Assembly: GCF_001829785.1 (NCBI RefSeq)
Contig: NZ_MICF01000010.1
Direction: 5' to 3' (one strand)
DNA: 64,000 bases
Source of the DNA: Sulfurimonas sp. RIFOXYD12_FULL_33_39
GTDB taxonomy: Bacteria; Campylobacterota; Campylobacteria; Campylobacterales; Sulfurimonadaceae
Shown: positions 1 to 64,000 of the stretch, piece after piece
How positions within the stretch are numbered: the first letter of the stretch is position 1
How the letters are laid out: each line of letters starts with the position of its first letter
The notes under the pieces: generated by a model
Database searches by the model: none
Seen by the model: only the letters and a program-made list of their open reading frames with translations
What the model was told of the DNA's origin: nothing
Made by a program: the position numbers and the translations under genes

Positions 1-16
1 AAAGATAGGAAAACTA

Positions 17-1366
17 GTGATTACATTAAAAGAAGCATTAAAATTAAGTAAAGAAGAATTAGCAAAATTTAAAGATGAATTAAAATTAAAAATAGAAGCA
101 GACCCTGAACTTAACGCTTATATAGATGTTAACAGTGTAGGTGATGGTGTACCTATCGCTATAAAAGACAATATTCAAGTAAAAAACTGGTCTGTTACAT
201 CAGGTTCAAACATACTTCAAGGCTACATAGCTCCATATAACGCTACCGTAATTGAAAAGATGATAGCCGCAGGATTAAGCCCGTTTGGCAGAACTAACAT
301 GGATGAATTTGCGATGGGTTCGACAACCGAATCAAGTTTCTACGGTAAAACCCAAAACCCTTATAACAGAGATTGTGTTCCGGGCGGAAGTTCGGGCGGG
401 AGTGCTGCAGCAGTTGCGGCTGGACTTGCTATTGCGGCTCTTGGAAGCGATACGGGTGGAAGTATCCGTCAACCTGCGTCATTTTGCGGTATAGTGGGAA
501 TGAAACCGACTTATGGCAGAGTGAGCCGTTACGGCCTTGGAGCTTACGCATCAAGTCTAGATCAAATAGGACCTATGACACAAAACGTAGAAGATGCCGC
601 AATTTTATATGACATCATAAGCGGACATGACGAGAAAGATTCTACATGTGCGAACAAAAACGACAAAGTAAGTGATAAACTAGATGCTTCAAGAAAGTTA
701 AAAATCGCGATACTTCCAAAACATATAGAAAATGCAAGCGAAGATGTAAAAAAAGCTTACGAATTAGCTATAACTGCTCTTAAAAATGCTGGTCATGAAA
801 TAGTTGAGCGCGAATTAATGGACGCTAAATTTGATATCTCCGCATACTATATTACGGCAACTGCAGAAGCTACAACAAACTTAGCCCGTTATGACGGTAT
901 TCGCTACGGAAACAGAGTAACCGGTAAAAATCTTGAAGACACTTTTATCCAGACTAGAAGCCAAGGTTTCGGTGACGAAGTAAAACGCCGTATTTTACTA
1001 GGCAACTTCGTACTCTCTAGCGGATATTATGAAGCTTACTATGTAAAAGCGCAAAAGACTAGACACATCATAAAAGACCAATATGCGAAAATATTTAAAG
1101 ATGTTGATTTGATACTCTCTCCAGTTGCACCTACAACCGCAAACAAATTTGGAGAACTTTCAAACCCTATGGAGATGTACTTAAGCGACCTCTATACGAT
1201 AAGCATAAACCTTGCAGGACTCCCTGCTCTATCACTTCCGATATCTAAAAGCAGTGAAGGTATGCCAATAGGACTTCAGCTGATTGCTAATGCTTATGAG
1301 GAGCAGACTCTATTTGATGGTGCGCTTAGTTTAGAAAAAGAGATATCTTATGAAAAAAAGTTTTAA
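17..1366 (+). CDS. gatA: Glu-tRNA(Gln)/Asp-tRNA(Asn) amidotransferase subunit A
   Basis: 449-aa ORF with the amidase signature ([24 protein letters not shown]). GTG start. Confidence 0.95.
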
Positions 1367-1631
1367 ACTCTTACATGTCAAATGCGGCGGATGTGCAAAT
1401 AATATAAAACTAACTCTAAAAGATGAGTTTGGAGAGATTGATGTTGATTTGACACAAGAGCCTAGAGTTGTTACGCTTGAGATTAAAGATGAAGAAGCTG
1501 AATTGCTCTTTCGCAAAAAAGTAAAAGCTCTCGGCTACCCTATTGACGATGAGATTTTAGGAACATTTATAAAAAGCGGTCTTAAAGCTAAAAGTTTTAT
1601 ATCTTGCGCGATAGGTTCAATAAAAAGTTAA
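1350..1631 (+). CDS. heavy-metal-associated (HMA/CopZ-like) domain protein
   Basis: 93-aa ORF with an N-terminal CxxC metal-binding motif ([11 protein letters not shown]) and an HMA-like length. The start overlaps the gatA stop. Confidence 0.6.
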
Positions 1632-1660
1632 TCAAAATCTTTATAGCAAAAGAGGTAAAA

Positions 1661-1915
1661 ATGGCTACATTTATTAGTGACGGAAAAAAACTGCTTGATG
1701 TTGAATACGACGATATAGTAGAGATAAACGACATTGTTGATGGTATGAGAGTCATATCTAAAGACGTGCGTGATGGAGAGTATGCCGTTTTTATGCTAGA
1801 GTTAAACGGCAATATCTGCTGTTATGTTTTTGATGAAGTTTTTATTATCGCCAGAGTAAACGGTTTTGAAACTCTTCTTGATGCGATAACTGCTTGGAAG
1901 AGAGATGAAATTTAA
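1661..1915 (+). CDS. hypothetical protein
   Basis: The ORF track gives 1604..1915. The internal ATG at 1661 is preceded by an AAAGAGG ribosome-binding site. No family recognised. Confidence 0.5.
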   Translation: MATFISDGKKLLDVEYDDIVEINDIVDGMRVISKDVRDGEYAVFMLELNGNICCYVFDEVFIIARVNGFETLLDAITAWKRDEI

Positions 1916-1987
1916 CAAAAATACATGTGAAAACCGCTTTACCTCTTTTTAACCACAAAAAAGCTATAATCCACAGAATTTAAATAA

Positions 1988-3457
<1,470 letters not shown>

Positions 3458-3463
3458 TCTTAC

Positions 3464-3970
3464 ATGTCAAAAAATGAAATGGATATTAGAGAGGTAAGAT
3501 ACGCCGGATTTTGGATTCGCTTTATCGCTTCATTTTTAGACACTCTTTTTTTAGCTCTTCCAATAGCCGTTGTTATCTACTTTTTAAGTGATGGCAACTG
3601 GTTTGATATTAGCATCTATCAAGATAACGTTGCTTATGCAATGAGCGGAAATGCCCAAATGGCATTAGCATATCAACCAAAAACTTCTTTACAATGGGAA
3701 CTTCTTTTTGAAATATCGGTTTTGATTATAACCATGCTTTTTTGGAAAAAATGGCGAGGTGCAACTCCGGGCAAAAAATTTGTTCATATAAAGATAGTCG
3801 ATGCAAAAACCTTTCAAGATATTGACAACAAACAAGCAATAACTCGCTCTTTTGGCTATATCGCTTCTACATTCGCATTTCTAATCGGCTTTTTAATGGT
3901 TGCTTTTAGAGATGACAAAAGAGCCCTTCATGATTTATTGGCAAATACTGCCGTAATATACAACGATTAA
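3464..3970 (+). CDS. RDD family membrane protein
   Basis: 168 aa with multiple TM segments and an R-D-D motif (FRDDKRALHD) near the C-terminus. Confidence 0.75.
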   Translation: MSKNEMDIREVRYAGFWIRFIASFLDTLFLALPIAVVIYFLSDGNWFDISIYQDNVAYAMSGNAQMALAYQPKTSLQWELLFEISVLIITMLFWKKWRGATPGKKFVHIKIVDAKTFQDIDNKQAITRSFGYIASTFAFLIGFLMVAFRDDKRALHDLLANTAVIYND

Positions 3971-4060
3971 TAATACAAAAACATTATTGACTTTATTTAC
4001 AAAAAATAGTAAAATTTATTAAAATTATAATTAATAATAATAGTAGTAAAAAGGGTCAAA

Positions 4061-5023
4061 ATGGAGATATCAGAAGAAAATAATAGATTAAAGTTTTTTC
4101 CGATTATGATGTATGCAGTTGTAATGGGACTAGGCGGACTTACAATTACTTATCAAAAAGCCTCTTTATGGTTAAACTTTCCTCATATAATCGGGGAAGT
4201 TTTGATGTATTTGACAACAATCATATTTATATTTATCTCTTACATGTACATAAAAAAGTTCATTAAATATAAGATAGCTGTTAAAAATGAGTTTTCTCAC
4301 CCTGTGAGGATAAACTTTTTTGCAGCTATATCTATCTCTATGCTGATGTTATCTATAATCTACAAAGAGAGCTTCCCTATTATAAGTGCTACATTTTGGT
4401 ATCCTGGAACACTGCTTCATTTTTATCTTACAATGCATACTATCTCATTTTGGATAAATCAAAATCAACAACTAGACCACTCAAATCCTGCATGGTTCAT
4501 ACCAATAGTCGGTAACGTGTTAGTGCCTGTGGGCGGTATAGGTTTTTCAAGCTTAGGTGTTCTTACATACTTTTTTAGCGTTGGGATATTTTTTTGGATT
4601 ATTCTATTTTCGGTTATTATTAATAGAATTATTTTTCACAATCAAATGGCAGTTAAATTTATGCCCACACTTTTTATTCTTATCGCTCCTCCTGCCGTGG
4701 GCTTTATAGCTTATTTTAAAATGTTTGGAGTAATAGATACCTTTGCAATAATACTATTTAATTTAGCTCTATTTTTTACTCTTTTGGTCACTTTCATGTA
4801 CAAAAACTTCATAAAAATAAAGTTTTTTATCTCGTGGTGGGCATTTGTGTTTCCGTTAGCGGCAATGTCAATCAGCACCATGCTTATGTATAAACAGAGT
4901 AACGATATATTTTTACTTATTTTCTCATATATCATGATAGCTACCGTGACTATTATCGTATCTATTGTCGCTTATCAGACAATACTACATATAAAAAAAG
5001 AAGAAATTTGTATTCAGGAATAA
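4061..5023 (+). CDS. TehA/SLAC1-family anion channel or transporter
   Basis: 320 aa with about 10 TM helices. Sequence pattern resembles C4-dicarboxylate transporter/malic acid transport (TehA-like) proteins. Confidence 0.7.
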   Translation: MEISEENNRLKFFPIMMYAVVMGLGGLTITYQKASLWLNFPHIIGEVLMYLTTIIFIFISYMYIKKFIKYKIAVKNEFSHPVRINFFAAISISMLMLSIIYKESFPIISATFWYPGTLLHFYLTMHTISFWINQNQQLDHSNPAWFIPIVGNVLVPVGGIGFSSLGVLTYFFSVGIFFWIILFSVIINRIIFHNQMAVKFMPTLFILIAPPAVGFIAYFKMFGVIDTFAIILFNLALFFTLLVTFMYKNFIKIKFFISWWAFVFPLAAMSISTMLMYKQSNDIFLLIFSYIMIATVTIIVSIVAYQTILHIKKEEICIQE

Positions 5024-5027
5024 AAGA

Positions 5028-5414
5028 GTGAAAAAAACAGTTTTTATGGAAAAGTATCCGGTATTTAGTTTAGAGTTATTAAAAGATGAGATTAGTGTCT
5101 CAAATGCAAAAGAGGCTGTTGAGTATTTTAAGCAAAAAATTGAAGCGCACCCTATTGCTAAGTTTATAGCAGTTTTTGATCACTACTCTCATACAAAAAG
5201 TTTAAACGGTCCAATTATGGAAGGTTTAATAGATGCTCAAAATGTAGTGTTTTGTTTCGGACAGGCAATTCCAAACACGAAAATTTTGGCCGTTAGACCA
5301 AGAAGCATTGGTATCTGCGAATTTGAAGATAAAATTGTAATTGACTTTATGGAAGCACCAAAAGAAGAACTTCATGCCGTAATGCAAAACTGGGCAAAGA
5401 GTTTAAAAATATAA
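5028..5414 (+). CDS. hypothetical protein
   Basis: 128-aa ORF with GTG at 5028 and an alternative ATG at 5046. No recognisable motif. Confidence 0.5.
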   Translation: MKKTVFMEKYPVFSLELLKDEISVSNAKEAVEYFKQKIEAHPIAKFIAVFDHYSHTKSLNGPIMEGLIDAQNVVFCFGQAIPNTKILAVRPRSIGICEFEDKIVIDFMEAPKEELHAVMQNWAKSLKI

Positions 5415-5482
5415 ATTAAACTTATTTATAAACCATCTTTTTGCTAAAATGTTATAAAAATTATTAATATGAGGTAACATAA

Positions 5483-6748
5483 ATGGATTTACAAACTAAA
5501 GCACTACATGTAGGCTATGACAAAGATTCAAGTGGAGCAATGGCGGTTCCTATTTATCAAACAACGGCTTATGAATTTAGAGATGCCCAACATGCAGCAA
5601 ATCTATTTGCCCTAAAAGAGCTCGGCTTTATTTATACACGTTTAAATAATCCAACTACAGACGTATTTGAAAAAAGATTTGCATCTCTTGAGGGAGGTGC
5701 GGCGGCAATTGCTACTTCAAGCGGTATGAGTGCTATATTTTACGCTATTGCAAACGCTGCTGCTGCTGGCGATAATATACTATGTGCCAAACAGTTATAC
5801 GGCGGTAGTTTAACTCTAAATACTCACACACTCAAAAGATTCGGTATTGAAGCTAGATATTTTGATGTTCATGATATGAACGCACTAGAGAGTTTGATAG
5901 ACGATAAAACAAAAGTTATATTTTTTGAATCTTTAACAAACCCAAGCATAGATGTAGCAGATATAGAAGCAATTACAAAAATTGCAAATAAACACGGTAT
6001 CTTAACAGTGGTTGATAACACGGTGGCTACTCCTGCAATATGTCGTCCTTTTGAATTTGGGGCAGATGTAACGGTTCACAGTGCTAGTAAATATACTACC
6101 GGTCAGGGTTTGGCAATAGGCGGTATTTTAGTAGAGAGAAATGATTTAGTTGAAAAACTTCGTGCAAATCCTCGCTACGCACATTTCAATGAACCTGATG
6201 TATCTTACCATGGTTTAGTTTATGTAGATGTGCCTTTGCCTCCGTTTACTCTTCGTACACGTCTTTCACTACTTCGCGACTTGGGTGCTGTTGTGTCTCC
6301 ATTTAATTCATGGCTTTTTATACAAGGGATAGAGACTCTCTCTCTTCGCATGAGAGAGCACTCAAAAAATGCATTAGCTCTTGCAGAGTTTTTAGAATCC
6401 CATCCTAGTGTTAAAAAAGTAAACTATCCTGGGTTAAAAAGCAATATAAACTATAAAAATGCTCAAAAATATTTTGAAGACGGCTTATGCAGCGGACTAC
6501 TTAGTTTTGAAGTAGGAAGTTTAGAAGAAGCGGTAAAAATAGTAAATGCGACTAAGATTTACTCTCTTGTAGTAAATATAGGAGATTCAAAATCAATCAT
6601 AACACATCCAGCTTCAACGACTCATCAGCAGTTAAATGAAGATGAATTAAAAGCATGCGGTGTACCTTCAGGTCTTATCAGAATATCTTGCGGTCTCGAA
6701 AGCGCAAAAGATCTGATAGAGGATATGAAGCAGGCATTAGAATCATAA
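5483..6748 (+). CDS. metY: O-acetylhomoserine sulfhydrylase (PLP-dependent)
   Basis: 421 aa of the Cys/Met-metabolism PLP enzyme family (SASKYTTGQG lysine region, ITHPASTTH). Confidence 0.9.
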   Translation: MDLQTKALHVGYDKDSSGAMAVPIYQTTAYEFRDAQHAANLFALKELGFIYTRLNNPTTDVFEKRFASLEGGAAAIATSSGMSAIFYAIANAAAAGDNILCAKQLYGGSLTLNTHTLKRFGIEARYFDVHDMNALESLIDDKTKVIFFESLTNPSIDVADIEAITKIANKHGILTVVDNTVATPAICRPFEFGADVTVHSASKYTTGQGLAIGGILVERNDLVEKLRANPRYAHFNEPDVSYHGLVYVDVPLPPFTLRTRLSLLRDLGAVVSPFNSWLFIQGIETLSLRMREHSKNALALAEFLESHPSVKKVNYPGLKSNINYKNAQKYFEDGLCSGLLSFEVGSLEEAVKIVNATKIYSLVVNIGDSKSIITHPASTTHQQLNEDELKACGVPSGLIRISCGLESAKDLIEDMKQALES

Positions 6749-6796
6749 TTTAAGCTTAATTATTTTACAATAAAATTAAAATATAAGGTTTATTTT

Positions 6797-7135
6797 ATGA
6801 AAAACAAACTTCTAATCGTATGGTCAAGCTCTGAAGAAGAGGTAGCAAAAAAACTTATACTTCTGTACGGCTCGGTAATGCTGCCGCGAGGCTACTGGGA
6901 CGAAGCGACTATCATGGTTTGGGGGCCTTCGGCAAAGCTATTAGCCGAAAATATAGAACTTCAGGATAAAGTAAGAACGGTCATGAGTACCGGCGTAAAG
7001 TTCAATGTATGCGTTGTTTGCAGTGATGATTACGGTGTATCTGAACAATTAAGCGCACTTGGAGTTGAACCGATTCACACAGGCGAGATGCTCACAAATG
7101 CTCTTCAAAGCGACTATAAAGTTATTACTTTTTAG
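6797..7135 (+). CDS. DsrE/DsrF-like family protein
   Basis: 112 aa. Size and pattern (LLIVWSS..., CVVCSDDYG) resemble DsrE-fold sulfur-relay-like proteins. Confidence 0.55.
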   Translation: MKNKLLIVWSSSEEEVAKKLILLYGSVMLPRGYWDEATIMVWGPSAKLLAENIELQDKVRTVMSTGVKFNVCVVCSDDYGVSEQLSALGVEPIHTGEMLTNALQSDYKVITF

Positions 7136-7954
7136 ATGCAATATCTACTATTTTTTTTACTGCCCTTTAGTTTTGCATTTGGCGAAACGGTGTTAAAGTG
7201 TGTCGGTTCTACGACCATACAGCCTATTATTGAAAAAGTTGCCAAAAAGTATAAACAAGAGAGCGGTATTACGCTAAATATATCCGGCGGCGGAAGTCAA
7301 CATGCAGTTGACTATCTCATATCAAATAAAATAGAAATTGGCATGGTAAGCAGAGATTTAACTAACCAAGAAAAAAATGCTCTCTCCTATATAACAATTG
7401 GCTACGACACTTTGGCTTTTTTAGTCAACAGCGACAATCCACTCCAAAATATATCAAAAAAAGATTTGATAGAGATATATACGGCAGAGGTTAAAAACTG
7501 GAAAAAATTTAACACTAAAGATGAAAAAATTCATCTACTCTCAAAAAGAATAGACCGTGGAACACTCAATATCTTTGAACACTATACTGGGCTTTTTCAT
7601 CCACAAAATCCAAAAAACAGCGATAAATCAAAGATGATAGACACCTCGGCGTGGGAGGCCGGAGCAAATAACGACATGATGGTTTGGGTAGCCGGAATTC
7701 CAAATAGTATCGGCTATATATCTTTAGGATCTGTTAATGCTATAAAAAAACATGGTCTGCCTATAAAAATTTTGGAACTTGATGGGGTAAAACCATCAAG
7801 AGAGAATATCCAAAATCAAAGTTATCCTATTAAAAGAGAGCTGAATTTAGTTTTTTTAAAAAGCAATAAACAAGCAGCAAAGTTCGCTGAATGGATGCTT
7901 GAAGAGTATGCTCAAAATAGTGTTGAAGAAAATCTTTTTTTAAGAGCAAAATAG
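7136..7954 (+). CDS. PstS-like periplasmic substrate-binding protein
   Basis: 272 aa with a signal peptide and PBP-like motifs (GSTTIQP, GGGSQHAV, VSRDL). Confidence 0.7.
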   Translation: MQYLLFFLLPFSFAFGETVLKCVGSTTIQPIIEKVAKKYKQESGITLNISGGGSQHAVDYLISNKIEIGMVSRDLTNQEKNALSYITIGYDTLAFLVNSDNPLQNISKKDLIEIYTAEVKNWKKFNTKDEKIHLLSKRIDRGTLNIFEHYTGLFHPQNPKNSDKSKMIDTSAWEAGANNDMMVWVAGIPNSIGYISLGSVNAIKKHGLPIKILELDGVKPSRENIQNQSYPIKRELNLVFLKSNKQAAKFAEWMLEEYAQNSVEENLFLRAK

Positions 7955-10900
7955 TGAAAACATCTTTAAGCAAAAAAATTGTAATCTCAAATCTATTTGT
8001 ATTGGTTGTCTCTTTTACAGCTCTCTTTGTTGCCTACAATTTTGAAAATAAGGTAAGCAAAGATATTTTACTGCATAGAAATCAGGTAAATAAATTTGAC
8101 AAAGAGGTAATCCTAGTCGCATCATATCTTTATAGAAGTGCTCACATGAATGATGATAAATATTTAGCAGCAGCGGCAATCTCTTCAAAAAAAGCTATAT
8201 ATACACTTGATTATTTAATTCATCACGAATTTCAAACCCAAGAGTTAAAAGCAGTTTATATAGATTTTTTTAAAAATGCCGTCATTTCGACATCACTTTC
8301 ACTTGAAAAAAGATTAAATGATGCACAGGAGATTGATACGATATCGTTTGAAAAATATACATTACTTCAAAAAATGATAGCAGAGTTGCTGGCTAATTTA
8401 GATGATAGTGAAAATGAATTGGAAAAAGAGGTTATATTAATTCTTTTAGTTTTTAGCTTGATTTTTATTTTTCTTATATTTGGAAATATCCTATATATTA
8501 TAAAATCCTATAGACATATTCAAGAAACTGAATCAAAGATAGCGCTAAAAGAGCATGAATCCGTTACACAGCGTGCAACCATGATAGATGCCATAGGAGA
8601 CGGTGTTTACGGTGTTGACAAAAATGGAATGTGTACTTTTGTAAATCAAAGCGCCGTTAATCTACTCGGGTTTACAAAAGAGGAAATTCTAAGCACCCAT
8701 CAACATGATCTTTTTCATCACCATAAACTAGACAACAGTGTTTACTCGCATGAAGAGTGTCCCATCTATTTAACCATAAAAGATAGGCAAATCAAAGAGC
8801 TTGAAGAAAATTTTATAAAAAAAGACGGCACTTTTTTTGCCGTCAATCTAACGGTAGCTCCGACAATCGATGGGGGAGCCATTGTCGTATTTAGAGATAT
8901 TACAGAAAAGAAAATAATTTTACACGCTCTTGAGCAAGAGAGAGAACTTTTTTCAAGCGGTCCTGTAATGACTTTAGAATGGGAAGCATCACAAAACTGG
9001 CCTATTAAATATATTTCTTCAAACTGCTTAGACATTCTTGGTTATTCAAAAGATGAGATGCAAAGTGAGAAATTTTTATATGCAGACCTTATCCATCCCG
9101 AGGACATAGATAGAATTTCTAAAGAAGTTACCTACAACACACAAAATAATATAAACAACTTCGAGCAATCGTACCGCTTAAGATTAATAAACGGCGACTA
9201 TAGATGGTTCTATGATTTTACACATTTTGTAAGAGACGAAAAAAATAGTCTGTCCTCTATAAGAGGCTATATGTTTGATCAAACAGGACTCAAAGAGGCA
9301 GAACTTGCCATAAAAGAGGCTAAAGAAAAGGCAGAACTTGCCAATAAAGCCAAAAGTCAATTTTTGGCAAATATGAGTCATGAGATAAGAACGCCCATGA
9401 ACGCCATAATAGGCTTGAGCGAGTTGCTATTTGATACAAAACTTGACGATAGACAAAAAAATCTTCTCCTTAAAGTTAACAGCTCATCAAAAATACTTTT
9501 AGGAACCATAAACGATGTACTTGATTACTCTAAAATAGAAGCCGGAAAACTTGAGCTAGAGCATAAAAATTTTAGATTAGAAGATGTTATGGAACAACTT
9601 AAATTTATGTTTTTAGAGAGTGCTATAAAAAAATCTCTTAGTACTCATTGTGAAATAAAAGATGATGTACCTATTCTAGTTGTAGGGGATGAACTTAGAA
9701 TTACACAGGTTCTCTCCAATCTTATAAGCAATGCAATCAAATTTACTCATGAGGGAGAAGTATCGCTTGATATAAAACTCAAAGAAAAACTTGATGACAA
9801 AAGAGCTGTCATCTCCTTTTGCGTAAGTGATACGGGAATCGGCATCAATGAAGAACAGCTCAAAAAACTTTTTACTCCTTTCACGCAAGCAGATACATCT
9901 ACTACTCGAAAATACGGTGGAACAGGGCTTGGACTAACCATATCTAAAAAGATTATAGAAACCATGCATGGCGAATTAAGCGCTAAGAGTCAAGAGGGTG
10001 CAGGAAGCACATTTAGCTTTGACTTAGAATTTGAAGTAGCATTTTGGGAGAAGCTTGATTTTGATACAATTACACAAAAAGAGATAAAAAAACTTCCAAA
10101 TTTCGGTGGTATTAAAGCACTGCTTGTTGAAGACAATCTTATAAATCAAGAAGTGGCATCTATGATGCTAAAGCGTGTAGCAATAGAGGTTGACATAGCA
10201 AATAACGGGCAAGAAGCCGTTGAGAAATATTTTGAAAATCCTTCTTGTTATGACTTGATTCTCATGGATTTGCAAATGCCTGTCATGAGCGGTTATAAAG
10301 CGGCAAAGCTCATTAGAGAGCATGACAAAAAGATACCTATCATAGCACTTACGGCGGCAGCTATGATAGAAGATAAACAAAAAGCAACGGACGCAGGCAT
10401 GAATGACCATTTAAGCAAACCAATAGATATGAGTAAACTTTACAAGACGATTGCAAAATTTTGCAAAGTTGATTTTGCAATGCAAGGAATTGCACAAATA
10501 CCAAGAAACAGAGCTGAAATTCTTGATATAGAATATTTGGAAAAAAATTTCAGCTCAGAAGAGTTAATAAATAAACTCCTAAAAAAGTTCTTACAAGAGA
10601 TTAGAAGTGAATTTAAAGATGTAGCACTTCTTCTATCAAAAGAAGACGGCAGAGCTCCATCTCTTATTCATACACTTAAAGGTTTAAGCGGTAACTTAAG
10701 AGCAAATCTGCTCTATGAAATCTGCAAAAATATAGATACAAAATATAAAAAAGGACAAAAAATAACAAAAGGTGACATGGAACAATTAAACGTTGCCTTG
10801 CAGAGTACTATAGAGAGAATTCAAGAAATTCTTTTGAACAAGCAGAGCGATGCCTTATTTGAAAAACTACCTTATGAGGAGACAAAAAAACTCTTTTATG

Positions 10901-11073
10901 ACATCAAACAAAGAATTTCAAAATCAAATATGATAGAATCCAAAAAAATAAATTCTCTTTTGAAAAATTTGAGCACACTAGTGAATGCAAGTGAATTGAC
11001 AAAGTGGGAAAAAGAGATAGAAGCATTTGAATATGATAAAGCATTGGAGATTATGAGTAGATGGAAATTCTAA
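7954..11073 (+). CDS. hybrid sensor histidine kinase (TM-PAS-PAS-HisKA-HATPase-REC-HPt)
   Basis: 1039 aa with the H-box SHEIRTPMNAI, the G-box GGTGLGLTISK, a receiver domain (LLVEDNLINQ...LMDLQMP...K) and an HPt motif (HTLKGLSGNL). Confidence 0.9.
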   Translation: MKTSLSKKIVISNLFVLVVSFTALFVAYNFENKVSKDILLHRNQVNKFDKEVILVASYLYRSAHMNDDKYLAAAAISSKKAIYTLDYLIHHEFQTQELKAVYIDFFKNAVISTSLSLEKRLNDAQEIDTISFEKYTLLQKMIAELLANLDDSENELEKEVILILLVFSLIFIFLIFGNILYIIKSYRHIQETESKIALKEHESVTQRATMIDAIGDGVYGVDKNGMCTFVNQSAVNLLGFTKEEILSTHQHDLFHHHKLDNSVYSHEECPIYLTIKDRQIKELEENFIKKDGTFFAVNLTVAPTIDGGAIVVFRDITEKKIILHALEQERELFSSGPVMTLEWEASQNWPIKYISSNCLDILGYSKDEMQSEKFLYADLIHPEDIDRISKEVTYNTQNNINNFEQSYRLRLINGDYRWFYDFTHFVRDEKNSLSSIRGYMFDQTGLKEAELAIKEAKEKAELANKAKSQFLANMSHEIRTPMNAIIGLSELLFDTKLDDRQKNLLLKVNSSSKILLGTINDVLDYSKIEAGKLELEHKNFRLEDVMEQLKFMFLESAIKKSLSTHCEIKDDVPILVVGDELRITQVLSNLISNAIKFTHEGEVSLDIKLKEKLDDKRAVISFCVSDTGIGINEEQLKKLFTPFTQADTSTTRKYGGTGLGLTISKKIIETMHGELSAKSQEGAGSTFSFDLEFEVAFWEKLDFDTITQKEIKKLPNFGGIKALLVEDNLINQEVASMMLKRVAIEVDIANNGQEAVEKYFENPSCYDLILMDLQMPVMSGYKAAKLIREHDKKIPIIALTAAAMIEDKQKATDAGMNDHLSKPIDMSKLYKTIAKFCKVDFAMQGIAQIPRNRAEILDIEYLEKNFSSEELINKLLKKFLQEIRSEFKDVALLLSKEDGRAPSLIHTLKGLSGNLRANLLYEICKNIDTKYKKGQKITKGDMEQLNVALQSTIERIQEILLNKQSDALFEKLPYEETKKLFYDIKQRISKSNMIESKKINSLLKNLSTLVNASELTKWEKEIEAFEYDKALEIMSRWKF

Positions 11074-11975
11074 AAAGCAAAAGAGCAAGTGTCTTAATCG
11101 TAGATGATATGATTGCCAACATAGAGTTATTATCTAACCTGCTAAAAGATGAATATGATATAAAAATAGCAAAAAATGCCAAAAAAACACTTGAAATATG
11201 TCAAGGATATGAAAAACCGGATCTTATTCTTCTTGATGTTATTATGCCAGATATGGATGGATATGAAGTTTGTAAAATTCTTAAAAGTAATATGGCGACA
11301 CAAGATATTCCTATTATTTTTGTAACAAGCAATGATTCAGAGAGAGACGAAGAGTATGGGCTTAATCTTGGAGCAGTCGATTACATAAAAAAACCTTTTA
11401 ATCCGTCTGTTGTAAAAATAAGAGTAAAAAATCATATAAGCTTGAAACTAAAAAGCAACATGCTTGAGGAGCTCTCCATGTGTGATGCACTTACACATAT
11501 ACCAAATAGAAGATACTTCAATGAAAAATTTGAAATCAAATATAGAGAGTCCATCAGAGATAAAATGTCATTTGCTCTCATGATGATAGATATAGACTTC
11601 TTCAAACTCTATAACGACAAGTATGGGCATGGAAAGGGAGACAGCGCTCTTACTAAAGTAGCCCTAACACTGCAAAAAAACCTTAAAAGACCATTCGATA
11701 TGGTCGCTAGGTATGGCGGAGAAGAGTTTGTAATCATCTTAAAAAATATAGATAAAGATGGTCTTAAAAAAGTTACACAATCTCTTATTGACTCAGTTCA
11801 AAAACTAAAAATTCCACATGAATACTCAAGCGTGAGTGATTATTTATCTATAAGTATCGGTCTCTCTTTCAAAGATATTGAAGAAAACAAACCAAAAAAT
11901 CAACTTCTAAAAGAGGCGGATGATATGCTATATGAAGCAAAAAAAGCAGGAAAAAACAGATATGTCTTGCGTTAA
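11061..11975 (+). CDS. response regulator-diguanylate cyclase (REC-GGDEF)
   Basis: 304 aa with a receiver domain (VLIVDDM...LLDVIMPDMDG), an active GGEEF motif and an RxxD I-site (RPFD) five residues upstream. Overlaps the kinase gene by 13 nt. Confidence 0.9.
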   Translation: MEILKSKRASVLIVDDMIANIELLSNLLKDEYDIKIAKNAKKTLEICQGYEKPDLILLDVIMPDMDGYEVCKILKSNMATQDIPIIFVTSNDSERDEEYGLNLGAVDYIKKPFNPSVVKIRVKNHISLKLKSNMLEELSMCDALTHIPNRRYFNEKFEIKYRESIRDKMSFALMMIDIDFFKLYNDKYGHGKGDSALTKVALTLQKNLKRPFDMVARYGGEEFVIILKNIDKDGLKKVTQSLIDSVQKLKIPHEYSSVSDYLSISIGLSFKDIEENKPKNQLLKEADDMLYEAKKAGKNRYVLR

Positions 11976-11978
11976 AAC

Positions 11979-11998
11979 ATCTCTGCTTAAGAGATTTT
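11979..11998 (+). terminator. weak rho-independent terminator candidate
   Basis: ATCTCT / AGAGAT stem with a 5-nt loop followed by TTT, 4 nt after the stop codon. Confidence 0.3.
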
Positions 11999-12039
11999 CG
12001 CTAAAATAGCACTACTATTTTCAACAAAGAGCCTAAAAT

Positions 12040-13143
12040 TTGTCATTAAACTTAAAAACATATACCGAACATTTTACAAACCCGCTCTATTTGGAAAGCG
12101 GACGTATTTTAGAACCGTATGATATAACTTACGAGACTTACGGCGAGCTTAACGATGACAAAAGCAATGTTATTGTTATCTGTCATGCACTTACCGGTTC
12201 TCATCATTGTGCGGGAACTTATGAAAATGACAAAAAACCAGGCTGGTGGGACAACCTTATCGGCAGCGGCAAAGCAGTTGATACCGACAAATATTTTGTA
12301 ATCTGCACCAATGTTCTTGGCAGCTGTTTTGGCTCAACAGGACCTATGAGTCCGCAACATCCGCATCATAACCCTTACCGTTACAAATTTCCGGTAATTA
12401 CTATAAAAGATATGGTAAAAGCCCAAAGAATCCTTTTTGACAGGCTCAATATTCATAACGTACATGCTATTATCGGCGGCTCTATGGGCGGTATGCAGGC
12501 ACTTGCCTTTGCAATTGGTTATCCTAACTTTGCATCAAAAATCATCTCTCTTGCAACAACACATGCAACCCAACCATGGGCTATCGCTTTTAATAAAATT
12601 GCAGGCGAAGCAATACTAAAAGACCCAGATTTTAAGCAGGGATACTATGAGATTGAAGATATTAAAAAAAACGGTCTCTCAGGCATGGCGGTAGGCAGAA
12701 TGGCAGGACATATCAGTTTTCTCTCACAAGAGTCTATGAAAAATAAGTTTGGCAGAGAGTACAAAAGTACCGACGGACTTTATGAACTATTTGGCAAATT
12801 TCAAGTTGAACTATTTTTAGAGTATAACGGTTATAACTTTACAAAATGGTTTGACCCGCTTTCTTATCTCTACATCACAAAAGCAATAAATATTTATGAT
12901 TTATCACGCGGGTTTGACTCATTAAGCGAAGCTTTACAAAAAGTTACTGCAGAGCTTCATCTTATTAGTTTTAGTAACGACCAACTATTTAAGAATTCCG
13001 AGATGAAAGAGATAAGTGACGCACTAACTCAAATTGGCAATAAAAATCATAGCTATGTTGATATACAGAGCGATTACGGACATGATGCATTTTTAGTTGA
13101 AGTGGATAAGTTTGAAAAATATATATCTGAAATTTTAGGTTAA
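12040..13143 (+). CDS. metX: homoserine O-acetyltransferase
   Basis: 367 aa alpha/beta hydrolase with the nucleophile elbow GGSMGGMQAL and the C-terminal YGHDAFL. TTG start. Confidence 0.92.
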   Translation: MSLNLKTYTEHFTNPLYLESGRILEPYDITYETYGELNDDKSNVIVICHALTGSHHCAGTYENDKKPGWWDNLIGSGKAVDTDKYFVICTNVLGSCFGSTGPMSPQHPHHNPYRYKFPVITIKDMVKAQRILFDRLNIHNVHAIIGGSMGGMQALAFAIGYPNFASKIISLATTHATQPWAIAFNKIAGEAILKDPDFKQGYYEIEDIKKNGLSGMAVGRMAGHISFLSQESMKNKFGREYKSTDGLYELFGKFQVELFLEYNGYNFTKWFDPLSYLYITKAINIYDLSRGFDSLSEALQKVTAELHLISFSNDQLFKNSEMKEISDALTQIGNKNHSYVDIQSDYGHDAFLVEVDKFEKYISEILG

Positions 13144-13153
13144 TTGAAGCCTT

Positions 13154-13591
13154 ATGAAACCTTTTATACTTTTATTTGTACTACTCTCTTTTTTATACAG
13201 TGCACAAATTGATGAGTTTGCAAATGGAGTCGGCTACTTAAGAAGCTACAATATGGCGCTTGAGAGTGCAAAAAAAGAACAAAAACTTATTATGCTTCTT
13301 GTTGTTTCCGACTACTGTCCTTGGTGTAAAAAGTTTGAGAGAAAAGTTTTAGAAAACCCTTTAGTTAAAGAGGCGGTAAATAGAGATTTTATAGCAGTAG
13401 CAATTGATAAAAATAGCGACAAAGGGAACTACCCACAAGAGTTTGCCGCTGTTATGATACCTGCCGTATATTTTATTGACCCAAAAACACAAAAGAGCAT
13501 ATATGAAGTTGTTGCTTATAGAAAAAAAGATGAATATCTCTTAAATCTAAAAGAAGCTCTTGAAATTTTTAAACAAAATGACAAACTATGA
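13154..13591 (+). CDS. secreted thioredoxin-fold protein
   Basis: 145 aa with a signal peptide and a CPWC redox motif (DYCPWCKKF). Confidence 0.7.
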   Translation: MKPFILLFVLLSFLYSAQIDEFANGVGYLRSYNMALESAKKEQKLIMLLVVSDYCPWCKKFERKVLENPLVKEAVNRDFIAVAIDKNSDKGNYPQEFAAVMIPAVYFIDPKTQKSIYEVVAYRKKDEYLLNLKEALEIFKQNDKL

Positions 13592-14025
13592 GAACCGTAC
13601 TATTTCTTTTTCTATTTGTAAATACGCTGTTTTCAGAATCATTTTACACACTTGATGGTGTAAAAAATCTAAATATATATTTAGCAAACAAAACAACGTT
13701 TTTAGGAAATGAAGAGAAGAGTGAAATAGAAAAAATTATTAAAACAAAACTTCAAGAGAGTGGCTTTATATTTGGAGAAGTTGACCCGATAACATTGGTA
13801 GTAAAAATCAGCTCAAAAGAAGTACATGATACTCAAGTCGTAAATATAGAACTAAGACTCTCTGAAGAGGTAACTACTCATCGCAAAGGCAATATTAAAA
13901 CCTATGCAGTTACCTATTTTAAAAGTGAACTCATAGAGACAAGCAGCCCTTACGAAGATACGATTGAGATAATTAATGCTATGCTTGATAAATTTATAAA
14001 TGCTCATAAAGACGATAACCAATAA
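13588..14025 (+). CDS. hypothetical secreted protein
   Basis: 145 aa with an N-terminal signal peptide. ATGA overlap with the upstream gene. Confidence 0.5.
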   Translation: MRTVLFLFLFVNTLFSESFYTLDGVKNLNIYLANKTTFLGNEEKSEIEKIIKTKLQESGFIFGEVDPITLVVKISSKEVHDTQVVNIELRLSEEVTTHRKGNIKTYAVTYFKSELIETSSPYEDTIEIINAMLDKFINAHKDDNQ

Positions 14026-14039
14026 TAAAAGGAGACAAA

Positions 14040-14231
14040 ATGGCTAAAGAGAGTGAAGATTTTGAATCAAAACTTGAGAGTGCAAAAAAAATTTTAGAGG
14101 CGCTTATGAACCCTGAAATAACTCTCTCAGATAGCGTAAAAGCTTATGAAAAAGGTATGGGCGAATTGGCAAAAGCGCAAAAGATACTTGAAGAAGCACA
14201 AGTTAAAATTACCGAAATAAAAGGTAAATAG
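14040..14231 (+). CDS. xseB: exodeoxyribonuclease VII small subunit
   Basis: 63-aa helical protein with the typical XseB N-terminus (FESKLESAKKILEAL...L). Confidence 0.8.
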   Translation: MAKESEDFESKLESAKKILEALMNPEITLSDSVKAYEKGMGELAKAQKILEEAQVKITEIKGK

Positions 14232-15028
14232 TGCGCGCCGCAGTACTTCAACTAAGTGCGCAAGGGATGAGTTCAACAAAACTCTATAACTATATCCGTA
14301 TTGCAAATAAGCAAGGTGTTAAAGTTTTACTTCTTGGCGAATATATATTAAATCCTTTTTTTAAAGAGCTTCAAACTCTCTCCGTAAGTATGATAAAAGA
14401 ACAAGCCCAGCATCAGATAAAGGTGTTAAAAGAGTTGGCATCTAGCTACAAAATAACCATAATAGCACCTTTGGTCATAGTAAAAAAAGGCAAGATATAT
14501 AAAACTATTGCCAAATTTGCTCCTAATTCGTCCTCATATTATCAACAACAGCTCCTTATCAACTATCCTCATTGGAATGAAGAAAAGTTTTTTGCAAATG
14601 AACAAAAAAAAATTGAGCTGCCTCTAATATTTAAAATTGACGGATTTAAATTTGCGGTAATGAGCGGATTTGAAATTCATTTTGACGAAATGTTTAATAA
14701 TCTAAGCTCAAAAAATATCGACTGTATTTTACTTCCTAGCGTATCTACTTTTGACTCTTACGAGAGATGGAAAGCTCTTGTACTCTCACGTGCATTTACA
14801 CACAACTGCTATATATTAAGAGCTAATAGAATCGGTGAATATGCAGATGCAAATAAAAACTGGAGTTTTTACGGCGACTCGCTTTTGGCTTCTCCAAACG
14901 GCGAACTTTTAGAACATCTCGGCAATAAAGAAGAACTTATGATTGTAGATATGAATCATAGTGAAATTATCCGTGCCAGAAAGTCTTGGGGATTTAAAGA
15001 TACAATAAGTAAAAGAGAACTATTTTAG
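14231..15028 (+). CDS. carbon-nitrogen hydrolase (nitrilase superfamily) family protein, divergent
   Basis: 265 aa with nitrilase-like layout (LLLGEY..., ...RANRIG...GDS...P.G). GTG start. See the finding on the catalytic residues. Confidence 0.65.
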   Translation: MRAAVLQLSAQGMSSTKLYNYIRIANKQGVKVLLLGEYILNPFFKELQTLSVSMIKEQAQHQIKVLKELASSYKITIIAPLVIVKKGKIYKTIAKFAPNSSSYYQQQLLINYPHWNEEKFFANEQKKIELPLIFKIDGFKFAVMSGFEIHFDEMFNNLSSKNIDCILLPSVSTFDSYERWKALVLSRAFTHNCYILRANRIGEYADANKNWSFYGDSLLASPNGELLEHLGNKEELMIVDMNHSEIIRARKSWGFKDTISKRELF

Positions 15029-15068
15029 TGCTATAATAGTTTCAAATAAGATACAAAAGGAGTACGCT

Positions 15069-15902
15069 ATGAGCTTTAAAATCAACAGTAATATTAGTGC
15101 TTTAACTGCCAATGTAAACTCGGGTATGAATTCTGCCGGAATCAATAAAAGTTTAGGTGCACTTGCTTCAGGTTCTATGTTAAATAGTTCTGCGTATAAT
15201 TCGGCAGGACTATCGATTGCAAATCAATTCTCTGCACAAGTTGCCGCAATGGGTCAGTCAATCATGAATTCAAATGACAGTATTGGACTTGTACAAGTTG
15301 CAGACGGTGCGCTTGAAGAGTATGGCGACATTCTAGAAAATGTTCGCCGTCTCTCTATTCAAGCTTCAAACGACACGCTAAACTCAGACGACAGAGCGAT
15401 AATCCAAAAAGAGATAGACTCGCTAATGTCATCAGCCGATGATATAGCAAAAAGTACTAAATACAACGGAATCAACTTGCTTGATGGAACCGGTGGAAGC
15501 GCAGGAGACGGGACGTTTGTAACTCACACCGGAGCAAATTCAGGTGAAAGTCAAAATGTCAAAATAGGCGATGCGCAAACTGCTTCAATTTTAGGCGCTC
15601 CAATTGATGTTACCTCACAAGCAGGAGCATCATCTGCAATAGACACGATAGACTCGGCAATAAACAGCATAAACGGGATTAGAGCAGATTTGGGTGCAGC
15701 TCAAAATCAGCTTATATCTAACATTAAAAATACATCTGTAACTCAAGTGAATATAGCTTCTGCCGAATCTCAAATGAGAGATTTGGATTTTGCAGCTGAG
15801 AGTGCAAACTTTTCTAAGCTAAATATTTTATCTCAAAGCGGCTCATTTGCTCAATCTCAAGCCAATGCTTCACAGTCAAGCGTTTTAAATCTTTTTAGGT
15901 GA
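15069..15902 (+). CDS. short flagellin-family protein (FlaC-like)
   Basis: 277 aa with flagellin N-terminal (LSIQASNDTLNSDDRAIIQKEIDSL) and C-terminal (LGAAQNQL...ESQMRDLDFAAESANFSKLNILSQSG) helical domains and almost no central variable domain. Confidence 0.85.
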   Translation: MSFKINSNISALTANVNSGMNSAGINKSLGALASGSMLNSSAYNSAGLSIANQFSAQVAAMGQSIMNSNDSIGLVQVADGALEEYGDILENVRRLSIQASNDTLNSDDRAIIQKEIDSLMSSADDIAKSTKYNGINLLDGTGGSAGDGTFVTHTGANSGESQNVKIGDAQTASILGAPIDVTSQAGASSAIDTIDSAINSINGIRADLGAAQNQLISNIKNTSVTQVNIASAESQMRDLDFAAESANFSKLNILSQSGSFAQSQANASQSSVLNLFR

Positions 15903-15911
15903 GTAGTTTTT

Positions 15912-16601
15912 TTGATTGATTATTTTCATAGACAAGTGCAGTTGTGGGGAGCGGATACGCAAAATCTGCTCCAGAGTAAAAAAATAGCTATTATTGGTTC
16001 TGGTGGACTTGGCAGTTCACTTGCTTTTGCACTTGGTTCAAGTGGTATAGGCAAGATTCACATGGTTGATTTTGACGAAGTCTCTACTCACAATATTCAT
16101 CGTCAGATTACTTTTAAAATAGGTGATGAAGGAAAAAACAAAGCTGTATTAAATGCTTTGATGATTGAGCAGAGATGTCCGTTTGTAAAAGCGACTCCTC
16201 ATGAGTGCAACTTTGAAGAGTTTATTAAAAAAAATATAGAGGTTGACTTAATCATAGATGCGACCGACAACCTCCCTACTCGCGCAGAGATAGATGAGTA
16301 TTGCAAAATCAAAAAATTACCTTGGATTTACGGAAGCGTAGAAGCATTTCATGGACAGGTTTGTTTTTTTGAAGAGTCATCTTTTAGAGATGCTTTTAAG
16401 ATAAGCTCGAAAACTCCAGAGGGAATTGCTGCTCCGATAGTTATGCATATTGCATCACTTCAAGCAAATCTGGCACTTAGATATTTAGCAGGGTTTAGCG
16501 TAAAAAAAGATTACCTTTACTACCTTTTTTTTAACGCTGATGGAGAGTTGGTAACTCAAAAATTTTCTCTTCCAAAATCATTTTTACACTTGCAAGATTG
16601 A
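15912..16601 (+). CDS. ThiF/MoeB/HesA-family adenylyltransferase
   Basis: 229 aa with a Rossmann motif (IIGSGGLGS) and DFDEV...NIHRQ typical of the E1-like family. Confidence 0.8.
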   Translation: MIDYFHRQVQLWGADTQNLLQSKKIAIIGSGGLGSSLAFALGSSGIGKIHMVDFDEVSTHNIHRQITFKIGDEGKNKAVLNALMIEQRCPFVKATPHECNFEEFIKKNIEVDLIIDATDNLPTRAEIDEYCKIKKLPWIYGSVEAFHGQVCFFEESSFRDAFKISSKTPEGIAAPIVMHIASLQANLALRYLAGFSVKKDYLYYLFFNADGELVTQKFSLPKSFLHLQD

Positions 16602-16880
16602 TGTTATAAGGAGAGTTGTCTTGTTTAAAATAAATGCAACTACAACGATAACTATTAAAAATCTTAATGTTTGCATGCGATTTTCACCAGATTCTTATTA
16701 TACTTTTTTATCATAAAACAATTTATTACTAGCGATAATCTCCTATATTTCTTATCTATAAATATCCAGAGTTATCAGGCGCCACCTAGAATAGTCTAAC
16801 TGCTCTTGCATGTATCCTAAGCTTAAAGAGATACTTTCGCTACTGCAACAACTATTCAATTATCAATTCTCATAGTTTTT

Positions 16881-17330
16881 CTATTTATTCTCTTTTAGCT
16901 CTCTTATAAACTCAATAGCGCTACTGCCTCTTAGTTTATCAACGGTTGTTAAAAGTCCGTCATTTAGATATTTTACGTTGTAGCCCTTCATTGTTAAGTA
17001 CATTCTAGCCATATTTGCTCTGTCGTTATGAGGACATGCGGTAATGATAAGTTTATCGCGAGGCAACTCACCGAGTCTATTTGGCAGCTCTTGCAAAGGG
17101 ATATTTTTGGCAAAAGGAATGCTCCATGCTTCTGCTTCTTGCTTGAATCTAATATCTATCAAAATTGCATCGTCCATTTTTATAAGCTCAAGCATATCGG
17201 TAGAGCTGATTTTCATATTTTTTATCTCTTGAGTGTTAAAACTCTTTAAATATTCGTCAAAATCTCTTGACTTCAAATCAGCTCCAAGAGCAAATATCGC
17301 CATTGCTAAAATCAGTACTATTTTTTTCAT
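16881..17330 (-). CDS. periplasmic rhodanese-domain protein
   Basis: 149 aa with a signal peptide and a rhodanese active-site Cys loop (ITACPHNDRA). Confidence 0.75.
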   Translation of the reverse strand: MKKIVLILAMAIFALGADLKSRDFDEYLKSFNTQEIKNMKISSTDMLELIKMDDAILIDIRFKQEAEAWSIPFAKNIPLQELPNRLGELPRDKLIITACPHNDRANMARMYLTMKGYNVKYLNDGLLTTVDKLRGSSAIEFIRELKENK

Positions 17331-17370
17331 TTTTATTTTCTCCTATTTTTTTGAAAATTCTATAATCCAA

Positions 17371-18045
17371 TTAGCACTCACAATTGCTTTTAATTACTTT
17401 TGATTTTGCAAGGGCTGCCTCTATCTCTTCTTTTTTAACCTCACCGCTGAGTTCAAGCAGCACTTCTCCGTCGTCTCCGCTTACCTGCATATCTTTTATC
17501 TTCTTTTTCGTATCGTCGCTCATGCACTCACATGTACCTGTTTTGCAGTTTTGCACCATTTTTACGACACTCTCTTTTTGCACTGCACCGCTGAACTTTA
17601 TTGCTACACCGCTCTTTAACTGAGTTACCACTTTTTTCATTCCAAAGAGAGCCTCTTTTACCTTTGGAAGAAGAACTTCCTCTATCTCTTTGTAAGTTGC
17701 AAGAAATGCCTCATAACCTTTACCGTCCGGGTCAAGAAAGCCTACATGTATCTTTTTTACAGGGCGAGGGAACATCGGGCATGTCTCGTTTGCATGGTCA
17801 CACACGGTTACTACCAAATCAAACTCTTCGTCTATAACCGTATCTAGCGTTTTAGAGTGATATTCGTCTCTCCAAATTCCTTTTTCTTCCAGTAGCTTTT
17901 TAGCGTTTGGATTTACTCTTCCGCTTGCTTTTACTCCGCTGCTCTTTGCTTCTACGCCATCAAGCTTTGCGTTTATAAGAGCCTCCGCTATAATGCTTCT
18001 GCAGCTGTTTCCCGTACATAAAACCAGTACCTTTTTTTTACTCAT
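17371..18045 (-). CDS. arsC: arsenate reductase (LMW-PTP/thioredoxin-coupled type) fused to a Cys-rich C-terminal domain
   Basis: The N-terminal ~135 aa carry the P-loop CTGNSCRS and the Cys pair VCDHANETCP. An extra ~90 aa follow, with CKTGTCEC and a terminal NCEC. Confidence 0.85.
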   Translation of the reverse strand: MSKKKVLVLCTGNSCRSIIAEALINAKLDGVEAKSSGVKASGRVNPNAKKLLEEKGIWRDEYHSKTLDTVIDEEFDLVVTVCDHANETCPMFPRPVKKIHVGFLDPDGKGYEAFLATYKEIEEVLLPKVKEALFGMKKVVTQLKSGVAIKFSGAVQKESVVKMVQNCKTGTCECMSDDTKKKIKDMQVSGDDGEVLLELSGEVKKEEIEAALAKSKVIKSNCEC

Positions 18046-18392
18046 AATTTACACTCTCCCGTTTGTGATGATTTTTTTAATTTCGGAATTTCGATATCAA
18101 GATGTCTTATCTCTTGCAGAGCTTCTGTTCTAAAGCGGTCAAGCGGACAACGCACAGAGTAGTACGCCCAAGTACCGCATCTCTCGACACGCAGAAATCC
18201 AGCCTCTTTTAATATTTTGAGATGGCGAGATAGACGCGACTGAATCATCTCAAGAGAGTTCTGCAAATCGCAAACGCAAGTTTGTCCATGCTCATCCAAA
18301 AAGCGCAGTATCAGAACTCTCGTTTCGTCGTTTAGTGCGGCAACACTTTTTAAAAAGATATCCATAACGAACTCCTTTTTGTTGAATTGCAA
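18042..18392 (-). CDS. arsR: ArsR/SmtB-family transcriptional repressor
   Basis: 116 aa wHTH with a metal-site-like CVCDL motif. 4-nt overlap with arsC. Confidence 0.85.
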   Translation of the reverse strand: MQFNKKEFVMDIFLKSVAALNDETRVLILRFLDEHGQTCVCDLQNSLEMIQSRLSRHLKILKEAGFLRVERCGTWAYYSVRCPLDRFRTEALQEIRHLDIEIPKLKKSSQTGECKL

Positions 18393-18418
18393 AATTGTAG
18401 CTAAATAATATTATTAAA

Positions 18419-18432
18419 TCAAGATATGTTGA
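18419..18432. promoter_or_regulatory. candidate ArsR operator (imperfect palindrome TCAAgATATgTTGA)
   Basis: 12 of 14 positions are symmetric, located in the divergent arsR / arsB intergenic region. Confidence 0.25.
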
Positions 18433-18605
18433 TATTTAGATTTAATTCTGCTATAGTTTCCATTATGAATTCTGATTTTACATTTTTTTTGACCGTATCA
18501 TTTTTAGGCTTTGTTTTTTTTGGACTTATATACCTATTAAAGAGATACTATATTTTGAAGAGTAAAAACAATAAAAATTTACATGAAAAAGATGAGGAGT
18601 AGTAT

Positions 18606-19868
18606 ATGGCATTAGCTATGTTAGTTTTTTTAATTACTTTAGTGTTTGTAATTTGGCAGCCGCGAGGCTTACCAATAGGCACGACAGCAGTTGCGGGAGC
18701 AGTTGTTGCTCTTGTTGTCGGGGTTGTAAGTTTTTCGGATGTTATTGCTGTCGTAGATATTGTTTGGGATGCGACTTTAGCTTTTATCGGGATAATTATT
18801 CTCTCTATGATTTTGGATGAGATCGGTTTTTTTGAGTGGGCGGCTATAAAAATGGCAAAGCTAAGTGGGGGAAACGGACACAAAATGTTTGTCTATATAC
18901 TGCTACTAGGTGCCATAGTCGCGGCATTTTTTGCAAATGACGGTGCGGCACTTATCTTAACTCCGATACTCCTTGCAAAGATGAAGTACCTAAAAATGAA
19001 GCCGCTAGCGATATTTGCCTTTTTGATGGCGGGCGGTTTTATCGGAGACAGTGCGTCCAATCCGCTTGTTATCTCAAATCTGACAAACATTGTAACGGTA
19101 GGCTATTTTGATATAGGTTTTGTAGAGTATGCTAAAAATATGTTTTTACCGAATCTGCTAAGCATTGCCGCTTCCATCGCGGTCTTATGGTTTTACTTTC
19201 GTAAAGACATTCCATTTACAATCGATGTCAGAGCGCTTCCCGAAGCTTCATCTGTTATAAAAAACAAAACTATGTTTAAATTCAGCTGGTTTTTTCTGGC
19301 ACTTTTAATGGTCGGTTATTTCATAGGCGATTACTATCATTTGCCTGTTTCAGTGTTTGCGCTCGGCGGCGCTTTGATATTTTTAGCAATTGCAAACTAT
19401 TACAAAGCGGTAAAACCCATTATGACGATTAAAGCCGCACCTTGGCAGGTAGTATGGTTTAGTATAGGTCTTTATGTCGTAGTTTACGGGCTAAAAAATG
19501 CAGGTCTTACAGATATTATTGCTTCATGGATAGATGAGTTAAACACCTATGGAACTACTGTTGCCGTTATAGGAACAGGTTTTTTATCCGCTTTTATAAG
19601 CTCCGTTATGAACAATATGCCAACCATTATGATTATGGATATAGCAATCGACAAGGTAGGTTATATAGGAAATGAGACTCTTGTTTATGCAAATATTTTA
19701 GGTTCAAATCTTGGACCTAAAATGACACCTATAGGCTCTCTTGCAACTCTTCTTTGGCTACATGTACTTGCCAAAAAAGGTGTGAAAATTTCGTGGAGCG
19801 AGTATATGAAAGTAGGACTCATCATTACTCCTCCCGTACTCTTTGTAGCGCTTCTTGGTTTAATCTAA
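18606..19868 (+). CDS. arsB: arsenical pump membrane protein (ArsB/NhaD permease family)
   Basis: 420-aa polytopic membrane protein with ArsB-like motifs (FFANDGAALILTPI, NNMPT, GSNLGPKMTPIGSLATLLWL). A GAGGAG RBS lies 8 nt upstream. Confidence 0.85.
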   Translation: MALAMLVFLITLVFVIWQPRGLPIGTTAVAGAVVALVVGVVSFSDVIAVVDIVWDATLAFIGIIILSMILDEIGFFEWAAIKMAKLSGGNGHKMFVYILLLGAIVAAFFANDGAALILTPILLAKMKYLKMKPLAIFAFLMAGGFIGDSASNPLVISNLTNIVTVGYFDIGFVEYAKNMFLPNLLSIAASIAVLWFYFRKDIPFTIDVRALPEASSVIKNKTMFKFSWFFLALLMVGYFIGDYYHLPVSVFALGGALIFLAIANYYKAVKPIMTIKAAPWQVVWFSIGLYVVVYGLKNAGLTDIIASWIDELNTYGTTVAVIGTGFLSAFISSVMNNMPTIMIMDIAIDKVGYIGNETLVYANILGSNLGPKMTPIGSLATLLWLHVLAKKGVKISWSEYMKVGLIITPPVLFVALLGLI

Positions 19869-19878
19869 ATTTTGACGC

Positions 19879-20376
19879 TTATAGTTTTGAGATATATTCC
19901 GAAAGAAGATTTATATCTTCAGAACTAAGCCCTGAGACTTGCCCTTTCATAACGCCTTTCATAGCTCCGCCGTAACTATCGTTTTTATATCCGTTTAGCG
20001 TTTCTGCTACTTTTTTGGCACTCCAACCTCTAATTATTTGAGATTTGCCTAGTGCCGCTTTTTCACCGCTCATACCGTGACATCCTGCACATGCTTTAAA
20101 AATTGTTTCGCCTGATTTTGAAGTTTCTGCAATTGCGACTTCCGCTTTTGCCTCTTCAACCTTTACAGACTCTGTATTTACAACTTCTTGCTTAACTTCC
20201 TCTTTTGCTACTTCTAGCTTAACCTCTTCTTTGGCTGCCGTCTCTTTTGGAGCTTCTTGTTTTACGACAATTTCCGGTTGAGCTTTTTTCTCAATATTTG
20301 CCGTACTTGACTCTTTATTATCTTGAGTACATCCTATAAATAAAACTGCCGCTGCAACTAAAATCAAACTTTTCAT
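19879..20376 (-). CDS. class I c-type cytochrome lipoprotein
   Basis: 165 aa with a lipobox (LFIGC), an E/K/V-rich low-complexity linker and one CAGCH haem motif in a c553-like C-terminal domain. Confidence 0.85.
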   Translation of the reverse strand: MKSLILVAAAVLFIGCTQDNKESSTANIEKKAQPEIVVKQEAPKETAAKEEVKLEVAKEEVKQEVVNTESVKVEEAKAEVAIAETSKSGETIFKACAGCHGMSGEKAALGKSQIIRGWSAKKVAETLNGYKNDSYGGAMKGVMKGQVSGLSSEDINLLSEYISKL

Positions 20377-20487
20377 ACTCTATCCTTTAGGTAAGTTGTA
20401 CACTATTCTAGCATAGAGTATATTCATTTATTTGCTCTTTATAGATTTTAGATATAATTGCGACTACTATAAAGGGCAATAAAAACT

Positions 20488-21633
20488 ATGAATTTTGAAC
20501 CGTATCCATTTGAAAAACTTAACGAACTATTAAAAGATGTTGTGCCAAACAGCAAGTACGAAGCTTTGGCATTAACCATCGGAGAACCTCAATTTGAAAC
20601 TCCTGCATTTATTCAAGAAGAGTTATGCAAAAGTTCAAGCCTATTAAGAAGATATCCTAAAACAGCCGGCGAAGATTCTCTAAGAGCAGCCCAGAGAGAG
20701 TTTGTTTCAAAAAGATTTAACGTAGAACTAAGCGACTCTCAAATTATTCCTACGTTTGGAACAAGAGAAGTTCTTTTTAACTTTCCTCAATTTTTTCTTT
20801 TTGACAAAAAAGAGCCGACTATGGCTTTTACAAACCCTTTTTATCAGATATACGAAGGTGCGGCGATAGCTTCAAGAGCAAAAGTAATTCATCTAAATCT
20901 TACAGAGGAAAATAGTTTCAAACCTGAGATAGACGAAGAAAAACTATCTACATGTGATTTGGTCATTTTAAATTTTCCAAATAATCCAACTACTTCTACT
21001 CTTACGCTAGAGGAACTTGGAGTATGGGTAAAACTTGCTCTAAAACATAACTTCGTACTCTTAAACGACGAGTGTTACAGTGAGATATATACAAGTGCGC
21101 CTACTCCTTCGCTTCTTGAAGCATCACTACATGTAGGAAACGACTCGTTTAAAAATATACTTGTTATAAACTCTATCTCAAAACGCTCATCCGCTCCGGG
21201 ACTTCGCAGCGGATTTATTGCAGGCGATGAAAATATTTTAAAAGAGTATATAAATTACAGAACATACATAGGCTGTGCTTCCCCTCTTCCCCTTCAAAGT
21301 GCGGCTGCGGTTGCATGGAGAGATGAAGAACATGTAACGATTGCAAGGGATGTTTATAAAAAAAACTTTGAAGCGGCGCGTGAGATTTTAGGCATAGAAA
21401 TACCGAGTGCAACTTTTTACATCTGGTTAAAAGTTCCCTCTCCGCTTGAGTTTACAAAAAAACTTTATGAAAAATATAACGTAAAAGTTCTTCCCGGAGA
21501 ATATTTGGCAAGAGACGGCAAAGACGGCATAAATCCGGGCAAAGATTTTATCAGAATTGCTTTGGTTGAGACGCAAGAAAAAACAAGAAACGCATTACAA
21601 AGAATCAAGGAGGCTCTCTCATGGGCGAAGTAG
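20488..21633 (+). CDS. class I/II PLP aminotransferase (DapC-like)
   Basis: 381 aa with the PLP-lysine region NSISKRSSAPGLRSGF. Confidence 0.85.
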   Translation: MNFEPYPFEKLNELLKDVVPNSKYEALALTIGEPQFETPAFIQEELCKSSSLLRRYPKTAGEDSLRAAQREFVSKRFNVELSDSQIIPTFGTREVLFNFPQFFLFDKKEPTMAFTNPFYQIYEGAAIASRAKVIHLNLTEENSFKPEIDEEKLSTCDLVILNFPNNPTTSTLTLEELGVWVKLALKHNFVLLNDECYSEIYTSAPTPSLLEASLHVGNDSFKNILVINSISKRSSAPGLRSGFIAGDENILKEYINYRTYIGCASPLPLQSAAAVAWRDEEHVTIARDVYKKNFEAAREILGIEIPSATFYIWLKVPSPLEFTKKLYEKYNVKVLPGEYLARDGKDGINPGKDFIRIALVETQEKTRNALQRIKEALSWAK

Positions 21634-22124
21634 AAGAGTTAAAAGCAGAGGTTTTAAAAGCGCAGCAAAATTCGGATATTGCTTCGCTTTACATACTGGA
21701 GCAACGTGCGCATGATACTTTTGATGAAGATACTCTTGGCGGGTTTTATGCAAATATACTTGATTTGGCACTAGAGAGACTAACCGATACGCTTGAAGCA
21801 CACAGGGTTATGGATATGAATGAAGTTCAGGATTTTGCAACACTTAGAGCACTTTATGAGTATGCGATAGAGCATTACAGCGCAGGTAAGACCTCGGATG
21901 CAAGCGCTTTGTTTGAGGTTTTAAGCGGTCTTAGCAACGATAAAGAGTTCTCGTCTGCGCTAAAATTTCACTGGATTGCTTCAAAAGAGAATCTTTGCCT
22001 TGATGATTTTATCTCTAAAATTGCAGATATTGAAGCGACACAAAATGCAGGAACATTTTATATAAGCTGTTTTAACAAAGAGGCACAGAAATTGCTGACT
22101 AACTCCCAAATAGACGTGGAGTAA
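21621..22124 (+). CDS. hypothetical protein
   Basis: 167-aa helical ORF that overlaps the aminotransferase stop. No motif recognised. Confidence 0.5.
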   Translation: MGEVEELKAEVLKAQQNSDIASLYILEQRAHDTFDEDTLGGFYANILDLALERLTDTLEAHRVMDMNEVQDFATLRALYEYAIEHYSAGKTSDASALFEVLSGLSNDKEFSSALKFHWIASKENLCLDDFISKIADIEATQNAGTFYISCFNKEAQKLLTNSQIDVE

Positions 22125-22128
22125 GCAG

Positions 22129-23442
22129 ATGAAAATTCACTTTATCGGTATCGGCGGAATAGGTATCTCAGGATTAGCACAATATATGAAATATAAAGGT
22201 CATGAAATCAGCGGTTCAGACATTGCAGACACGGTTATCACTCAAAAACTTCGCAAATTAGGCATTACGGTAACTGTGCCGCATAATGCTTCTGCGATTA
22301 CCAATCAAGATTTGGTAATTCACTCGGCAATCATTCGTCCAGATAATCCGGAAATCGTTGAAGCAAAAGAGAGAGAAATAGAAGTTCTTGCACGCCGTGA
22401 AGCACTGCTACGTATTTTAAATACATCTAAAGTCTATTCGGTTGCAGGAGCACACGGTAAAAGTACCACAACTGCAATACTTACGGCTATTATGGACGGT
22501 TCGGCTATTATCGGTGCAGAGTCAAAAGCATTCGGCTCAAACGTAAGATATACGACAGATAACGATGTTATGCTTTTTGAAGCGGATGAGAGTGACGGAA
22601 GTTTTTTAAACTCAAACCCATATTGTTCTATCGTTATAAATGCAGAGCCTGAACACATGGAGTATTACGACTATAACTATGAGCTTTTTTACGAATCATA
22701 TAAAACTTTTATAAAGTTGGCGCCTTGTCGTGTTTTAAATGCGGAAGACCCGTTTTTAAACAAATTGATAGACGAAATCGAAGCTAAGTGGCTCTATCCA
22801 AGCCGTGATATTACAAACATAGAATTTGTTCTTATAAACGATGAGCCTCACACACGATTTAACCTCAAAGACTTAGGTAGTTTTGATGTTTGGGGTTTTG
22901 GAAAACATATTGCATTGGATGCTGCTTTGGCAATTCTTGCCGCAAATGAATCAATGGATATTGAAGAGATAAGAGAAAAGATACTTACATTTAAAGGCAT
23001 AAAGAAACGATTTGACATTGTCGGAGCTGAACATGACAGTGTGATTATCGATGATTACGGTCATCATCCTACAGAGATAAAAGCGACTTTTGAATCGGTT
23101 AAAGAGTACGCACTTTTAAAAGGTTTTGACAAAATTACCGCTATCTGGCAGCCGCATAAATACTCTCGAACAGTTGACAACCTCGAAGAGTTTATAAAAT
23201 GTTTTGAAGGTGCGCAGGAGCTTATAATTCTTCCCGTTTGGTCTGCAGGTGAAGCAAGCAGAGATATCGATTTTGCCGAGAAATTTAAAAGATACAACCT
23301 TATAATGGCGGACAATATCACAAGAGCAAACAATACGATTACTATTATAAAAGACAAAGAGGCACTTAAAACTCTGGATAAAGGTCTTATTATCGGTTTT
23401 GGCGCCGGAGATTTAACTTATCAAATAAGAGGAACTGCTTAG
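22129..23442 (+). CDS. murC: UDP-N-acetylmuramate--L-alanine ligase
   Basis: 437 aa with FIGIGGIGISGLA and the Mur ligase P-loop GAHGKSTTT. Confidence 0.93.
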   Translation: MKIHFIGIGGIGISGLAQYMKYKGHEISGSDIADTVITQKLRKLGITVTVPHNASAITNQDLVIHSAIIRPDNPEIVEAKEREIEVLARREALLRILNTSKVYSVAGAHGKSTTTAILTAIMDGSAIIGAESKAFGSNVRYTTDNDVMLFEADESDGSFLNSNPYCSIVINAEPEHMEYYDYNYELFYESYKTFIKLAPCRVLNAEDPFLNKLIDEIEAKWLYPSRDITNIEFVLINDEPHTRFNLKDLGSFDVWGFGKHIALDAALAILAANESMDIEEIREKILTFKGIKKRFDIVGAEHDSVIIDDYGHHPTEIKATFESVKEYALLKGFDKITAIWQPHKYSRTVDNLEEFIKCFEGAQELIILPVWSAGEASRDIDFAEKFKRYNLIMADNITRANNTITIIKDKEALKTLDKGLIIGFGAGDLTYQIRGTA

Positions 23443-23771
23443 TGGCATACATAATAGGTCTAATCATAGTAGGGCTATTTTTTTTAGCCCTTCACTACTT
23501 TACCGAGTTTTCGCGTCAACAAAAAGTTATTGTAACGACTCTGGTTTTAGGTGTTGTTTTATTTGCAATAGCTTTTAATACTTACAGCAACTCTCAAAGA
23601 GACAAAATGCTTGACGCAGTTTTGAAGTTTAATCAACATAAGACTATTACATGTAAAGGTGTGAGCGTTAATGATGAAAATTTTACTCTAAGCATAGGAA
23701 CTTATACTTTCATAGGTAAAGAGAACACTCCATACTTTTCCCAAATGATTAGTGCTTCTACATGCGAATAG
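23442..23771 (+). CDS. hypothetical membrane protein
   Basis: 109 aa with two predicted N-terminal TM helices. Confidence 0.5.
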   Translation: MAYIIGLIIVGLFFLALHYFTEFSRQQKVIVTTLVLGVVLFAIAFNTYSNSQRDKMLDAVLKFNQHKTITCKGVSVNDENFTLSIGTYTFIGKENTPYFSQMISASTCE

Positions 23772-25978
23772 AAAATAGTTCCAAGGTTGATTTAATTATC
23801 AATCAACTTGATTTAAACGAGCATATAAACACATTTAAACAATTTTTTTCACGTGATGACTCTCTTTATATGGAAGGTGATCAGGAGCTTCATTACCGCT
23901 ATATAAAAGCTCTTGATTCTATCGAGTTTAAATCGCCTCCAAAAGTTGCCGACTTTACAAATATAAAACTTCATCTAAAAAAACAGGGCGTATTGCAGTT
24001 TGAGCAGATTTTTGAGATAGTAAAAGTTGTCCGTTATTTTCGCTACTTTAAAAACAAAAATCTACAAGGCATTATCGGCGAATGGATGGATAAGTTTGTT
24101 ATTGAACCGAAATTTATGGAAGTTGAAAAGTACTTTACGCATGATGGCAAATTTGAAGAGAATCTTGATGAAGTTCTTTTTAATCTCGGTGCTAGAATAA
24201 GAGAACACAAAACCAACATGAGCGGCTCTTTAAAAAGGCTGATTTCAAGCCAAAAACTCTCATCTTATATGATTGATACTCAAGTTCACTTTATAAATGA
24301 CGAAGAGTGTCTTTTGGTTCGCGGCGGTTTTAATCATGTACTAAAAGGTGCAGTTATCGGCAGAAGTTCTAGCGGCGGTTTTTATGTCTCGCCCGATAGT
24401 ATATTAAAAGCAAAAGAGCAGATACGCTACATTAACCAAGAAAGAGACGCCATCTTTTACACCTACGCAAAAGAGTTCTCATCAAAACTCTCTGAACTTT
24501 TGCCTTTTATAAACTTTATCGACAAAGAGTTTGGCAAATTTGACAACTATCAAGCAAGAGTTTTGTTTGCAAAAAGTAAAAATCTCCAACTTATAAAATC
24601 TAAAAAAGATTCAAAAATTATTTTAGAGGGTTTTATACACCCTGCTCTTCACCATGCAAAACCTATACATGTAGATTTTTCTAAAAATATCTTAATGATT
24701 ACCGGTGTAAATGCAGGCGGAAAGACCATGCTTTTAAAGTCAATCCTCTCTGCGGCTTTTATGGCAAAATATATTATTCCGATGAAACTAAACGAGCATA
24801 AATCACATGTAGGGAATTTTAAAAATATATTAGCAATTATCGACGACCCTCAAAACGTAAAAAATGACATCTCTACCTTTGCAGGACGTATGCAGGAGTT
24901 TTCTAAGATATTTGAGTATAAAGAGGCTCTTGTCGGGGTTGACGAGATAGAACTCGGAACGGACAGCGACGAAGCTGCCGCACTCTTTAAAGTGATACTT
25001 GATGAACTTATAATGCGTGGACAAAAGATTGTCGTTACTACCCATCATAAACGTCTTGCGGCTTTAATGGCAGACCGTGACGATGTGGAGCTTATGGCGG
25101 CGATTTATGATGAGCAAAATAGAGTGCCTACTTATGAGTTTATGCATGGCATCATCGGAAAAAGCTACGCATTTGAGACGGCAAGCAGATACGGTATCTC
25201 AAACAAAATCGTAAACGAAGCAAAAGTAGTTTACGGCGATAACAGCGAAAAGCTAAATATACTCATAGAAAGAGGCTCACAGCTAGAGCGCGAATTAAAA
25301 CAAAAGCATAGAACGGTTGATGAAAAACTAGAAGAGCTAAGGCTAAAAGAGCTTGACTTAAAAGAGCAAAGACAAAAGGTTTATGAAGAGCTTCAAAAAG
25401 AAAAAGCCGTGTTAAAAGAGAGCTACGAAATAGCGATAAACGAAGCAAAACAAGCCGCTCGTGCAGGTGATGCAAAAGCAATTCACAGAGCTATGAATAA
25501 AGCGAACAAAAATTTACCAAAAGAGAAACCGCCGCAAAGTCTTCCTATAAAATTCAGCGTAGGCGAAAGCGTAAAATATCATAGCAAAAAAGGCGTAATA
25601 GTTGCTATGAAAGATGAAAAAGAGGCTATCGTAGAGGTTGACGGAATGCGTGTGCGTGTTAATACATCACAACTAAAACCGACTGAGACCATAAAACAAA
25701 AACCACGAACTGACGTAAATCTACAAGTACAAAAAAGAGCAGGACTAAAATGCGACCTTCACGGCATGAGAGCCGAAGAGGCAACGGAAGTTTTGGATAA
25801 ATTTATCTCCGATGCGCTTATAAACGGCTGGGATGAAGTGATAGTCTATCACGGTATCGGAACAGGCAAATTATCCTACGCTGTTAAAGAGTTTCTAAAA
25901 GCCCATCCGAGAGTTAAAAAGTTTGAAGATGCACCGCAACACATGGGCGGTTTTGGTGCAAAAGTAGTGACTCTGTAA
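23762..25978 (+). CDS. mutS2: endonuclease MutS2 (MutS ATPase plus C-terminal Smr domain)
   Basis: 738 aa with the Walker A GVNAGGKTMLLK, the MutS signature, a coiled-coil region and an Smr domain (CDLHGMRAEEA...). Confidence 0.92.
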   Translation: MRIENSSKVDLIINQLDLNEHINTFKQFFSRDDSLYMEGDQELHYRYIKALDSIEFKSPPKVADFTNIKLHLKKQGVLQFEQIFEIVKVVRYFRYFKNKNLQGIIGEWMDKFVIEPKFMEVEKYFTHDGKFEENLDEVLFNLGARIREHKTNMSGSLKRLISSQKLSSYMIDTQVHFINDEECLLVRGGFNHVLKGAVIGRSSSGGFYVSPDSILKAKEQIRYINQERDAIFYTYAKEFSSKLSELLPFINFIDKEFGKFDNYQARVLFAKSKNLQLIKSKKDSKIILEGFIHPALHHAKPIHVDFSKNILMITGVNAGGKTMLLKSILSAAFMAKYIIPMKLNEHKSHVGNFKNILAIIDDPQNVKNDISTFAGRMQEFSKIFEYKEALVGVDEIELGTDSDEAAALFKVILDELIMRGQKIVVTTHHKRLAALMADRDDVELMAAIYDEQNRVPTYEFMHGIIGKSYAFETASRYGISNKIVNEAKVVYGDNSEKLNILIERGSQLERELKQKHRTVDEKLEELRLKELDLKEQRQKVYEELQKEKAVLKESYEIAINEAKQAARAGDAKAIHRAMNKANKNLPKEKPPQSLPIKFSVGESVKYHSKKGVIVAMKDEKEAIVEVDGMRVRVNTSQLKPTETIKQKPRTDVNLQVQKRAGLKCDLHGMRAEEATEVLDKFISDALINGWDEVIVYHGIGTGKLSYAVKEFLKAHPRVKKFEDAPQHMGGFGAKVVTL

Positions 25979-26100
25979 TGAAGAAAACTCCCAAAAGTGG
26001 AAAATTTATACTAGAATAAATGCCTTGGACTTTAAATTAGCTATAATAATTAAAAATTAATTATTAATTAAATATGTTAATTAAAAGGTTACAGCAAGTA

Positions 26101-27657
26101 ATGGCAAAAGAAAAAAATCAAAAATCTATGGAAGAGACTCTTTGGGAAAGTGCAAATAAACTTAGAGGCTCAGTTGAATCAAGTGAATACAAGCATATTG
26201 TTCTGGGACTTATTTTTTTAAAGTTTGTGAGTGATACTTTTGAAGAGAGAAGAGAAAAGCTAATAGCCGAAGGCAAAGAGGCATTTGTGGATATGGTGGA
26301 GTTTTACACTATGGAAAATGTTTTTTATCTTCCTACTGAATCACGATGGTCATACATAAAACAAAACGCAAAACAAAATGATATCGCCCTCAAAATAGAT
26401 ACAGCCCTAGCAACTATCGAAAAAAACAATCCTAGCCTAAAAGGTGCATTGCCTGATAATTACTTCTCAAGACTTGGTCTTGATGTGAGTAAACTTTCAT
26501 CTCTCATAGATACTATCAACAACATCAATACCATAGAAGACAAAGGGCATGATGTGGTTGGACGAGTATATGAATACTTCTTAAGTAAGTTTGCAATCGC
26601 TGAGGGTAAAGGAAAAGGAGAGTTCTACACGCCAAAATCAATAGTCAATCTTATATCAACCATGATAGAGCCATACAAAGGCAAGATATATGACCCCGCA
26701 TGTGGAAGTGGCGGTATGTTTGTGCAGTCTGTAAAGTTTATAGATGCTCACAATGGAAACAAAAAAGATATCTCGGTTTACGGTCAAGAATATACAGCCA
26801 CTACCTACAAACTTGCCAAAATGAACTTAGCCATCAGAGGAATATCTGCAAATCTTGGAGATGTACCTGCCGATACATTTGCAAAAGACCAACACAAAGA
26901 CCTTAAAGCCGACTTCATCATGGCAAATCCACCTTTTAATCAAAAAGATTGGAGAGGTGTAAACGAACTACTAGACGATGCAAGATGGGCAGGATACGAT
27001 GTACCGCCGACATCAAACGCCAACTACGGATGGATACTAAACATGGTATCAAAACTCTCCGTAAACGGTGTAGCTGGATTTGTCTTGGCAAATGGGGCGT
27101 TAAGCGGTGGCGGCGAAGAGTATAAAATACGAAAAAAGCTCATTGAAAATGATATTGTAGAGGCGATTGTTATTTTACCTAGAAACCTTTTTTATACGAC
27201 AGATATTAGTGTGACTCTTTGGATACTGGGTGCCAATAAGAAGCTTAGAATTTTTGAGCAAAATGGCAAAATAAAAACTCATCGAGATAGAACAAATGAG
27301 ATACTTTTTATGGATTTGAGACAAAAAGGTGTGCCATTTGAAAAGAAATTTACACAGTTTGATGATGAAACAGTAGAAGAAGTAACTGATACTTATCATG
27401 TTTGGCAAAGTGATAAAGAGGCTTACAAAGATATACCTGAATACTGTTATAGTGCATCAAAAGATGAAGTGAGAGCAAAAGATTACTCACTTGTTCCTAG
27501 CAAATACATAGAGTTTGTAAACAGAGATGAAAATATAGATTTCGATACAAAGATGCAAACACTTCAAGGTGAATTTGCAGAGCTTTTAAAAGAGGAAGAA
27601 CAATCAAAAAAAGAGCTACTAAAAGTATTTGAGGAACTTGGTTATGCCATCAACTAA
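26101..27657 (+). CDS. hsdM: type I restriction-modification system methyltransferase subunit
   Basis: The ORF runs from 26074, and the ATG at 26101 gives the typical HsdM N-terminus. AdoMet motif DPACGSGGMF and catalytic NPPFN are present. Confidence 0.93.
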   Translation: MAKEKNQKSMEETLWESANKLRGSVESSEYKHIVLGLIFLKFVSDTFEERREKLIAEGKEAFVDMVEFYTMENVFYLPTESRWSYIKQNAKQNDIALKIDTALATIEKNNPSLKGALPDNYFSRLGLDVSKLSSLIDTINNINTIEDKGHDVVGRVYEYFLSKFAIAEGKGKGEFYTPKSIVNLISTMIEPYKGKIYDPACGSGGMFVQSVKFIDAHNGNKKDISVYGQEYTATTYKLAKMNLAIRGISANLGDVPADTFAKDQHKDLKADFIMANPPFNQKDWRGVNELLDDARWAGYDVPPTSNANYGWILNMVSKLSVNGVAGFVLANGALSGGGEEYKIRKKLIENDIVEAIVILPRNLFYTTDISVTLWILGANKKLRIFEQNGKIKTHRDRTNEILFMDLRQKGVPFEKKFTQFDDETVEEVTDTYHVWQSDKEAYKDIPEYCYSASKDEVRAKDYSLVPSKYIEFVNRDENIDFDTKMQTLQGEFAELLKEEEQSKKELLKVFEELGYAIN

Positions 27658-28702
27658 AATAGTTACAACAGAATATAAAAAGTGGTTACATGAGATAAAA
27701 CAAAAATTTCAAAGCTCACAGATAAAGGCTTCAATTGCTGTCAATACTACTTTGCTTGAATTTTACTGGAATCTTGGAAACGATATAGTTGAAAAACAAA
27801 AGGTGCATAAATGGGGAAGTGGTTTTTTAGAGCAATTAAGTAGAGATTTGCTCGAAGAGTTCCCAGATATAAAGGGATTTTCTCTCTCAAATTTACAATA
27901 TATAAGAAGATGGTTTTTGTTTTATACAAATAGTGGAACGAGTTGTTGTGCAAATGAAATTGAAAAAATGGAACAGCTTGTTCCACAATTGTTTTTGATA
28001 CCATTGGGGCATAATTTTGTAATAATATCAAAGTGTAAAGATATAGATGAAGCCCTATATTATGTAAACAACACACTCAAACATGGCATAAGTAGAAATG
28101 TACTTATCCATCAAATAGAAACTAATCTTTACGCAAGAGATGGCAAAGCTATCACAAATTTTGAAACCACTTTGCCACCTTTACAATCAGACTTGGCAAA
28201 AGAGATTACAAAAGACCCCTATAATTTTGACTTTTTGAGTATGAGAGAAAATTATCAAGAAAAAGAGCTAGAAGATGCACTATGTGAAAATATCACAAAG
28301 TTTTTACTTGAACTTGGTAGTGGCTTTGCTTTTGTAGGAAGACAATACAAGCTCCTTGTAGGCGGAGATGAGTTTAAAATAGATTTACTTTTTTACCATA
28401 TCAAACTCAAATGTTATGTAGTAGTTGAGTTAAAAGCAGTAGAATTTAAGCCAGAGTTTACTGGTAAACTGAGCTTTTATACTTCGGCAATAGACGGCGA
28501 ATTAAAAAGTGCAAATGATAATCCAACTATCGGGATACTCATTTGCAAATCAAAAAACAACATAGTAGTAGAATATGCACTCAAAGATATAAACAAACCT
28601 TTGGGAATTAGTGAATATGAACTAACTGAAATTCTTCCAAAAGAGTATAAATCATCACTTCCAACTATCGAGGAAATAGAGGCAGAGTTAGATGAGAAGT
28701 AA
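27644..28702 (+). CDS. DUF1016/YhcG-type PD-(D/E)xK nuclease-fold protein
   Basis: The track starts at TTG 27629. The ATG at 27644 has a GAGGA RBS. The C-terminal core IDLLFYH...VVVELK fits the D...ExK motif. Overlaps the hsdM stop. Confidence 0.75.
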   Translation: MPSTKIVTTEYKKWLHEIKQKFQSSQIKASIAVNTTLLEFYWNLGNDIVEKQKVHKWGSGFLEQLSRDLLEEFPDIKGFSLSNLQYIRRWFLFYTNSGTSCCANEIEKMEQLVPQLFLIPLGHNFVIISKCKDIDEALYYVNNTLKHGISRNVLIHQIETNLYARDGKAITNFETTLPPLQSDLAKEITKDPYNFDFLSMRENYQEKELEDALCENITKFLLELGSGFAFVGRQYKLLVGGDEFKIDLLFYHIKLKCYVVVELKAVEFKPEFTGKLSFYTSAIDGELKSANDNPTIGILICKSKNNIVVEYALKDINKPLGISEYELTEILPKEYKSSLPTIEEIEAELDEK

Positions 28703-29891
28703 TTATAAAAAACTTGGTCAATTTATTCAGCAAGTCAGTGTAAAAAACAGTGATTTAACAGTTGATAATCTCTTGGGTGTAAGTATTACAAAAAAGTTTA
28801 TTCCATCTATCGCAAATATCATTGGTACAGATATGACCATATATAAAATAGTCCAAAAAGGTCAATTTGCTTATGGACCAGTAACTTCAAGAAATGGGGA
28901 TAAAATCTCTGTAGCATTGCTTGAAAATGATGAAGCTATTGTTTCTACTTCATATACTGTATTTGAAATTATTAACACAAATGAGTTATTGCCAGAATAT
29001 CTTATGATGTGGTTTAGAAGAGAAGAGTTTGACAGATATGCAAGATATATGTCTCATGGTAGTACAAGAGAAGCTTTTGGATGGGAAGAGATGTGTGATG
29101 TAGAACTTCCAGTTCCTTCACTTGAAAAACAAAATGAGATAATTAAAGAGTACCACACCATCACAGACAGAATCAAACTCAATGAACAACTAAATCAAAA
29201 GCTAGAAGATACCGCACAAAGTATCTATAAAGAGTGGTTTGTAAATTTTGAGTTTCCACACAACTTTAGTCATTCTGAACTTGATTCAGAATCTAATATA
29301 AAACCATATAAATCAAATGGTGGCGAAATGGTTTATTGTGATGAGTTAGAGATGGAAATACCTAATAATTGGCAAATAGTTGAACTTATTGATATGTTAG
29401 ATATAAAATATGGGAAAGACTATAAACATCTTAACAATGGGGAAATACCTCTTTATGGTTCAGGTGGAATAATGAAATATGTTGATAAATATTTATATTC
29501 AGGCGAATCAATATTAATACCTAGAAAAGGTTCATTAAACAATATTATCCACATAAATCAAGAGTTTTGGACTGTAGATACAATGTTTTACTCGATTATA
29601 AAAACTAAATTCTCAGGAAAATATCTTTTTCATATTTTAAAAAGTATTGATTTTTATAGTTTAAATGTTGGTTCAGCAGTTCCAAGTATGACTACAAATC
29701 TTTTAAATGGATTAAAAAATCTAAAACCTGAAAATTATGTTCTTGAAAATTTTGAGAAAATATTGATACCAATTTTTAAACATAAAAGTATTTTAAAAGA
29801 TGAAAATGAAACTTTAGAAAGATTAAAAGAAGTTTTACTTTCAAAAATTGCAACTATTGACGAAAATGAGAAAGTGGTAATAAAAAAATGA
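28692..29891 (+). CDS. hsdS: type I restriction-modification system specificity subunit
   Basis: 399 aa with two dissimilar target-recognition domains separated by a central conserved helix (LPVPSLEKQNEIIKEY...) plus a C-terminal conserved helix. Confidence 0.85.
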   Translation: MRSNYKKLGQFIQQVSVKNSDLTVDNLLGVSITKKFIPSIANIIGTDMTIYKIVQKGQFAYGPVTSRNGDKISVALLENDEAIVSTSYTVFEIINTNELLPEYLMMWFRREEFDRYARYMSHGSTREAFGWEEMCDVELPVPSLEKQNEIIKEYHTITDRIKLNEQLNQKLEDTAQSIYKEWFVNFEFPHNFSHSELDSESNIKPYKSNGGEMVYCDELEMEIPNNWQIVELIDMLDIKYGKDYKHLNNGEIPLYGSGGIMKYVDKYLYSGESILIPRKGSLNNIIHINQEFWTVDTMFYSIIKTKFSGKYLFHILKSIDFYSLNVGSAVPSMTTNLLNGLKNLKPENYVLENFEKILIPIFKHKSILKDENETLERLKEVLLSKIATIDENEKVVIKK

Positions 29892-30829
29892 TAAGTACAT
29901 ATACTACACATGCTGGAACTACTATTACTTTTGATGTTGTAGTTGATGATATATTACAAAACTTATCAACTAATAATATTGACCCAAATAATAAAGCACT
30001 ATTAAGTTTGGTAAATGGATTTGAAAGTGGCAAATGGAGACGACAACAATTTGAACAATTTATTTGGAATAACATTAAAGATACAGCACTTTCTCAAACA
30101 GAAAAAGAGGCTTTAATCGGTGATGAACAAACCATATTAACAAAATCAGCTAAAAATTTACGATTATTAGAAGGTGATGAAAAAGGTGGTGAAATTGGAG
30201 AAATATTACTTTACGGCATAATGAAAAAATATTATTCTGCTCTTCCTGTTGTGCCAAAAATATTTTATAAACAAAATAGAAATGATTATGCAAAAGGTGC
30301 TGATAGCATCCATATAACACTTAATACAGATGGTACATTTTCACTTTGGCTTGGGGAAGCTAAATTTTATAATAGTATTAAAGATACAAGATTGGATTCA
30401 ATTATTGAGTCTGTTCACAATATATTCATAGATGATAAGCTTAGAAAAGAACTAAGTATTGTGACATCGCTTAAAGATTTAGATTTATTCATTGAAGATA
30501 AAAAACTACTCAAAGATATTAAAGATAAACTAGCAGATGGCATCTCACTTGATGATATTAAGCAACAATTACATGTTCCAATTCTTATTCTTCATCAATG
30601 TGAGATTACTGCAAGCAATACAGAAAGTTTTGATGAATACAAAAAAAAGATGAGGGAAGAACATATTAAAAAAGCGGAAATTTTTATGAAAAAACAAGAT
30701 ATCAAGCTAAATAGTGTCTATATGTACAAAGAAATAAAATTTCATTTAATATTATTTCCAGTTCCCAACAAATCTGAGCTTGTAGATAGATTTTATACAA
30801 AAGCAATGTTTGAAAGAGATGAAGATTAA
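29888..30829 (+). CDS. hamA: Hachiman HamA-like protein (DUF1837-type PD-(D/E)xK fold)
   Basis: 313 aa with GEIGEILLYG...GADSIHI...LWLGEAKFY, which fits an E...D...ExK nuclease-like core. Immediately precedes an SF2 helicase. ATGA overlap with hsdS. Confidence 0.6.
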   Translation: MISTYTTHAGTTITFDVVVDDILQNLSTNNIDPNNKALLSLVNGFESGKWRRQQFEQFIWNNIKDTALSQTEKEALIGDEQTILTKSAKNLRLLEGDEKGGEIGEILLYGIMKKYYSALPVVPKIFYKQNRNDYAKGADSIHITLNTDGTFSLWLGEAKFYNSIKDTRLDSIIESVHNIFIDDKLRKELSIVTSLKDLDLFIEDKKLLKDIKDKLADGISLDDIKQQLHVPILILHQCEITASNTESFDEYKKKMREEHIKKAEIFMKKQDIKLNSVYMYKEIKFHLILFPVPNKSELVDRFYTKAMFERDED

Positions 30830-32916
30830 TGTATATTTTTAATCAATGCAAAGAAATAAGTAATCAACTTGACCTAAACAATGAGGACAAGGCTCGAAAT
30901 CAATTAATTTTATTACTTGATTATATGAAAAATAACAATATTGAATATTCACATATAGTTAATCATTTGATTCGCCTTACAGGTTTATATCCTTACATCG
31001 ATACAGATAATGCGATACTAGAAGATAGGCTTATTTATGATATGTTTAAGGTTGACACAGGAAGTGATGAACCATTAACATTGCATAGAGAGCAATCAAA
31101 CTTATTGAAAAAGCTTTTAAATGGAAAAAACCTTGCAATAAGTGCTCCAACAAGTTTTGGTAAAAGCTTTGTAATTGATTCTTTTATATCTATAAAAAAA
31201 CCAAATAACATATTAATCATAGTTCCAACTATAGCTTTATCAGATGAAATCAGAAGAAGACTTTACAAAAAGTTCTCATATGAATATAAAATTATTACAA
31301 CGGCAGATGTAGAACTTTCCGATAAAAATATTTTTATATTTCCTCAAGAAAGAGCTATTGGTTATATAGATGCAATAAAAAACTTAGATTTATTAGTAAT
31401 AGATGAATTTTATAAAGCAAGTTTTGATTTTGACAAAGAGCGTTCATCTACACTTCAAAAAGCAATTCTAAAGCTTGGAAAAAAAGCAAATCAAAAATAC
31501 TATTTAGCTCCAAATATTGAAAAATTATATTCTAACTTATTTACTGAAGGTATGGAATTTATACCATTAACTTTTAATACGGTTTATCTATCAAAACATG
31601 ACACATATAAAGAAATTACATTAAGTAATAAAAATGCAAAACTTATAGAAATTCTCAATCAGCATAAAGATATAAAAACGTTGATATATGCAGGAACTTT
31701 TCCTGAAATTGACACTGTATCTGAATTAATTAAAAAAAGTATCCCAAATAGTGATTCCAAAAAATTAAAATTATTCTCAAGTTGGTTGGCTACAAATTAC
31801 GAAAAAAACTGGAACTTAACCAAAGTTGTAAGAAAAGGCATGGGGATTCATAACGGAAGATTGCATCGTTCATTAAGTCAGATACAAATAAAAATGTTTG
31901 AGGATGAAGATGGACTGAACAATATCGTTTCTACTTCTTCAATCATAGAAGGTGTGAATACATCCGCACAAAATGTAATTGTTTGGAAAAATTATAGATT
32001 AAATAGTTTCACATACAAAAATATAATAGGCAGAAGTGGAAGAATGTTTAAGCACTTTGTTGGTCATATTTATTTGTTTGTTAAACCACCTAAAGATGAT
32101 GAAATACAATTAACAATAGAGTTTTCTGAAAATACGATTCCTGACGTCGATGAAGTTGAGTATAAAGATGATTTAACTAAAGAACAAATCACAAAAATAA
32201 TTGAGCATAAAGAAAATATGTACAATATACTTGGCAAAGAAATCTATGAAAGGTTAATTAAAGAGAATTCATTTCAATCAAGTAGAGAACTTATTGAGAA
32301 AATAGCTATTGATATGAAGAATAATCCTGATACATGGAATGGTTTATCACACTTAAACAGTACTCCAAATAAATGGGATAATCCATTATATAAAGCTATT
32401 AATTTACAGGCTGGAAAATGGGATATTAAACATGGCGATTTTGTTTATTTTACTAAGATTCTATCTCAAAATTGGAATAAAAGCATTCCTGAATTATTAG
32501 CTTATCTTTCTAAACATGCTATCAAAATAGATATGTTTTTTCTACTGGAACGAAATGCTACATTTAAGCTATCAGCATTGCTAGGAGATATAAATACCTT
32601 ACAAAAGGTTATTTTTAAAAATAAGAATGTTGATATTTCGCCATTTATCTCTAAAGTTTCTCATGCTTTTTTGCCATCAGTAGTTTATCAATTGGAAGAA
32701 TATGGTTTGCCGAGAATGTTGTCAAAAAAAATTCATATTGCAAAAGTTATTAATTTTGAAGATGAAACATTAAATATACACTCAGCAATAAATATATTTA
32801 ACAAACTTAGCATTGAATATATTAAAAGTAAAGTAGTAACTTTCGATGAATTTGATTTATATATTTTGGATTATTTTTATGATGGAATATCTAATAAAAA
32901 TGTGAATAAAGGCTAG
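30829..32916 (+). CDS. hamB: Hachiman HamB-like SF2 helicase
   Basis: 695 aa with motif I APTSFGKSF, motif II LLVIDEFY and motif VI IGRSGRMFKH. The start overlaps the hamA stop (TAATG). Confidence 0.7.
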   Translation: MYIFNQCKEISNQLDLNNEDKARNQLILLLDYMKNNNIEYSHIVNHLIRLTGLYPYIDTDNAILEDRLIYDMFKVDTGSDEPLTLHREQSNLLKKLLNGKNLAISAPTSFGKSFVIDSFISIKKPNNILIIVPTIALSDEIRRRLYKKFSYEYKIITTADVELSDKNIFIFPQERAIGYIDAIKNLDLLVIDEFYKASFDFDKERSSTLQKAILKLGKKANQKYYLAPNIEKLYSNLFTEGMEFIPLTFNTVYLSKHDTYKEITLSNKNAKLIEILNQHKDIKTLIYAGTFPEIDTVSELIKKSIPNSDSKKLKLFSSWLATNYEKNWNLTKVVRKGMGIHNGRLHRSLSQIQIKMFEDEDGLNNIVSTSSIIEGVNTSAQNVIVWKNYRLNSFTYKNIIGRSGRMFKHFVGHIYLFVKPPKDDEIQLTIEFSENTIPDVDEVEYKDDLTKEQITKIIEHKENMYNILGKEIYERLIKENSFQSSRELIEKIAIDMKNNPDTWNGLSHLNSTPNKWDNPLYKAINLQAGKWDIKHGDFVYFTKILSQNWNKSIPELLAYLSKHAIKIDMFFLLERNATFKLSALLGDINTLQKVIFKNKNVDISPFISKVSHAFLPSVVYQLEEYGLPRMLSKKIHIAKVINFEDETLNIHSAINIFNKLSIEYIKSKVVTFDEFDLYILDYFYDGISNKNVNKG

Positions 32917-32922
32917 ATAAAT

Positions 32923-33885
32923 ATGAATCATTATATCCCACCCTATACGATAACCTCAAAAATACTAAAACTTTCAACACAAATAAGTGAAGAACTCACA
33001 AAACTTCAATTTGCTGGACTATCAAAAGTAAATCCAATGTTGAGAAAAAAGAACCGTATCAAAACTTTGGCAGGTACGCTGGAAATAGAGGGTAATTTTT
33101 TAGGTGAAGAGAAAATCACCGCAATCTTAGATGGTAAAACGGTTTTAGGAACTGTGAGAGAATTAGCAGAAGTTCAAGGGGCTATAAAAGCGTATGAAAA
33201 ACTCGATGAGTATAGATTTGATGAGTTAGATGATTTGCTACATGCACATAAAATTTTGATGAGTGAGATACTAACATCTGCCGGAAGTTTTAGAAGTATC
33301 AATGTTCAAGTAGGGGGACATATAGCTCCACAGCCGAGCATTATAAACGACTTGATGATAAATCTTTTTTCTTGGCTAAAAAATAGTGATGAACATATAC
33401 TTTTAAAATCTTGCATATTTCACTATGAATTTGAGTTTATCCATCCATTTAATGATGGAAACGGAAGAATCGGAAGACTTTGGCAAAGTGTGATTTTAAA
33501 TAGTTTCAACCCGATTTTTTCACTTCTCCCAACTGAAAGTATAGTTAGAGATTATCAAGAGCAATACTATAGTGCGATTGAAAACTCTACTCAGATGGGT
33601 GAAAGTACGCCATTTATAGAGTTTATGCTTGAGATGATTTTAAAATCAATGCAAAATACTTTAAAAAGTGACCAAGAAAGTAACTATAAAAGTGACCAAA
33701 AAGTTTTAGCACTTATGAAAGAAGATAGTAAAATCACTATTTATGAACTGATGGAAAAACTCTCTATGAGTGAATCAGGGATAAAAAAAGTAATTAAAAA
33801 GCTAAAAGATGAAGATATTATAAGTAGAGTTGGAAGTCTAAAATCTGGTCATTGGGAAATACTATCAGAGATGGGAATAAAATGA
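32923..33885 (+). CDS. fic: class II Fic-domain AMPylase with C-terminal wHTH (SoFic-like)
   Basis: 320 aa with the Fic motif HPFNDGNGRIGR, an N-terminal inhibitory-helix motif TLEIEG ((S/T)xxxE(G/N)) and a C-terminal wHTH-like tail. Confidence 0.9.
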   Translation: MNHYIPPYTITSKILKLSTQISEELTKLQFAGLSKVNPMLRKKNRIKTLAGTLEIEGNFLGEEKITAILDGKTVLGTVRELAEVQGAIKAYEKLDEYRFDELDDLLHAHKILMSEILTSAGSFRSINVQVGGHIAPQPSIINDLMINLFSWLKNSDEHILLKSCIFHYEFEFIHPFNDGNGRIGRLWQSVILNSFNPIFSLLPTESIVRDYQEQYYSAIENSTQMGESTPFIEFMLEMILKSMQNTLKSDQESNYKSDQKVLALMKEDSKITIYELMEKLSMSESGIKKVIKKLKDEDIISRVGSLKSGHWEILSEMGIK

Positions 33886-36800
33886 GTAAATTTACAGAAG
33901 AAAAACTTGAACTGGCATTTATAGAGTTGCTTGGTGAACAAGGCATACACTATCAGTATGGTAAAGATATAGAACGAAATGAGAGTGAAGTTCTGCTCAA
34001 AGATGATTTAAAAGAGTATCTAAAAAATAGGTATAAAAATGAAAATATAACTGAAAGTGAAATAACTCAAATTGTGCGAAAACTTGAATCATATCCATCA
34101 AGTGATTTATACGACAGTAACAAATCTATAACGAAACTAATATCTGATGGATTTATCTTTAAAAGAGAAGATGCAAAAGCGAAAGATATACATGTAGAGT
34201 TTATAAATTATGAAAATGTAGAAAAGAATAGTTTTAAAATAGTAAATCAACTTGAAATAGTTGGCTATGAAAAACGAATTCCTGATGGCATACTTTATAT
34301 CAACGGCTTACCGTTGGTTGTATTTGAATTTAAAAGTGCCATAAGAGAAGAAGCAACTATTCATGATGCTTTTGTACAACTCACTACAAGGTACAGAAGA
34401 GATATTCCCGAGCTTTTTAAATACAATGCCTTTTGTGTCATAAGCGATGGAGTAAACAATAAGGCAGGTTCGTTTTTTGCACCCTATGAATCTTTATACG
34501 CTTGGAGAAAGATTACGGGCAATGAAGTAGATGTAAATGGCATAGCTTCCATGCACTCTATGATTCAAGGGATGTTTAATAAAGAGAGATTGGTAGATAT
34601 CATCCATAACTTTATCTATATACCTGACAAATCAAGAAAAGAGGAGAAGATAGTTTGTCGTTATCCTCAATACTACGCTACTAGAAAACTTTATGAAAAT
34701 ATAAAACTCCATCAAAGGGAACCTTCTTTAGAAAAACCGCAAGGCGATGGTAAAGGCGGTACATATTTTGGTGCTACCGGTTGTGGTAAGAGTTTTACAA
34801 TGCTTTATCTAACTCGTATGCTCATGAAAAGTGTTCATTTTTCTAGTCCTACTATCATACTTATTACCGATAGAACAGATTTGGATACACAGCTAAGCTC
34901 TCAATTTTCCAATGCAAAAGGTTTTATAGGGGATGATGGAATAGTAAGTGTTGAAAGTAGAGAAGATTTAAGGGCAAGACTCAGAGGGCGAGAGAGTGGC
35001 GGTGTTTTTCTTACAACTATCCATAAATTTACGCAAGATTTAGAAATACTTAGCGATAGAACAAACATCATAGTCATATCTGATGAAGCTCACAGAAGTC
35101 AAATCAACTTAGACCAAAAAGTAAAAATAACAAAAATTGGAGTTAAAAAAACTTACGGTTTTGCAAAATATTTGCATGATTCTTTACCTAATGCTACTTA
35201 TGTCGGTTTTACGGGAACTCCGATAGATGCCACGCTTGATGTTTTTGGGGATGTGATCGACAGCTATACTATGACTGAATCCGTAAGAGATGAAATAACA
35301 GTACGAATCGTATATGAGGGAAGAGCCGCAAAAGTATTGCTAAATAACTCAAAACTGCATGAAATCGAAGAATATTATGCAGAGTGTGCAAATGCAGGTG
35401 CTAGTAAATATCAAATAGAAGATAGCAAAAAAGCAATGGCAAATATGAATGCCATTCTTGGCGACCCCGATAGAGTAAAAGCTGTAGCAAAAGATTTTGT
35501 ACAGCATTATGAAAAAAGAGTAAGTGAAGGTGCAACGCTTAAATGTAAAGCACTCTTTGTATCAAGCAGCAGACCAATTGCTTACGCACTTTATAAAGAA
35601 CTAATAGCTTTAAGACCAGAGTGGAATGAAAAAAAAGTATGCAATGAGGGAATTGAACTAACCGATAAAGAAAGAAAAGAGATACTTCCACTTGAAAAAC
35701 TCAAAATGATTATGACTAGAAACAAAGATGATGAAAAAGAGTTGTATGATTTGTTGGGTACAAAAGAGTACAGAAAAACACTTGATACACAGTTTAAAAA
35801 TGAAAAATCAAACTTTAAAATAGCTATCGTTGTAGATATGTGGCTCACAGGATTTGATGTTCCATTTTTAGACACCATCTACATAGATAAGCCTATACAA
35901 GAACATAACCTTATCCAAACAATCTCAAGAGTCAATAGAAAATACCAATCAAAAAAGAAAGGTTTGGTAGTCGATTACATCGGTATAAAAACAGCTATGA
36001 ATAAAGCTCTTAAACAATTTTCAAATATCGATAGTCAAAACTTTGAAGATATCAATGCTTCTATTGTGGTTGTAAAAGATCAACTTGATTTACTCTCTAA
36101 ACTTTTTTATAAGTTTGATACCAGTTTATATTTTAAAGGTAGTCCAACAGAACAATTAAGATGTTTAAATCTTGCTAGTGAATATGTCCAACTAACCAAA
36201 GAGCTAGAAGCTAGATTTATGTATATCGTTAAAAGACTAAAATCTGCTTATGATATATGTTGCGGAAGCGAAGCTTTTACTCAAAATGAAAAAGATCATA
36301 TACACTTTTATTTAGCAATTCGCTCTATCGTAATTAAACTAACTCGTGGAGATGCTCCTGATACAGCTCAAATGAATGCAAAAGTCACAAAAATGATAAC
36401 AGAAGCTTTAAAAAGTGATGGGGTAGAGGAGATATTTAAACTGGGAAGTGACAATGAATCACAGATAGATATTTTTGATGAAGATTACATCAATAAGATA
36501 GATAAGATAAAGCTACCAAATACAAAAATAAAACTACTGCAACAACTATTAGCCAAAGCATTAGAAGAGTTTAAAAAAGTAAACAAGATTAAAGCAGTAG
36601 ATTTTTCAAAAAAATTCACTGCACTTGTTGAAAAGTACAATGAACGCAAAGAAGAAGATGTACTTGTAAGTGGTGTGTTAGAAGATTTTACGGATGAGAT
36701 TATAGACCTCTATCATGCCCTTAAAAAAGAAAAAGAGTCTTTTGCTGATATGGGTATAGATTTTGAGGAAAAAGCTTTTTATGACATTTTAAAAGCCATT

Positions 36801-37046
36801 TCACATAAGTATGATTTCGCTTATCCTGAAGATAAATTGATTTTACTGGCAAAAGAAGTGAAAAAAGTTGTTGATGATAAATCAAAATATACGGATTGGA
36901 ATGTGAGAGATGATATCAAAGCAGAACTCAAAGTTGATTTGATAATGCTTCTAGCTAAACATGGTTATCCACCAATCACAAAGGATGAAGTGTTTAAAGA
37001 GATATTTGAACAAGCTGAAAACTTTAAGAAGTATAACTATAGGTAA
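33882..37046 (+). CDS. hsdR: type I restriction enzyme endonuclease/translocase subunit
   Basis: The track starts at TTG 33852. The ATG at 33882 overlaps the fic stop (ATGA). It has an N-terminal PD-(D/E)xK (PDGILY...VVFEFK), Walker A GATGCGKSF and the DEAH box ISDEAHRSQ. Confidence 0.93.
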   Translation: MSKFTEEKLELAFIELLGEQGIHYQYGKDIERNESEVLLKDDLKEYLKNRYKNENITESEITQIVRKLESYPSSDLYDSNKSITKLISDGFIFKREDAKAKDIHVEFINYENVEKNSFKIVNQLEIVGYEKRIPDGILYINGLPLVVFEFKSAIREEATIHDAFVQLTTRYRRDIPELFKYNAFCVISDGVNNKAGSFFAPYESLYAWRKITGNEVDVNGIASMHSMIQGMFNKERLVDIIHNFIYIPDKSRKEEKIVCRYPQYYATRKLYENIKLHQREPSLEKPQGDGKGGTYFGATGCGKSFTMLYLTRMLMKSVHFSSPTIILITDRTDLDTQLSSQFSNAKGFIGDDGIVSVESREDLRARLRGRESGGVFLTTIHKFTQDLEILSDRTNIIVISDEAHRSQINLDQKVKITKIGVKKTYGFAKYLHDSLPNATYVGFTGTPIDATLDVFGDVIDSYTMTESVRDEITVRIVYEGRAAKVLLNNSKLHEIEEYYAECANAGASKYQIEDSKKAMANMNAILGDPDRVKAVAKDFVQHYEKRVSEGATLKCKALFVSSSRPIAYALYKELIALRPEWNEKKVCNEGIELTDKERKEILPLEKLKMIMTRNKDDEKELYDLLGTKEYRKTLDTQFKNEKSNFKIAIVVDMWLTGFDVPFLDTIYIDKPIQEHNLIQTISRVNRKYQSKKKGLVVDYIGIKTAMNKALKQFSNIDSQNFEDINASIVVVKDQLDLLSKLFYKFDTSLYFKGSPTEQLRCLNLASEYVQLTKELEARFMYIVKRLKSAYDICCGSEAFTQNEKDHIHFYLAIRSIVIKLTRGDAPDTAQMNAKVTKMITEALKSDGVEEIFKLGSDNESQIDIFDEDYINKIDKIKLPNTKIKLLQQLLAKALEEFKKVNKIKAVDFSKKFTALVEKYNERKEEDVLVSGVLEDFTDEIIDLYHALKKEKESFADMGIDFEEKAFYDILKAISHKYDFAYPEDKLILLAKEVKKVVDDKSKYTDWNVRDDIKAELKVDLIMLLAKHGYPPITKDEVFKEIFEQAENFKKYNYR

Positions 37047-37084
37047 TTTTGTAATAAAAATAACTATTTGTGTTAAAATTGCTC

Positions 37085-37126
37085 ATGAACAATGGCGGTT
37101 TCGGTGCTAAAATCGTTACACTATAA
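37085..37126 (+). pseudogene. degenerate duplicate of the mutS2 3' end
   Basis: atgaacaatggcggtttcggtgctaaaatcgttacactataa translates to MNNGGFGAKIVTL*, against HMGGFGAKVVTL* at the mutS2 C-terminus. About 29 of 38 nt are identical to 25940-25978. Confidence 0.6.
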
Positions 37127-37196
37127 AATACTTCAAGTTTATATCTTTCAATTGCGATATAATTCAAGACTTATTTTAATATAGAGAGAAAATATA

Positions 37197-37772
37197 ATGA
37201 AAAAAATCCTACTTTACTTATCACTTATTGGTATATTATCAACATCATCTTTTGCAGAAGATACAAAAGCTATGGATGTATATAACCAAATGCAGTCGTT
37301 ACTAAAAGGCGAGTGGTCACTATCCGAAGAAAAAAAACAAATCGATACAACAGATGCTTATAAAGACAAAGCAATAGTTCATTTGGTAGGAACGGATGCT
37401 ACTGCGATTGCATACAAAGTTATCGGAAGAGGTGCTACTTTTCAAGAAGATCTTTTACCAAATACAAAAAAAGAGATGGTAACAATGTATCACTGTAACA
37501 ACTTTCATGACTGTACTGAATTAAAAGCAACGCACTATTGTGCCAAACAAAATCAACCGCAGTTTATATTAAATAGCAAAGAAACTACTGAAAATAAAAT
37601 TGTATTTGACTGTGATATGAAAACCAAACTATGTAACTCGGATGAGGATCATGTACATCAAATCATACATGAAATATCCGAGAATGGAAAACATCTTAAA
37701 TCATCGTATTTAGGCTGGAAAAATCAAAAACCAAATAAAAAACATTCAATCTATCATTTTGATAAAAAATAA
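37197..37772 (+). CDS. hypothetical secreted Cys/His-rich protein
   Basis: 191 aa with a signal peptide (ILSTSSFAED) and several Cys and His residues in the C-terminal half. Confidence 0.5.
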   Translation: MKKILLYLSLIGILSTSSFAEDTKAMDVYNQMQSLLKGEWSLSEEKKQIDTTDAYKDKAIVHLVGTDATAIAYKVIGRGATFQEDLLPNTKKEMVTMYHCNNFHDCTELKATHYCAKQNQPQFILNSKETTENKIVFDCDMKTKLCNSDEDHVHQIIHEISENGKHLKSSYLGWKNQKPNKKHSIYHFDKK

Positions 37773-37781
37773 ATTTATAAA

Positions 37782-39026
37782 ATGAAAAAAACAGCAATCA
37801 TCGGCGGCGGCGCTTCAGGGCTTTTATGTGCTATTTTTTGTGCAAAAAATGGGATTAGTGTAGATATTTTTGAGCAAAACTCTAAATGTGCAAAAAAGAT
37901 TTTGGTATCCGGAAACGGTCGTTGCAACATTACAAACACAAATCTTACATGTAACGATTATTTCTCACAAAATCCGCTCTTTATGGATTATGCATTAAAA
38001 GAGTTTGGCTTTAGAGAGTTTGAGAAATTTTGTCAAAGTATCGGACTTTTACTAGATGTTAAAGAAGACGGACGCGTTTATCCACTTAGCAATGAAGCCA
38101 AAAACGTAGCCTCTTTGCTAATAAATTATGCTAAAAATATCGGTGTAAATTTTCATACCGATACAAAAATAACAGATATAAAAAAACTGCTTCAAGAGTA
38201 TGATGCGGTTGTCGTAGCAACAGGCTCGCAGGCGGCGTCTCATCTAGGCGGAAATGAAGACGGACTTGCCTTTGCCAAAGAGTTCTCTCACAATATCATC
38301 CCGACCTACCCTTCACTCGTTCAGCTCCATCTTGACTCTAAAGTCATAAAAAAGATGAGCGGAGCAAAGATAGAGGGTGAAATAACACTGCTTGTAAATA
38401 ACAAAAAAGAGCTTACACCCCAAGGGCACTTCTTACAGGGCGCATGTAAAGGCGATATCCTCTTTACAGATTATGGGGTATCTGGCTTTGCAGTTTTGGA
38501 TATATCGCAAGGTGCGAGTGTTGCTTTGATGGAGCATTCACATGCGCCCTGTAAGAAGTGCCCTTGGGGTGTAAGCATATCTATAAATCTTCTGCCAAAT
38601 TTTAACGCTCAAAAACTCTCATCACATATAAGCTCCATAGCTATAAATATGCCTGATTTTACAATTGCTGATATTTTAACAGGGCTTCTTCCAATTAAAA
38701 TCGTTAACGGAATTTTAGACGATTTGGAGATTTCAACCTCTACATGTAGCGAAGAAATAGGCACAAAACTAAGCAAAAAGATAGCCAATCGGATACTCGA
38801 CTGGCGTTTTGAAGTAAAGGAGACTCACGGCTTTCGTCATGCAGAGGTCGCAGGCGGCGGAGTCGATACGACTGAGATAAACCCAAAAACTTTTGAATCG
38901 CTCAAGCAAAAAAACCTCTACTTCTGCGGAGAAGTATTAGACGTAGTAGGCAAAAGAGGCGGCTATAATTTCGCCTTTGCATGGGCTAGCGGATACGCAG
39001 CTGCGAAGGCTATAAGCAGAGGCTAA
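37782..39026 (+). CDS. HI0933/BaiN-like FAD-dependent oxidoreductase
   Basis: 414 aa with the dinucleotide motif IIGGGASGL, GNGRCNITN and the C-terminal GGYNFAFAWASG typical of the family. Confidence 0.85.
   Translation: MKKTAIIGGGASGLLCAIFCAKNGISVDIFEQNSKCAKKILVSGNGRCNITNTNLTCNDYFSQNPLFMDYALKEFGFREFEKFCQSIGLLLDVKEDGRVYPLSNEAKNVASLLINYAKNIGVNFHTDTKITDIKKLLQEYDAVVVATGSQAASHLGGNEDGLAFAKEFSHNIIPTYPSLVQLHLDSKVIKKMSGAKIEGEITLLVNNKKELTPQGHFLQGACKGDILFTDYGVSGFAVLDISQGASVALMEHSHAPCKKCPWGVSISINLLPNFNAQKLSSHISSIAINMPDFTIADILTGLLPIKIVNGILDDLEISTSTCSEEIGTKLSKKIANRILDWRFEVKETHGFRHAEVAGGGVDTTEINPKTFESLKQKNLYFCGEVLDVVGKRGGYNFAFAWASGYAAAKAISRG
38411..38576. repeat. perfect 37-bp inverted repeat (arms 38411-38447 and 38540-38576) with a 92-nt spacer, inside the flavoprotein CDS
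   Basis: The arm gcttacaccccaagggcacttcttacagggcgcatgt and its exact reverse complement were read directly from the sequence. Confidence 0.95.
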
Positions 39027-39457
39027 ATCTTATTTTCGATATTTGAAATATGACCGTTATTATCATGATAGATGGTTATTAGTTGCTCATCCCTTGACTC
39101 TTTTAGCTTTGTACTATCTACTTTAAAATAGTTAGCATACTCATCAAACTTATAGATAAAATGCTCACTTGGAGCGACATGTCGATTTAACCATGATAAT
39201 ATAAACAAGATAGTAGGTGTTGCAACCAACATGATTAGAGCATGTTCGACTGTAACTGCTGATATTTCATCAAAAATTACTTTTGATATTTCATCTACAT
39301 TTGCATCTAAAGTAACAATGTTATAAAAAACTATAAGTAGCGGTTTCCACAAATATATCCAACCAACCCACAGAAGAATTGTCACTATATCCCAGCCGAT
39401 TTTTTTTGAAAAAGGCATCTCGTGGCGTTTGTTAATAATTAAGGTTTTCTTCTTCAT
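39023..39457 (-). CDS. pgaD: PgaD-like small membrane protein
   Basis: 144 aa with two TM helices, immediately downstream of pgaC. Assigned by position and topology only. Confidence 0.5.
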   Translation of the reverse strand: MKKKTLIINKRHEMPFSKKIGWDIVTILLWVGWIYLWKPLLIVFYNIVTLDANVDEISKVIFDEISAVTVEHALIMLVATPTILFILSWLNRHVAPSEHFIYKFDEYANYFKVDSTKLKESRDEQLITIYHDNNGHISNIENKI

Positions 39458-39459
39458 GT

Positions 39460-40764
39460 TTAACCTTTTTTCTTATTTGTAGATTGTTGATGAACTCCTC
39501 TATCTGGGCTAACCCATCTAGCACGACTCTTTTTTTTACCAAATAAAACCTTTGGAAGTGCTACAACAGCAGTAAATAGATTTAAAAACCAAAAGGCAAA
39601 CGGGTACCAAATCATCCAAAAGTAATTCTTTCCCAAACCTTCATCATAGTGACCATCAAGCCACTTGCTTACTCCAAACTGTATAAGACAAGCACCAATT
39701 AAAATAACACTTCCTTGATCTGGCAAAATTGGTGACTCTGATGGCATAAGATAATTAACTGGAAGAATCATACCTACAATCCAAACCAGAATTACCAAAA
39801 CCATACTGTACGCCCAAACCATACTAAGAAGCAACTCTATCATAAGCCCCCAAAGATGTGTCTGCTTATGTAAAAATAGAACTTTAAAGTTTTTAAACAT
39901 TACCTGAACACCACCCTTGGCCCAGCGCAAACGCTGATTCCACAACCCTTTGATAGTCTCAGGCATTAAAATCCATACTAAAGATTTAGGCTCAAAACGA
40001 ACATCCCAACCGTTTCTTTGTAACTTCCATGTAATATCTATATCTTCCGTTAGCATATCAGGACTCCAATAACCAACCTCATGAACGGCAGATTTTCTAA
40101 AACCGGTAATTACGCCTGAAACTGTAAATAGACGCCCAAAACTTCGCTGTGCACGCTTTATCATACCAACAATAGAGGAGAACTCTCCTACTTGTATTTT
40201 GCCGAGTAAGCTTGTACGATTTCTAATTCTTGGGTTACCTGTTACAGCTGCAACTTGTGGGTAGCGAATAAAGTGTTTTGCCATCCAGTAAACACAATAT
40301 GGATCGATGAGAGCATCTCCATCTATACAAACCAAATACTCATGCTTTGCTATAAGTGAGCCAGCTTGAAGAGCCAATGCTTTGCCTTGATTTTGGGCTA
40401 AATTTACAACTTTGAGTCTTGGATTCTCTTTTGCTAAAGAGAGCAATATCTCTAAAGTATCATCTTTACTTCCATCATTAATAGCTATTACTTCAAACTC
40501 TGGATATATAACATCTAGCGCATAAGTGATAGTCTCAATAGCATTCTCTCCCTCGTTGTAACATGGGATTAATATTGATACTCCTGCCCAACTCTCACCC
40601 TCTCTTAGCTCTGGAATCGTATCATTTATATAACGCTTTTCACTTTTAAAATAGAAAAATATCGCACCTATCATCCAGAGCGTGGACATAAAAAGCGGAT
40701 AGTAAAACACATAACCCAATATTGCATGCCAGATGTAATGCCACCAGATAAAAAATGTTTCCAT
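39460..40764 (-). CDS. pgaC: poly-beta-1,6-N-acetyl-D-glucosamine synthase (GT2)
   Basis: 434-aa membrane GT2 with DGD (CIDGDA), TEDID and QRLRWAKG motifs. Confidence 0.9.
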   Translation of the reverse strand: METFFIWWHYIWHAILGYVFYYPLFMSTLWMIGAIFFYFKSEKRYINDTIPELREGESWAGVSILIPCYNEGENAIETITYALDVIYPEFEVIAINDGSKDDTLEILLSLAKENPRLKVVNLAQNQGKALALQAGSLIAKHEYLVCIDGDALIDPYCVYWMAKHFIRYPQVAAVTGNPRIRNRTSLLGKIQVGEFSSIVGMIKRAQRSFGRLFTVSGVITGFRKSAVHEVGYWSPDMLTEDIDITWKLQRNGWDVRFEPKSLVWILMPETIKGLWNQRLRWAKGGVQVMFKNFKVLFLHKQTHLWGLMIELLLSMVWAYSMVLVILVWIVGMILPVNYLMPSESPILPDQGSVILIGACLIQFGVSKWLDGHYDEGLGKNYFWMIWYPFAFWFLNLFTAVVALPKVLFGKKKSRARWVSPDRGVHQQSTNKKKG

Positions 40765-40773
40765 TACCTACTC

Positions 40774-42795
40774 CTAGTTGTTTGGCGCTGTAAAACTCGG
40801 TGTTATAGTATGCATTCGCAAATCTTTTTTTGCAAAATCTTCTCTTATAACATCAGCATCAGGGTTGTTTTTGTACAGATTATCAGGATAGTATGCGATA
40901 TGGTGTACTCCCAAATCATAAAGATGCTCTATGGTTTGACTAAGCTCTTTTGATGAGATAGGCTCACTATCTTTTCTCCAATCCACACTTTGAAGCTCCA
41001 TAACAGTGCGCTCTAAACCGCACTCATCCTCTTTTACATGTTTTACTATATTGTCATAAAACTCCGTATGATTTTCGGCTTGCTCCATGTATGGCATCGC
41101 CATAATTGCTGTGTAGTCGTATTTTTTTATCGATTCGCTTAGTGATTGTGCATACCACTCCTGCGCATTTTCATTTAGTGCAACTTGTGCGTATAGATTA
41201 CGTGCTGTTTTTATTCCAGGTTGTTCATCTCTTAATATTTGAGCAAGCTCCATCGCAAAATTATCTAAATACTCAGTTTTTAGCTTAGTCCACTTTGCAA
41301 ACTGTACTTTGTCTGCTCTGATTTCATTAACACTTTGTGACAATCCCCATTTTTTGTATTGCGCTCTTGCTGCTTTGCTATCATCTTCATAATCAGAGAG
41401 CGTTACATCATCATGAAACAGTATGCCATCTATAAAGGTTGATTTTGCTAAATCTTCATAAATCTCTTTAATAACTTTTTGTGCTTTTGAAGAAAATGGA
41501 GATAAACGTGGGTATCCCATATTTAAGTGAGTCGAATCTACTTGAAGGGTAACTACCATATCTTTTGCAGCTGGATTTTCTGATGGAAGTTGCCACGCAA
41601 TCATAGGCATCCAAGCATAAACTCTACTTACATGTGTTCGAGTTTTTATCTGCCAAGAGACTCTGTTGAAAAAATCTGCACGCATCGGTACATGTCGGTT
41701 TGCAAAATAGACAAAATCTGCCGCACCATTAGCATCAGGATCACCAAAAGCTTGAAGATAGACTGTGTTTATTCCCAAGTTATTTATACGATCTAGTAAA
41801 GCACCGAGATTTTTTTCTCTTTGTTGTGGATCTTCATCATAGATATAATCCAAATCTATATGTGCTGCTTTTGTAGCTCTTGCATCATCTGTAAAATTTG
41901 CATCTCTTATCGCCATTGCCAACTTCAAATCAGCAATATCCATTTTTCCCTCAACCAATATTCGTCTTAGGGCATTTAACGGTGTATTTTTTGTATTGCT
42001 TCCATCATCGAGTGTTAGTCCGATAAACATTCCTAATTTCTCGGCTATTTTAGTAGCTTTTTTATTGTAGTAACCATAAGGCCAAACAATTACACGAGGT
42101 CTTTGCTTTATATATCCTTTTAAAAATGTAGCACTTTGGAGCAAATCATCATGTACACGTTTCTCATAACTTCTCTCATTTTCATACATCTGTTTATCTT
42201 CTAGCCACTCTCTTGCCTTTACAGCTGGGAGTTTGTTGCCATATGGATTTCCTAGTATCCCTTTGTGTAGAGCATATGTATGACTTGCAATCTCTACCAA
42301 ACCGCTAGAAATCATCTCTTTTATCTCTTCTTTGCTTAAAAACTTGCTTCTATCTATCATATGTCCATCAAAATCAACTCTCTCTTTTGACTTTAACCAA
42401 CTACCAACAAGTGCTACAACGGTAGGAATTTTGTATTTTTTTATTATTGGAAAGGCATTTGCATAGACAGATTGATATCCATCATCAAATGTTAGTAAAA
42501 CAGCTTTGTCTGGAAGCGGCTTTGCATTTTTTCTATACTCTAAAATATCATCTACACTCACAAAGTGATATCCATTATCCATAAGAAAGCGTATCTGCTC
42601 TTCAAAATTCTCTGGAGTGACTGTGTAAGTTGAATTTAGAGTTTCACCTTTTGCGGCTATTTCGTGATAACTTAGTATTGTAAACTCATTTATATTTTTG
42701 TCTCTGCTACACAGAGTTGGAAGCTCATTTGCCACAACTAAATTGGCTGCAACTAACATTAACACAAGGATTAATTTTAACATTGGTTTTAACAT
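40774..42795 (-). CDS. pgaB: PNAG N-deacetylase/export protein PgaB-like
   Basis: 673 aa with a signal peptide, an N-terminal polysaccharide deacetylase domain (LTFDDGYQS) and a C-terminal GH-like domain. Confidence 0.85.
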   Translation of the reverse strand: MLKPMLKLILVLMLVAANLVVANELPTLCSRDKNINEFTILSYHEIAAKGETLNSTYTVTPENFEEQIRFLMDNGYHFVSVDDILEYRKNAKPLPDKAVLLTFDDGYQSVYANAFPIIKKYKIPTVVALVGSWLKSKERVDFDGHMIDRSKFLSKEEIKEMISSGLVEIASHTYALHKGILGNPYGNKLPAVKAREWLEDKQMYENERSYEKRVHDDLLQSATFLKGYIKQRPRVIVWPYGYYNKKATKIAEKLGMFIGLTLDDGSNTKNTPLNALRRILVEGKMDIADLKLAMAIRDANFTDDARATKAAHIDLDYIYDEDPQQREKNLGALLDRINNLGINTVYLQAFGDPDANGAADFVYFANRHVPMRADFFNRVSWQIKTRTHVSRVYAWMPMIAWQLPSENPAAKDMVVTLQVDSTHLNMGYPRLSPFSSKAQKVIKEIYEDLAKSTFIDGILFHDDVTLSDYEDDSKAARAQYKKWGLSQSVNEIRADKVQFAKWTKLKTEYLDNFAMELAQILRDEQPGIKTARNLYAQVALNENAQEWYAQSLSESIKKYDYTAIMAMPYMEQAENHTEFYDNIVKHVKEDECGLERTVMELQSVDWRKDSEPISSKELSQTIEHLYDLGVHHIAYYPDNLYKNNPDADVIREDFAKKDLRMHTITPSFTAPNN

Positions 42796-42802
42796 ACGGT
42801 AT

Positions 42803-43123
42803 CTATCCCCAGCACTGTTTATATAGCTCTATTTGAGTTCGATATTGTATCCCAATTTCATAGAAAACAAATTGTCTGTTGAATTTTTTACACTTTCTTA
42901 TTTTCACCCCAAAAACCCTCTCGCCAGTTACAAAATCACCTATGTCGGTTATTATCTTTTGATCATTTGAGAGTGTGAGTAAAATATTTGTATTTTGAAA
43001 GTATCTCATCGAGTGAAAAGAAGGAAGCGTTGCGTTATGTTTTATCTCAAAATACTCTTTAAAGGTAAGTATTTTTAACTCTTTAGTAATTACTCTTCTG
43101 CTTAAATCATGGCTTTCTTGCAC
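42803..43123 (-). CDS. hypothetical protein (first ORF of the pga operon)
   Basis: 106-aa ORF with a GTG start and no clear RBS or motif. Confidence 0.35.
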   Translation of the reverse strand: MQESHDLSRRVITKELKILTFKEYFEIKHNATLPSFHSMRYFQNTNILLTLSNDQKIITDIGDFVTGERVFGVKIRKCKKFNRQFVFYEIGIQYRTQIELYKQCWG

Positions 43124-43144
43124 AATTTATTACTTTTGGTTGGC

Positions 43145-43165
43145 TTGCAACACTTTTGCAACACT
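43145..43165. promoter_or_regulatory. two direct TTGCAACACT repeats 11 bp apart
   Basis: Read directly from the sequence, in the divergent pga / adhesin intergenic region. Confidence 0.25.
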
Positions 43166-43214
43166 GCTCTAGTATTATAACAAAACGGTTTTAAACAATT
43201 AAAAGGAATCATAA

Positions 43215-46200
43215 TATGTCATTTGAAGTTACCCCCCCCTTACTAGCATAGCGTTTGTTTTGGACAATGTCCAAGACTATCAAAACATAGTATCCGGCAT
43301 ACCGACGGATACAACTGTTTTTATCATAGATTCAAAACAAAATGCTCTTGAGCAAATGGCGTCCATAAGCTCAAACTTCTCGGATCTCTCATCCATACAT
43401 ATATTTAGTCACGCAAGTCAAGCAAATCTTGACTTTGGGAATATAAAACTAAATGAAGAAACCATAAACGACTACTCTGCTTTACTCTCAGAAATAGGCT
43501 CTTCACTTACAAATGAGGGCGACATCCTCCTCTATGGGTGTAATGTCGCGCAGGGAAGTGCAGGAACGGAATTTATCGGGAAACTCGCCCTTGCAACCAG
43601 TGCGGACATCGCAGCCTCGGACGATGTGAGCGGTGCGGCTGATAAAGGCGGGGATTGGGTACTAGAAGTTAATCACGGTGTGGTTGATAATCACGCACTT
43701 TCCGTTGATACCTATGATGGCATATTGACAATAGATACAGGAACAATCCCAGATTCACAGAATGGTAACTATGCGCCTACGATTATTCGTGGGGCTGATG
43801 ATAATCTTTATATGGCCTTAGCCGATAGTGAGCAACTGATTCAATTTTTTAAATGGAACGGTAGTGCTTGGTCTCAGATAACAACTCTTACACCTGCTAT
43901 AATCGGTGATGTATCCATGCGAGCAGATGTGCCGCTGGGTGTGGATTCGACCGGTAAGCTTTATACCGTTGTGAGTTCTTATGAGATGATTGGAGATGGT
44001 ATTTGTGGTCATGTAAAATCTCAAATCGCTACTTTTGATGGTAGTAACTGGTCTTTTACCGAGATCGAAACCTTGACTCCTTCATCACCCTATGGGGCAA
44101 ATTATACGTTAAGCAATGGAAGTATCGTTATTGATAGTAACGACCATGTTCAGATAGCTTTTCATAGATGGGCTGACTATCGTTACGATGCCATAAGTGA
44201 GGAGAAAAATTTTTATGCGACAAATATTTCCGGAAGTTTTGTTATCACAAGTGCCGATGGTTCTAACGATCGAGCGGCAGCGATAACAACAGTATATGGT
44301 TTCGCCGGTGCCGGAGCAGGAGAGACCTATGTCGTGTATAATGTTATAGACACTCCTCAGGTCATATTTCAGAAATTTGTAAACGGTATCGCTTCGGGTT
44401 CGCCAATAACGACTACTATTGATGCAACTGGTTACTTTTGTGGAGCGGCTATCGATGCAGCCGGTAATTTGCACGTTCTAGCGGTGGATGGCACCAATTA
44501 TGAAATGAGTTTTTGGTCTTATAGCGGCGGGGTGTGGAACAGTGAACCTATAGTGCCAGGCACGGCAGGTCATACCTATTCGCCTGCTTTGACTGGTCAG
44601 GGGGCTAATGCTACTCCCTACGCTATGATAAGTGATGCCAGTGGCAATATGTATGTGTTCCTCGCGGAATACGATGCCGACTGGAATAGTGTGGGAAATA
44701 AAATACTAACCTATACTGGAAGCGAATGGATAGACGGTAAAACGGATATTAGTGCTTTAAATGCTATTGCCGATAAGTGGTCATTTGTTGCTGATAGTTC
44801 ATCCCATCTTATGATCATCAACGCTGCATATGAAGAAAATGCAACCTATCAGTTTGGTCCTGCGGTTGATTTTCAGGTGTTAGCCGGTCCTATCAGTACA
44901 GATATTAACGGAACCTTGTTAGCGGATAATACTTTTGATAGACCAAAAACATATGCGGATGATAATGGGGATGGTTATTATGAGTCTACATATTATGCGG
45001 CGAATCCTGGTGATATAACAGGTCTATACGGGGCTCAGTTCCAGTACTTTACTAGGAACGTTACCCCGAGCGCAGACGGTACGTTTACCTTTAACGTGAC
45101 GGCTGCAGAGTTTTCTGATACTTTTTTGTTGCTCTATGACGGTTCATTCGACCCTGCGAATCCGCTAACCAATCTGATTTTGGCACAAGACGATACTGCT
45201 GCTGATTTATGGTCAAATTTTAGTTATGGTTTAACTAATGGGCACACCTATGTATTGGTATTAACGAGTTTTAGTACGACAGCTACAGGTACACTTACTG
45301 TTAACGTATCTGGACCAAGTGCCGTTACCGTAGCCGCAAATGAATATTCATCAGATGTTCCGGTAGTCTCCGACACCACCGGTCCAACTGTCTCTTCCGT
45401 CGCTATCACCTCCGCCACAGGTGCGCAAAACAGCACACTCAATGCGGGCGATGTGGTAACCGCTACGCTCACCATGAACGAAGCAACCACTGTTACAGGG
45501 ACACCGCAACTCGCACTTAATATCGGTGGTACAACCGTACAAGCTAACTATACCGGTGGTACGGGTACAACGGCATTGACCTTTACCTACACCGTTTTGG
45601 CAGCTCAAACCGATGCAAACGGGATTAGCTTTGATGCTGATGGTCTATCCTTAAACGGCGGTACACTAAAAGATGCCGCAGGAAATGATGCGACATTAAC
45701 CCATGTGTCGGTCACGGATAATGGTAGCTACAAAGTAGATACCACCGCACCGACCGCGACGATCACGATGGTGGACACCGCTCTCAAAGCGGGAGATACG
45801 TCGCTGGTGACGATCACGTTTAGCGAAGCGGTTACCGGATTCAGCAACGCCGATCTGACCATTACCAACGGAGAACTCACTGATGTAGCCTCAGTGGATG
45901 GCGGAGTGACATGGACGGCGACATTTACCCCGACCAACGATTTGTACGATGCGAGCAACATTATCACCCTCACTAAAACGGGAGTGACCGACCTGGCAGG
46001 CAATGCGGGAGTCGGAACCACCGATTCGGCGAACTACGCCATCGATACGGAACTGCCGACTGTGACGATCACGATGGCGGACACCGCCCTCAAAGCGGGA
46101 GATACATCACTGGTGACGTTCACATTTGCTGAAGCGGTTACCGGATTTACAAACGATGATTTGACTATCGCCAAAGGAACCCTCAGTGACGTCACTTCGA

Positions 46201-49200
46201 GCGATGGCGGCATAACATGGACGGCGACGTTTACCCCGAGCGTCACTACGACCGATGCAACGAACGTTATTATTCTCGACCGAGCGGGGGTGAGCGACGC
46301 GGCCGGCAATGCAGGGAGCGGAAGCATTGAATCACCCAACTATACGATCGATACGGTACTACCGACCGTTGTCTCTATCGTTATGGCTGACACCGCTCTC
46401 AAAGCAGGTGATACCTCACTGGTAACCATCACGTTTAGCGAAGACGTTACCGGATTCAGCAACGCCGATTTGACCCTCGCCAACGGAACGCTCAGCGACG
46501 TATCCTCTAGCAACGGCGGTACGACATGGACGGCGACGTTTACCCCGACAGCGAACATAAGTGATACCGCCAACGTTATTACCCTCAACAACACGGGTGT
46601 GACTGATATAGCGCTCAATGCGGCGGTCGGAACCACCGATTCGGCGAATTACGTCGTCGAAACCAATAGCCCTACCGCAATCACCCTCAGCAATAACACC
46701 GCTTCGACGGCAGGAGGAGCCAATACGGTAGTAGTAGGAAGCCTCTCTTCGACCGATGCGACGACAGGCGACACCTTTACCTATTCTATCGGGGATGATA
46801 GTCCCTGGTTCACCATCAGCGGCTCAGATTTGTGCGTTACTGACCCTGCGGGACTGGGAGTGGGAACCTATACTATTGATACTCTCCGCTCTACCGATGC
46901 GGCAGGAAACATCCATGACGAAGCTAAGACCATCATCATCAGCTCCAACCCGACCGTCACGATCTCCGTCGATGACAGTACTCTAAAATCAGGACAGACC
47001 GCGACAGTGACGTTTACATTTAGCGAAGCACCGACTGGATTTACCGATGGCGATATTACAGTCTCCGGCGGCACACTATCAGCCGTAAGTGCTACAGATG
47101 CTACGCACTATACCGCTACATTTACTCCAACGGTAAATACTGCAAGCTTAAGCGGAAGCATCTCTATTGCTGCCGATACGTTTACAAGTAGCGGTAACAA
47201 TAACATTGTAAGCAATACTCTAAGCATTACGGGAGATACTCTTGCTCCTAGTGTACCGACGGTTACATCTTCAGCAAGTGGTAACGACAACACTCCGACT
47301 GTTGCAGGAACGGCAGAAGCAAATGCAGCGGTAACAGTCGTGATAGCAGGGGCAACATATACAACAACGGCAGATGGTAGTGGTGCTTGGTCTGTTGATA
47401 CCAGCAGTGCAGAACCAGACAGCGGAGCACTAGAGATCAATGCTAATGGAGACAATAGTGTGAGCGTAACAGCAACAGATAGTGCCGGTAATATCAGTTC
47501 TGCCGCTACTCAAACATTAGCGATCGATACTACGGCTCCAACTTTTACATCGGCCGCAACAAATACAAACGGCACAAAAGTAATACTAACATACAGTGAA
47601 GCATTGTACGCTACAACGGCTGCTACAACCGATTTTACAGTCATGATTGGAGAAGTTGCAAATACGGTAACGGCAGTGACAATCAGCGGAAGCACTGTCG
47701 AATTAACATTAACTACGACTATAACAAATGGGCAAACGGTTACCGTCGCTTATATCGCACCTGAATCAAATAGTGCAACAAGCAATAATGCAATACAAGA
47801 TAGCATAGGTAGTGATGCAGTAGATCTGACAAGCACATCCGTTACAAATAATGTTGCTGCTCCTTCAAGTGGTGGCGGCGGTTCATCTACTCCATCTACT
47901 CCATCTACTCCAACGACTCCAACAACTACCATAATAGATGATAGCAATCTTAGCGGAAGCAAAACTACATCCGTTACGACCACCGTTGGCGGCAACACCG
48001 TAGTTACACAGTCAGCGACAGGAACAAGAACATATACGGATGTAAACGGAAATACTAAAACCCAACCGAATGTCACAGTGGAAGCGATTAAAGCTACTTC
48101 TCCTACAAGCACTACTTCAGGAAGCACTACTGCCGTACCGCTTTATTGGGGAGAGAGTTCTAAAACCGAGTGGGCGACAACAGCTTCACTATCATCTGGT
48201 ATAACACTCTCATCCGAAGGTAACCGTGCACCGGTAGCGACACAAACTAAGACAACGGCTATCGATGATCTTATCTACTACATAGATACTACGACCCCTT
48301 CAACTGATAGTGGAAAAACTGGTATGCTAAATGGCGGGGAGACATTTTTAAATACACTAAGTCATATAGATACACTGGTTGTAAATAAAATAACTTTAAC
48401 AAGTGATAGTGCAACTACATCTGCTACGCCGATAACGATTCAAGGAACCGCAAATACGGTACATACCGCAAACGGCGATATTGCACCGATGGAAGCACTT
48501 GTAATTGATGCTCAAACACTGCCTACAAATTCAACACTACAACTCAATAATGTTGAGTTTGCGGTAATAGTAGGTGAAAATCTAACTATCCGTGGCGGTG
48601 AGGGACAAAACAAAATCTTTACGGGCGAAGGTTCTCAAGACATTATGTGTGGTGAAGATGATGATGAACTTCATGCAGGAGCAGGAGATGACAGCGTTGG
48701 TTCTGCAGGCGGAGACGACTTAATCTTTGGAGAGGCTGGAAACGATACCGTATATGGCGGAGAAGGTAATGACCTTCTTCACGGCGGAAGCGGAAATGAT
48801 AAAGCAACTTATGATGGCAATCAAGCAGACTATGTTATTACAAGAGATGAAGGTAAAACGTATGTTGCTTTAAGTTCTAATCCGGATGAAGTAGATACGC
48901 TTATAAATGCTGAAACAATAGAGTTTGCTGATGGAGTTTATGTTGTTGAATCTACAACGACGCAAGAAAAAATCGCAACTCTCTATACACAGATTTTAGA
49001 TCGTCAAGCAGAGATAGACGGATTTCAATACTGGGCATACGATACATTGAGTATGGGACAAATAGCACTTTGCTTTATAACATCTGCAGAGTATAAAGCA
49101 AACAGCGAAGTTGACTTTGACACACTTGATTTAGCCGGAAAGATAGAGACTTTTTATGAAGCCCTCTTAGGCAGAGCGTCGGACACAGAAGGTAAAGCCC

Positions 49201-49322
49201 ACTGGATAAATGCAGCTCAAAACGGTACTATGTCCATAGATCAAATCGCAGAAAACTTTTTAGACTCTGTAGAAATGCAAGGAATTTATCTAGCTAAAGA
49301 CGAGTGGAATTTTTATTTATAG
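43215..49322 (+). CDS. giant surface/secreted repeat protein (DUF4347 - Ig-like repeats - RTX Ca-binding repeats - 2x DUF4214)
   Basis: The track starts at TTG 43260. By my reading, the ATG at 43215 (AAAGGA RBS) is in the same frame with no stop, and it restores the first strand of the DUF4347 domain (IAFVLDNVQDYQ). The protein also has tandem TFSEAVTGF Ig-like modules, GGEGNDLLHGGSGND repeats and a C-terminal LYTQILDRQAEIDGFQYW. Confidence 0.85.
43231..43239 (+). repeat. C9 homopolymer within codons 6-9 of the giant protein gene
   Basis: Read directly from the sequence. It is the only long G/C homopolymer I noticed in the window. Confidence 0.85.
45738..46655 (+). repeat. three tandem 306-bp (102-aa) coding repeats
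   Basis: Units start at 45738, 46044 and 46350 (D-T-x-x-P-T...TALKAGDTSLVT.TF.E.VTGF...W.ATFTP...). Confidence 0.9.
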
Positions 49323-49329
49323 TTATTTT

Positions 49330-49356
49330 TACAGACTCTATATTTTAGAGTCTGTA
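49330..49356 (+). terminator. rho-independent terminator between convergent genes
   Basis: An 11-bp perfect stem (tacagactcta / tagagtctgta) with a 5-nt loop, 8 nt after the giant gene stop. Confidence 0.6.
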
Positions 49357-49373
49357 TCTGTATTATAATAAAC

Positions 49374-50723
49374 CTATATCCCCATCCCGTTTAGCTGATT
49401 TGCCACATACTTAGCGTGGTTATCAGTCATACCGACTATGTAGTCCACCACTCTTTGGTACATGTTATACAAGCTCTGTCCTTTTTGCGGTCTGTCTTCT
49501 CCCATAAGTTCTAAAGCACGTTTATATCTAAAAGGCAACTTTTCTTCACTCTCTTTTTTATAAAAGTCGTAAGTTGCATGGATAAGATTGTCAAGAAGCG
49601 TCTCTATGATATTGTAAGCTCCAAGTTCAAGTTCTATCTTTCTTTTTTCGTTAAATATCTTTTTGCTAGCAAGGCTTTTTGCCTCTTTTATCGCGCTTTT
49701 ATACTCTTCGTTCGTAAAAAGTTCTATTAAATCTTTTGGCTGATCATCACTTATAATCGCATCAAAATTATCTTCAAAAACTCCCATTGTATGAACGGCT
49801 AAGTTGTGAATAGAGATAGCAACAAGTCTTGAAACTTTTTTAATATCAGAATAGCCATTATCTCCGTATATCGTCTCAACTTCTTTCTCGCCGCAGATAA
49901 GTGTAAAGATGTTTTTCGTATCTTTTAGCATTATGATTTTAAGCTCAACCGCATCTTGCAAATCAAGCAGTCCGTAACAGATATCGTCAGCGGCTTCCAT
50001 CAGATATGAGAGCGGATGTCTTTTGTATGAGCCGTCTATTTTTACAAGTCCAAGCTCCAAAAACAGAGTTTTGAAAAACTCAGCTTCACTTTGAAAAAAG
50101 TTAAATTTTGATTTGCCTAAATGTTCACACCTGCTTGATGGATGAGGGTACTTTACCAAAGCTCCCAGAGTTGCAAAAGTAAGTCTCATTCCTCCGCAAA
50201 ATAGGTTATTTTCTATCTGACTTACTATCCTAAAGCTCTGTGCGTTTCCGTCAATATGGATAAAATCTTCAAGCTCATCGGATGAAAGCTCTTTTAAAAA
50301 ATTTTTATCTTTATTGCTCTCAAACCACTCTTTTATGACCTCTTCTCCTGCGTGTCCAAAAGGCGGATTTCCGATGTCGTGAGCCAAACAAGCAGTCTGA
50401 ATGATATATGCCACGTCATAAGGGTCTATCTTTATCTCAGGGTATTTTTTACTCAAAAACTCCCCTGCTCTAAGCCCCAGACTTCGCCCAACGCTTGCCA
50501 CTTCTAAGCTGTGCGTAAGTCTGTTATGTACATGGTCGTTTTTTGAGAGCGGATGAACCTGCGTCTTTTTTGAGAGTCTTCTAAAAGAGTTGGAAAATAT
50601 AACTCTATCATAGTCTTTGTGAAAACTGCTTCGGTAATACTTCTGTTCATCATCCTCTTTTATATCTTTAGTACCGTAATATCTTTGATTTGAGAGTAGC
50701 TTTTTAAACATCATCATTTCCAC
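49374..50723 (-). CDS. dgt: dGTP triphosphohydrolase-like HD-domain protein
   Basis: 449 aa with HD motifs (HNRLTHSLEV, AHDIGNPPFGHAGE) and the C-terminal DYIVGMTDNHA. Confidence 0.88.
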   Translation of the reverse strand: MEMMMFKKLLSNQRYYGTKDIKEDDEQKYYRSSFHKDYDRVIFSNSFRRLSKKTQVHPLSKNDHVHNRLTHSLEVASVGRSLGLRAGEFLSKKYPEIKIDPYDVAYIIQTACLAHDIGNPPFGHAGEEVIKEWFESNKDKNFLKELSSDELEDFIHIDGNAQSFRIVSQIENNLFCGGMRLTFATLGALVKYPHPSSRCEHLGKSKFNFFQSEAEFFKTLFLELGLVKIDGSYKRHPLSYLMEAADDICYGLLDLQDAVELKIIMLKDTKNIFTLICGEKEVETIYGDNGYSDIKKVSRLVAISIHNLAVHTMGVFEDNFDAIISDDQPKDLIELFTNEEYKSAIKEAKSLASKKIFNEKRKIELELGAYNIIETLLDNLIHATYDFYKKESEEKLPFRYKRALELMGEDRPQKGQSLYNMYQRVVDYIVGMTDNHAKYVANQLNGMGI

Positions 50724-50828
50724 ATGTAAAAGTTTTGTACTGTTATAACATATTTTCTATAATAGAGCTATATAAACATCTCAACTTTTTTTAGATAAAC
50801 TACTTCTAAACGACAAAAGGATTTTTAC

Positions 50829-51383
50829 ATGTCAGCACCGCTTATAGTTCTTATAGTTATCGTTCTTATACTTATTTTAATGTACAACTCTCTTGTAGCA
50901 AAGAAAAATCAGGTTGAAAATATTTTTGCAAGTGTAGATAGCGTTTTGAAAAAACGCTACGACCTCATCCCAAATCTTGTCGCATCGGTTAGCAAATATA
51001 TGGAGCATGAAAAATCACTCCTGCAAGAGGTTACGAAACTTCGTTCAGATGCAAACAGACCAAATATCAGCGACAGTGAAAAAATAGCTCTTGATGCAAA
51101 AGTAACCTCTGCGTTAGGCTCTATTATGGTAGCCGTCGAGAACTATCCGGAACTAAAAGCAAATGAGAATGTAATGCATCTTCAACATACACTGCATGAA
51201 GTTGAAGAGCAGATTTCAGCCTCAAGACGAGCATACAATCAAGCCGTAACCGACTACAACAACGCCATAGAGATGATTCCTACAAATTTTATGGCTTCGC
51301 TTATGAGCTACAATGCAAAAGAGGTTTTTAAGCTTGTGGATAGTGAGAGAAAAAATGTAAACGTCAAAGAGCTTTTTAATTAG
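50829..51383 (+). CDS. lemA: LemA family protein
   Basis: 184 aa with an N-terminal TM helix and a LemA pattern (YNSLV...VE...YPELKANE...R..YN..V..YN). Confidence 0.88.
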   Translation: MSAPLIVLIVIVLILILMYNSLVAKKNQVENIFASVDSVLKKRYDLIPNLVASVSKYMEHEKSLLQEVTKLRSDANRPNISDSEKIALDAKVTSALGSIMVAVENYPELKANENVMHLQHTLHEVEEQISASRRAYNQAVTDYNNAIEMIPTNFMASLMSYNAKEVFKLVDSERKNVNVKELFN

Positions 51384-51394
51384 GCAATGTTTAG

Positions 51395-52336
51395 ATGAAA
51401 AGCGTTAGTGAACTTACAGATTTTTACTATAAAAATCTATTTCCTACACTTCAAAAACTTGAAAAAGAGAGAGAACAGCTTAAACATAGAATCATTTTAG
51501 TCGCTGTTTTATTTACAACCGTTACCCTTTTTATTGCTCTTGTGCTAAAGAACTACTATGAATTTATACTATTTGCATATATAGCCATAGGTACAATAAT
51601 TTATAAAATTTTAGTTCATGATTACACTCATAAGTTTAAAACAAGTATTATAAAGCCTCTTATACATGTTATTGATAACACATTAGAGTACTCTTTGGAT
51701 TTACATGTAAGCGAGTCACTTTTTGAACACTCAAAACTATTTTCTAAGCCTGACAAACTTAGCGGAAACGACTATGTAAAAGGGAGTATTGACGGGGTAA
51801 ATATTGAGTTTTCAGATATTCATGCACAAAAAAGAGAAAAAAATTCCAAAGGGCAAGATAGCTGGAGCACTATTTTTAAAGGGCTTTTTATAGCAGCAGA
51901 GTTCAATAAGCACTTTTACGGACAAACCGTAATTCTTCCCGACACCGCACAAAATACATTTGGAGACATTATAGGTCACTGGCTTCAGTCAAATAACGGA
52001 ATAAGAGACGAACTTGTAAAAATGGATGATGTCGAATTTGAAAAAGAGTTTGTTGTTTACTCTACCGATCAGATAGAAGCAAGATACATACTCTCGCACT
52101 CACTGATGAAAAGAGTACTGTTATTTAAACAAAAATCAAAACACCCTATACATGTCTCTTTTGTAGGAACTCATATTTACATGGCAATAGAGTACGAAAA
52201 AGACCTCTTTGAGCCGTCTGTTTTTCGTTCACTTTTAGAGTATAAAATTGCTATGGAGTATGTACAGACTCTGCATTTAGCCATCGGCATAGTAGAAGAG
52301 TTAAAATTAAATCAAAAATTATGGAGCAAAAGATGA
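51395..52336 (+). CDS. membrane protein, possibly DUF3137-type (LemA-associated)
   Basis: 313 aa with two TM helices after an N-terminal helix, immediately downstream of lemA. The family call is from memory of the typical neighbourhood. Confidence 0.45.
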   Translation: MKSVSELTDFYYKNLFPTLQKLEKEREQLKHRIILVAVLFTTVTLFIALVLKNYYEFILFAYIAIGTIIYKILVHDYTHKFKTSIIKPLIHVIDNTLEYSLDLHVSESLFEHSKLFSKPDKLSGNDYVKGSIDGVNIEFSDIHAQKREKNSKGQDSWSTIFKGLFIAAEFNKHFYGQTVILPDTAQNTFGDIIGHWLQSNNGIRDELVKMDDVEFEKEFVVYSTDQIEARYILSHSLMKRVLLFKQKSKHPIHVSFVGTHIYMAIEYEKDLFEPSVFRSLLEYKIAMEYVQTLHLAIGIVEELKLNQKLWSKR

Positions 52337-53112
52337 ATGAGAAAGATATATTACTGCAAAGCGTAAAAGATTTTCTAACTCCAAAGATGCTCAAGTATGC
52401 CCTACTCCCTTTTATTATCAGTCTGGTTGTCATGTACATTCTATTTTTTGTTATAGCAGGTTATGGGGTCGAGCAATTAGGTACTCTAAACGTTGAAAGT
52501 TCTCAGACAAGCATCCAAAACGGTATTCCTCATACGGAGAGCTTTACCGCGCAGCTTGAAGGTTCTTCTATTATGAAGTTTTTAATGAGCTATACCGTTA
52601 CATCTTGGCTGGCAACCTTTTTTATCTACGCTATAGGCGGTTTTTTAACGATATATCTCTCTATTTTTGTAGCGGTAATCATTATAGGATTTTTAACTCC
52701 GCTTATCTTAAGAGAGCTTCAGACAAGACACTACAAAAATGTCGAGATGAAAAGTCACGGCGGTGTCGTTTACTCTATTTTTTTACTCTTAAAATCAACT
52801 CTCGTTATGCTTTTGCTTTTTATACTATTCATACCGTTTTACCTTATTCCGCTTGTAAATATAGTAGCTTTCAATATTCCGCTTTACTACTTTTTTCATA
52901 AGATGCTTATTTTTGATATCTCTTCAACTATCTGCACAAAAGATGAAGGCAAACAGATAAGCTACTTAAATGCAAACAATTTAAGAATAAAAACACTAGC
53001 TTTGTATCTGCTCTCTTTACTCCCGTTTGCCATATTTTTTGGAGCTGTTTTTTTTGTGATATATCTTGGACATACCTATTTTTTAGAAACTAAGAAAATA
53101 AGAGGGGTTTAA
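52321..53112 (+). CDS. EI24/CysZ-like polytopic membrane protein
   Basis: 263 aa with 5-6 TM helices. Tentative family assignment. Confidence 0.45.
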   Translation: MEQKMNEKDILLQSVKDFLTPKMLKYALLPFIISLVVMYILFFVIAGYGVEQLGTLNVESSQTSIQNGIPHTESFTAQLEGSSIMKFLMSYTVTSWLATFFIYAIGGFLTIYLSIFVAVIIIGFLTPLILRELQTRHYKNVEMKSHGGVVYSIFLLLKSTLVMLLLFILFIPFYLIPLVNIVAFNIPLYYFFHKMLIFDISSTICTKDEGKQISYLNANNLRIKTLALYLLSLLPFAIFFGAVFFVIYLGHTYFLETKKIRGV

Positions 53113-53115
53113 TCT

Positions 53116-53364
53116 TTAAACCTCTTCAAAAAAAACAGATATATGTACTTCCAGAATTTTTGCTATTTTATAAAGATGCTCTACATTAAAATGCTTTTTA
53201 TTTGTAAAAAGTTCTGCAGCGGATACAAGACTAACGGATTTATTACCCATCTCTAAAGAGAGTTCTAATTGTGTGAGCCCTTTTAATTCACGATACTTTT
53301 TTACATTTTGTCCAACTATTTTGTGAGCTTTATCTATTTCCTCTTGTAAAAATTCAAATTGCAT
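53116..53364 (-). CDS. XRE-family HTH transcriptional regulator
   Basis: HTH region LKGLTQLELSLEMG. The track starts at GTG 53379, and ATG 53364 is the more likely start. Confidence 0.75.
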   Translation of the reverse strand: MQFEFLQEEIDKAHKIVGQNVKKYRELKGLTQLELSLEMGNKSVSLVSAAELFTNKKHFNVEHLYKIAKILEVHISVFFEEV

Positions 53365-53366
53365 AC

Positions 53367-53661
53367 TTATAAAACCCACTATAGTAATTTTTTGTAATGA
53401 AGTTTAGTTACAATAGCATCATTTAACAACCCTCTATAGTAGTTTTATATAATATATTATAATAAAACTTCAAAAAAATTAAGTTGTCAATCCTCAATTT
53501 AGTTCATATTATTAACATAGTTAATAATATAAAATATTTACAATCGTTACAAAACATCACAATTTATTTTTAAATTTCCTGTTTTTTATTATATGTGCTC
53601 ATTTTTGTATTTTATTTAGATAACATCAATTTCATAAAAACTACTATAGTGGGTTTTATAA
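53367..53661. repeat. 20-bp perfect inverted repeat pair (53367-53386 / 53642-53661) bracketing the XRE-MCP intergenic region
   Basis: ttataaaacccactatagta and its exact reverse complement tactatagtgggttttataa. A third related copy (ccctctatagtagtttt) lies at 53430-53446. Confidence 0.9.
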
Positions 53662-53692
53662 TATTAATTTTTTATGACTGAAAAGGAAAATC

Positions 53693-54781
53693 ATGTCAAT
53701 CTTTTATAAAAAAAAATCACCTCTAGTACAAAAACTTGAAACAGAATTAGAAACATTACAAAATGATTATGAAAAGCTACAAGAAGAACACATAGCAATA
53801 AAAGAACAAATAAAAAAACTTACAAATACCGAACAAGAGAATAAGCTTAAAAAAGAGCTTACTCATAACTTATCTCAAGGCTGTATGAAAAATATTGAAG
53901 TTATTCAAAAAGGCATACAAAATAATATTTCATTTTTAGAAGAAATTGGAAAATTAACTAATAATAATGAATTTTTTATGTTAAATATAAGAGAAAATGC
54001 AAATTCAATTTTCAATACAGATGTAATAATTCAAATGGCAAACGACCTTAGAGCAACTGCCGAAAATTTAAATTATAGTGTTATAGCAATATCTGAGGTA
54101 ATTAATCTAATAAAAGATATCTCTAGTCAAACGAATCTTCTAGCATTAAATGCCGCTATTGAAGCAGCACGTGCAGGTGAACATGGACGAGGGTTTGCAG
54201 TAGTTGCCGATGAAGTTCGTAAACTGGCTGAAAGAACACAAAATGCAACAGCAGAAGTAGAAATAAATATTAAGACTTTAAAACAAAATGCTTATACAAT
54301 GCATACTGATAGTGAAAAGTTGGAGAATGAAGCTTTAGAATCTTCCAAAAATCTTGATAATTTTAAGATAGAAATTGATGATCTTCTTGAGAATACAAAA
54401 GTTATTAAAAAAGACAATCAACATGTACAATATGAGCTTTTTATAAATCTTGCAAAATTAGATCATGTACTATTTAAAGTCAATGCTTATTATGCGGTAT
54501 TTAATGAAAAAGATATAACTTTGACTAATCATAATAGTTGTAGATTTGGAAAATGGAAACAAAATGATGGGAAAGCTCTTTTTGGAAATACAAAATCATT
54601 TTCTAAAATAGACACCCCGCACTCAATCGTACATAATAATGCTATAGCCGCCGTAGAGTGTGTAAAAAACGGGAATTGCTTAACAGATATAAAAGAAGTA
54701 ATTAATTATTTTAAAAAAGCCGAAGATGCAAGTAAAGAACTTTTTGAGATACTTGAAAATATGCTTTATGAAATAAAATAA
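53693..54781 (+). CDS. soluble methyl-accepting chemotaxis protein with C-terminal CZB zinc-binding domain (TlpD-like)
   Basis: 362 aa with no TM helix, the MCP signalling hairpin ([37 protein letters not shown]) and CZB motifs ([22 protein letters not shown]). Confidence 0.85.
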
Positions 54782-54789
54782 AAAATGAA

Positions 54790-57186
54790 ATGAAACTAAA
54801 TATCAAATCCAAATTATTTTTTTTAACTTTTGTTCCCGTCTTGATTATTATTGTTTTTTCTATAAGCAGAATAACATATGAATATAATGTGAAACAAAAT
54901 TTAGCAGAAACAAAACAGCAGATAACTCAAGCAAATCTTATCTCAAATATTGTGCATTGCATGCAGATAGAAAGAGGTCTGAGTACGGGATTTGTCGCTA
55001 ATAATAAAAATAGAAACAGTGCACTTACTTCTGCCAGGAAAGATTTAGACAAGGCTATAAAAGATAATAATTATCTGCAAAATAGCAAAGGCTTAAATCT
55101 TATAAACAGCATTAATAAAACAAGAGAATCAATTGATAAATATGAACTCTCAGCATTTGAAGTGAGAACATATTACACGCAACAAATAATAACTCTTCTT
55201 GATTTTATCAAAATGTTACCAACAATTATGGAATACAAGGAAGACAGAAATTATATACAAGCTTATAGTTACCTATCATCGGCTAAGGAACAACTAGGAC
55301 AGATAAGAGCAATTTTGTATGAAGTATTTGTTACTAAAACTCTCTCACAAGAAAATTTTATACAAATTAAAGAGTCTTTAAATATTTATAATGCAGCTAT
55401 AAATAGATTTAAAAAAACATTGAATAAACACATTGAATTTCTAGATTTTTATAACAATAGTCTAAAAAATAAAGTTGTAGAAGATACTTTTAATGTTATA
55501 TCTTTTACTTTAGAAAACAATAGCAATAAAGAATTTAATATTAATCCTATACATTGGTTTGATATAGCGACAAACAGTATAAATATATTTAAAAATATAG
55601 AACAGAGACTCTTTTCAAATTTAAACGACTCTATCAATAAAAAGATAGATGCGGCAAATAAAAGAATCAGTTTTATTCTCTTTGCTCTACTACTTTTGTT
55701 TGGATTTCTTATTTATTTTATGCATACAACTATCAATAAGATTTTATCCTCTGCTCACATGTTTAACGAAGAGTTTGAAAACTCGCTTCTACTGCTAGAA
55801 CAGTATAAAGCAACCGTTGATGAGAGCTTTATCGTCTCAAAAACAGATGCGAAAGGAGTTATACGCTACGCAAATGATGCATTTTGTAAAATCAGCGGCT
55901 ATACGAAAGAAGAACTTATAGGCAAAGCGCATAATATTATTCGCCACCCGGATATGCCAAAAGAGGCTTTTTATGATATGTGGCATACAATCAAAGACCT
56001 TAAGAAACCTTGGGTTGGAGATGTGAAAAATTGCTCTAAAAATGGTACTACTTACTGGATGAAAGTTTTTATAAACCCTATAATTGATAAGAACGGTGAT
56101 GTGCTTGAGTATATTGCTATTAGAACAGATATAACCGATTTACAAGAAGAAAAAGAGCGTATTAGAAATACCCTTGGAATCACTACTGCAGATTTTGCGG
56201 AAGCACGTCATTTGGCAAAAGAATATGAGCATGCAATTGATGAGACATGGAGCGTCATTAGAACCGATACAAATAATATTATCACTCATATTAATGAAAC
56301 ATTTGCAAAACTTAGCGGATATGTAAAAGAGGAACTAGTAGGTAAAAACTGTATTGAACTTAGACAAAAAAAGCATTCAGACAAAAAAGATTGTGAAAAT
56401 ATACAAAACAAGTTAGCTTCTAAAGAGATAGTTCATATACAGTTTGAAAATCTAACTAAGGATAAAAAACCATATTATTTAGATACAACTATTGTTCCCA
56501 TACTTGATGATAAAGGAAATGTAATAGAGTATTTCCATCTTATGAGCGATATTACCGAACTGATGTTGATGCATCTTGAAATAGAAAAAACTCAACAAGA
56601 GATAATATACCGTATGGGAGAGATAAGTGAATCTCGAAGTAAAGAGACGGGAAATCATATCAATCGCGTTGCAAACTATTCAAGATTGCTTGCTATTAAA
56701 GCAGGATTTGATGAAAAAGAAGCAAATATGATAGCAAAAGCTTCCCCCATGCATGATATTGGAAAAGTAGCTATTCCTGATGCTATATTATTAAAGCCCG
56801 GTCCTTTAAATGAAAAAGAATGGGAAATAATGCAATCTCATTGCGATATAGGATATAAAGTACTAAGTGGCTCACAGAGACCTCTTTTAAATGCTGCAGC
56901 GATTATTGCGAAAGAACATCATGAAAAATATGACGGAAACGGTTACCCAAATAATAAAGCAGGAGAAGATATACATGTATATGCACGAATTGTCGCTATA
57001 GCAGATGTCTTTGATGCTCTTGGAAGTGATAGAGTTTATAAAAAAGCTTGGGAATTTAAAAAAATATTAGACTTCATTAAAGAGCAAAAAGGCAAACATT
57101 TTGATCCTATACTCGTAGAACTTTTTTTGGAAAATGTTGACGATTTTTTAGAAATTCGAGATAAATATAGGGATGTTCTAGAATAA
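54790..57186 (+). CDS. NIT-TM-PAS-PAS-HD-GYP c-di-GMP phosphodiesterase
   Basis: 798 aa with a NIT-like sensor (VHCMQIERGLSTGF), two PAS domains and an HD-GYP core (HDIGKV..., HHEKYDGNGYP). Confidence 0.85.
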   Translation: MKLNIKSKLFFLTFVPVLIIIVFSISRITYEYNVKQNLAETKQQITQANLISNIVHCMQIERGLSTGFVANNKNRNSALTSARKDLDKAIKDNNYLQNSKGLNLINSINKTRESIDKYELSAFEVRTYYTQQIITLLDFIKMLPTIMEYKEDRNYIQAYSYLSSAKEQLGQIRAILYEVFVTKTLSQENFIQIKESLNIYNAAINRFKKTLNKHIEFLDFYNNSLKNKVVEDTFNVISFTLENNSNKEFNINPIHWFDIATNSINIFKNIEQRLFSNLNDSINKKIDAANKRISFILFALLLLFGFLIYFMHTTINKILSSAHMFNEEFENSLLLLEQYKATVDESFIVSKTDAKGVIRYANDAFCKISGYTKEELIGKAHNIIRHPDMPKEAFYDMWHTIKDLKKPWVGDVKNCSKNGTTYWMKVFINPIIDKNGDVLEYIAIRTDITDLQEEKERIRNTLGITTADFAEARHLAKEYEHAIDETWSVIRTDTNNIITHINETFAKLSGYVKEELVGKNCIELRQKKHSDKKDCENIQNKLASKEIVHIQFENLTKDKKPYYLDTTIVPILDDKGNVIEYFHLMSDITELMLMHLEIEKTQQEIIYRMGEISESRSKETGNHINRVANYSRLLAIKAGFDEKEANMIAKASPMHDIGKVAIPDAILLKPGPLNEKEWEIMQSHCDIGYKVLSGSQRPLLNAAAIIAKEHHEKYDGNGYPNNKAGEDIHVYARIVAIADVFDALGSDRVYKKAWEFKKILDFIKEQKGKHFDPILVELFLENVDDFLEIRDKYRDVLE

Positions 57187-57293
57187 CTACTCTAATTTTC
57201 TAAGAAATAATTATTTAAGTTAATTTTCAATACACTCTTTTCAAAACTCAAACAATTTATATAAACTATAAGAAAAGTTGATTGGAAAAATTT

Positions 57294-59126
57294 ATGTCAG
57301 ATATATATAAGCTTAAAAGATTAAATTTTATTATACTTGGCTTAATCGTAATTCTTTTTTTAATTGGAATAACAAAACTGCTCCAAGTAAATTTTAGCAG
57401 TGAACATTATACAAAACTAATAAATATCGCTGGAAAACAAAGAGCACTTTCCCAAAAAGTTATTTTTGAAGTAAAGAATCACCACTGTTCACAAAATCAA
57501 GATGCATACGAAAAATTAAGAATAGTCGCAAAAGAGTATTTTGACAACAACAAAGAACTTATAAATTTTATTAGAATTTATAAGCTTGACCTTGAATCTA
57601 ATATATCTCAAAATGCGAATATAAAAGAGTTTATAAAAAATATTAATTCTTATATACAAAATTTTAATGAAAAATCGTATCAAGATATAATAAATAATAG
57701 AGACGATATTTTTAATGAATTGAACAATTTTGTAGAAAATTGCGAATCTGTATATCATGAAAAATATTTAAACTCTCTAAAAATAATAAGTCTTATAGGA
57801 TTCGTAACTACGTTGCTTATTGTAGTTTATTATATATCTATTTTTAAAAAATCACTAAATTATCTAAATAAATACTTAAGGTTAATTAACCTAGAAAAAG
57901 ACAATATAAAAAATATTTTCAACTCTTTAGAGTCCATAATATTTGAAAAAAACAAAGACGGAACATACCTTTTTACAAACAACGCATTTTATAAAATGTT
58001 TCAAGAAAACATAGTAGGTAAAAAAGATACTCAGATATTTGATGAAAAAACAACTGTAAAACTTGCAAATGATGATTTGATTGTAATAAACGAGCAAAAG
58101 CCGACAAGCAGAGAGATAGAACTACATGTAGATGGTAAAAAAAGAATCTTTTCAATAAAAAAATTTCCACTGATAGATGAAAACGGGGATATTAAAATTT
58201 GCGGTATCGCTCTTGATATAACAAAAGAAAAAGAGTTTCAGTATAAAAAAGATGAGTTAAACGAGATGGTTGATAATCATATAATCGTTTCATACACCGA
58301 CCGTAAAGGAATTATTACCGATATCAGCAAAGCATTTTGCCGTTTATGCGGTTATGAAAAATATGAACTGGTAGGGCAAGACCATAATATTCTCGGTGCG
58401 CACGAGCAGGAAGCTTTACTTAAAGAGCTATGGGAGTGTATAGAAAGAAATAATATTTGGCACGGTGAATTTGAAAACAGAAAAAAAGACGGTACTATCT
58501 TTTACATTGAAAGCTCTATCATGCCTCACTATAGTTTTGAGAAAAAAAAGCTGGGCTATATGATGCTTGCAAAAGATATAACCGACAAAAAATTAATAGA
58601 AAAATTAAGCATTACAGATTCTCTAACAGATTTATATAACAGACGGTTTTTTGATGAAGTTTTTGAGAAAAAGGTCTCCATTGGCATAAGAGAAAAAGGC
58701 AAAGTATGTCTATTTATGTGTGATATAGACAACTTTAAAAGCTATAACGACACTTATGGACATCAGATGGGAGATATGGTTTTAAAAGAGATATCAAAAA
58801 GTCTAAAGGGACACTTTTGCAGGGCAGGCGATTTTGTTTGCAGAATAGGAGGAGAAGAGTTTGCGGTAATACTTACGATTTTAGGGAGTGAACAACTTGA
58901 TACTTTTGCAAATCAAATTATTAAAAAGGTAGAAGCACTCTCTATAGAACATATAGGTAATGAGCCTTTTAATGTTGTTACGATATCCGCTAGCATCGTA
59001 GTTGTAGATTTTGACAAAACAACTAAAATATTTAGTGTCGATGATATTTACAAGATGGCTGATGATAAACTTTACTACTCAAAACGAAACGGAAAAAACA
59101 TACTCTCTTCTCTTCATATTCCCTAA
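57294..59126 (+). CDS. PilJ/NarX-like sensor-PAS-PAS-GGDEF diguanylate cyclase
   Basis: The track starts at TTG 57282, and ATG 57294 is the likely start. It has an N-terminal INIAGKQRALSQK motif, two PAS domains, GGEEF and an RxxD I-site (RAGD). Confidence 0.85.
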   Translation: MSDIYKLKRLNFIILGLIVILFLIGITKLLQVNFSSEHYTKLINIAGKQRALSQKVIFEVKNHHCSQNQDAYEKLRIVAKEYFDNNKELINFIRIYKLDLESNISQNANIKEFIKNINSYIQNFNEKSYQDIINNRDDIFNELNNFVENCESVYHEKYLNSLKIISLIGFVTTLLIVVYYISIFKKSLNYLNKYLRLINLEKDNIKNIFNSLESIIFEKNKDGTYLFTNNAFYKMFQENIVGKKDTQIFDEKTTVKLANDDLIVINEQKPTSREIELHVDGKKRIFSIKKFPLIDENGDIKICGIALDITKEKEFQYKKDELNEMVDNHIIVSYTDRKGIITDISKAFCRLCGYEKYELVGQDHNILGAHEQEALLKELWECIERNNIWHGEFENRKKDGTIFYIESSIMPHYSFEKKKLGYMMLAKDITDKKLIEKLSITDSLTDLYNRRFFDEVFEKKVSIGIREKGKVCLFMCDIDNFKSYNDTYGHQMGDMVLKEISKSLKGHFCRAGDFVCRIGGEEFAVILTILGSEQLDTFANQIIKKVEALSIEHIGNEPFNVVTISASIVVVDFDKTTKIFSVDDIYKMADDKLYYSKRNGKNILSSLHIP

Positions 59127-59539
59127 AAACTAATCTCTAAGTCACTAATCATACTATTTATCAAAGGTGTAAAAAGATTCTCTTTTACATCTCCTTTGAA
59201 ATCTCTATAACTTGAATGTACTTTTGAATTTTTATAAAACAGAGTAATTGAAACTAGCCCGTCGTAACTGTAATCAGAGGAAGTTTTTGAGAGCGGATTT
59301 GTACATGTCTTTTTATAATCTCGATATTCAACTCTTAAGATGTAGTCTGATTTTTCAATTTTAAAACCTTTTTTTATAAGAAAATTTTTTGAAGCTTTAA
59401 GTGAAAACTCATCACTTGCTATAATCTCTATATTTCTAATTTTTGCACCGATTTGACTTTTGTCATGTACTTGATTATAAATTTTTCCATCACATGCAGC
59501 AAAGAAAAATAAGAGAATTATAAGGAAGATTTTTTTCAT
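59123..59539 (-). CDS. hypothetical lipoprotein
   Basis: 138 aa with a lipobox (FFAAC). Confidence 0.55.
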   Translation of the reverse strand: MKKIFLIILLFFFAACDGKIYNQVHDKSQIGAKIRNIEIIASDEFSLKASKNFLIKKGFKIEKSDYILRVEYRDYKKTCTNPLSKTSSDYSYDGLVSITLFYKNSKVHSSYRDFKGDVKENLFTPLINSMISDLEISF

Positions 59540-59642
59540 ACTATAGTCTTTGCGGTTTTTTTTATGATTTTAACAAAATGTATCACAATTACAAGAGTTT
59601 TTATCTCTTAGTCGCTACAATTTAGCAAAAAAGGATATTTGC

Positions 59643-60848
59643 ATGAAAAAACCATATCTGGAATCTATGCCTGATGAGAAAGGCTTTTTTGGAAAGTTTG
59701 GAGGGGCTTTTATCCCACCTCAGCTTGAAGAGCCTTTTAGAGAAATAAACGAAGCTTATGACAAGCTCTCAAAATCGTTCGACTTTATAGATGAACTTAA
59801 AAAAATTAGAAAACATTATCAAGGAAGACCGACACCTATAACTTACTGTAAGAACTTGTCCAACTTTATCGGAGGCGGACAAATTTATCTTAAACGTGAA
59901 GACCTAAACCACACGGGTGCACATAAACTAAACCACTGTATGGCTGAAGGACTTTTAGCAAAACAGTTGGGCAAAAAGAAACTAATAGCAGAAACGGGTG
60001 CAGGTCAGCACGGTGTGGCACTTGCAACAGCCGCGGCATATTTTGGGCTGGAGTGTGAAATCCACATGGGAGAAGTTGATATTGCCAAAGAGCATCCAAA
60101 TGTCGTAAGAATGCAAATACTAGGTGCTAAAGTAGTTCCTGCTACTCACGGACTCAAAACTCTAAAAGAAGCAGTTGACAGCGCATTTGAAGCGTACCTT
60201 GCAGATACGGACAATCAGCTTTTTGCAATAGGCTCGGTAGTAGGTCCGCACCCTTTTCCAAAGATGGTGAGGGATTTTCAAAGCGTAGTGGGCATCGAAG
60301 CTAAAGAGCAGTTTTTAGAGATGACGGGCAAACTTCCTGATATGATAACGGCATGTGTTGGCGGCGGAAGTAACGCTATGGGAATTTTCAGCGCGTTTAT
60401 CGAAGATAGCGTAAAACTTTATGCGGTCGAGCCGGCAGGTAAAGGCTGTGAGCTGGGTGAGCATAGTGCAAGTCTGACTTACGGAAGCGAGGGAGTTATG
60501 CACGGGTTTAACTCTATCATGCTAAAAGACAAAGACGGTAACCCTGCACCTGTTCACTCAATTGGAAGCGGAATTGATTACCCTTCAGTCGGTCCCGAAC
60601 ATGCTTACTTAAACAGTATAGGAAGAACAAATATAGGACTTTGCAGTGATGATGAAGCTGTTGATGCTTTTTACAAACTCTCTCAACATGAAGGAATCAT
60701 CCCTGCCCTTGAATCTGCTCATGCGGTAGCATTTGCCATGAAGTACGCAAAAGAGAATCCAAAAGAGTCCATTTTAGTAAATCTAAGCGGCAGAGGCGAT
60801 AAAGATATAGACTATGTAATTGAGCACTATCCTATACCTAAAAAATAA
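59643..60848 (+). CDS. trpB: tryptophan synthase beta chain-like protein (TrpB2 type)
   Basis: 401 aa with the PLP lysine region [11 protein letters not shown] and the GGGSNAMG loop. It stands alone, without trpA. Confidence 0.9.
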
Positions 60849-60935
60849 ATTTATCTCATTTAAATTAACATTTTTTGTGTTCGTTTATTTAGTAAATATC
60901 AAGCTGTTTGATATATAATGTTTGTTGAATAAAGA

Positions 60936-60990
60936 GTTATCCGCTCGCTACGCGACCGGATAACGGGGGCGCGGGCTTAATACCCGTTAT
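60936..60990 (+). other. GC-rich element with two overlapping, mutually exclusive hairpins
   Basis: gttatccg...cggataac (60936-60964, with an inner tcgc/gcga stem) and ataacggg...cccgttat (60960-60990) share the cggataac segment. Confidence 0.4.
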
Positions 60991-61048
60991 GTATCCAGAT
61001 TAACTTTTGATACACTAGCAAACAAAGTAAAATTGGGGTAATTCCATA

Positions 61049-62719
61049 ATGATTAATTCAGAATATTATTTATTATTAGAGATAAATACGAATGCAACCC
61101 AAGATGAAATAAAAAAAGCATATCGTAAAAAAGCTCATGAATTACATCCTGATAAAAATAAAGATTTTGATACAACTGAACAATTTCAAAAATTAAATAA
61201 AGCCTATGAGACATTAAGCAATATAAACGTTGATGAAGAAATTAAAAAAACAACTCATGATAGAGGCTATTATCAAGATTTTGGTTTTGGATTCATCATA
61301 AAACACTATGATAAGAGAGAAGTTGATATTGAAAATTACAAAATAAATATTGAAAATTTATCTTGTAATTGTTCCGACTGGAACTATAATAGAAAACACT
61401 ATAATAAAAATGATATTAGAAGATTATGCCGACACATCATTGCATCATTTGATGTTTTAGAAGTTTATCCAAAATATGATTTTGAATATGAAGATTATTG
61501 TGTAAAAGATATAAAAGTACCTGATAGTTTAAAAATATTTAAAGATAAAATAATTTCATGCAGAGATAGCCGAGATGGTGTTGATTTATATTGGTTTAAT
61601 GAACTTATCATTTTAAATTCTTTTATTATTTATATTTCAAAACATAAAAAAGGTGTACACATTTTTTCAAAAAAATATCATAAATTGATGTTCATTAGAT
61701 TAGATTGTGAAGATATATCTAGAATTAATATTGATATTGAATCTAATTTTTATTCAAGCTATACAAGTTATTATGGGGAGTACAATAATAATCTTGCAAT
61801 AATTCATAAAAATAAATCATCTAAATATTTTTTTAATGATGAACTAAAAACTTTTTTTGAAGATAAATATTATGAATGCACCGATTTTTTGGCATTATTT
61901 GATATGAAAAAATATTGTAGTGAACTTGATGATGAACAATTAAAAATTAATAAGACATGGGAAGACGGTTACTTACTTGCTAACCAATTCGAATATTCTC
62001 TTCCATTTTTCATGAATAAAAATATTACTCATTTATCCAATAATACAATTCTTGGAAGAGCTGTAGAATTGAAAAATGCAGAAAAGAAAACTAATGTATT
62101 TTTATTGTATCAACAATATCAAAAGTATTTAAAATTACAAGATGAAAGTTTAAAACAGTATGGCACCACGCAAGAATTATTAAAATTAAGCAAAACTGAT
62201 ATTGATACGCGTAAATTCAATGCAACCTTAAAAGAAATTAATTTTATAACAAAAGTAAATCATATAAATCGTAACAATTGGATTGTTAAAGGTGCTGGAC
62301 TAGAATTTGGGATGAATTATATTAATAATGCATCACTTATGCACATTAAAATCCCAGATTGGTATAAAATTTCATATTATGATTATGAAACTTTATCATT
62401 GAAATATGAATATAGATATGGTTTGTTAAAAATGACAGATATTTTATGGAAAAAAAGTAAATTTAATGATTTATTAGAAATAATAAAAAAATATTTATTG
62501 ACACCTAAAATAAAAGAAAAAAACATTGAAAGAAGCACAAAAAAAGAAAGAGTAGTAAACTTTGAGCGTGAAGCTTGGCTTAAAGATGTTAAATGTCCAT
62601 TTTGTCAAGGAAAAAATATTCATAAAAAAGATATAAGACAAAGAAAAGGCTATCAAGTACAAAGGTATCAATGTAGAGATTGCGTTAAAATATTTCAAGA
62701 AAAAACAAAAGATGAATAA
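61049..62719 (+). CDS. J-domain protein with SWIM zinc finger and C-terminal IS1/IS1595-like zinc ribbon
   Basis: 556 aa with a J domain and HPD (YRKKAHELHPDKN, aa 33-35), a SWIM CxCxnCxH (C106, C108, C127, H129) and a C-terminal CPFCQG...YQCRDCVKIF. Confidence 0.8.
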   Translation: MINSEYYLLLEINTNATQDEIKKAYRKKAHELHPDKNKDFDTTEQFQKLNKAYETLSNINVDEEIKKTTHDRGYYQDFGFGFIIKHYDKREVDIENYKINIENLSCNCSDWNYNRKHYNKNDIRRLCRHIIASFDVLEVYPKYDFEYEDYCVKDIKVPDSLKIFKDKIISCRDSRDGVDLYWFNELIILNSFIIYISKHKKGVHIFSKKYHKLMFIRLDCEDISRINIDIESNFYSSYTSYYGEYNNNLAIIHKNKSSKYFFNDELKTFFEDKYYECTDFLALFDMKKYCSELDDEQLKINKTWEDGYLLANQFEYSLPFFMNKNITHLSNNTILGRAVELKNAEKKTNVFLLYQQYQKYLKLQDESLKQYGTTQELLKLSKTDIDTRKFNATLKEINFITKVNHINRNNWIVKGAGLEFGMNYINNASLMHIKIPDWYKISYYDYETLSLKYEYRYGLLKMTDILWKKSKFNDLLEIIKKYLLTPKIKEKNIERSTKKERVVNFEREAWLKDVKCPFCQGKNIHKKDIRQRKGYQVQRYQCRDCVKIFQEKTKDE

Positions 62720-63482
62720 ATTAGCAAAAACACATTTAAATAATGCTCTAGAGCAACTTAAAATCAATTCAATATCTACGGATAAATATGCTTGTTTAGA
62801 ACTAAGACAATGTTTAGAAGCATTAACATATCAAAAAATAAAAGCATATAAAGATAGAATTTCTGATTCTATAACCTCACAATGGCGACCTGCACAAGTA
62901 ATGACTATGCTAGAAGAGCTTGAACCTTGTTCGACAATTAATAAAAATATTGATATAAAATTTACAATGGATAATCATGAATTACATAAAAAGATTATTC
63001 AAAATGAGATTACATCAAGTTTTATAAAAAATTGCTATCATAAATTAGGTTCATATTTACATGTTCCCATTAAAGAAATAAACAATAAATCAGACTTACA
63101 TACTTATCTTGTAAAACTTACAGAAGAAATAAAACCATATTTAGATAATGAAGTTTATTCGACTATGGCTAAAGTAAACAAATTTAAATGTAGCGAAAAA
63201 GGATGTAACCAAGAGTTTATAAGAAATGCGGATAGCATAAAAGTTGGAGATATTATTAGCTGTTTTAATCCTAATTGTAAAGCAGAATATATCATAAAAG
63301 AAAAAAAAGAAAATGAATATATGACTAAACTTCATGAAGCAATTATTGAATGTAATTGTGGAAATGAAATGCATGTTGCTAGTTATAAATTGAAAAATGA
63401 TAAATATTTATATACATGTAAAGAATGTCAATCTAAATATGTGATAACAAAAGCCTATAAAATGGAAATAGACAATGAATAG
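62712..63482 (+). CDS. hypothetical protein with two C-terminal zinc-ribbon-like motifs
   Basis: 256 aa with a helical N-terminal half, then CSEKGC...CFNPNC and CNCGNE...CKECQ. 8-nt overlap (ATGAATAA) with the upstream gene. Confidence 0.6.
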   Translation: MNKLAKTHLNNALEQLKINSISTDKYACLELRQCLEALTYQKIKAYKDRISDSITSQWRPAQVMTMLEELEPCSTINKNIDIKFTMDNHELHKKIIQNEITSSFIKNCYHKLGSYLHVPIKEINNKSDLHTYLVKLTEEIKPYLDNEVYSTMAKVNKFKCSEKGCNQEFIRNADSIKVGDIISCFNPNCKAEYIIKEKKENEYMTKLHEAIIECNCGNEMHVASYKLKNDKYLYTCKECQSKYVITKAYKMEIDNE

Positions 63483-64000
63483 AAACCTAACAATAAGAAA
63501 CTCAACAGCAGAATTTTTAATTTTCACTACTACCAGTGGGCAAGATACTATAGAAGTAAGAGTTGAAGATGAAACAGTATGGCTTACTCAAAAACTTATA
63601 GCAAAACTTTTTGATGTACATGTAGCAACCATAAATGAACACCTAAAAAATATATTTAAAACCCATGAATTAGAGGAGAGTTCAGTTATTAGGAAATTCC
63701 TAATAACTGCCAGTGACGGTAAAAACTACAATACAAAACACTACAATTTAGAAGTCATCATTTCACTTGGATATAGAATAAACTCAAACAAAGCCACAGA
63801 ATTTAGAAGATGGGCAACTGAGGTTTTAAAAACATTTGCAACGCGTGGTTATGTACTAGATAATGAAAGATTAAAAAACGGTAGCTATTTAAATCCTCAG
63901 TACTATAAAGATTTAATATTAGAAATAAGAGACATAAGAGAGAGTGAGCGAAACTTTTATCAACAAATAACAGATATATATGCAACTGCTATGGATTATG
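63475..64000 (+). CDS. RhuM-family protein (5' part, runs off the window)
   Basis: An open frame from ATG 63475 to the window end, absent from the track because it has no stop. It translates to MNRNLTIRNSTAEFLIF...IEVRVEDETVWLTQKLIAKLF...ATEFRRWATEVLKTFATRGYVLDNERLK, which is RhuM-like. 8-nt overlap (ATGAATAG) with the upstream gene. Confidence 0.7.
   Translation, partial: MNRNLTIRNSTAEFLIFTTTSGQDTIEVRVEDETVWLTQKLIAKLFDVHVATINEHLKNIFKTHELEESSVIRKFLITASDGKNYNTKHYNLEVIISLGYRINSNKATEFRRWATEVLKTFATRGYVLDNERLKNGSYLNPQYYKDLILEIRDIRESERNFYQQITDIYATAMDY

Follow-up and report, generated by a model that had tools for sequence, protein, structure and literature searches.

A Hachiman hamAB cassette embedded directly after hsdS in a type I restriction-modification operon of a groundwater Sulfurimonas

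The type I restriction-modification (R-M) operon described here, located in a window that is the whole 64,000-nt stretch of Sulfurimonas sp. RIFOXYD12_FULL_33_39 DNA analysed, is a compact (11 kb), transcribed natural case of four defence modules in one operon. It comprises seven intact, co-oriented genes on the + strand at 26074-37046, free of internal stops in an ORF check. Embedding of defence genes in R-M operons is itself a known pattern; what is new is the exactness of the hamAB cassette and the confinement of its whole clade to the position after hsdS. With a probability of about 0.72, the locus is best read as a type I R-M operon carrying exchangeable defence cassettes, in which the modules are independent, complementary layers expressed from one low-level transcript. 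From 5' to 3' the order is hsdM, DUF1016/YhcG, hsdS, hamA, hamB, fic-wHTH and hsdR, preceded by a short leader:

26039-26073, +, leader of the hsd operon, candidate -10 box TATAAT (26042-26047) in an AT-rich palindrome, from sequence and motif search
26074-27657, +, hsdM, type I methyltransferase subunit, 527 aa
27644-28702, +, DUF1016/YhcG gene of the PD-(D/E)xK nuclease family, between hsdM and hsdS, PADLOC candidate PDC-S02
28692-29891, +, hsdS, specificity subunit with two target-recognition domains, 399 aa
29888-30829, +, hamA, Hachiman effector nuclease (DUF1837), 313 aa
30829-32916, +, hamB, Hachiman SF2 sensor helicase, 695 aa
32923-33885, +, fic, Fic domain and C-terminal winged HTH, SoFic-like architecture, 320 aa
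33882-37046, +, hsdR, type I restriction/translocase subunit, 1054 aa counted from ATG 33882

This order and these identities agree with the first-pass annotation, each ORF lying at the expected coordinates with a strong profile match, and the overlapping or nearly abutting junctions that it had claimed were reproduced exactly from the sequence. In particular, hsdM and DUF1016 overlap by 14 nt if the latter starts at ATG 27644, or by 29 nt from the first possible TTG (27629), and DUF1016 and hsdS overlap by 11 nt; hsdS and hamA have a common ATGA (4-nt overlap), hamA and hamB a common TAATG (1-nt overlap), hamB and fic are 6 nt apart, and fic and hsdR have a common ATGA with hsdR ATG 33882. 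The separation of hsdR from the M and S genes, put at about 4 kb, measures 3,990 nt from the hsdS stop to the hsdR start.

All the domains of a type I R-M system are present, namely HsdM, a two-TRD HsdS and an HsdR with nuclease, motor and C-terminal regions; the operon is a functional-looking type I system. HsdM matches N6_Mtase (PF02384, 3e-97) and HsdM_N (PF12161, 2e-24) in Pfam, has intact SAM-binding and catalytic motifs (DPACGSG and NPPF) and is 83-90% identical to Sulfurimonas/Arcobacter relatives. HsdS matches PADLOC Specificity_I (5e-76, residues 67-385) and Methylase_S in two stretches; its variable domains are 30-65% identical to relatives, and the conserved 3' end of the gene (29823-29860) shows 95% identity to one related backbone locus among the pooled L001-L046. 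HsdR matches PADLOC REase_I (E=0) and, above the cut-off, TIGR00348 (4e-143), with the domains HSDR_N (7e-35), SWI2_SNF2 (1e-55), T1R_D3-like and T1RH-like_C (2e-92) and intact GCGKS and DEAH motifs; it is 85-89% identical to full-length Sulfurimonas-group relatives and at most 91% identical over a partial match (L078).

The helicase pair, whose assignment the first-pass annotation had made dependent on HamA/HamB profiles, matches both strongly, a DUF1837 nuclease gene being followed by an adjoining gene for an SF2 (Ski2/Hel308-like) helicase as is typical of Hachiman. HamA matches PF08878 over the full profile (1e-56) and PADLOC HamA (1e-121), and its D-E(x)K-type residues (GADS...GEAKF) are invariant in an alignment with five relatives, both nested and stand-alone. 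A phmmer search of HamA against PDB sequences gave no match to any solved structure, hence no structural assignment by sequence. HamB matches PADLOC HamB end to end (1e-225) and retains the motifs FGKS, DEFY and GRSGR; among solved structures it matches Hel308 and, most closely, E. coli AbpB (8zue_B, 3e-52), to which Walker A, DEFY and motif VI align. The Fic protein (Pfam Fic 3e-22; HTH_24 at residues 257-300) carries the core motif HPFNDGNGRIGR at residue 174, in agreement with HxFx(D/E)GNGRxxR, a class II-type N-terminal (S/T)xxxE(G/N) inhibitory motif, TLEIEG, at residue 52, and a C-terminal wHTH. It matches the PADLOC SoFic model (2e-41) but reaches 59 bits against the cut-off of 550 of the SoFic equivalog (NCBIfam NF046030), and is therefore regarded as a Fic-wHTH relative of SoFic-like architecture and not filed as SoFic. 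The DUF1016 protein matches DUF1016_N (3e-34, 118 bits) and YhcG_C (1e-65, 221 bits; Pfam cut-offs about 33) as well as PADLOC PDC-S02 (6e-155), a family whose role in defence is a prediction. Rfam gave no matches in the whole window.

Homology of the cassette to other hamAB loci starts at 29881-29894 and ends at 32888-32909, which coincides with the pair from the start codon of hamA through the stop codon of hamB, so that these alignments delimit hamAB as a precise two-gene cassette. Every one of the 12 loci in which HamB is at least 69% identical has hamAB first after hsdS, the codons overlapping. These nested loci, which recur in isolates and MAGs, sit on three very divergent hsd backbones: across them HamA is 75-89% and HamB 69-84% identical, HsdM 32-46% and HsdR 25-32%. 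The relatives of at most 61% identity are all stand-alone pairs, which indicates that the HamAB module is autonomous in kind. A metagenome scan with HamB returned 11 loci, mostly redundant with one nested locus (L081), and a plasmid search gave distant Hachiman pairs only (at most 51% identity), all stand-alone. In the sampled cases, then, this Hachiman lineage is found only inside type I operons, and by sequence comparison it appears to move between unrelated ones.

The interval that receives the cassette was compared among 80 related hsdR loci, 53 of which have a complete hsdM-to-hsdR interval. Cargo is borne there by 43 of the 53, the distance from hsdM end to hsdR start ranging from 569 to 9245 nt (median 4.5 kb); co-orientation holds for 129 of the 135 cargo ORFs. 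The cargo, surveyed with profiles over 129 sequences, includes Gabija-like ATPases, ABC-3C, GmrSD, RhuM, Fic and other families; three near relatives (L001, L006 and L053) have complete ABC-3C triplets where hamAB lies here, and many cargo ORFs have no match in the profile library. The earlier view of a nested whole Hachiman pair as something unusual does not survive this comparison, since whole multi-gene systems in the hsdS-hsdR slot are the norm (43/53), nesting is the rule for this HamAB clade (12/12) and embedding has already been published (Payne et al. 2024). The first-pass annotation had also treated hamAB and fic alike as inserts, and had named their absence from all related hsdMSR loci, together with no phenotype on deletion, as grounds against its idea. 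None of the 80 related hsdR loci carries hamAB, which by this measure is optional cargo and does not belong integrally to this R-M system. This does not hold for fic, whose homologues (55-84% identical) adjoin hsdR upstream in the four nearest relatives (L001, L003, L004 and L051), so that fic appears to be part of a conserved fic-hsdR backbone unit. In the nearest backbones no DUF1016 gene stands at this position and hsdM and hsdS overlap by 8 nt; backbone homology halts at 27653 and returns at 28692, skipping DUF1016, and hamAB is likewise skipped. The cargo has the features of an embedded defence cassette: it lies between hsd genes, is co-oriented, varies among close backbones and is autonomous elsewhere.

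The operon is part of a horizontally acquired 11.8-kb defence island in a groundwater Sulfurimonas, delimited by the following features:

23762-25978, +, mutS2, core gene forming the left flank of the island, 738 aa, MutS_V and C-terminal Smr (Pfam)
25941-25978, +, left copy of the mutS2-3' repeat (D1), the last 38 nt of mutS2
25987-37781, +, the entire 11.8-kb insert as judged from the empty site, flanked by mutS2 and an HI0933-like flavoprotein gene
37089-37126, +, second mutS2 3' end, present as a relic (...NGGFGAKIVTL*), 76% identity with 25941-25978, TAA in register
37197-37772, +, orf191, small protein with a hydrophobic signal-like N-terminus, within the insertion and outside the hsd operon

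The mutS2 product is 86-92% identical to Sulfurimonas MutS2. Two close Sulfurimonas relatives with the same synteny (L110 and L111) have empty sites in which mutS2 adjoins the HI0933-like gene without a spacer, and nucleotide homology to both stops at about 25986 and picks up at 37781/37782. A co-occurring strain is without the block in DNA run X1, where a 1,781-nt contig joins 25965 to 37776; this strain is the more abundant one (depth 69.5). GC3 is 0.15-0.30 in the island versus 0.34-0.36 in the flanking genes. Over the 11 codons to the stop, 5 of the 6 codons in which the mutS2 relic differs are synonymous; the encoded peptide occurs at only these two places in the six frames of the window, and among relatives MutS2 most often ends in ...GGFGAKIVTL. 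The repeat was rejected as an att site, its right copy lying inside the insert, before orf191, according to the empty-site comparison. Two marks of an integrase-mobilised island are missing: none of the eight insert ORFs encodes a tyrosine or serine recombinase, and no att direct repeats were found at the ends of the insert; an ATGAARAAAAC similarity at both outer ends is short and too weak to call. orf191 has no Pfam match; neither the empty-site relatives nor any other locus retrieved contain it.

The whole block is represented in metatranscriptome contigs, evenly and at low depth. The RNA signal is not DNA carry-over, since depth over the region is flat in a DNA run of the study that yielded the RNA. 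On Logan contigs, which are unstranded and poor for quantification, RNA depth is 1-9 for the operon, about 26 for orf191 and 25-55 for the neighbours. The co-transcription proposed earlier is partly borne out by contigs spanning hsdM-DUF1016-hsdS, hamB-fic and fic-hsdR, and the junctions leave no intergenic room for a terminator; on the other hand, no metatranscriptome contig spans hsdS-hamA and hamA-hamB is merely touched by one beginning at 30827, so that an internal start may lie there. We infer that one transcript crosses hsdS-hamA. Homology to the Sulfurimonas hsd backbone begins at 26039, and the promoter is predicted just upstream of hsdM; an RNA contig (25927-26418) crosses from mutS2 into hsdM, making this assignment uncertain and mutS2 read-through possible. 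Consensus scans against shuffles gave no enrichment (75 promoter-like sites versus 70 expected, 10 terminator-like versus 7) and are uninformative because of the AT-rich DNA. A bump in RNA depth at 33742-34075 could suggest an internal hsdR promoter, but loose contig ends at 33812 and 34001 show cross-mapping from a related locus.

In the proposed explanation, hsdM, hsdS and fic-hsdR would act as a carrier backbone for exchangeable defence cassettes, two of which would have been added relative to the nearest Sulfurimonas backbones: DUF1016/YhcG between hsdM and hsdS, and hamAB in the standard slot between hsdS and fic-hsdR. The seven genes are most likely expressed on one low-level polycistronic mRNA from the promoter upstream of hsdM, possibly with added read-through from mutS2, and the overlapping stop and start codons would couple the translation of neighbouring genes. 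The modules most likely form independent, complementary layers: type I R-M would cut incoming unmodified DNA, HamAB would sense DNA damage or free ssDNA ends, the released HamA nuclease clearing DNA abortively as infection proceeds, and Fic-wHTH and DUF1016 would be further effectors. Embedding would bring co-inheritance, shared weak expression and stabilisation by R-M, and the HamAB lineage would be specialised for the hsdS-adjacent slot and would shift, as an exact two-gene unit, from one type I operon to another unrelated one. We infer both the activity of each module and the independence of the modules from one another. The invariable first position of hamAB after hsdS (12/12) is stricter than plain independent cargo needs and may point to a hidden dependency.

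A possible if less likely alternative is regulatory piggy-backing without biochemical interplay, in which the HamAB clade has lost its promoter and ribosome-binding signals and is held at a low, fixed dose by the weak hsd promoter and by termination-reinitiation at the hsdS stop, limiting a potentially self-toxic nuclease-helicase; dependence on hsd signals would then allow persistence only directly after hsdS. The hamA start overlaps the hsdS stop in every nested locus and is TTG in three of them (L081, L092 and L094) and GTG in two (L084 and L086), whereas the stand-alone relatives start hamA with ATG after an upstream region of their own; however, tight overlaps are common to all cargo in related operons. 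The low RNA depth of the operon relative to its neighbours also fits, but comes from data that leave the hsdS-hamA junction uncovered. Further points in favour are the autoimmunity risk of Hachiman (PMC12278908) and a Streptococcus Hachiman in the operon and under the promoter of PezAT, read as a balance of cost and protection (PMC13064477). This Pez-Ham arrangement is alike in that a promoter and operon are common with another module, thought to tune expression and cost, and differs in that the partner is a toxin-antitoxin and not a type I R-M system, side by side and not nested.

Other precedents concern cargo of type I operons. The PrrC anticodon nuclease of the EcoprrI hsd locus, almost exclusively embedded, and the rlo genes of Campylobacter jejuni type I loci resemble hamAB in lying inside such operons. 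PrrC is physically kept latent by the R-M complex; in contrast, HamAB systems more distantly related to this one stand alone and are autonomous, and the HamAB link to R-M is one of genomic linkage (12/12). Guilt-by-embedding has been applied to defence genes in type I R-M, BREX and DISARM operons, and defined the DUF1016 (PDC-S02) and Fic-like (PDC-S04) families (Payne et al. 2024, bioRxiv 10.1101/2024.01.29.577857). The systems of that study are likewise co-oriented genes between subunits, variable between related hosts; here, unlike there, a whole HamAB clade is restricted to the post-hsdS slot of three type I families and the cassette limits are mapped to start and stop codons. Its main text and the supplementary files consulted do not mention Hachiman, and these files likewise lack HamA, SoFic and PDC-S02. 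The paper on TgvAB (PMC11411939) mentions type I loci of Campylobacterota that carry genes in the hsdR-hsdS interval. TgvAB itself, a two-gene defence system in a T1RM operon, has targets complementary to those of T1RM and protects more strongly in the full cluster. TgvAB is a modification-dependent restriction system and HamAB a DNA-damage-sensing abortive nuclease-helicase, and the present locus holds two more embedded modules. Hachiman HamAB of ECOR31 (Tuck et al., Cell 2024) and E. coli AbpAB have the same adjacent DUF1837 nuclease and SF2 helicase genes and catalytic motifs but are stand-alone pairs, whereas the clade described here lacks its own upstream region, hamA overlapping hsdS (HamAB mechanism: PMC12278908 and, for AbpAB, PMC10732053).

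A functional coupling of restriction and Hachiman is unlikely, whether HsdR translocation and cleavage products (DNA ends, resected ssDNA) load HamB and trigger HamA, as the first-pass annotation suggested, or the type I complex imposes a PrrC-like latency that phage anti-restriction proteins release. The hamA gene overlaps or directly follows the hsdS stop in all 12 loci with HamB at least 69% identical, on backbones only 25-46% identical, and in L096 hamAB alone fills the hsdS-hsdR interval; yet if fic-hsdR and rhuM-hsdR are fixed backbone units, the slot after hsdS is the only one left, which would also explain the always-first position, and the independent backbone associations are effectively only three. 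Free ssDNA ends and DNA damage are published triggers of HamAB (PMC12278908), but feeding products to an abortive nuclease would turn a cell rescued by non-lethal restriction into a dead one. The precedents of PrrC (bioRxiv 10.1101/2024.01.29.577857) and of TgvAB, whose protection is 10-100-fold better in the whole T1RM cluster than alone (PMC11411939), are set against nested HamA and HamB that do not differ from stand-alone relatives in length or motifs and have no extra domain, an hsdR family that occurs with many other cargoes or none (0/80 with hamAB), and an A. butzleri locus (L105) in which hsdR is frameshifted and hamAB intact. Slightly less probable again is that the Campylobacterota HamAB clade (HamB at least 69%) is an obligate, PrrC-like partner of type I R-M, fired by restriction-generated DNA ends or by phage anti-restriction proteins that disable the type I enzyme and controlled through its HsdS-coupled position or the HsdM2S/HsdR complex; if true, it would be the first Hachiman wired into another immune system.

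A decaying R-M locus with accumulated insertions or a chimeric assembly, to which the 4 kb between hsdR and hsdM and hsdS, the heterogeneous GC inside the block and the metagenome source could point, is largely refuted by seven transcribed ORFs that are full-length against profiles with intact motifs, by the recurrence of the architecture in isolates and MAGs and by the same contiguous sequence in several samples. DNA run X1 independently yields an 11,884-nt contig equal to 25922-37805, with zero mismatches, and contigs from other samples cross hsdS-hamA (X8) and hsdS-hamA-hamB (X10), which rules out an assembly artefact. A joint from 29338 to 36589 in runs X9 and X10 has a 21-nt side, too short for interpretation.

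The carrier-operon reading, with hamAB as an exchangeable cassette, raises two testable questions: whether embedding serves co-inheritance and dosage control or a synergy between restriction and abortive DNA-damage sensing, and by which mechanism cassettes are swapped with gene-boundary precision in the hsdS-hsdR slot. For annotation, the hsdS-hsdR interval of this HsdR family is rich ground for new defence genes. The locus defines a Hachiman lineage that is seated directly after hsdS in three unrelated type I families, in every sampled case.

The block at 26074-37046 consists of seven ORFs, all on the + strand and with zero internal stops. The gene order and junctions proposed by the first-pass annotation, which had claimed a composite operon enclosing a Hachiman pair, were borne out by ORF and junction inspection, and the PADLOC profiles confirmed the HamA/HamB identity of the pair. 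The annotation's interpretation holds in part. Every catalytic motif of the products is present.

hsdM, + strand: N6_Mtase match (3e-97); overlaps the DUF1016 gene by 14 nt (start ATG 27644) or 29 nt (TTG 27629, from which the ORF is open)
DUF1016 gene, + strand: DUF1016_N and YhcG_C, PADLOC PDC-S02 (6e-155); 11-nt overlap with hsdS
hsdS, + strand: identified with high confidence by profile search; shares ATGA with hamA
hamA, + strand, ATG 29888: PADLOC HamA (1e-121); shares TAATG with hamB
hamB, + strand, stop 32916: PADLOC HamB (1e-225); 6-nt gap before fic
fic, + strand: Fic-wHTH protein, PADLOC SoFic model (2e-41), NCBIfam SoFic equivalog 59 bits against a 550-bit cut-off; shares ATGA with hsdR
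hsdR, + strand, start ATG 33882: REase_I (E=0)

The stretch 25922-37805 is reproduced with zero mismatches by an 11,884-nt contig of an independent DNA run, and two further samples yielded contigs across hsdS-hamA (X8) and across hsdS-hamA-hamB (X10); therefore, the composite seven-gene arrangement is real. Aquifer DNA and RNA contigs depart from the window at 29269-29302, in the central region of hsdS, and at 33811-34232, at the fic/hsdR junction, a sign that more than one hsdS variant is present in the aquifer, along with a second related fic-hsdR locus or strain.

Groundwater metagenomes contain the window DNA, and about half of the 31-mers of hamB were found in four metatranscriptomic runs of the same study. 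RNA contigs placed on 23500-39500 cover the whole operon at a depth of 1.4-9, compared with 25-55 for mutS2, the upstream gene, and about 26 for orf191, a small downstream gene whose transcription exceeds that of the hsd operon ~3-20-fold; since the DNA run X1 of the same study has a flat depth of 21-23 over this stretch, DNA carry-over does not account for the RNA profile. The single transcript that had been proposed is supported for three segments, namely hsdM-DUF1016-hsdS (contig 26866-29615), hamB-fic (32874-33111), and fic-hsdR (33768-34194 and 33703-33916), while zero contigs span hsdS-hamA in the RNA data and one begins at 30827, the hamA/hamB boundary. Read-through from mutS2 is possible because one contig (25927-26418) runs from this gene into hsdM; a TATAAT lies at 26042-26047, where backbone homology starts, and consensus scans for promoters and terminators gave zero enrichment versus shuffles.

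The locus belongs to a known kind, that of type I R-M operons with embedded defence cassettes, a concept already published and the source of the PDC-S02 (DUF1016) and PDC-S04 (Fic-like) candidates (bioRxiv 10.1101/2024.01.29.577857), and its nesting also resembles that of TgvAB in Vibrio cholerae (PMC11411939). A scan with one genome per species gave 80 related hsd loci, with HsdR 56-91% identical, 53 of which have a complete hsdM-hsdR interval and were used to count cargo ORFs of at least 100 aa. The distance from the end of hsdM to the start of hsdR ranges from 569 to 9,245 nt (median 4.5 kb), at least one cargo ORF is present in 43 of the 53 loci and at least three in 25, and 129 of the 135 cargo ORFs point the same way as hsd. 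The cargo is very diverse, with singleton clusters for most; the commonest families over all loci include GajA-like ATPases (best E 4e-203, with related PtuA, AriA, and OLD models also matched), Schlafen-AlbA2, RhuM, GmrSD, Fic, reverse transcriptases, AbiEii, and TIR proteins. Since slot cargo is so common and diverse, it is ordinary in this HsdR family for the hsdS-hsdR slot to house a complete defence system, and the earlier view of the nested pair as unusual is not sustained in this respect.

In the nearest relatives this slot is occupied by an SF1 helicase (locus L003), an AAA_21 ATPase (L004), and also by RhuM and Schlafen/AlbA-HATPase proteins. Complete ABC-3C systems, made of an effector, an MC3 or MC4 middle component, and a DUF3732/SMC-type ATPase, were observed at L001:3054-9061, L006:6300-10004, and L053:2779-6255; other cargo ORFs, for example those of 426 and 348 aa in L001 and of 685 aa in L004, gave zero Pfam matches. 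The inserts of related type I loci are thus variable. hamA and hamB are absent from 80/80 related hsdR loci (tblastn and also local HMMs), and fic is kept directly 5' of hsdR in L001, L003, L004, and L051 (55-84% identity), so that fic is part of the local backbone and not of the variable cargo. The near relatives have no DUF1016 gene between hsdM and hsdS, which overlap by 8 nt, and backbone homology to the window ends at 27653 and restarts at 28692, around DUF1016.

HamB has many relatives, and in all the loci examined with at least 69% HamB identity (12/12: the window, L081, L092, L094, L084, L086, L106, L105, L088, L107, L095, and L096) hamA immediately follows hsdS, with the two genes abutting or overlapping at the hsdS stop; hsdR follows hamAB in 10/10 loci with a long enough contig. 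The 12 loci amount to no more than three independent associations with a backbone: the window type, the L081 type (HsdM 46% and HsdR 32% identical to those of the window), and the L084 type, with a 782-aa HsdM (32%) and an HsdR (25%) without the T1RH-like C-terminal domain. Across the three backbones HamA is 75-89% and HamB 69-84% identical, and the co-cargo differs. The window has fic; L081-type loci have an o202-o271 pair, sometimes joined by GmrSD and Fic; most L084-type loci have rhuM; L086 and L106 combine a truncated rhuM with an HTH-M78 peptidase; and L096 has none. The window and the nested loci share nucleotide homology that starts at 29881-29894 and ends at 32888-32909; as it runs from the hamA start to the hamB stop, hamAB moves as an exact two-gene cassette. 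In several nested loci hamA starts with TTG or GTG inside the hsdS stop region, while in stand-alone relatives it has an ATG and its own leader. Should fic-hsdR and rhuM-hsdR each be a fixed unit, the location right behind hsdS would just be that of the slot.

All the relatives examined with 61% identity or less are stand-alone pairs: Sedimentisphaerales L089 (61%), metagenomic L108 and L109 (59%), Pseudomonas L090 (57%), the Rhizobium plasmid L102 (51%), Rhodovastum L103 (31%), and Citrobacter AbpAB L104 (32%). R-M nesting of Hachiman is not described in the two mechanistic Hachiman papers or the Pez-Ham paper (PMC13064477), nor was it found in the literature searched. Three points appear undescribed in that literature: a Hachiman clade that occurs only in the slot right behind hsdS, in three type I families; cassette borders resolved to the codon; and a mapped empty site.

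Several features accompany these loci. In the L081-type backbone, ORFs of 202 and 271 aa, with zero Pfam matches, always follow hamB (L081:8861-10281, L092:12121-13538, L094:6130-6405) and may either serve Hachiman as an accessory pair or be separate cargo. Phage- or satellite-like genes (Sipho_Gp157, Rad52, DUF2958, YagK_YfjJ_C) adjoin L084-type operons (L084:1-2573 and 17066-18190, L105:1-3316), L084 also has a tyrosine integrase, and L084, L086, L096, and L106, not L105, carry an extra fused methyltransferase-specificity gene 5' of hsdM; the L084-type hsd-hamAB operons are probably carried on an integrative element. In Aliarcobacter butzleri (L105:11095-14032) the hsdR after hamAB-rhuM is frameshifted into 690-aa and 299-aa ORFs beside A7 and T6 homopolymer runs, which could be phase variation, decay, or sequencing error; hamAB is intact. 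On the Citrobacter freundii plasmid (L104:1-9127) abpA-abpB are preceded, on their own strand, by a large gene for a DEAD/DEAH-box helicase and by two genes of the DUF262 (GmrSD-like) family, and in Pseudomonas (L090:8073-12084) a DUF3223 gene lies just 3' of hamAB on the opposite strand.

The product of mutS2 is 86-92% identical to Sulfurimonas MutS2, and the two closest relatives examined, L110 (MutS2 91%) and L111 (86%), keep the flank order aminotransferase, 167-aa ORF, Mur ligase, 109-aa ORF, mutS2, and HI0933-like gene, followed in L110 by pgaDCB. In both, the HI0933-like gene adjoins mutS2 with zero spacer (empty sites L110:11160-11260 and L111:11160-11260); since nucleotide homology stops at ~25986 and restarts at 37781/37782, the window carries an 11.8-kb insertion, made up of the hsd operon, the unrelated orf191, and, at 37089-37126, a 38-nt relic from the 3' end of a second mutS2, with no recombinase within it. 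The relic pairs with 25941-25978 at the mutS2 3' end; five of the six differing codons in its last 11 are synonymous, its peptide GGFGAKIVTL* has no further occurrence in the six frames of the window, and this ending is the commonest among Sulfurimonas MutS2 proteins; the relic is a genuine coding remnant. It shows that either the junction was struck more than once or the block came from a genome in which it had the same location. A more abundant related strain of the same sample is without the hsd block, as 25965 and 37776 are joined on a contig just 1,781 nt long; a co-occurring strain carries ~1.6 kb of different DNA at the junction. The mutS2/HI0933-like gene junction is an insertion hotspot. 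GC3 is 0.15-0.19 for hsdS, hamA, and hamB, 0.23-0.30 for hsdM, DUF1016, fic, and hsdR, and 0.34-0.36 for the flanking core genes.

orf191 (37197-37772) encodes a signal-peptide-like N-terminus (MKKILLYLSLIGILSTSSFA) and is rich in Cys/His; it has zero Pfam matches and was not found in the empty-site relatives or any fetched locus. Elsewhere in the window, GC reaches 0.50-0.54 at 45001-47000 versus a genome average of 0.35, with neither rRNA nor other RNA family found by Rfam search, and 53001-64000 is a long very-low-GC stretch (0.23-0.33, with a single 0.43 spike at ~60-61 kb) that may be another acquired region.

HamB on intact dsDNA keeps HamA inactive, and free ssDNA ends or damage cause its release and abortive DNA clearance (PMC12278908); either phage SSB or damage to host DNA is reported to trigger AbpAB (PMC10732053), the closest HamB relative with a solved structure. 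The earlier idea that restriction products may feed HamAB would fit this biochemistry, but a cell rescued by restriction would then become a dead cell. A PrrC-like guard role for HamAB would be an alternative, as would plain dosage control through hsdS-coupled translation of hamA. The best-supported model, set beside the observed anatomy, cassette exchange, and expression, is that the hsd operon would be a carrier with independent and complementary defence layers, in which type I restriction would act first against unmodified DNA, HamAB would be a backstop after restriction, and the Fic-wHTH and DUF1016 proteins would be further effectors; embedding in the operon would give these systems co-inheritance, low shared expression, and stabilisation.

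Follow-up and report, generated by a model that had tools for sequence, protein, structure and literature searches.

The window analyzed here is a 64,000-nucleotide stretch of Sulfurimonas sp. RIFOXYD12_FULL_33_39, and its terminal part contains three open reading frames on the same strand, the last of which runs past the window edge (Table 1). Consecutive genes overlap by 8 nt at both the gene 1/gene 2 and the gene 2/gene 3 junctions (ATGAATAA and ATGAATAG); the ORF calls and both junctions agree with the original prediction of three co-oriented, AT-rich genes joined in this manner. The GC content of genes 1 and 2 is 0.22-0.26 (about 25% for the block), compared to 0.43-0.48 for trpB2 and about 0.34 for the whole window. 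The drop in composition that had been described as sharp is therefore present in genes 1-2, but given that other stretches of the window are likewise at 0.28-0.30, it is sharp mainly in comparison with the unusually GC-rich trpB2. It had also been suggested that the operon may extend further; in the source contig, the RhuM gene (gene 3) is the last one, ending at the window-equivalent position 64488, with a convergent gene for a UvrD-like helicase 52 nt further on. The flanks of the block are chromosomal housekeeping genes, namely those for TrpB2, the UvrD-like helicase and ferredoxins. Exact copies of gene 1 were found on 23 contigs, with the trio intact wherever the contig reaches far enough; these identical contigs represent a single strain lineage and provide no independent evidence. 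Among the contigs encoding an identical TrpB2, all carry the block, and none has an empty site with trpB2 adjoining uvrD. Neither Rfam nor tRNA scans gave a match in the window or in the hairpin region, including the hairpin itself, and scans for promoter and terminator consensus sequences were uninformative in the AT-rich DNA of the window.

Table 1. Features of the three-gene block and of the DNA immediately upstream of it (positions in the window)
Feature	Position	Strand	Basis
attI-like integron platform segment	60856..60938	+	homology to intI-adjacent DNA; TATAAT-containing promoter-like stretch; ends at the presumed crossover GTT (60936-60938)
GC-rich hairpin insert	60936..60990	+	between the attI GTT and a second GTTATGT
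Gene 1: J domain, SWIM motif, novel core domain and zinc ribbon, 556 aa	61049..62719	+	ORF; Pfam/NCBIfam matches
J domain, aa 5-59, HPD at aa 33-35	61061..61225	+	PF00226
SWIM-type CxCx19CxH zinc motif, aa 106-129	61364..61435	+	motif; PF04434 near the cut-off
Most conserved core domain, aa 349-485	62093..62503	+	AlphaFold2 model; invariant residues
C-terminal CxxC-x24-CxxC zinc ribbon, aa 516-545	62594..62683	+	family conservation
Gene 2: helical N-domain and two CxxC...CxxC ribbons, 256 aa	62712..63482	+	ORF, alignment; 8-nt overlap with gene 1
Gene 3: RhuM family, partial in the window, full length 337 aa	63475..64000	+	PF13310, PDC-S05; 8-nt overlap with gene 2

The product of gene 1 starts with a canonical J domain (PF00226, E = 5e-19, 68.6 bits vs a cut-off of 27.8). 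In the AlphaFold2 model of this protein (mean pLDDT 77.9), the HPD signature sits in the loop between the helices formed by residues 18-32 and 43-57 (helices II and III), and the best Foldseek matches of the model are J domains (probability 1.00), including the DnaK-bound J domain 5nro_B. The SWIM motif that follows reaches 19.3 bits with PF04434, just short of the gathering cut-off of 19.6; the CxCx19CxH signature is retained with an invariant 24-residue spacing in 40 of the 45 aligned family members, and D122, C127 and H129 are nearly invariant. The C-terminal CxxC...CxxC ribbon is kept in 33 of the 45 members and matches the models for IS1595, InsA, NrdR and Elf1 exclusively below threshold (14.8 vs a cut-off of 25.4 bits; 17.5 vs 28 for NF050000), whereas in Foldseek comparisons it resembles the NrdR ribbon. 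The J domain, the SWIM motif and a C-terminal four-Cys ribbon without a transposase domain had all been read correctly from the window. No DDE catalytic domain was detected in gene 1 with Pfam or NCBIfam, and with the ribbon both sub-threshold and C-terminal, the assignment of gene 1 as an IS1 or IS1595 transposase was rejected. Classification as a class I DnaJ was rejected as well: the DnaJ_CXXCXGXG model matches only the C-terminal ribbon (E = 0.22), PF01556 is unmatched, and the NCBIfam DnaJ models yield 40-57 bits against cut-offs of 338-619.

The most conserved part of the long region between the SWIM motif and the ribbon is modeled at pLDDT 92-98 over residues 360-480 and is predicted to consist of helices followed by a beta-sheet; K402, N407, G421, N423, P436, W438 and Y439 are invariant. 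No Pfam family recurs in this domain (residues 349-485) over 29 members, profile searches of the PDB were empty, and when the full gene 1 model was compared with PDB and BFVD by Foldseek, J domains and NrdR-type ribbons were the sole matches, leaving the core unmatched. A KilAC/ANT-like antirepressor domain was considered and discarded, PF03374 being found in a single one of the 29 members at E = 0.14, with no family recurrent. Judging from these searches, the core of gene 1, which consists of the SWIM motif, the novel domain and the ribbon, is an undescribed family that has no match in Pfam, PDB or PHROG.

The helical N-terminal half of the gene 2 product and its two zinc ribbons, which are evident in the alignment, are as originally described; nothing significant was found in Pfam. 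A word-indexed search identified four clusters of gene 2 relatives, and plasmids and a single contig labelled as phage encode more distant ones. AlphaFold2 gave a poor model (pLDDT 57, 4 sequences), and the several HEPN structures retrieved by Foldseek with this model have E = 1-4; a conserved stretch in the N-terminal half, KLGSYLH, lacks the arginine of the HEPN motif (Rx4-6H), and the Pfam HEPN models are unmatched. Gene 3 is indeed RhuM-like, as predicted: PF13310 matches the partial ORF with E = 4.9e-43 and the full 337-aa protein with E = 7.7e-107 (356.7 bits, profile positions 1-250 of 252). With PADLOC, gene 3 falls into the single-gene candidate PDC-S05 (PDLC04870, 265.7 bits, E = 5.9e-80) and also matches PDC-S23; this assignment to an existing candidate counts against one co-functioning module. 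Gene 3 is the only one of the three matched in PADLOC-DB v2, genes 1 and 2 being unmatched at E <= 1. The accompanying claim that no described defense system has this composition stands, PADLOC and literature searches being without a match for gene 1 or gene 2; the literature searches also found no defense system with its own J domain or with a combination of SWIM and J domains.

A profile search for the gene 1 family retrieved 41 cluster representatives at E < 1e-30; so far, the family is rare and is found in Campylobacterota and related metagenomes. The J domain with the HPD motif is present in 16 of the 45 aligned members (about a third), and the remaining N-termini start directly at the SWIM motif or contain a degenerate J domain or an Lcl_C domain. 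Given that the J domain is optional, DnaK recruitment, which had been put forward as part of what the module does, cannot be the core activity of the gene 1 family. Several relatives are decayed, namely truncated (L007; here and below, L and P numbers denote individual loci), internally deleted (L022, P0001) or frameshifted (L020, L032), and the family could often be non-functional baggage. Searches of 50,697 phage records, IMG/VR and 72,556 plasmids left the gene 1 core unmatched; as far as these collections go, the family lies outside phage genomes and prophage replication or morphogenesis modules, a location that would have spoken against the original proposal.

The segment between trpB2 and gene 1 links the block to integrons. 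The attI call was made by homology and position: the segment shares 90% identity over 83 nt with positions 7845-7927 of L007 (E = 4e-24), located 175-258 nt from where an integron integrase gene starts (TIGR02249, 410 bits vs a cut-off of 265), and 89% identity with positions 105-189 of L041. In an alignment of six loci, the homology stops at an invariant AGTT, after which the first gene differs locus by locus; in the window, trpB2 ends 8 nt upstream of the homologous segment. The GC-rich hairpin that had been noted downstream of trpB2 was recovered, with inverted repeats of 13 nt (60936-60948/60952-60964, 92%) and 8 nt (60960-60967/60983-60990, 100%), and its folding energy is unexceptional (z-score -1.5). 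It is present in one copy in the window and is missing at the homologous position in L007 and L022; this insert may represent either a ghost cassette that lacks an ORF or an attC that has been shortened.

The gene 1 family often moves as an integron cassette. IntI is encoded in the related loci L007 and L043 (TIGR02249, 410 bits), and attC-like imperfect palindromes of about 70 nt, with compensatory changes in 8 of 20 pairs, flank gene 1 relatives in L043, L041 and L022. The covariance model built from attC sites recovers two sites outside its training set, in L027 (63 bits) and L007 (60 bits), and attC sites were encountered for gene 1 relatives in L041, L043, L022 and L027 (60-85 bits). The 5' end of the gene 1 cassette (TTGTGYGYACARAT...) is preceded by attC in L022 and by attI in L007 and L027. 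In the 64-kb window, tblastn with two IntI proteins detected no intI; the covariance model found no attC in the window, or in positions 9700-13800 of L001 with filters off, this model being narrow (8 training sites) such that a divergent attC could escape it, and no inverted repeat was found 3' of the RhuM gene. Because two of the three integron hallmarks, intI and attC, are lacking in the window, the case for an integron is made by the attI homology and by the relatives; from these comparisons, the locus is probably a degenerate integron that retained attI and lost the integrase, with the three-gene block as its cargo. A 3.4-kb unit of three genes without an internal attC is an atypical cassette. 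The integron setting had been overlooked in the original prediction; it accounts for the compact, AT-rich, mosaic layout of the locus.

The gene neighborhoods of the relatives show no co-conservation of genes 1 and 2, on which the prediction of a common module had been made to depend. In about 24 other independent gene 1 loci, tblastn identified no intact gene 2 and a single truncated remnant, in L027. Within the same set, a RhuM gene beside gene 1 was found only in L015, about 2.3 kb downstream of a J-less gene 1 relative and with three genes between; relatives of gene 2, for their part, occur without gene 1, beside other genes. In L027, the gene 1/gene 2 junction shows about 93% DNA identity while the rest of gene 1 is only 37% identical, and gene 2 is truncated next to an intact gene 1 ORF; the recurrence of the junction at this level of identity indicates that the two genes travelled together at least once. 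Other genes packed against gene 1 relatives encode Fic (L016), DUF2971 (L015), a 222-aa protein (L041, L043) and an OmpA-like protein (L045); in L046, TIR and Apea-like HEPN genes are located immediately upstream, and in L007 there is no packed partner. The 222-aa and 140-aa partners were evaluated as gene 2 homologs and found to be unrelated. Toxin-antitoxin cassettes are present in the same arrays in L007, L041, L028, L033 and L046. A T5orf172 cassette with 75-84% identity among loci precedes a gene 2 relative in L009, the 222-aa gene plus a gene 1 relative in L041, and a 108-aa gene plus a gene 1 relative in L021; the T5orf172 protein beside the gene 2 relative is not a domain-swapped gene 1, comparison of the two showing no relation. 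The original proposal of an accessory module is thus upheld as far as horizontally acquired accessory DNA is concerned; a single co-functioning three-gene module is not supported, given the missing co-conservation of genes 1 and 2 and the optional J domain.

Taken together, these observations make it fairly probable that the block is the first-position cargo that a degenerate integron carries in the chromosome of Sulfurimonas sp. RIFOXYD12_FULL_33_39, made up of three separately mobile genes and not of a conserved three-gene system. In this scenario, three accessory genes of separate mobility would have been joined into a single, tightly packed transcription unit. Its transcription probably starts from the promoter-like stretch of the attI region, and the two overlaps would provide for translational coupling of genes 1-3. 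Because the gene 1 core contains no catalytic signature, it most likely acts by binding nucleic acid or protein. The J domain would bring host DnaK (Hsp70) to the target bound by the core and activate the DnaK ATPase there, resulting in remodeling, release or inactivation of the target. Gene 2 would be an independent zinc-ribbon protein, and gene 3 an independent single-gene candidate defense gene. The company kept by these genes suggests that conflict with phages or other mobile elements is their most likely arena.

A different reading, which appears unlikely, is that genes 1 and 2 form a lineage-specific two-gene module to which RhuM is unrelated, the slot next to the gene 1 core being filled by variable partners (gene 2, Fic, DUF2971, the 222-aa protein or the 256-aa protein of L016 and L025), by analogy with defense systems in which a single conserved sensor is paired with exchangeable effectors. 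The contrast between the junction and the rest of gene 1 in L027 is consistent with this possibility, as are the cassette shared by the 222-aa protein and a 606-aa gene 1 subfamily, which occurs in two loci (97% identity), the presence of the L016 256-aa protein next to a gene 1 relative again in L025, and the many gene 1 relatives that have a tightly packed neighbor with no attC between. However, the partners can be located upstream or downstream, show no detectable homology to one another and are missing in L007 and L022; L027 lost gene 2 but kept gene 1, and loss of attC easily yields two-gene cassettes. The samples are also small, with many short contigs.

An unlikely, more far-reaching version of the integron cargo reading would make the core of the SWIM motif, the novel domain and the ribbon the sensor of a new integron-borne family directed against phages or other mobile elements, with DnaK hijacked by the J-bearing subfamily. 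Phage nucleic acid or protein would be bound and Hsp70 loaded, and either the target would be disassembled or the packed partner (gene 2, Fic or others) freed. If true, this would be the first immune protein that carries its own J domain.

It seems quite unlikely that genes 1-3 constitute one dedicated defense or abortive-infection system, in which genes 1 and 2 would provide zinc-finger sensing, the J domain would recruit DnaK and RhuM would be the effector. The overlaps imply co-translation, and the trio is retained on all 23 contigs with an exact gene 1 where the sequence suffices, but these contigs come from one strain lineage. The RhuM gene downstream of the J-less relative in L015 could be taken as a second instance of the association, and the Fic gene that overlaps the end of the gene 1 relative in L016 hints at toxin-like partners; nevertheless, the three genes that intervene in L015, the other gene 1 loci without intact gene 2 or RhuM, the occurrence of gene 2 relatives apart from gene 1 and the truncation of gene 2 beside an intact gene 1 ORF in L027 all argue against a single system, as do the status of RhuM by itself as a PADLOC candidate and the lack of the J domain in most family members.

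Very doubtful is the view of gene 1 as a DNA-binding regulator or a domesticated transposase fragment that controls cassette expression or recombination, with the J domain being incidental. The SWIM motif, as in MULE transposases, and the IS1/IS1595-type ribbon resemble DNA-binding modules, the modeled core of helices and a beta-sheet could be a winged-helix-like DNA binder, and gene 1 occupies the first position next to attI in the window as well as in L007 and L027. Conversely, there is no significant match to an HTH, transposase or regulator family, every ribbon match is sub-threshold, the gene is also found in internal positions of arrays (L041, L043) and outside recognizable arrays (L015, L045), and the proteins, at 470-610 aa, are large for regulators of cassettes. 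Finally, a prophage or plasmid replication or maintenance module that requires DnaK, comparable to lambda P/O or P1 RepA, is essentially refuted: phages do encode J-domain proteins, to which the J-domain matches in PHROG and BFVD attest, and one relative (L020) has a Phage_pRha gene nearby, but the PHROG and BFVD matches span only the J domain or the ribbon, the core is unmatched in the phage, plasmid and IMG/VR collections, the flanks are chromosomal housekeeping genes, and replication, structural and lysis genes are absent nearby.

The reading of the block as integron cargo turns an apparent orphan three-gene system into testable integron cargo in Campylobacterota, a group whose integrons, to our knowledge, have been little studied, and carries a caution that tight overlaps and look-alike junctions are, in this case, no sign of a conserved system. 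As in integron cassette arrays and BRiCs, the block consists of compact, co-oriented, AT-rich ORFs directly 3' of attI, the gene 1 relatives are attC-bounded beside intI in arrays that include toxin-antitoxin cassettes, gene order is shuffled among genomes, and many copies are decayed. The window locus differs from these arrays in that it has no integrase and no detectable attC, and its three genes are fused without internal attC; further, BRiCs function in phage defense, a role that is putative for the block, and none of the reported BRiCs is described with a J domain, SWIM or RhuM. Integron cassettes of previously uncharacterized function often encode phage defense (bioRxiv 10.1101/2024.07.02.601719; PMC12614218), which makes the gene 1 family a reasonable candidate for functional screening.

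Among known defense proteins and candidates, full-length likeness extends only to gene 3, with its matches to PF13310 and PDC-S05; the latter is a candidate by genomic association, and no experimental demonstration was found in the literature searched. The link between Hsp70 co-chaperone machinery and phage defense that is envisaged for gene 1 has a parallel in bNACHT25, a defense protein whose phage sensing requires host DnaJ (PMC12169576); however, bNACHT25 uses the host protein and has no J domain of its own, and it is unrelated to gene 1 in both sequence and architecture. Gene 1 shares the strictly conserved CxCxnCxH signature with SWIM proteins (PF04434), such as the MuDR/MULE transposases and the bacterial SNF2-associated SWIM proteins, but in gene 1 the Pfam score falls slightly short of the threshold, transposase and ATPase domains are absent, and the motif opens the core instead of trailing a catalytic domain. 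An architectural parallel is offered by class III (type C) J-domain proteins, such as CbpA, DjlA, TopJ and the polyomavirus large T antigen, in which, as in gene 1, an N-terminal J domain with the HPD motif is combined with an unrelated targeting region. In CbpA and T antigen, the J domain is joined with DNA binding. The similarity ends at the J domain (the NCBIfam matches cover residues 1-70 only), and gene 1 has no glycine/phenylalanine-rich region, CXXCXGXG zinc center or DnaJ C-terminal domains. In contrast to the class III proteins, the partner of the J domain in gene 1 is a new SWIM/ribbon core, and most of the family dispenses with the J domain. The family has repeatedly gained differing N-terminal modules, the canonical J domain among them; in those members that do contain it, the HPD motif offers a clean single-residue handle on whether host Hsp70 takes part.

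The three-gene block downstream of trpB2 is best described as integron cargo in which gene 1, encoding a J-domain/SWIM/zinc-ribbon protein, represents a protein family not described before. The window lies on contig MICH01000006.1 (assembly GCA_001830805.1), which one source assigns to Sulfurimonas sp. RIFOXYD12_FULL_33_39. The three co-oriented ORFs of the original prediction are present (see the table), and the 8-nt overlap that it claimed for both junctions was confirmed, with ATGAATAA between genes 1 and 2 and ATGAATAG between genes 2 and 3. The block is indeed accessory, and the domains ascribed to it are real. The sharp drop to AT-rich DNA holds relative to trpB2 (GC 0.22-0.26 in genes 1-2 against 0.43-0.48) but not relative to the entire window (~0.34), other stretches of which are also near 0.28-0.30; because trpB2 is GC-rich compared with its surroundings, the drop at the block start looks exaggerated. 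The operon, which the original prediction thought might continue past the window edge, ends with the RhuM gene: a convergent UvrD-like helicase gene lies 52 nt after it, followed by ferredoxin and further chromosomal genes.

Coordinates of the features discussed; window positions equal positions in L001, the stretch of the source contig carrying the block, plus 51048
Locus	Position	Feature
Window	44001-48000	GC 0.46-0.50, far over the window mean; no rRNA, tRNA or Rfam match
Window	59800-60800	trpB2; surroundings at GC 0.25-0.33
Window	60856-60938	attI-like segment
Window	60936-60990	GC-rich hairpin
Window	61049-62719	gene 1, 556 aa
Window	62712-63482	gene 2, 256 aa
Window	from 63475, past the edge	gene 3, RhuM-like
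L007	9460-9572; 11308-11420	113-nt direct repeat
L007	10153-10222	attC recovered by model, 60 bits
L027	4587-4660	attC recovered by model, 63 bits
L009	585-1667	T5orf172/MUG113 cassette
L041	210-1292	T5orf172/MUG113 cassette
L021	870-2006	T5orf172/MUG113 cassette
L041	1399-3929	222-aa protein and J-domain gene-1 relative
L043	6288-8821	222-aa protein and J-domain gene-1 relative
L046	2590-5255	TIR_2, 140-aa protein, J-less gene-1 relative
L016	112-2989	256-aa protein, gene-1 relative
L025	164-1918	gene-1 relative, 256-aa protein
L015	9992-14907	five-gene islet
L032	9956-11576	split J-less gene-1 relative
L032	12491-12958	J-domain-like gene, 155 aa
L048	171-5720	operon with gene-2 relative
L049	1-6971	operon with gene-2 relative

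The integron context is the explanation that the original prediction missed. In two related loci, L007 and L043, a divergent tyrosine recombinase of 320-322 aa precedes the co-oriented array, and both recombinases reach 410 bits on the integron integrase model TIGR02249 (cut-off 265). Imperfect palindromes of ~70 nt follow cassette stop codons in L043, L041, L009, L022 and L007; their organization, (C)GTATAAC ... GGAG-AAATAGTTT-loop-AAACTATTT-CTC ... GTTATAC, corresponds to R''-L''-L'-R' of attC, and their consensus fold contains 20 pairs, 8 of which show compensatory changes. When trained on eight sites, a covariance model recovered two sites outside the training set (L027 and L007). The attC-like sites bound gene-1 relatives in L041, L043 and L022, and the 5' end of the gene-1 cassette lies after attC in L022 and after attI in L007 and L027. 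A T5orf172 cassette, 75-84% identical across loci, precedes different cassettes in different genomes. The T5orf172/MUG113 loci, where a gene-2 relative comes after this cassette in one genome and gene-1 relatives come after it in another two, display clear cassette shuffling downstream of a common cassette. The copies of the direct repeat in L007, 92% identical, follow a truncated gene-1 relative and a ParE cassette; given that the right half of the repeat resembles that of attC, a deletion that took the gene-1 ribbon plus the left half of its attC is suggested.

In the window, the attI-like segment starts 8 nt past the trpB2 stop and shares 90% identity over 83 nt with the segment adjoining intI in L007 (7845-7927) and 89% with L041 105-189. 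Across a six-locus alignment, the homology (…TATATAATGTTnGTTGAATAAAnAGTT) stops at an invariant GTT, past which the first genes are gene-1 relatives (window, L007, L027), T5orf172 (L041) or other ORFs (L043, L021); judging from this alignment, the break looks like an attI crossover point. No intI was found in the 64-kb window, the covariance model found no attC there even with filters off, and no inverted repeat was found after RhuM. The most fitting description of the locus is a degenerate integron remnant that lacks an integrase, with the fused three-gene block as its sole cargo. Compared with L007 and L022, the GC-rich hairpin is inserted sequence, with the attI GTT on one side and a second GTTATGT on the other; it is possibly a ghost cassette lacking an ORF.

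Gene 1 contains the predicted canonical J domain (PF00226, E = 5e-19, aa 5-59; HPD at aa 33-35), solved J domains are its best Foldseek matches, and, as anticipated, no transposase catalytic domain was detected. For the SWIM finger, the Pfam score is slightly below threshold (19.3 versus 19.6 bits) but the CxCx19CxH spacing is the same in 40 of 45 family members; the C-terminal four-Cys ribbon is present, but its likeness to IS1595/InsA/NrdR/Elf1 ribbons is only sub-threshold. Among 5.8 billion proteins, a word-indexed search turned up only 13 relatives matching beyond the J domain; as a profile against 1.84 billion representatives, the J-less part retrieved 41 at E < 1e-30 and 77 at E < 1e-10. 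The core, which is invariant in the family, consists of the SWIM motif (…LTCxCxDW…R..Y…DPRRLCKH[IL]I), a middle part that is beta-rich and helical and varies between members, a strongly conserved domain (aa ~349-485; pLDDT 92-98; K402, N407, G421, N423, P436, W438 and Y439 invariant), a long helix and the ribbon; it shows no family match in Pfam, PDB or PHROG, and no conserved catalytic-looking motif was found in it.

Within this family, the J domain serves as an accessory module. It is present with HPD in 16 of the 45 members and is degenerate in two (P0129, P0140); one member carries Lcl_C instead (P0135), eight begin right at the SWIM motif, and the others have short extensions of no assigned kind. 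Because HPD J domains dock on DnaK and trigger ATP hydrolysis, members of the J-domain subfamily might tether Hsp70 to whatever the core binds. Several relatives are damaged, by C-terminal truncation (L007), internal deletion (L022 and P0001) or frameshift (L020 and L032), consistent with cassettes often being silent. The frameshift-split, J-less relative in L032 adjoins a P4-type integrase, and ~1 kb downstream lies a separate J-domain-like gene with HPD (PF00226, 25.6 bits; cut-off 27.8); this arrangement may be the J-domain fusion in split form, or a coincidence.

The contexts of gene-1 relatives were gathered from ~24 independent loci, and tblastn revealed no intact copy of gene 2 in them. 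The sole exception is L027, where DNA matching window 62565-62840 at ~93% identity covers the final ~200 nt of a gene-1 relative that lacks the J domain and the initial ~130 nt of gene 2, the two overlapping as in the window; this gene 2 is frameshifted and truncated, and the gene-1 relative is only 37% identical outside the conserved end. Gene 2, whose predicted helical N-terminal half and two ribbons are both visible in the alignment, had no significant family match in searches and forms only 4 clusters in the word-indexed search of 5.8 billion proteins. Its relatives occur without gene 1: one comes after a T5orf172 gene (L009-L012), another is surrounded by toxin-antitoxin genes and IS110 (L013), and distant ones are found on alpha-proteobacterial and Xanthomonas plasmids and one phage-labelled contig. 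Gene 3, proposed to be RhuM-like, is RhuM (PF13310, 356.7 bits for the full-length protein of 337 aa; PADLOC candidate PDC-S05, E = 5.9e-80), and L015 is the only other locus where RhuM recurs in the vicinity of a gene-1 relative, with three genes intervening. The packed neighbours of gene-1 relatives vary: Fic (L016), DUF2971 (L015), a 222-aa protein (L041, L043), an OmpA-like protein (L045), TIR and Apea-like HEPN genes directly upstream (L046), or none (L007). Given the lack of an intact gene 2 in these loci, the gene-2 relatives without gene 1 and the differing neighbours, genes 1 and 2 are not co-conserved, and the proposal of one conserved three-gene system fails on its own terms.

The 222-aa protein, which has no family match, is the only recurrent partner seen: in L041 and L043 (97% identity) it is encoded 44 nt upstream of a 605/606-aa member of the J-domain subfamily in one cassette, with attC only past the J-domain gene. 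In L046, the TIR_2 gene, the gene for a 140-aa protein (Apea-like HEPN, sub-threshold E = 3.9e-4) and the gene-1 relative are packed together near nucleotidyltransferase and HepT-like genes, a setting that looks defence-like. In L016, a 256-aa protein of no known family is encoded upstream of a gene-1 relative whose end the Fic-domain gene overlaps by 17 nt; in L025, the 256-aa protein is encoded downstream of the gene-1 relative. The L015 islet, inserted amid cobalamin-biosynthesis genes of an Arcobacteraceae MAG, comprises a J-less gene-1 relative, DUF2971, a Bro-N protein, a putative YhcG-type nuclease-like fragment and RhuM. Distant gene-2 relatives (23-30% identity) are last or next-to-last in two multi-gene operons on rhizobial plasmids. 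One operon also encodes a SAM methyltransferase, a histidine-kinase-like ATPase and one hypothetical protein; in the other, a large UvrD-like helicase is accompanied by several hypothetical proteins. Both might be defence-like operons yet to be characterised.

A defence function of gene 1 that employs DnaK is possible but improbable. The only link between chaperones and defence that we found is bNACHT25, which relies on host DnaJ (PMC12169576). Given the absence of the gene-1 family from phage collections, plasmid collections and IMG/VR, a role in prophage or plasmid replication is very unlikely. Among J-domain proteins, comparison ruled out DnaJ, CbpA and DjlA as identities of gene 1, which is class-III-like and has a novel client-binding region. 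Many phage-defence systems have recently been shown to reside in integron cassettes whose function was unknown (bioRxiv 10.1101/2024.07.02.601719; PMC12614218). A J domain, SWIM or RhuM is mentioned neither in the phage-defence cassette paper nor in a cassette-recovery preprint of 2026. Such cassettes without known function provide the closest frame for the trio.
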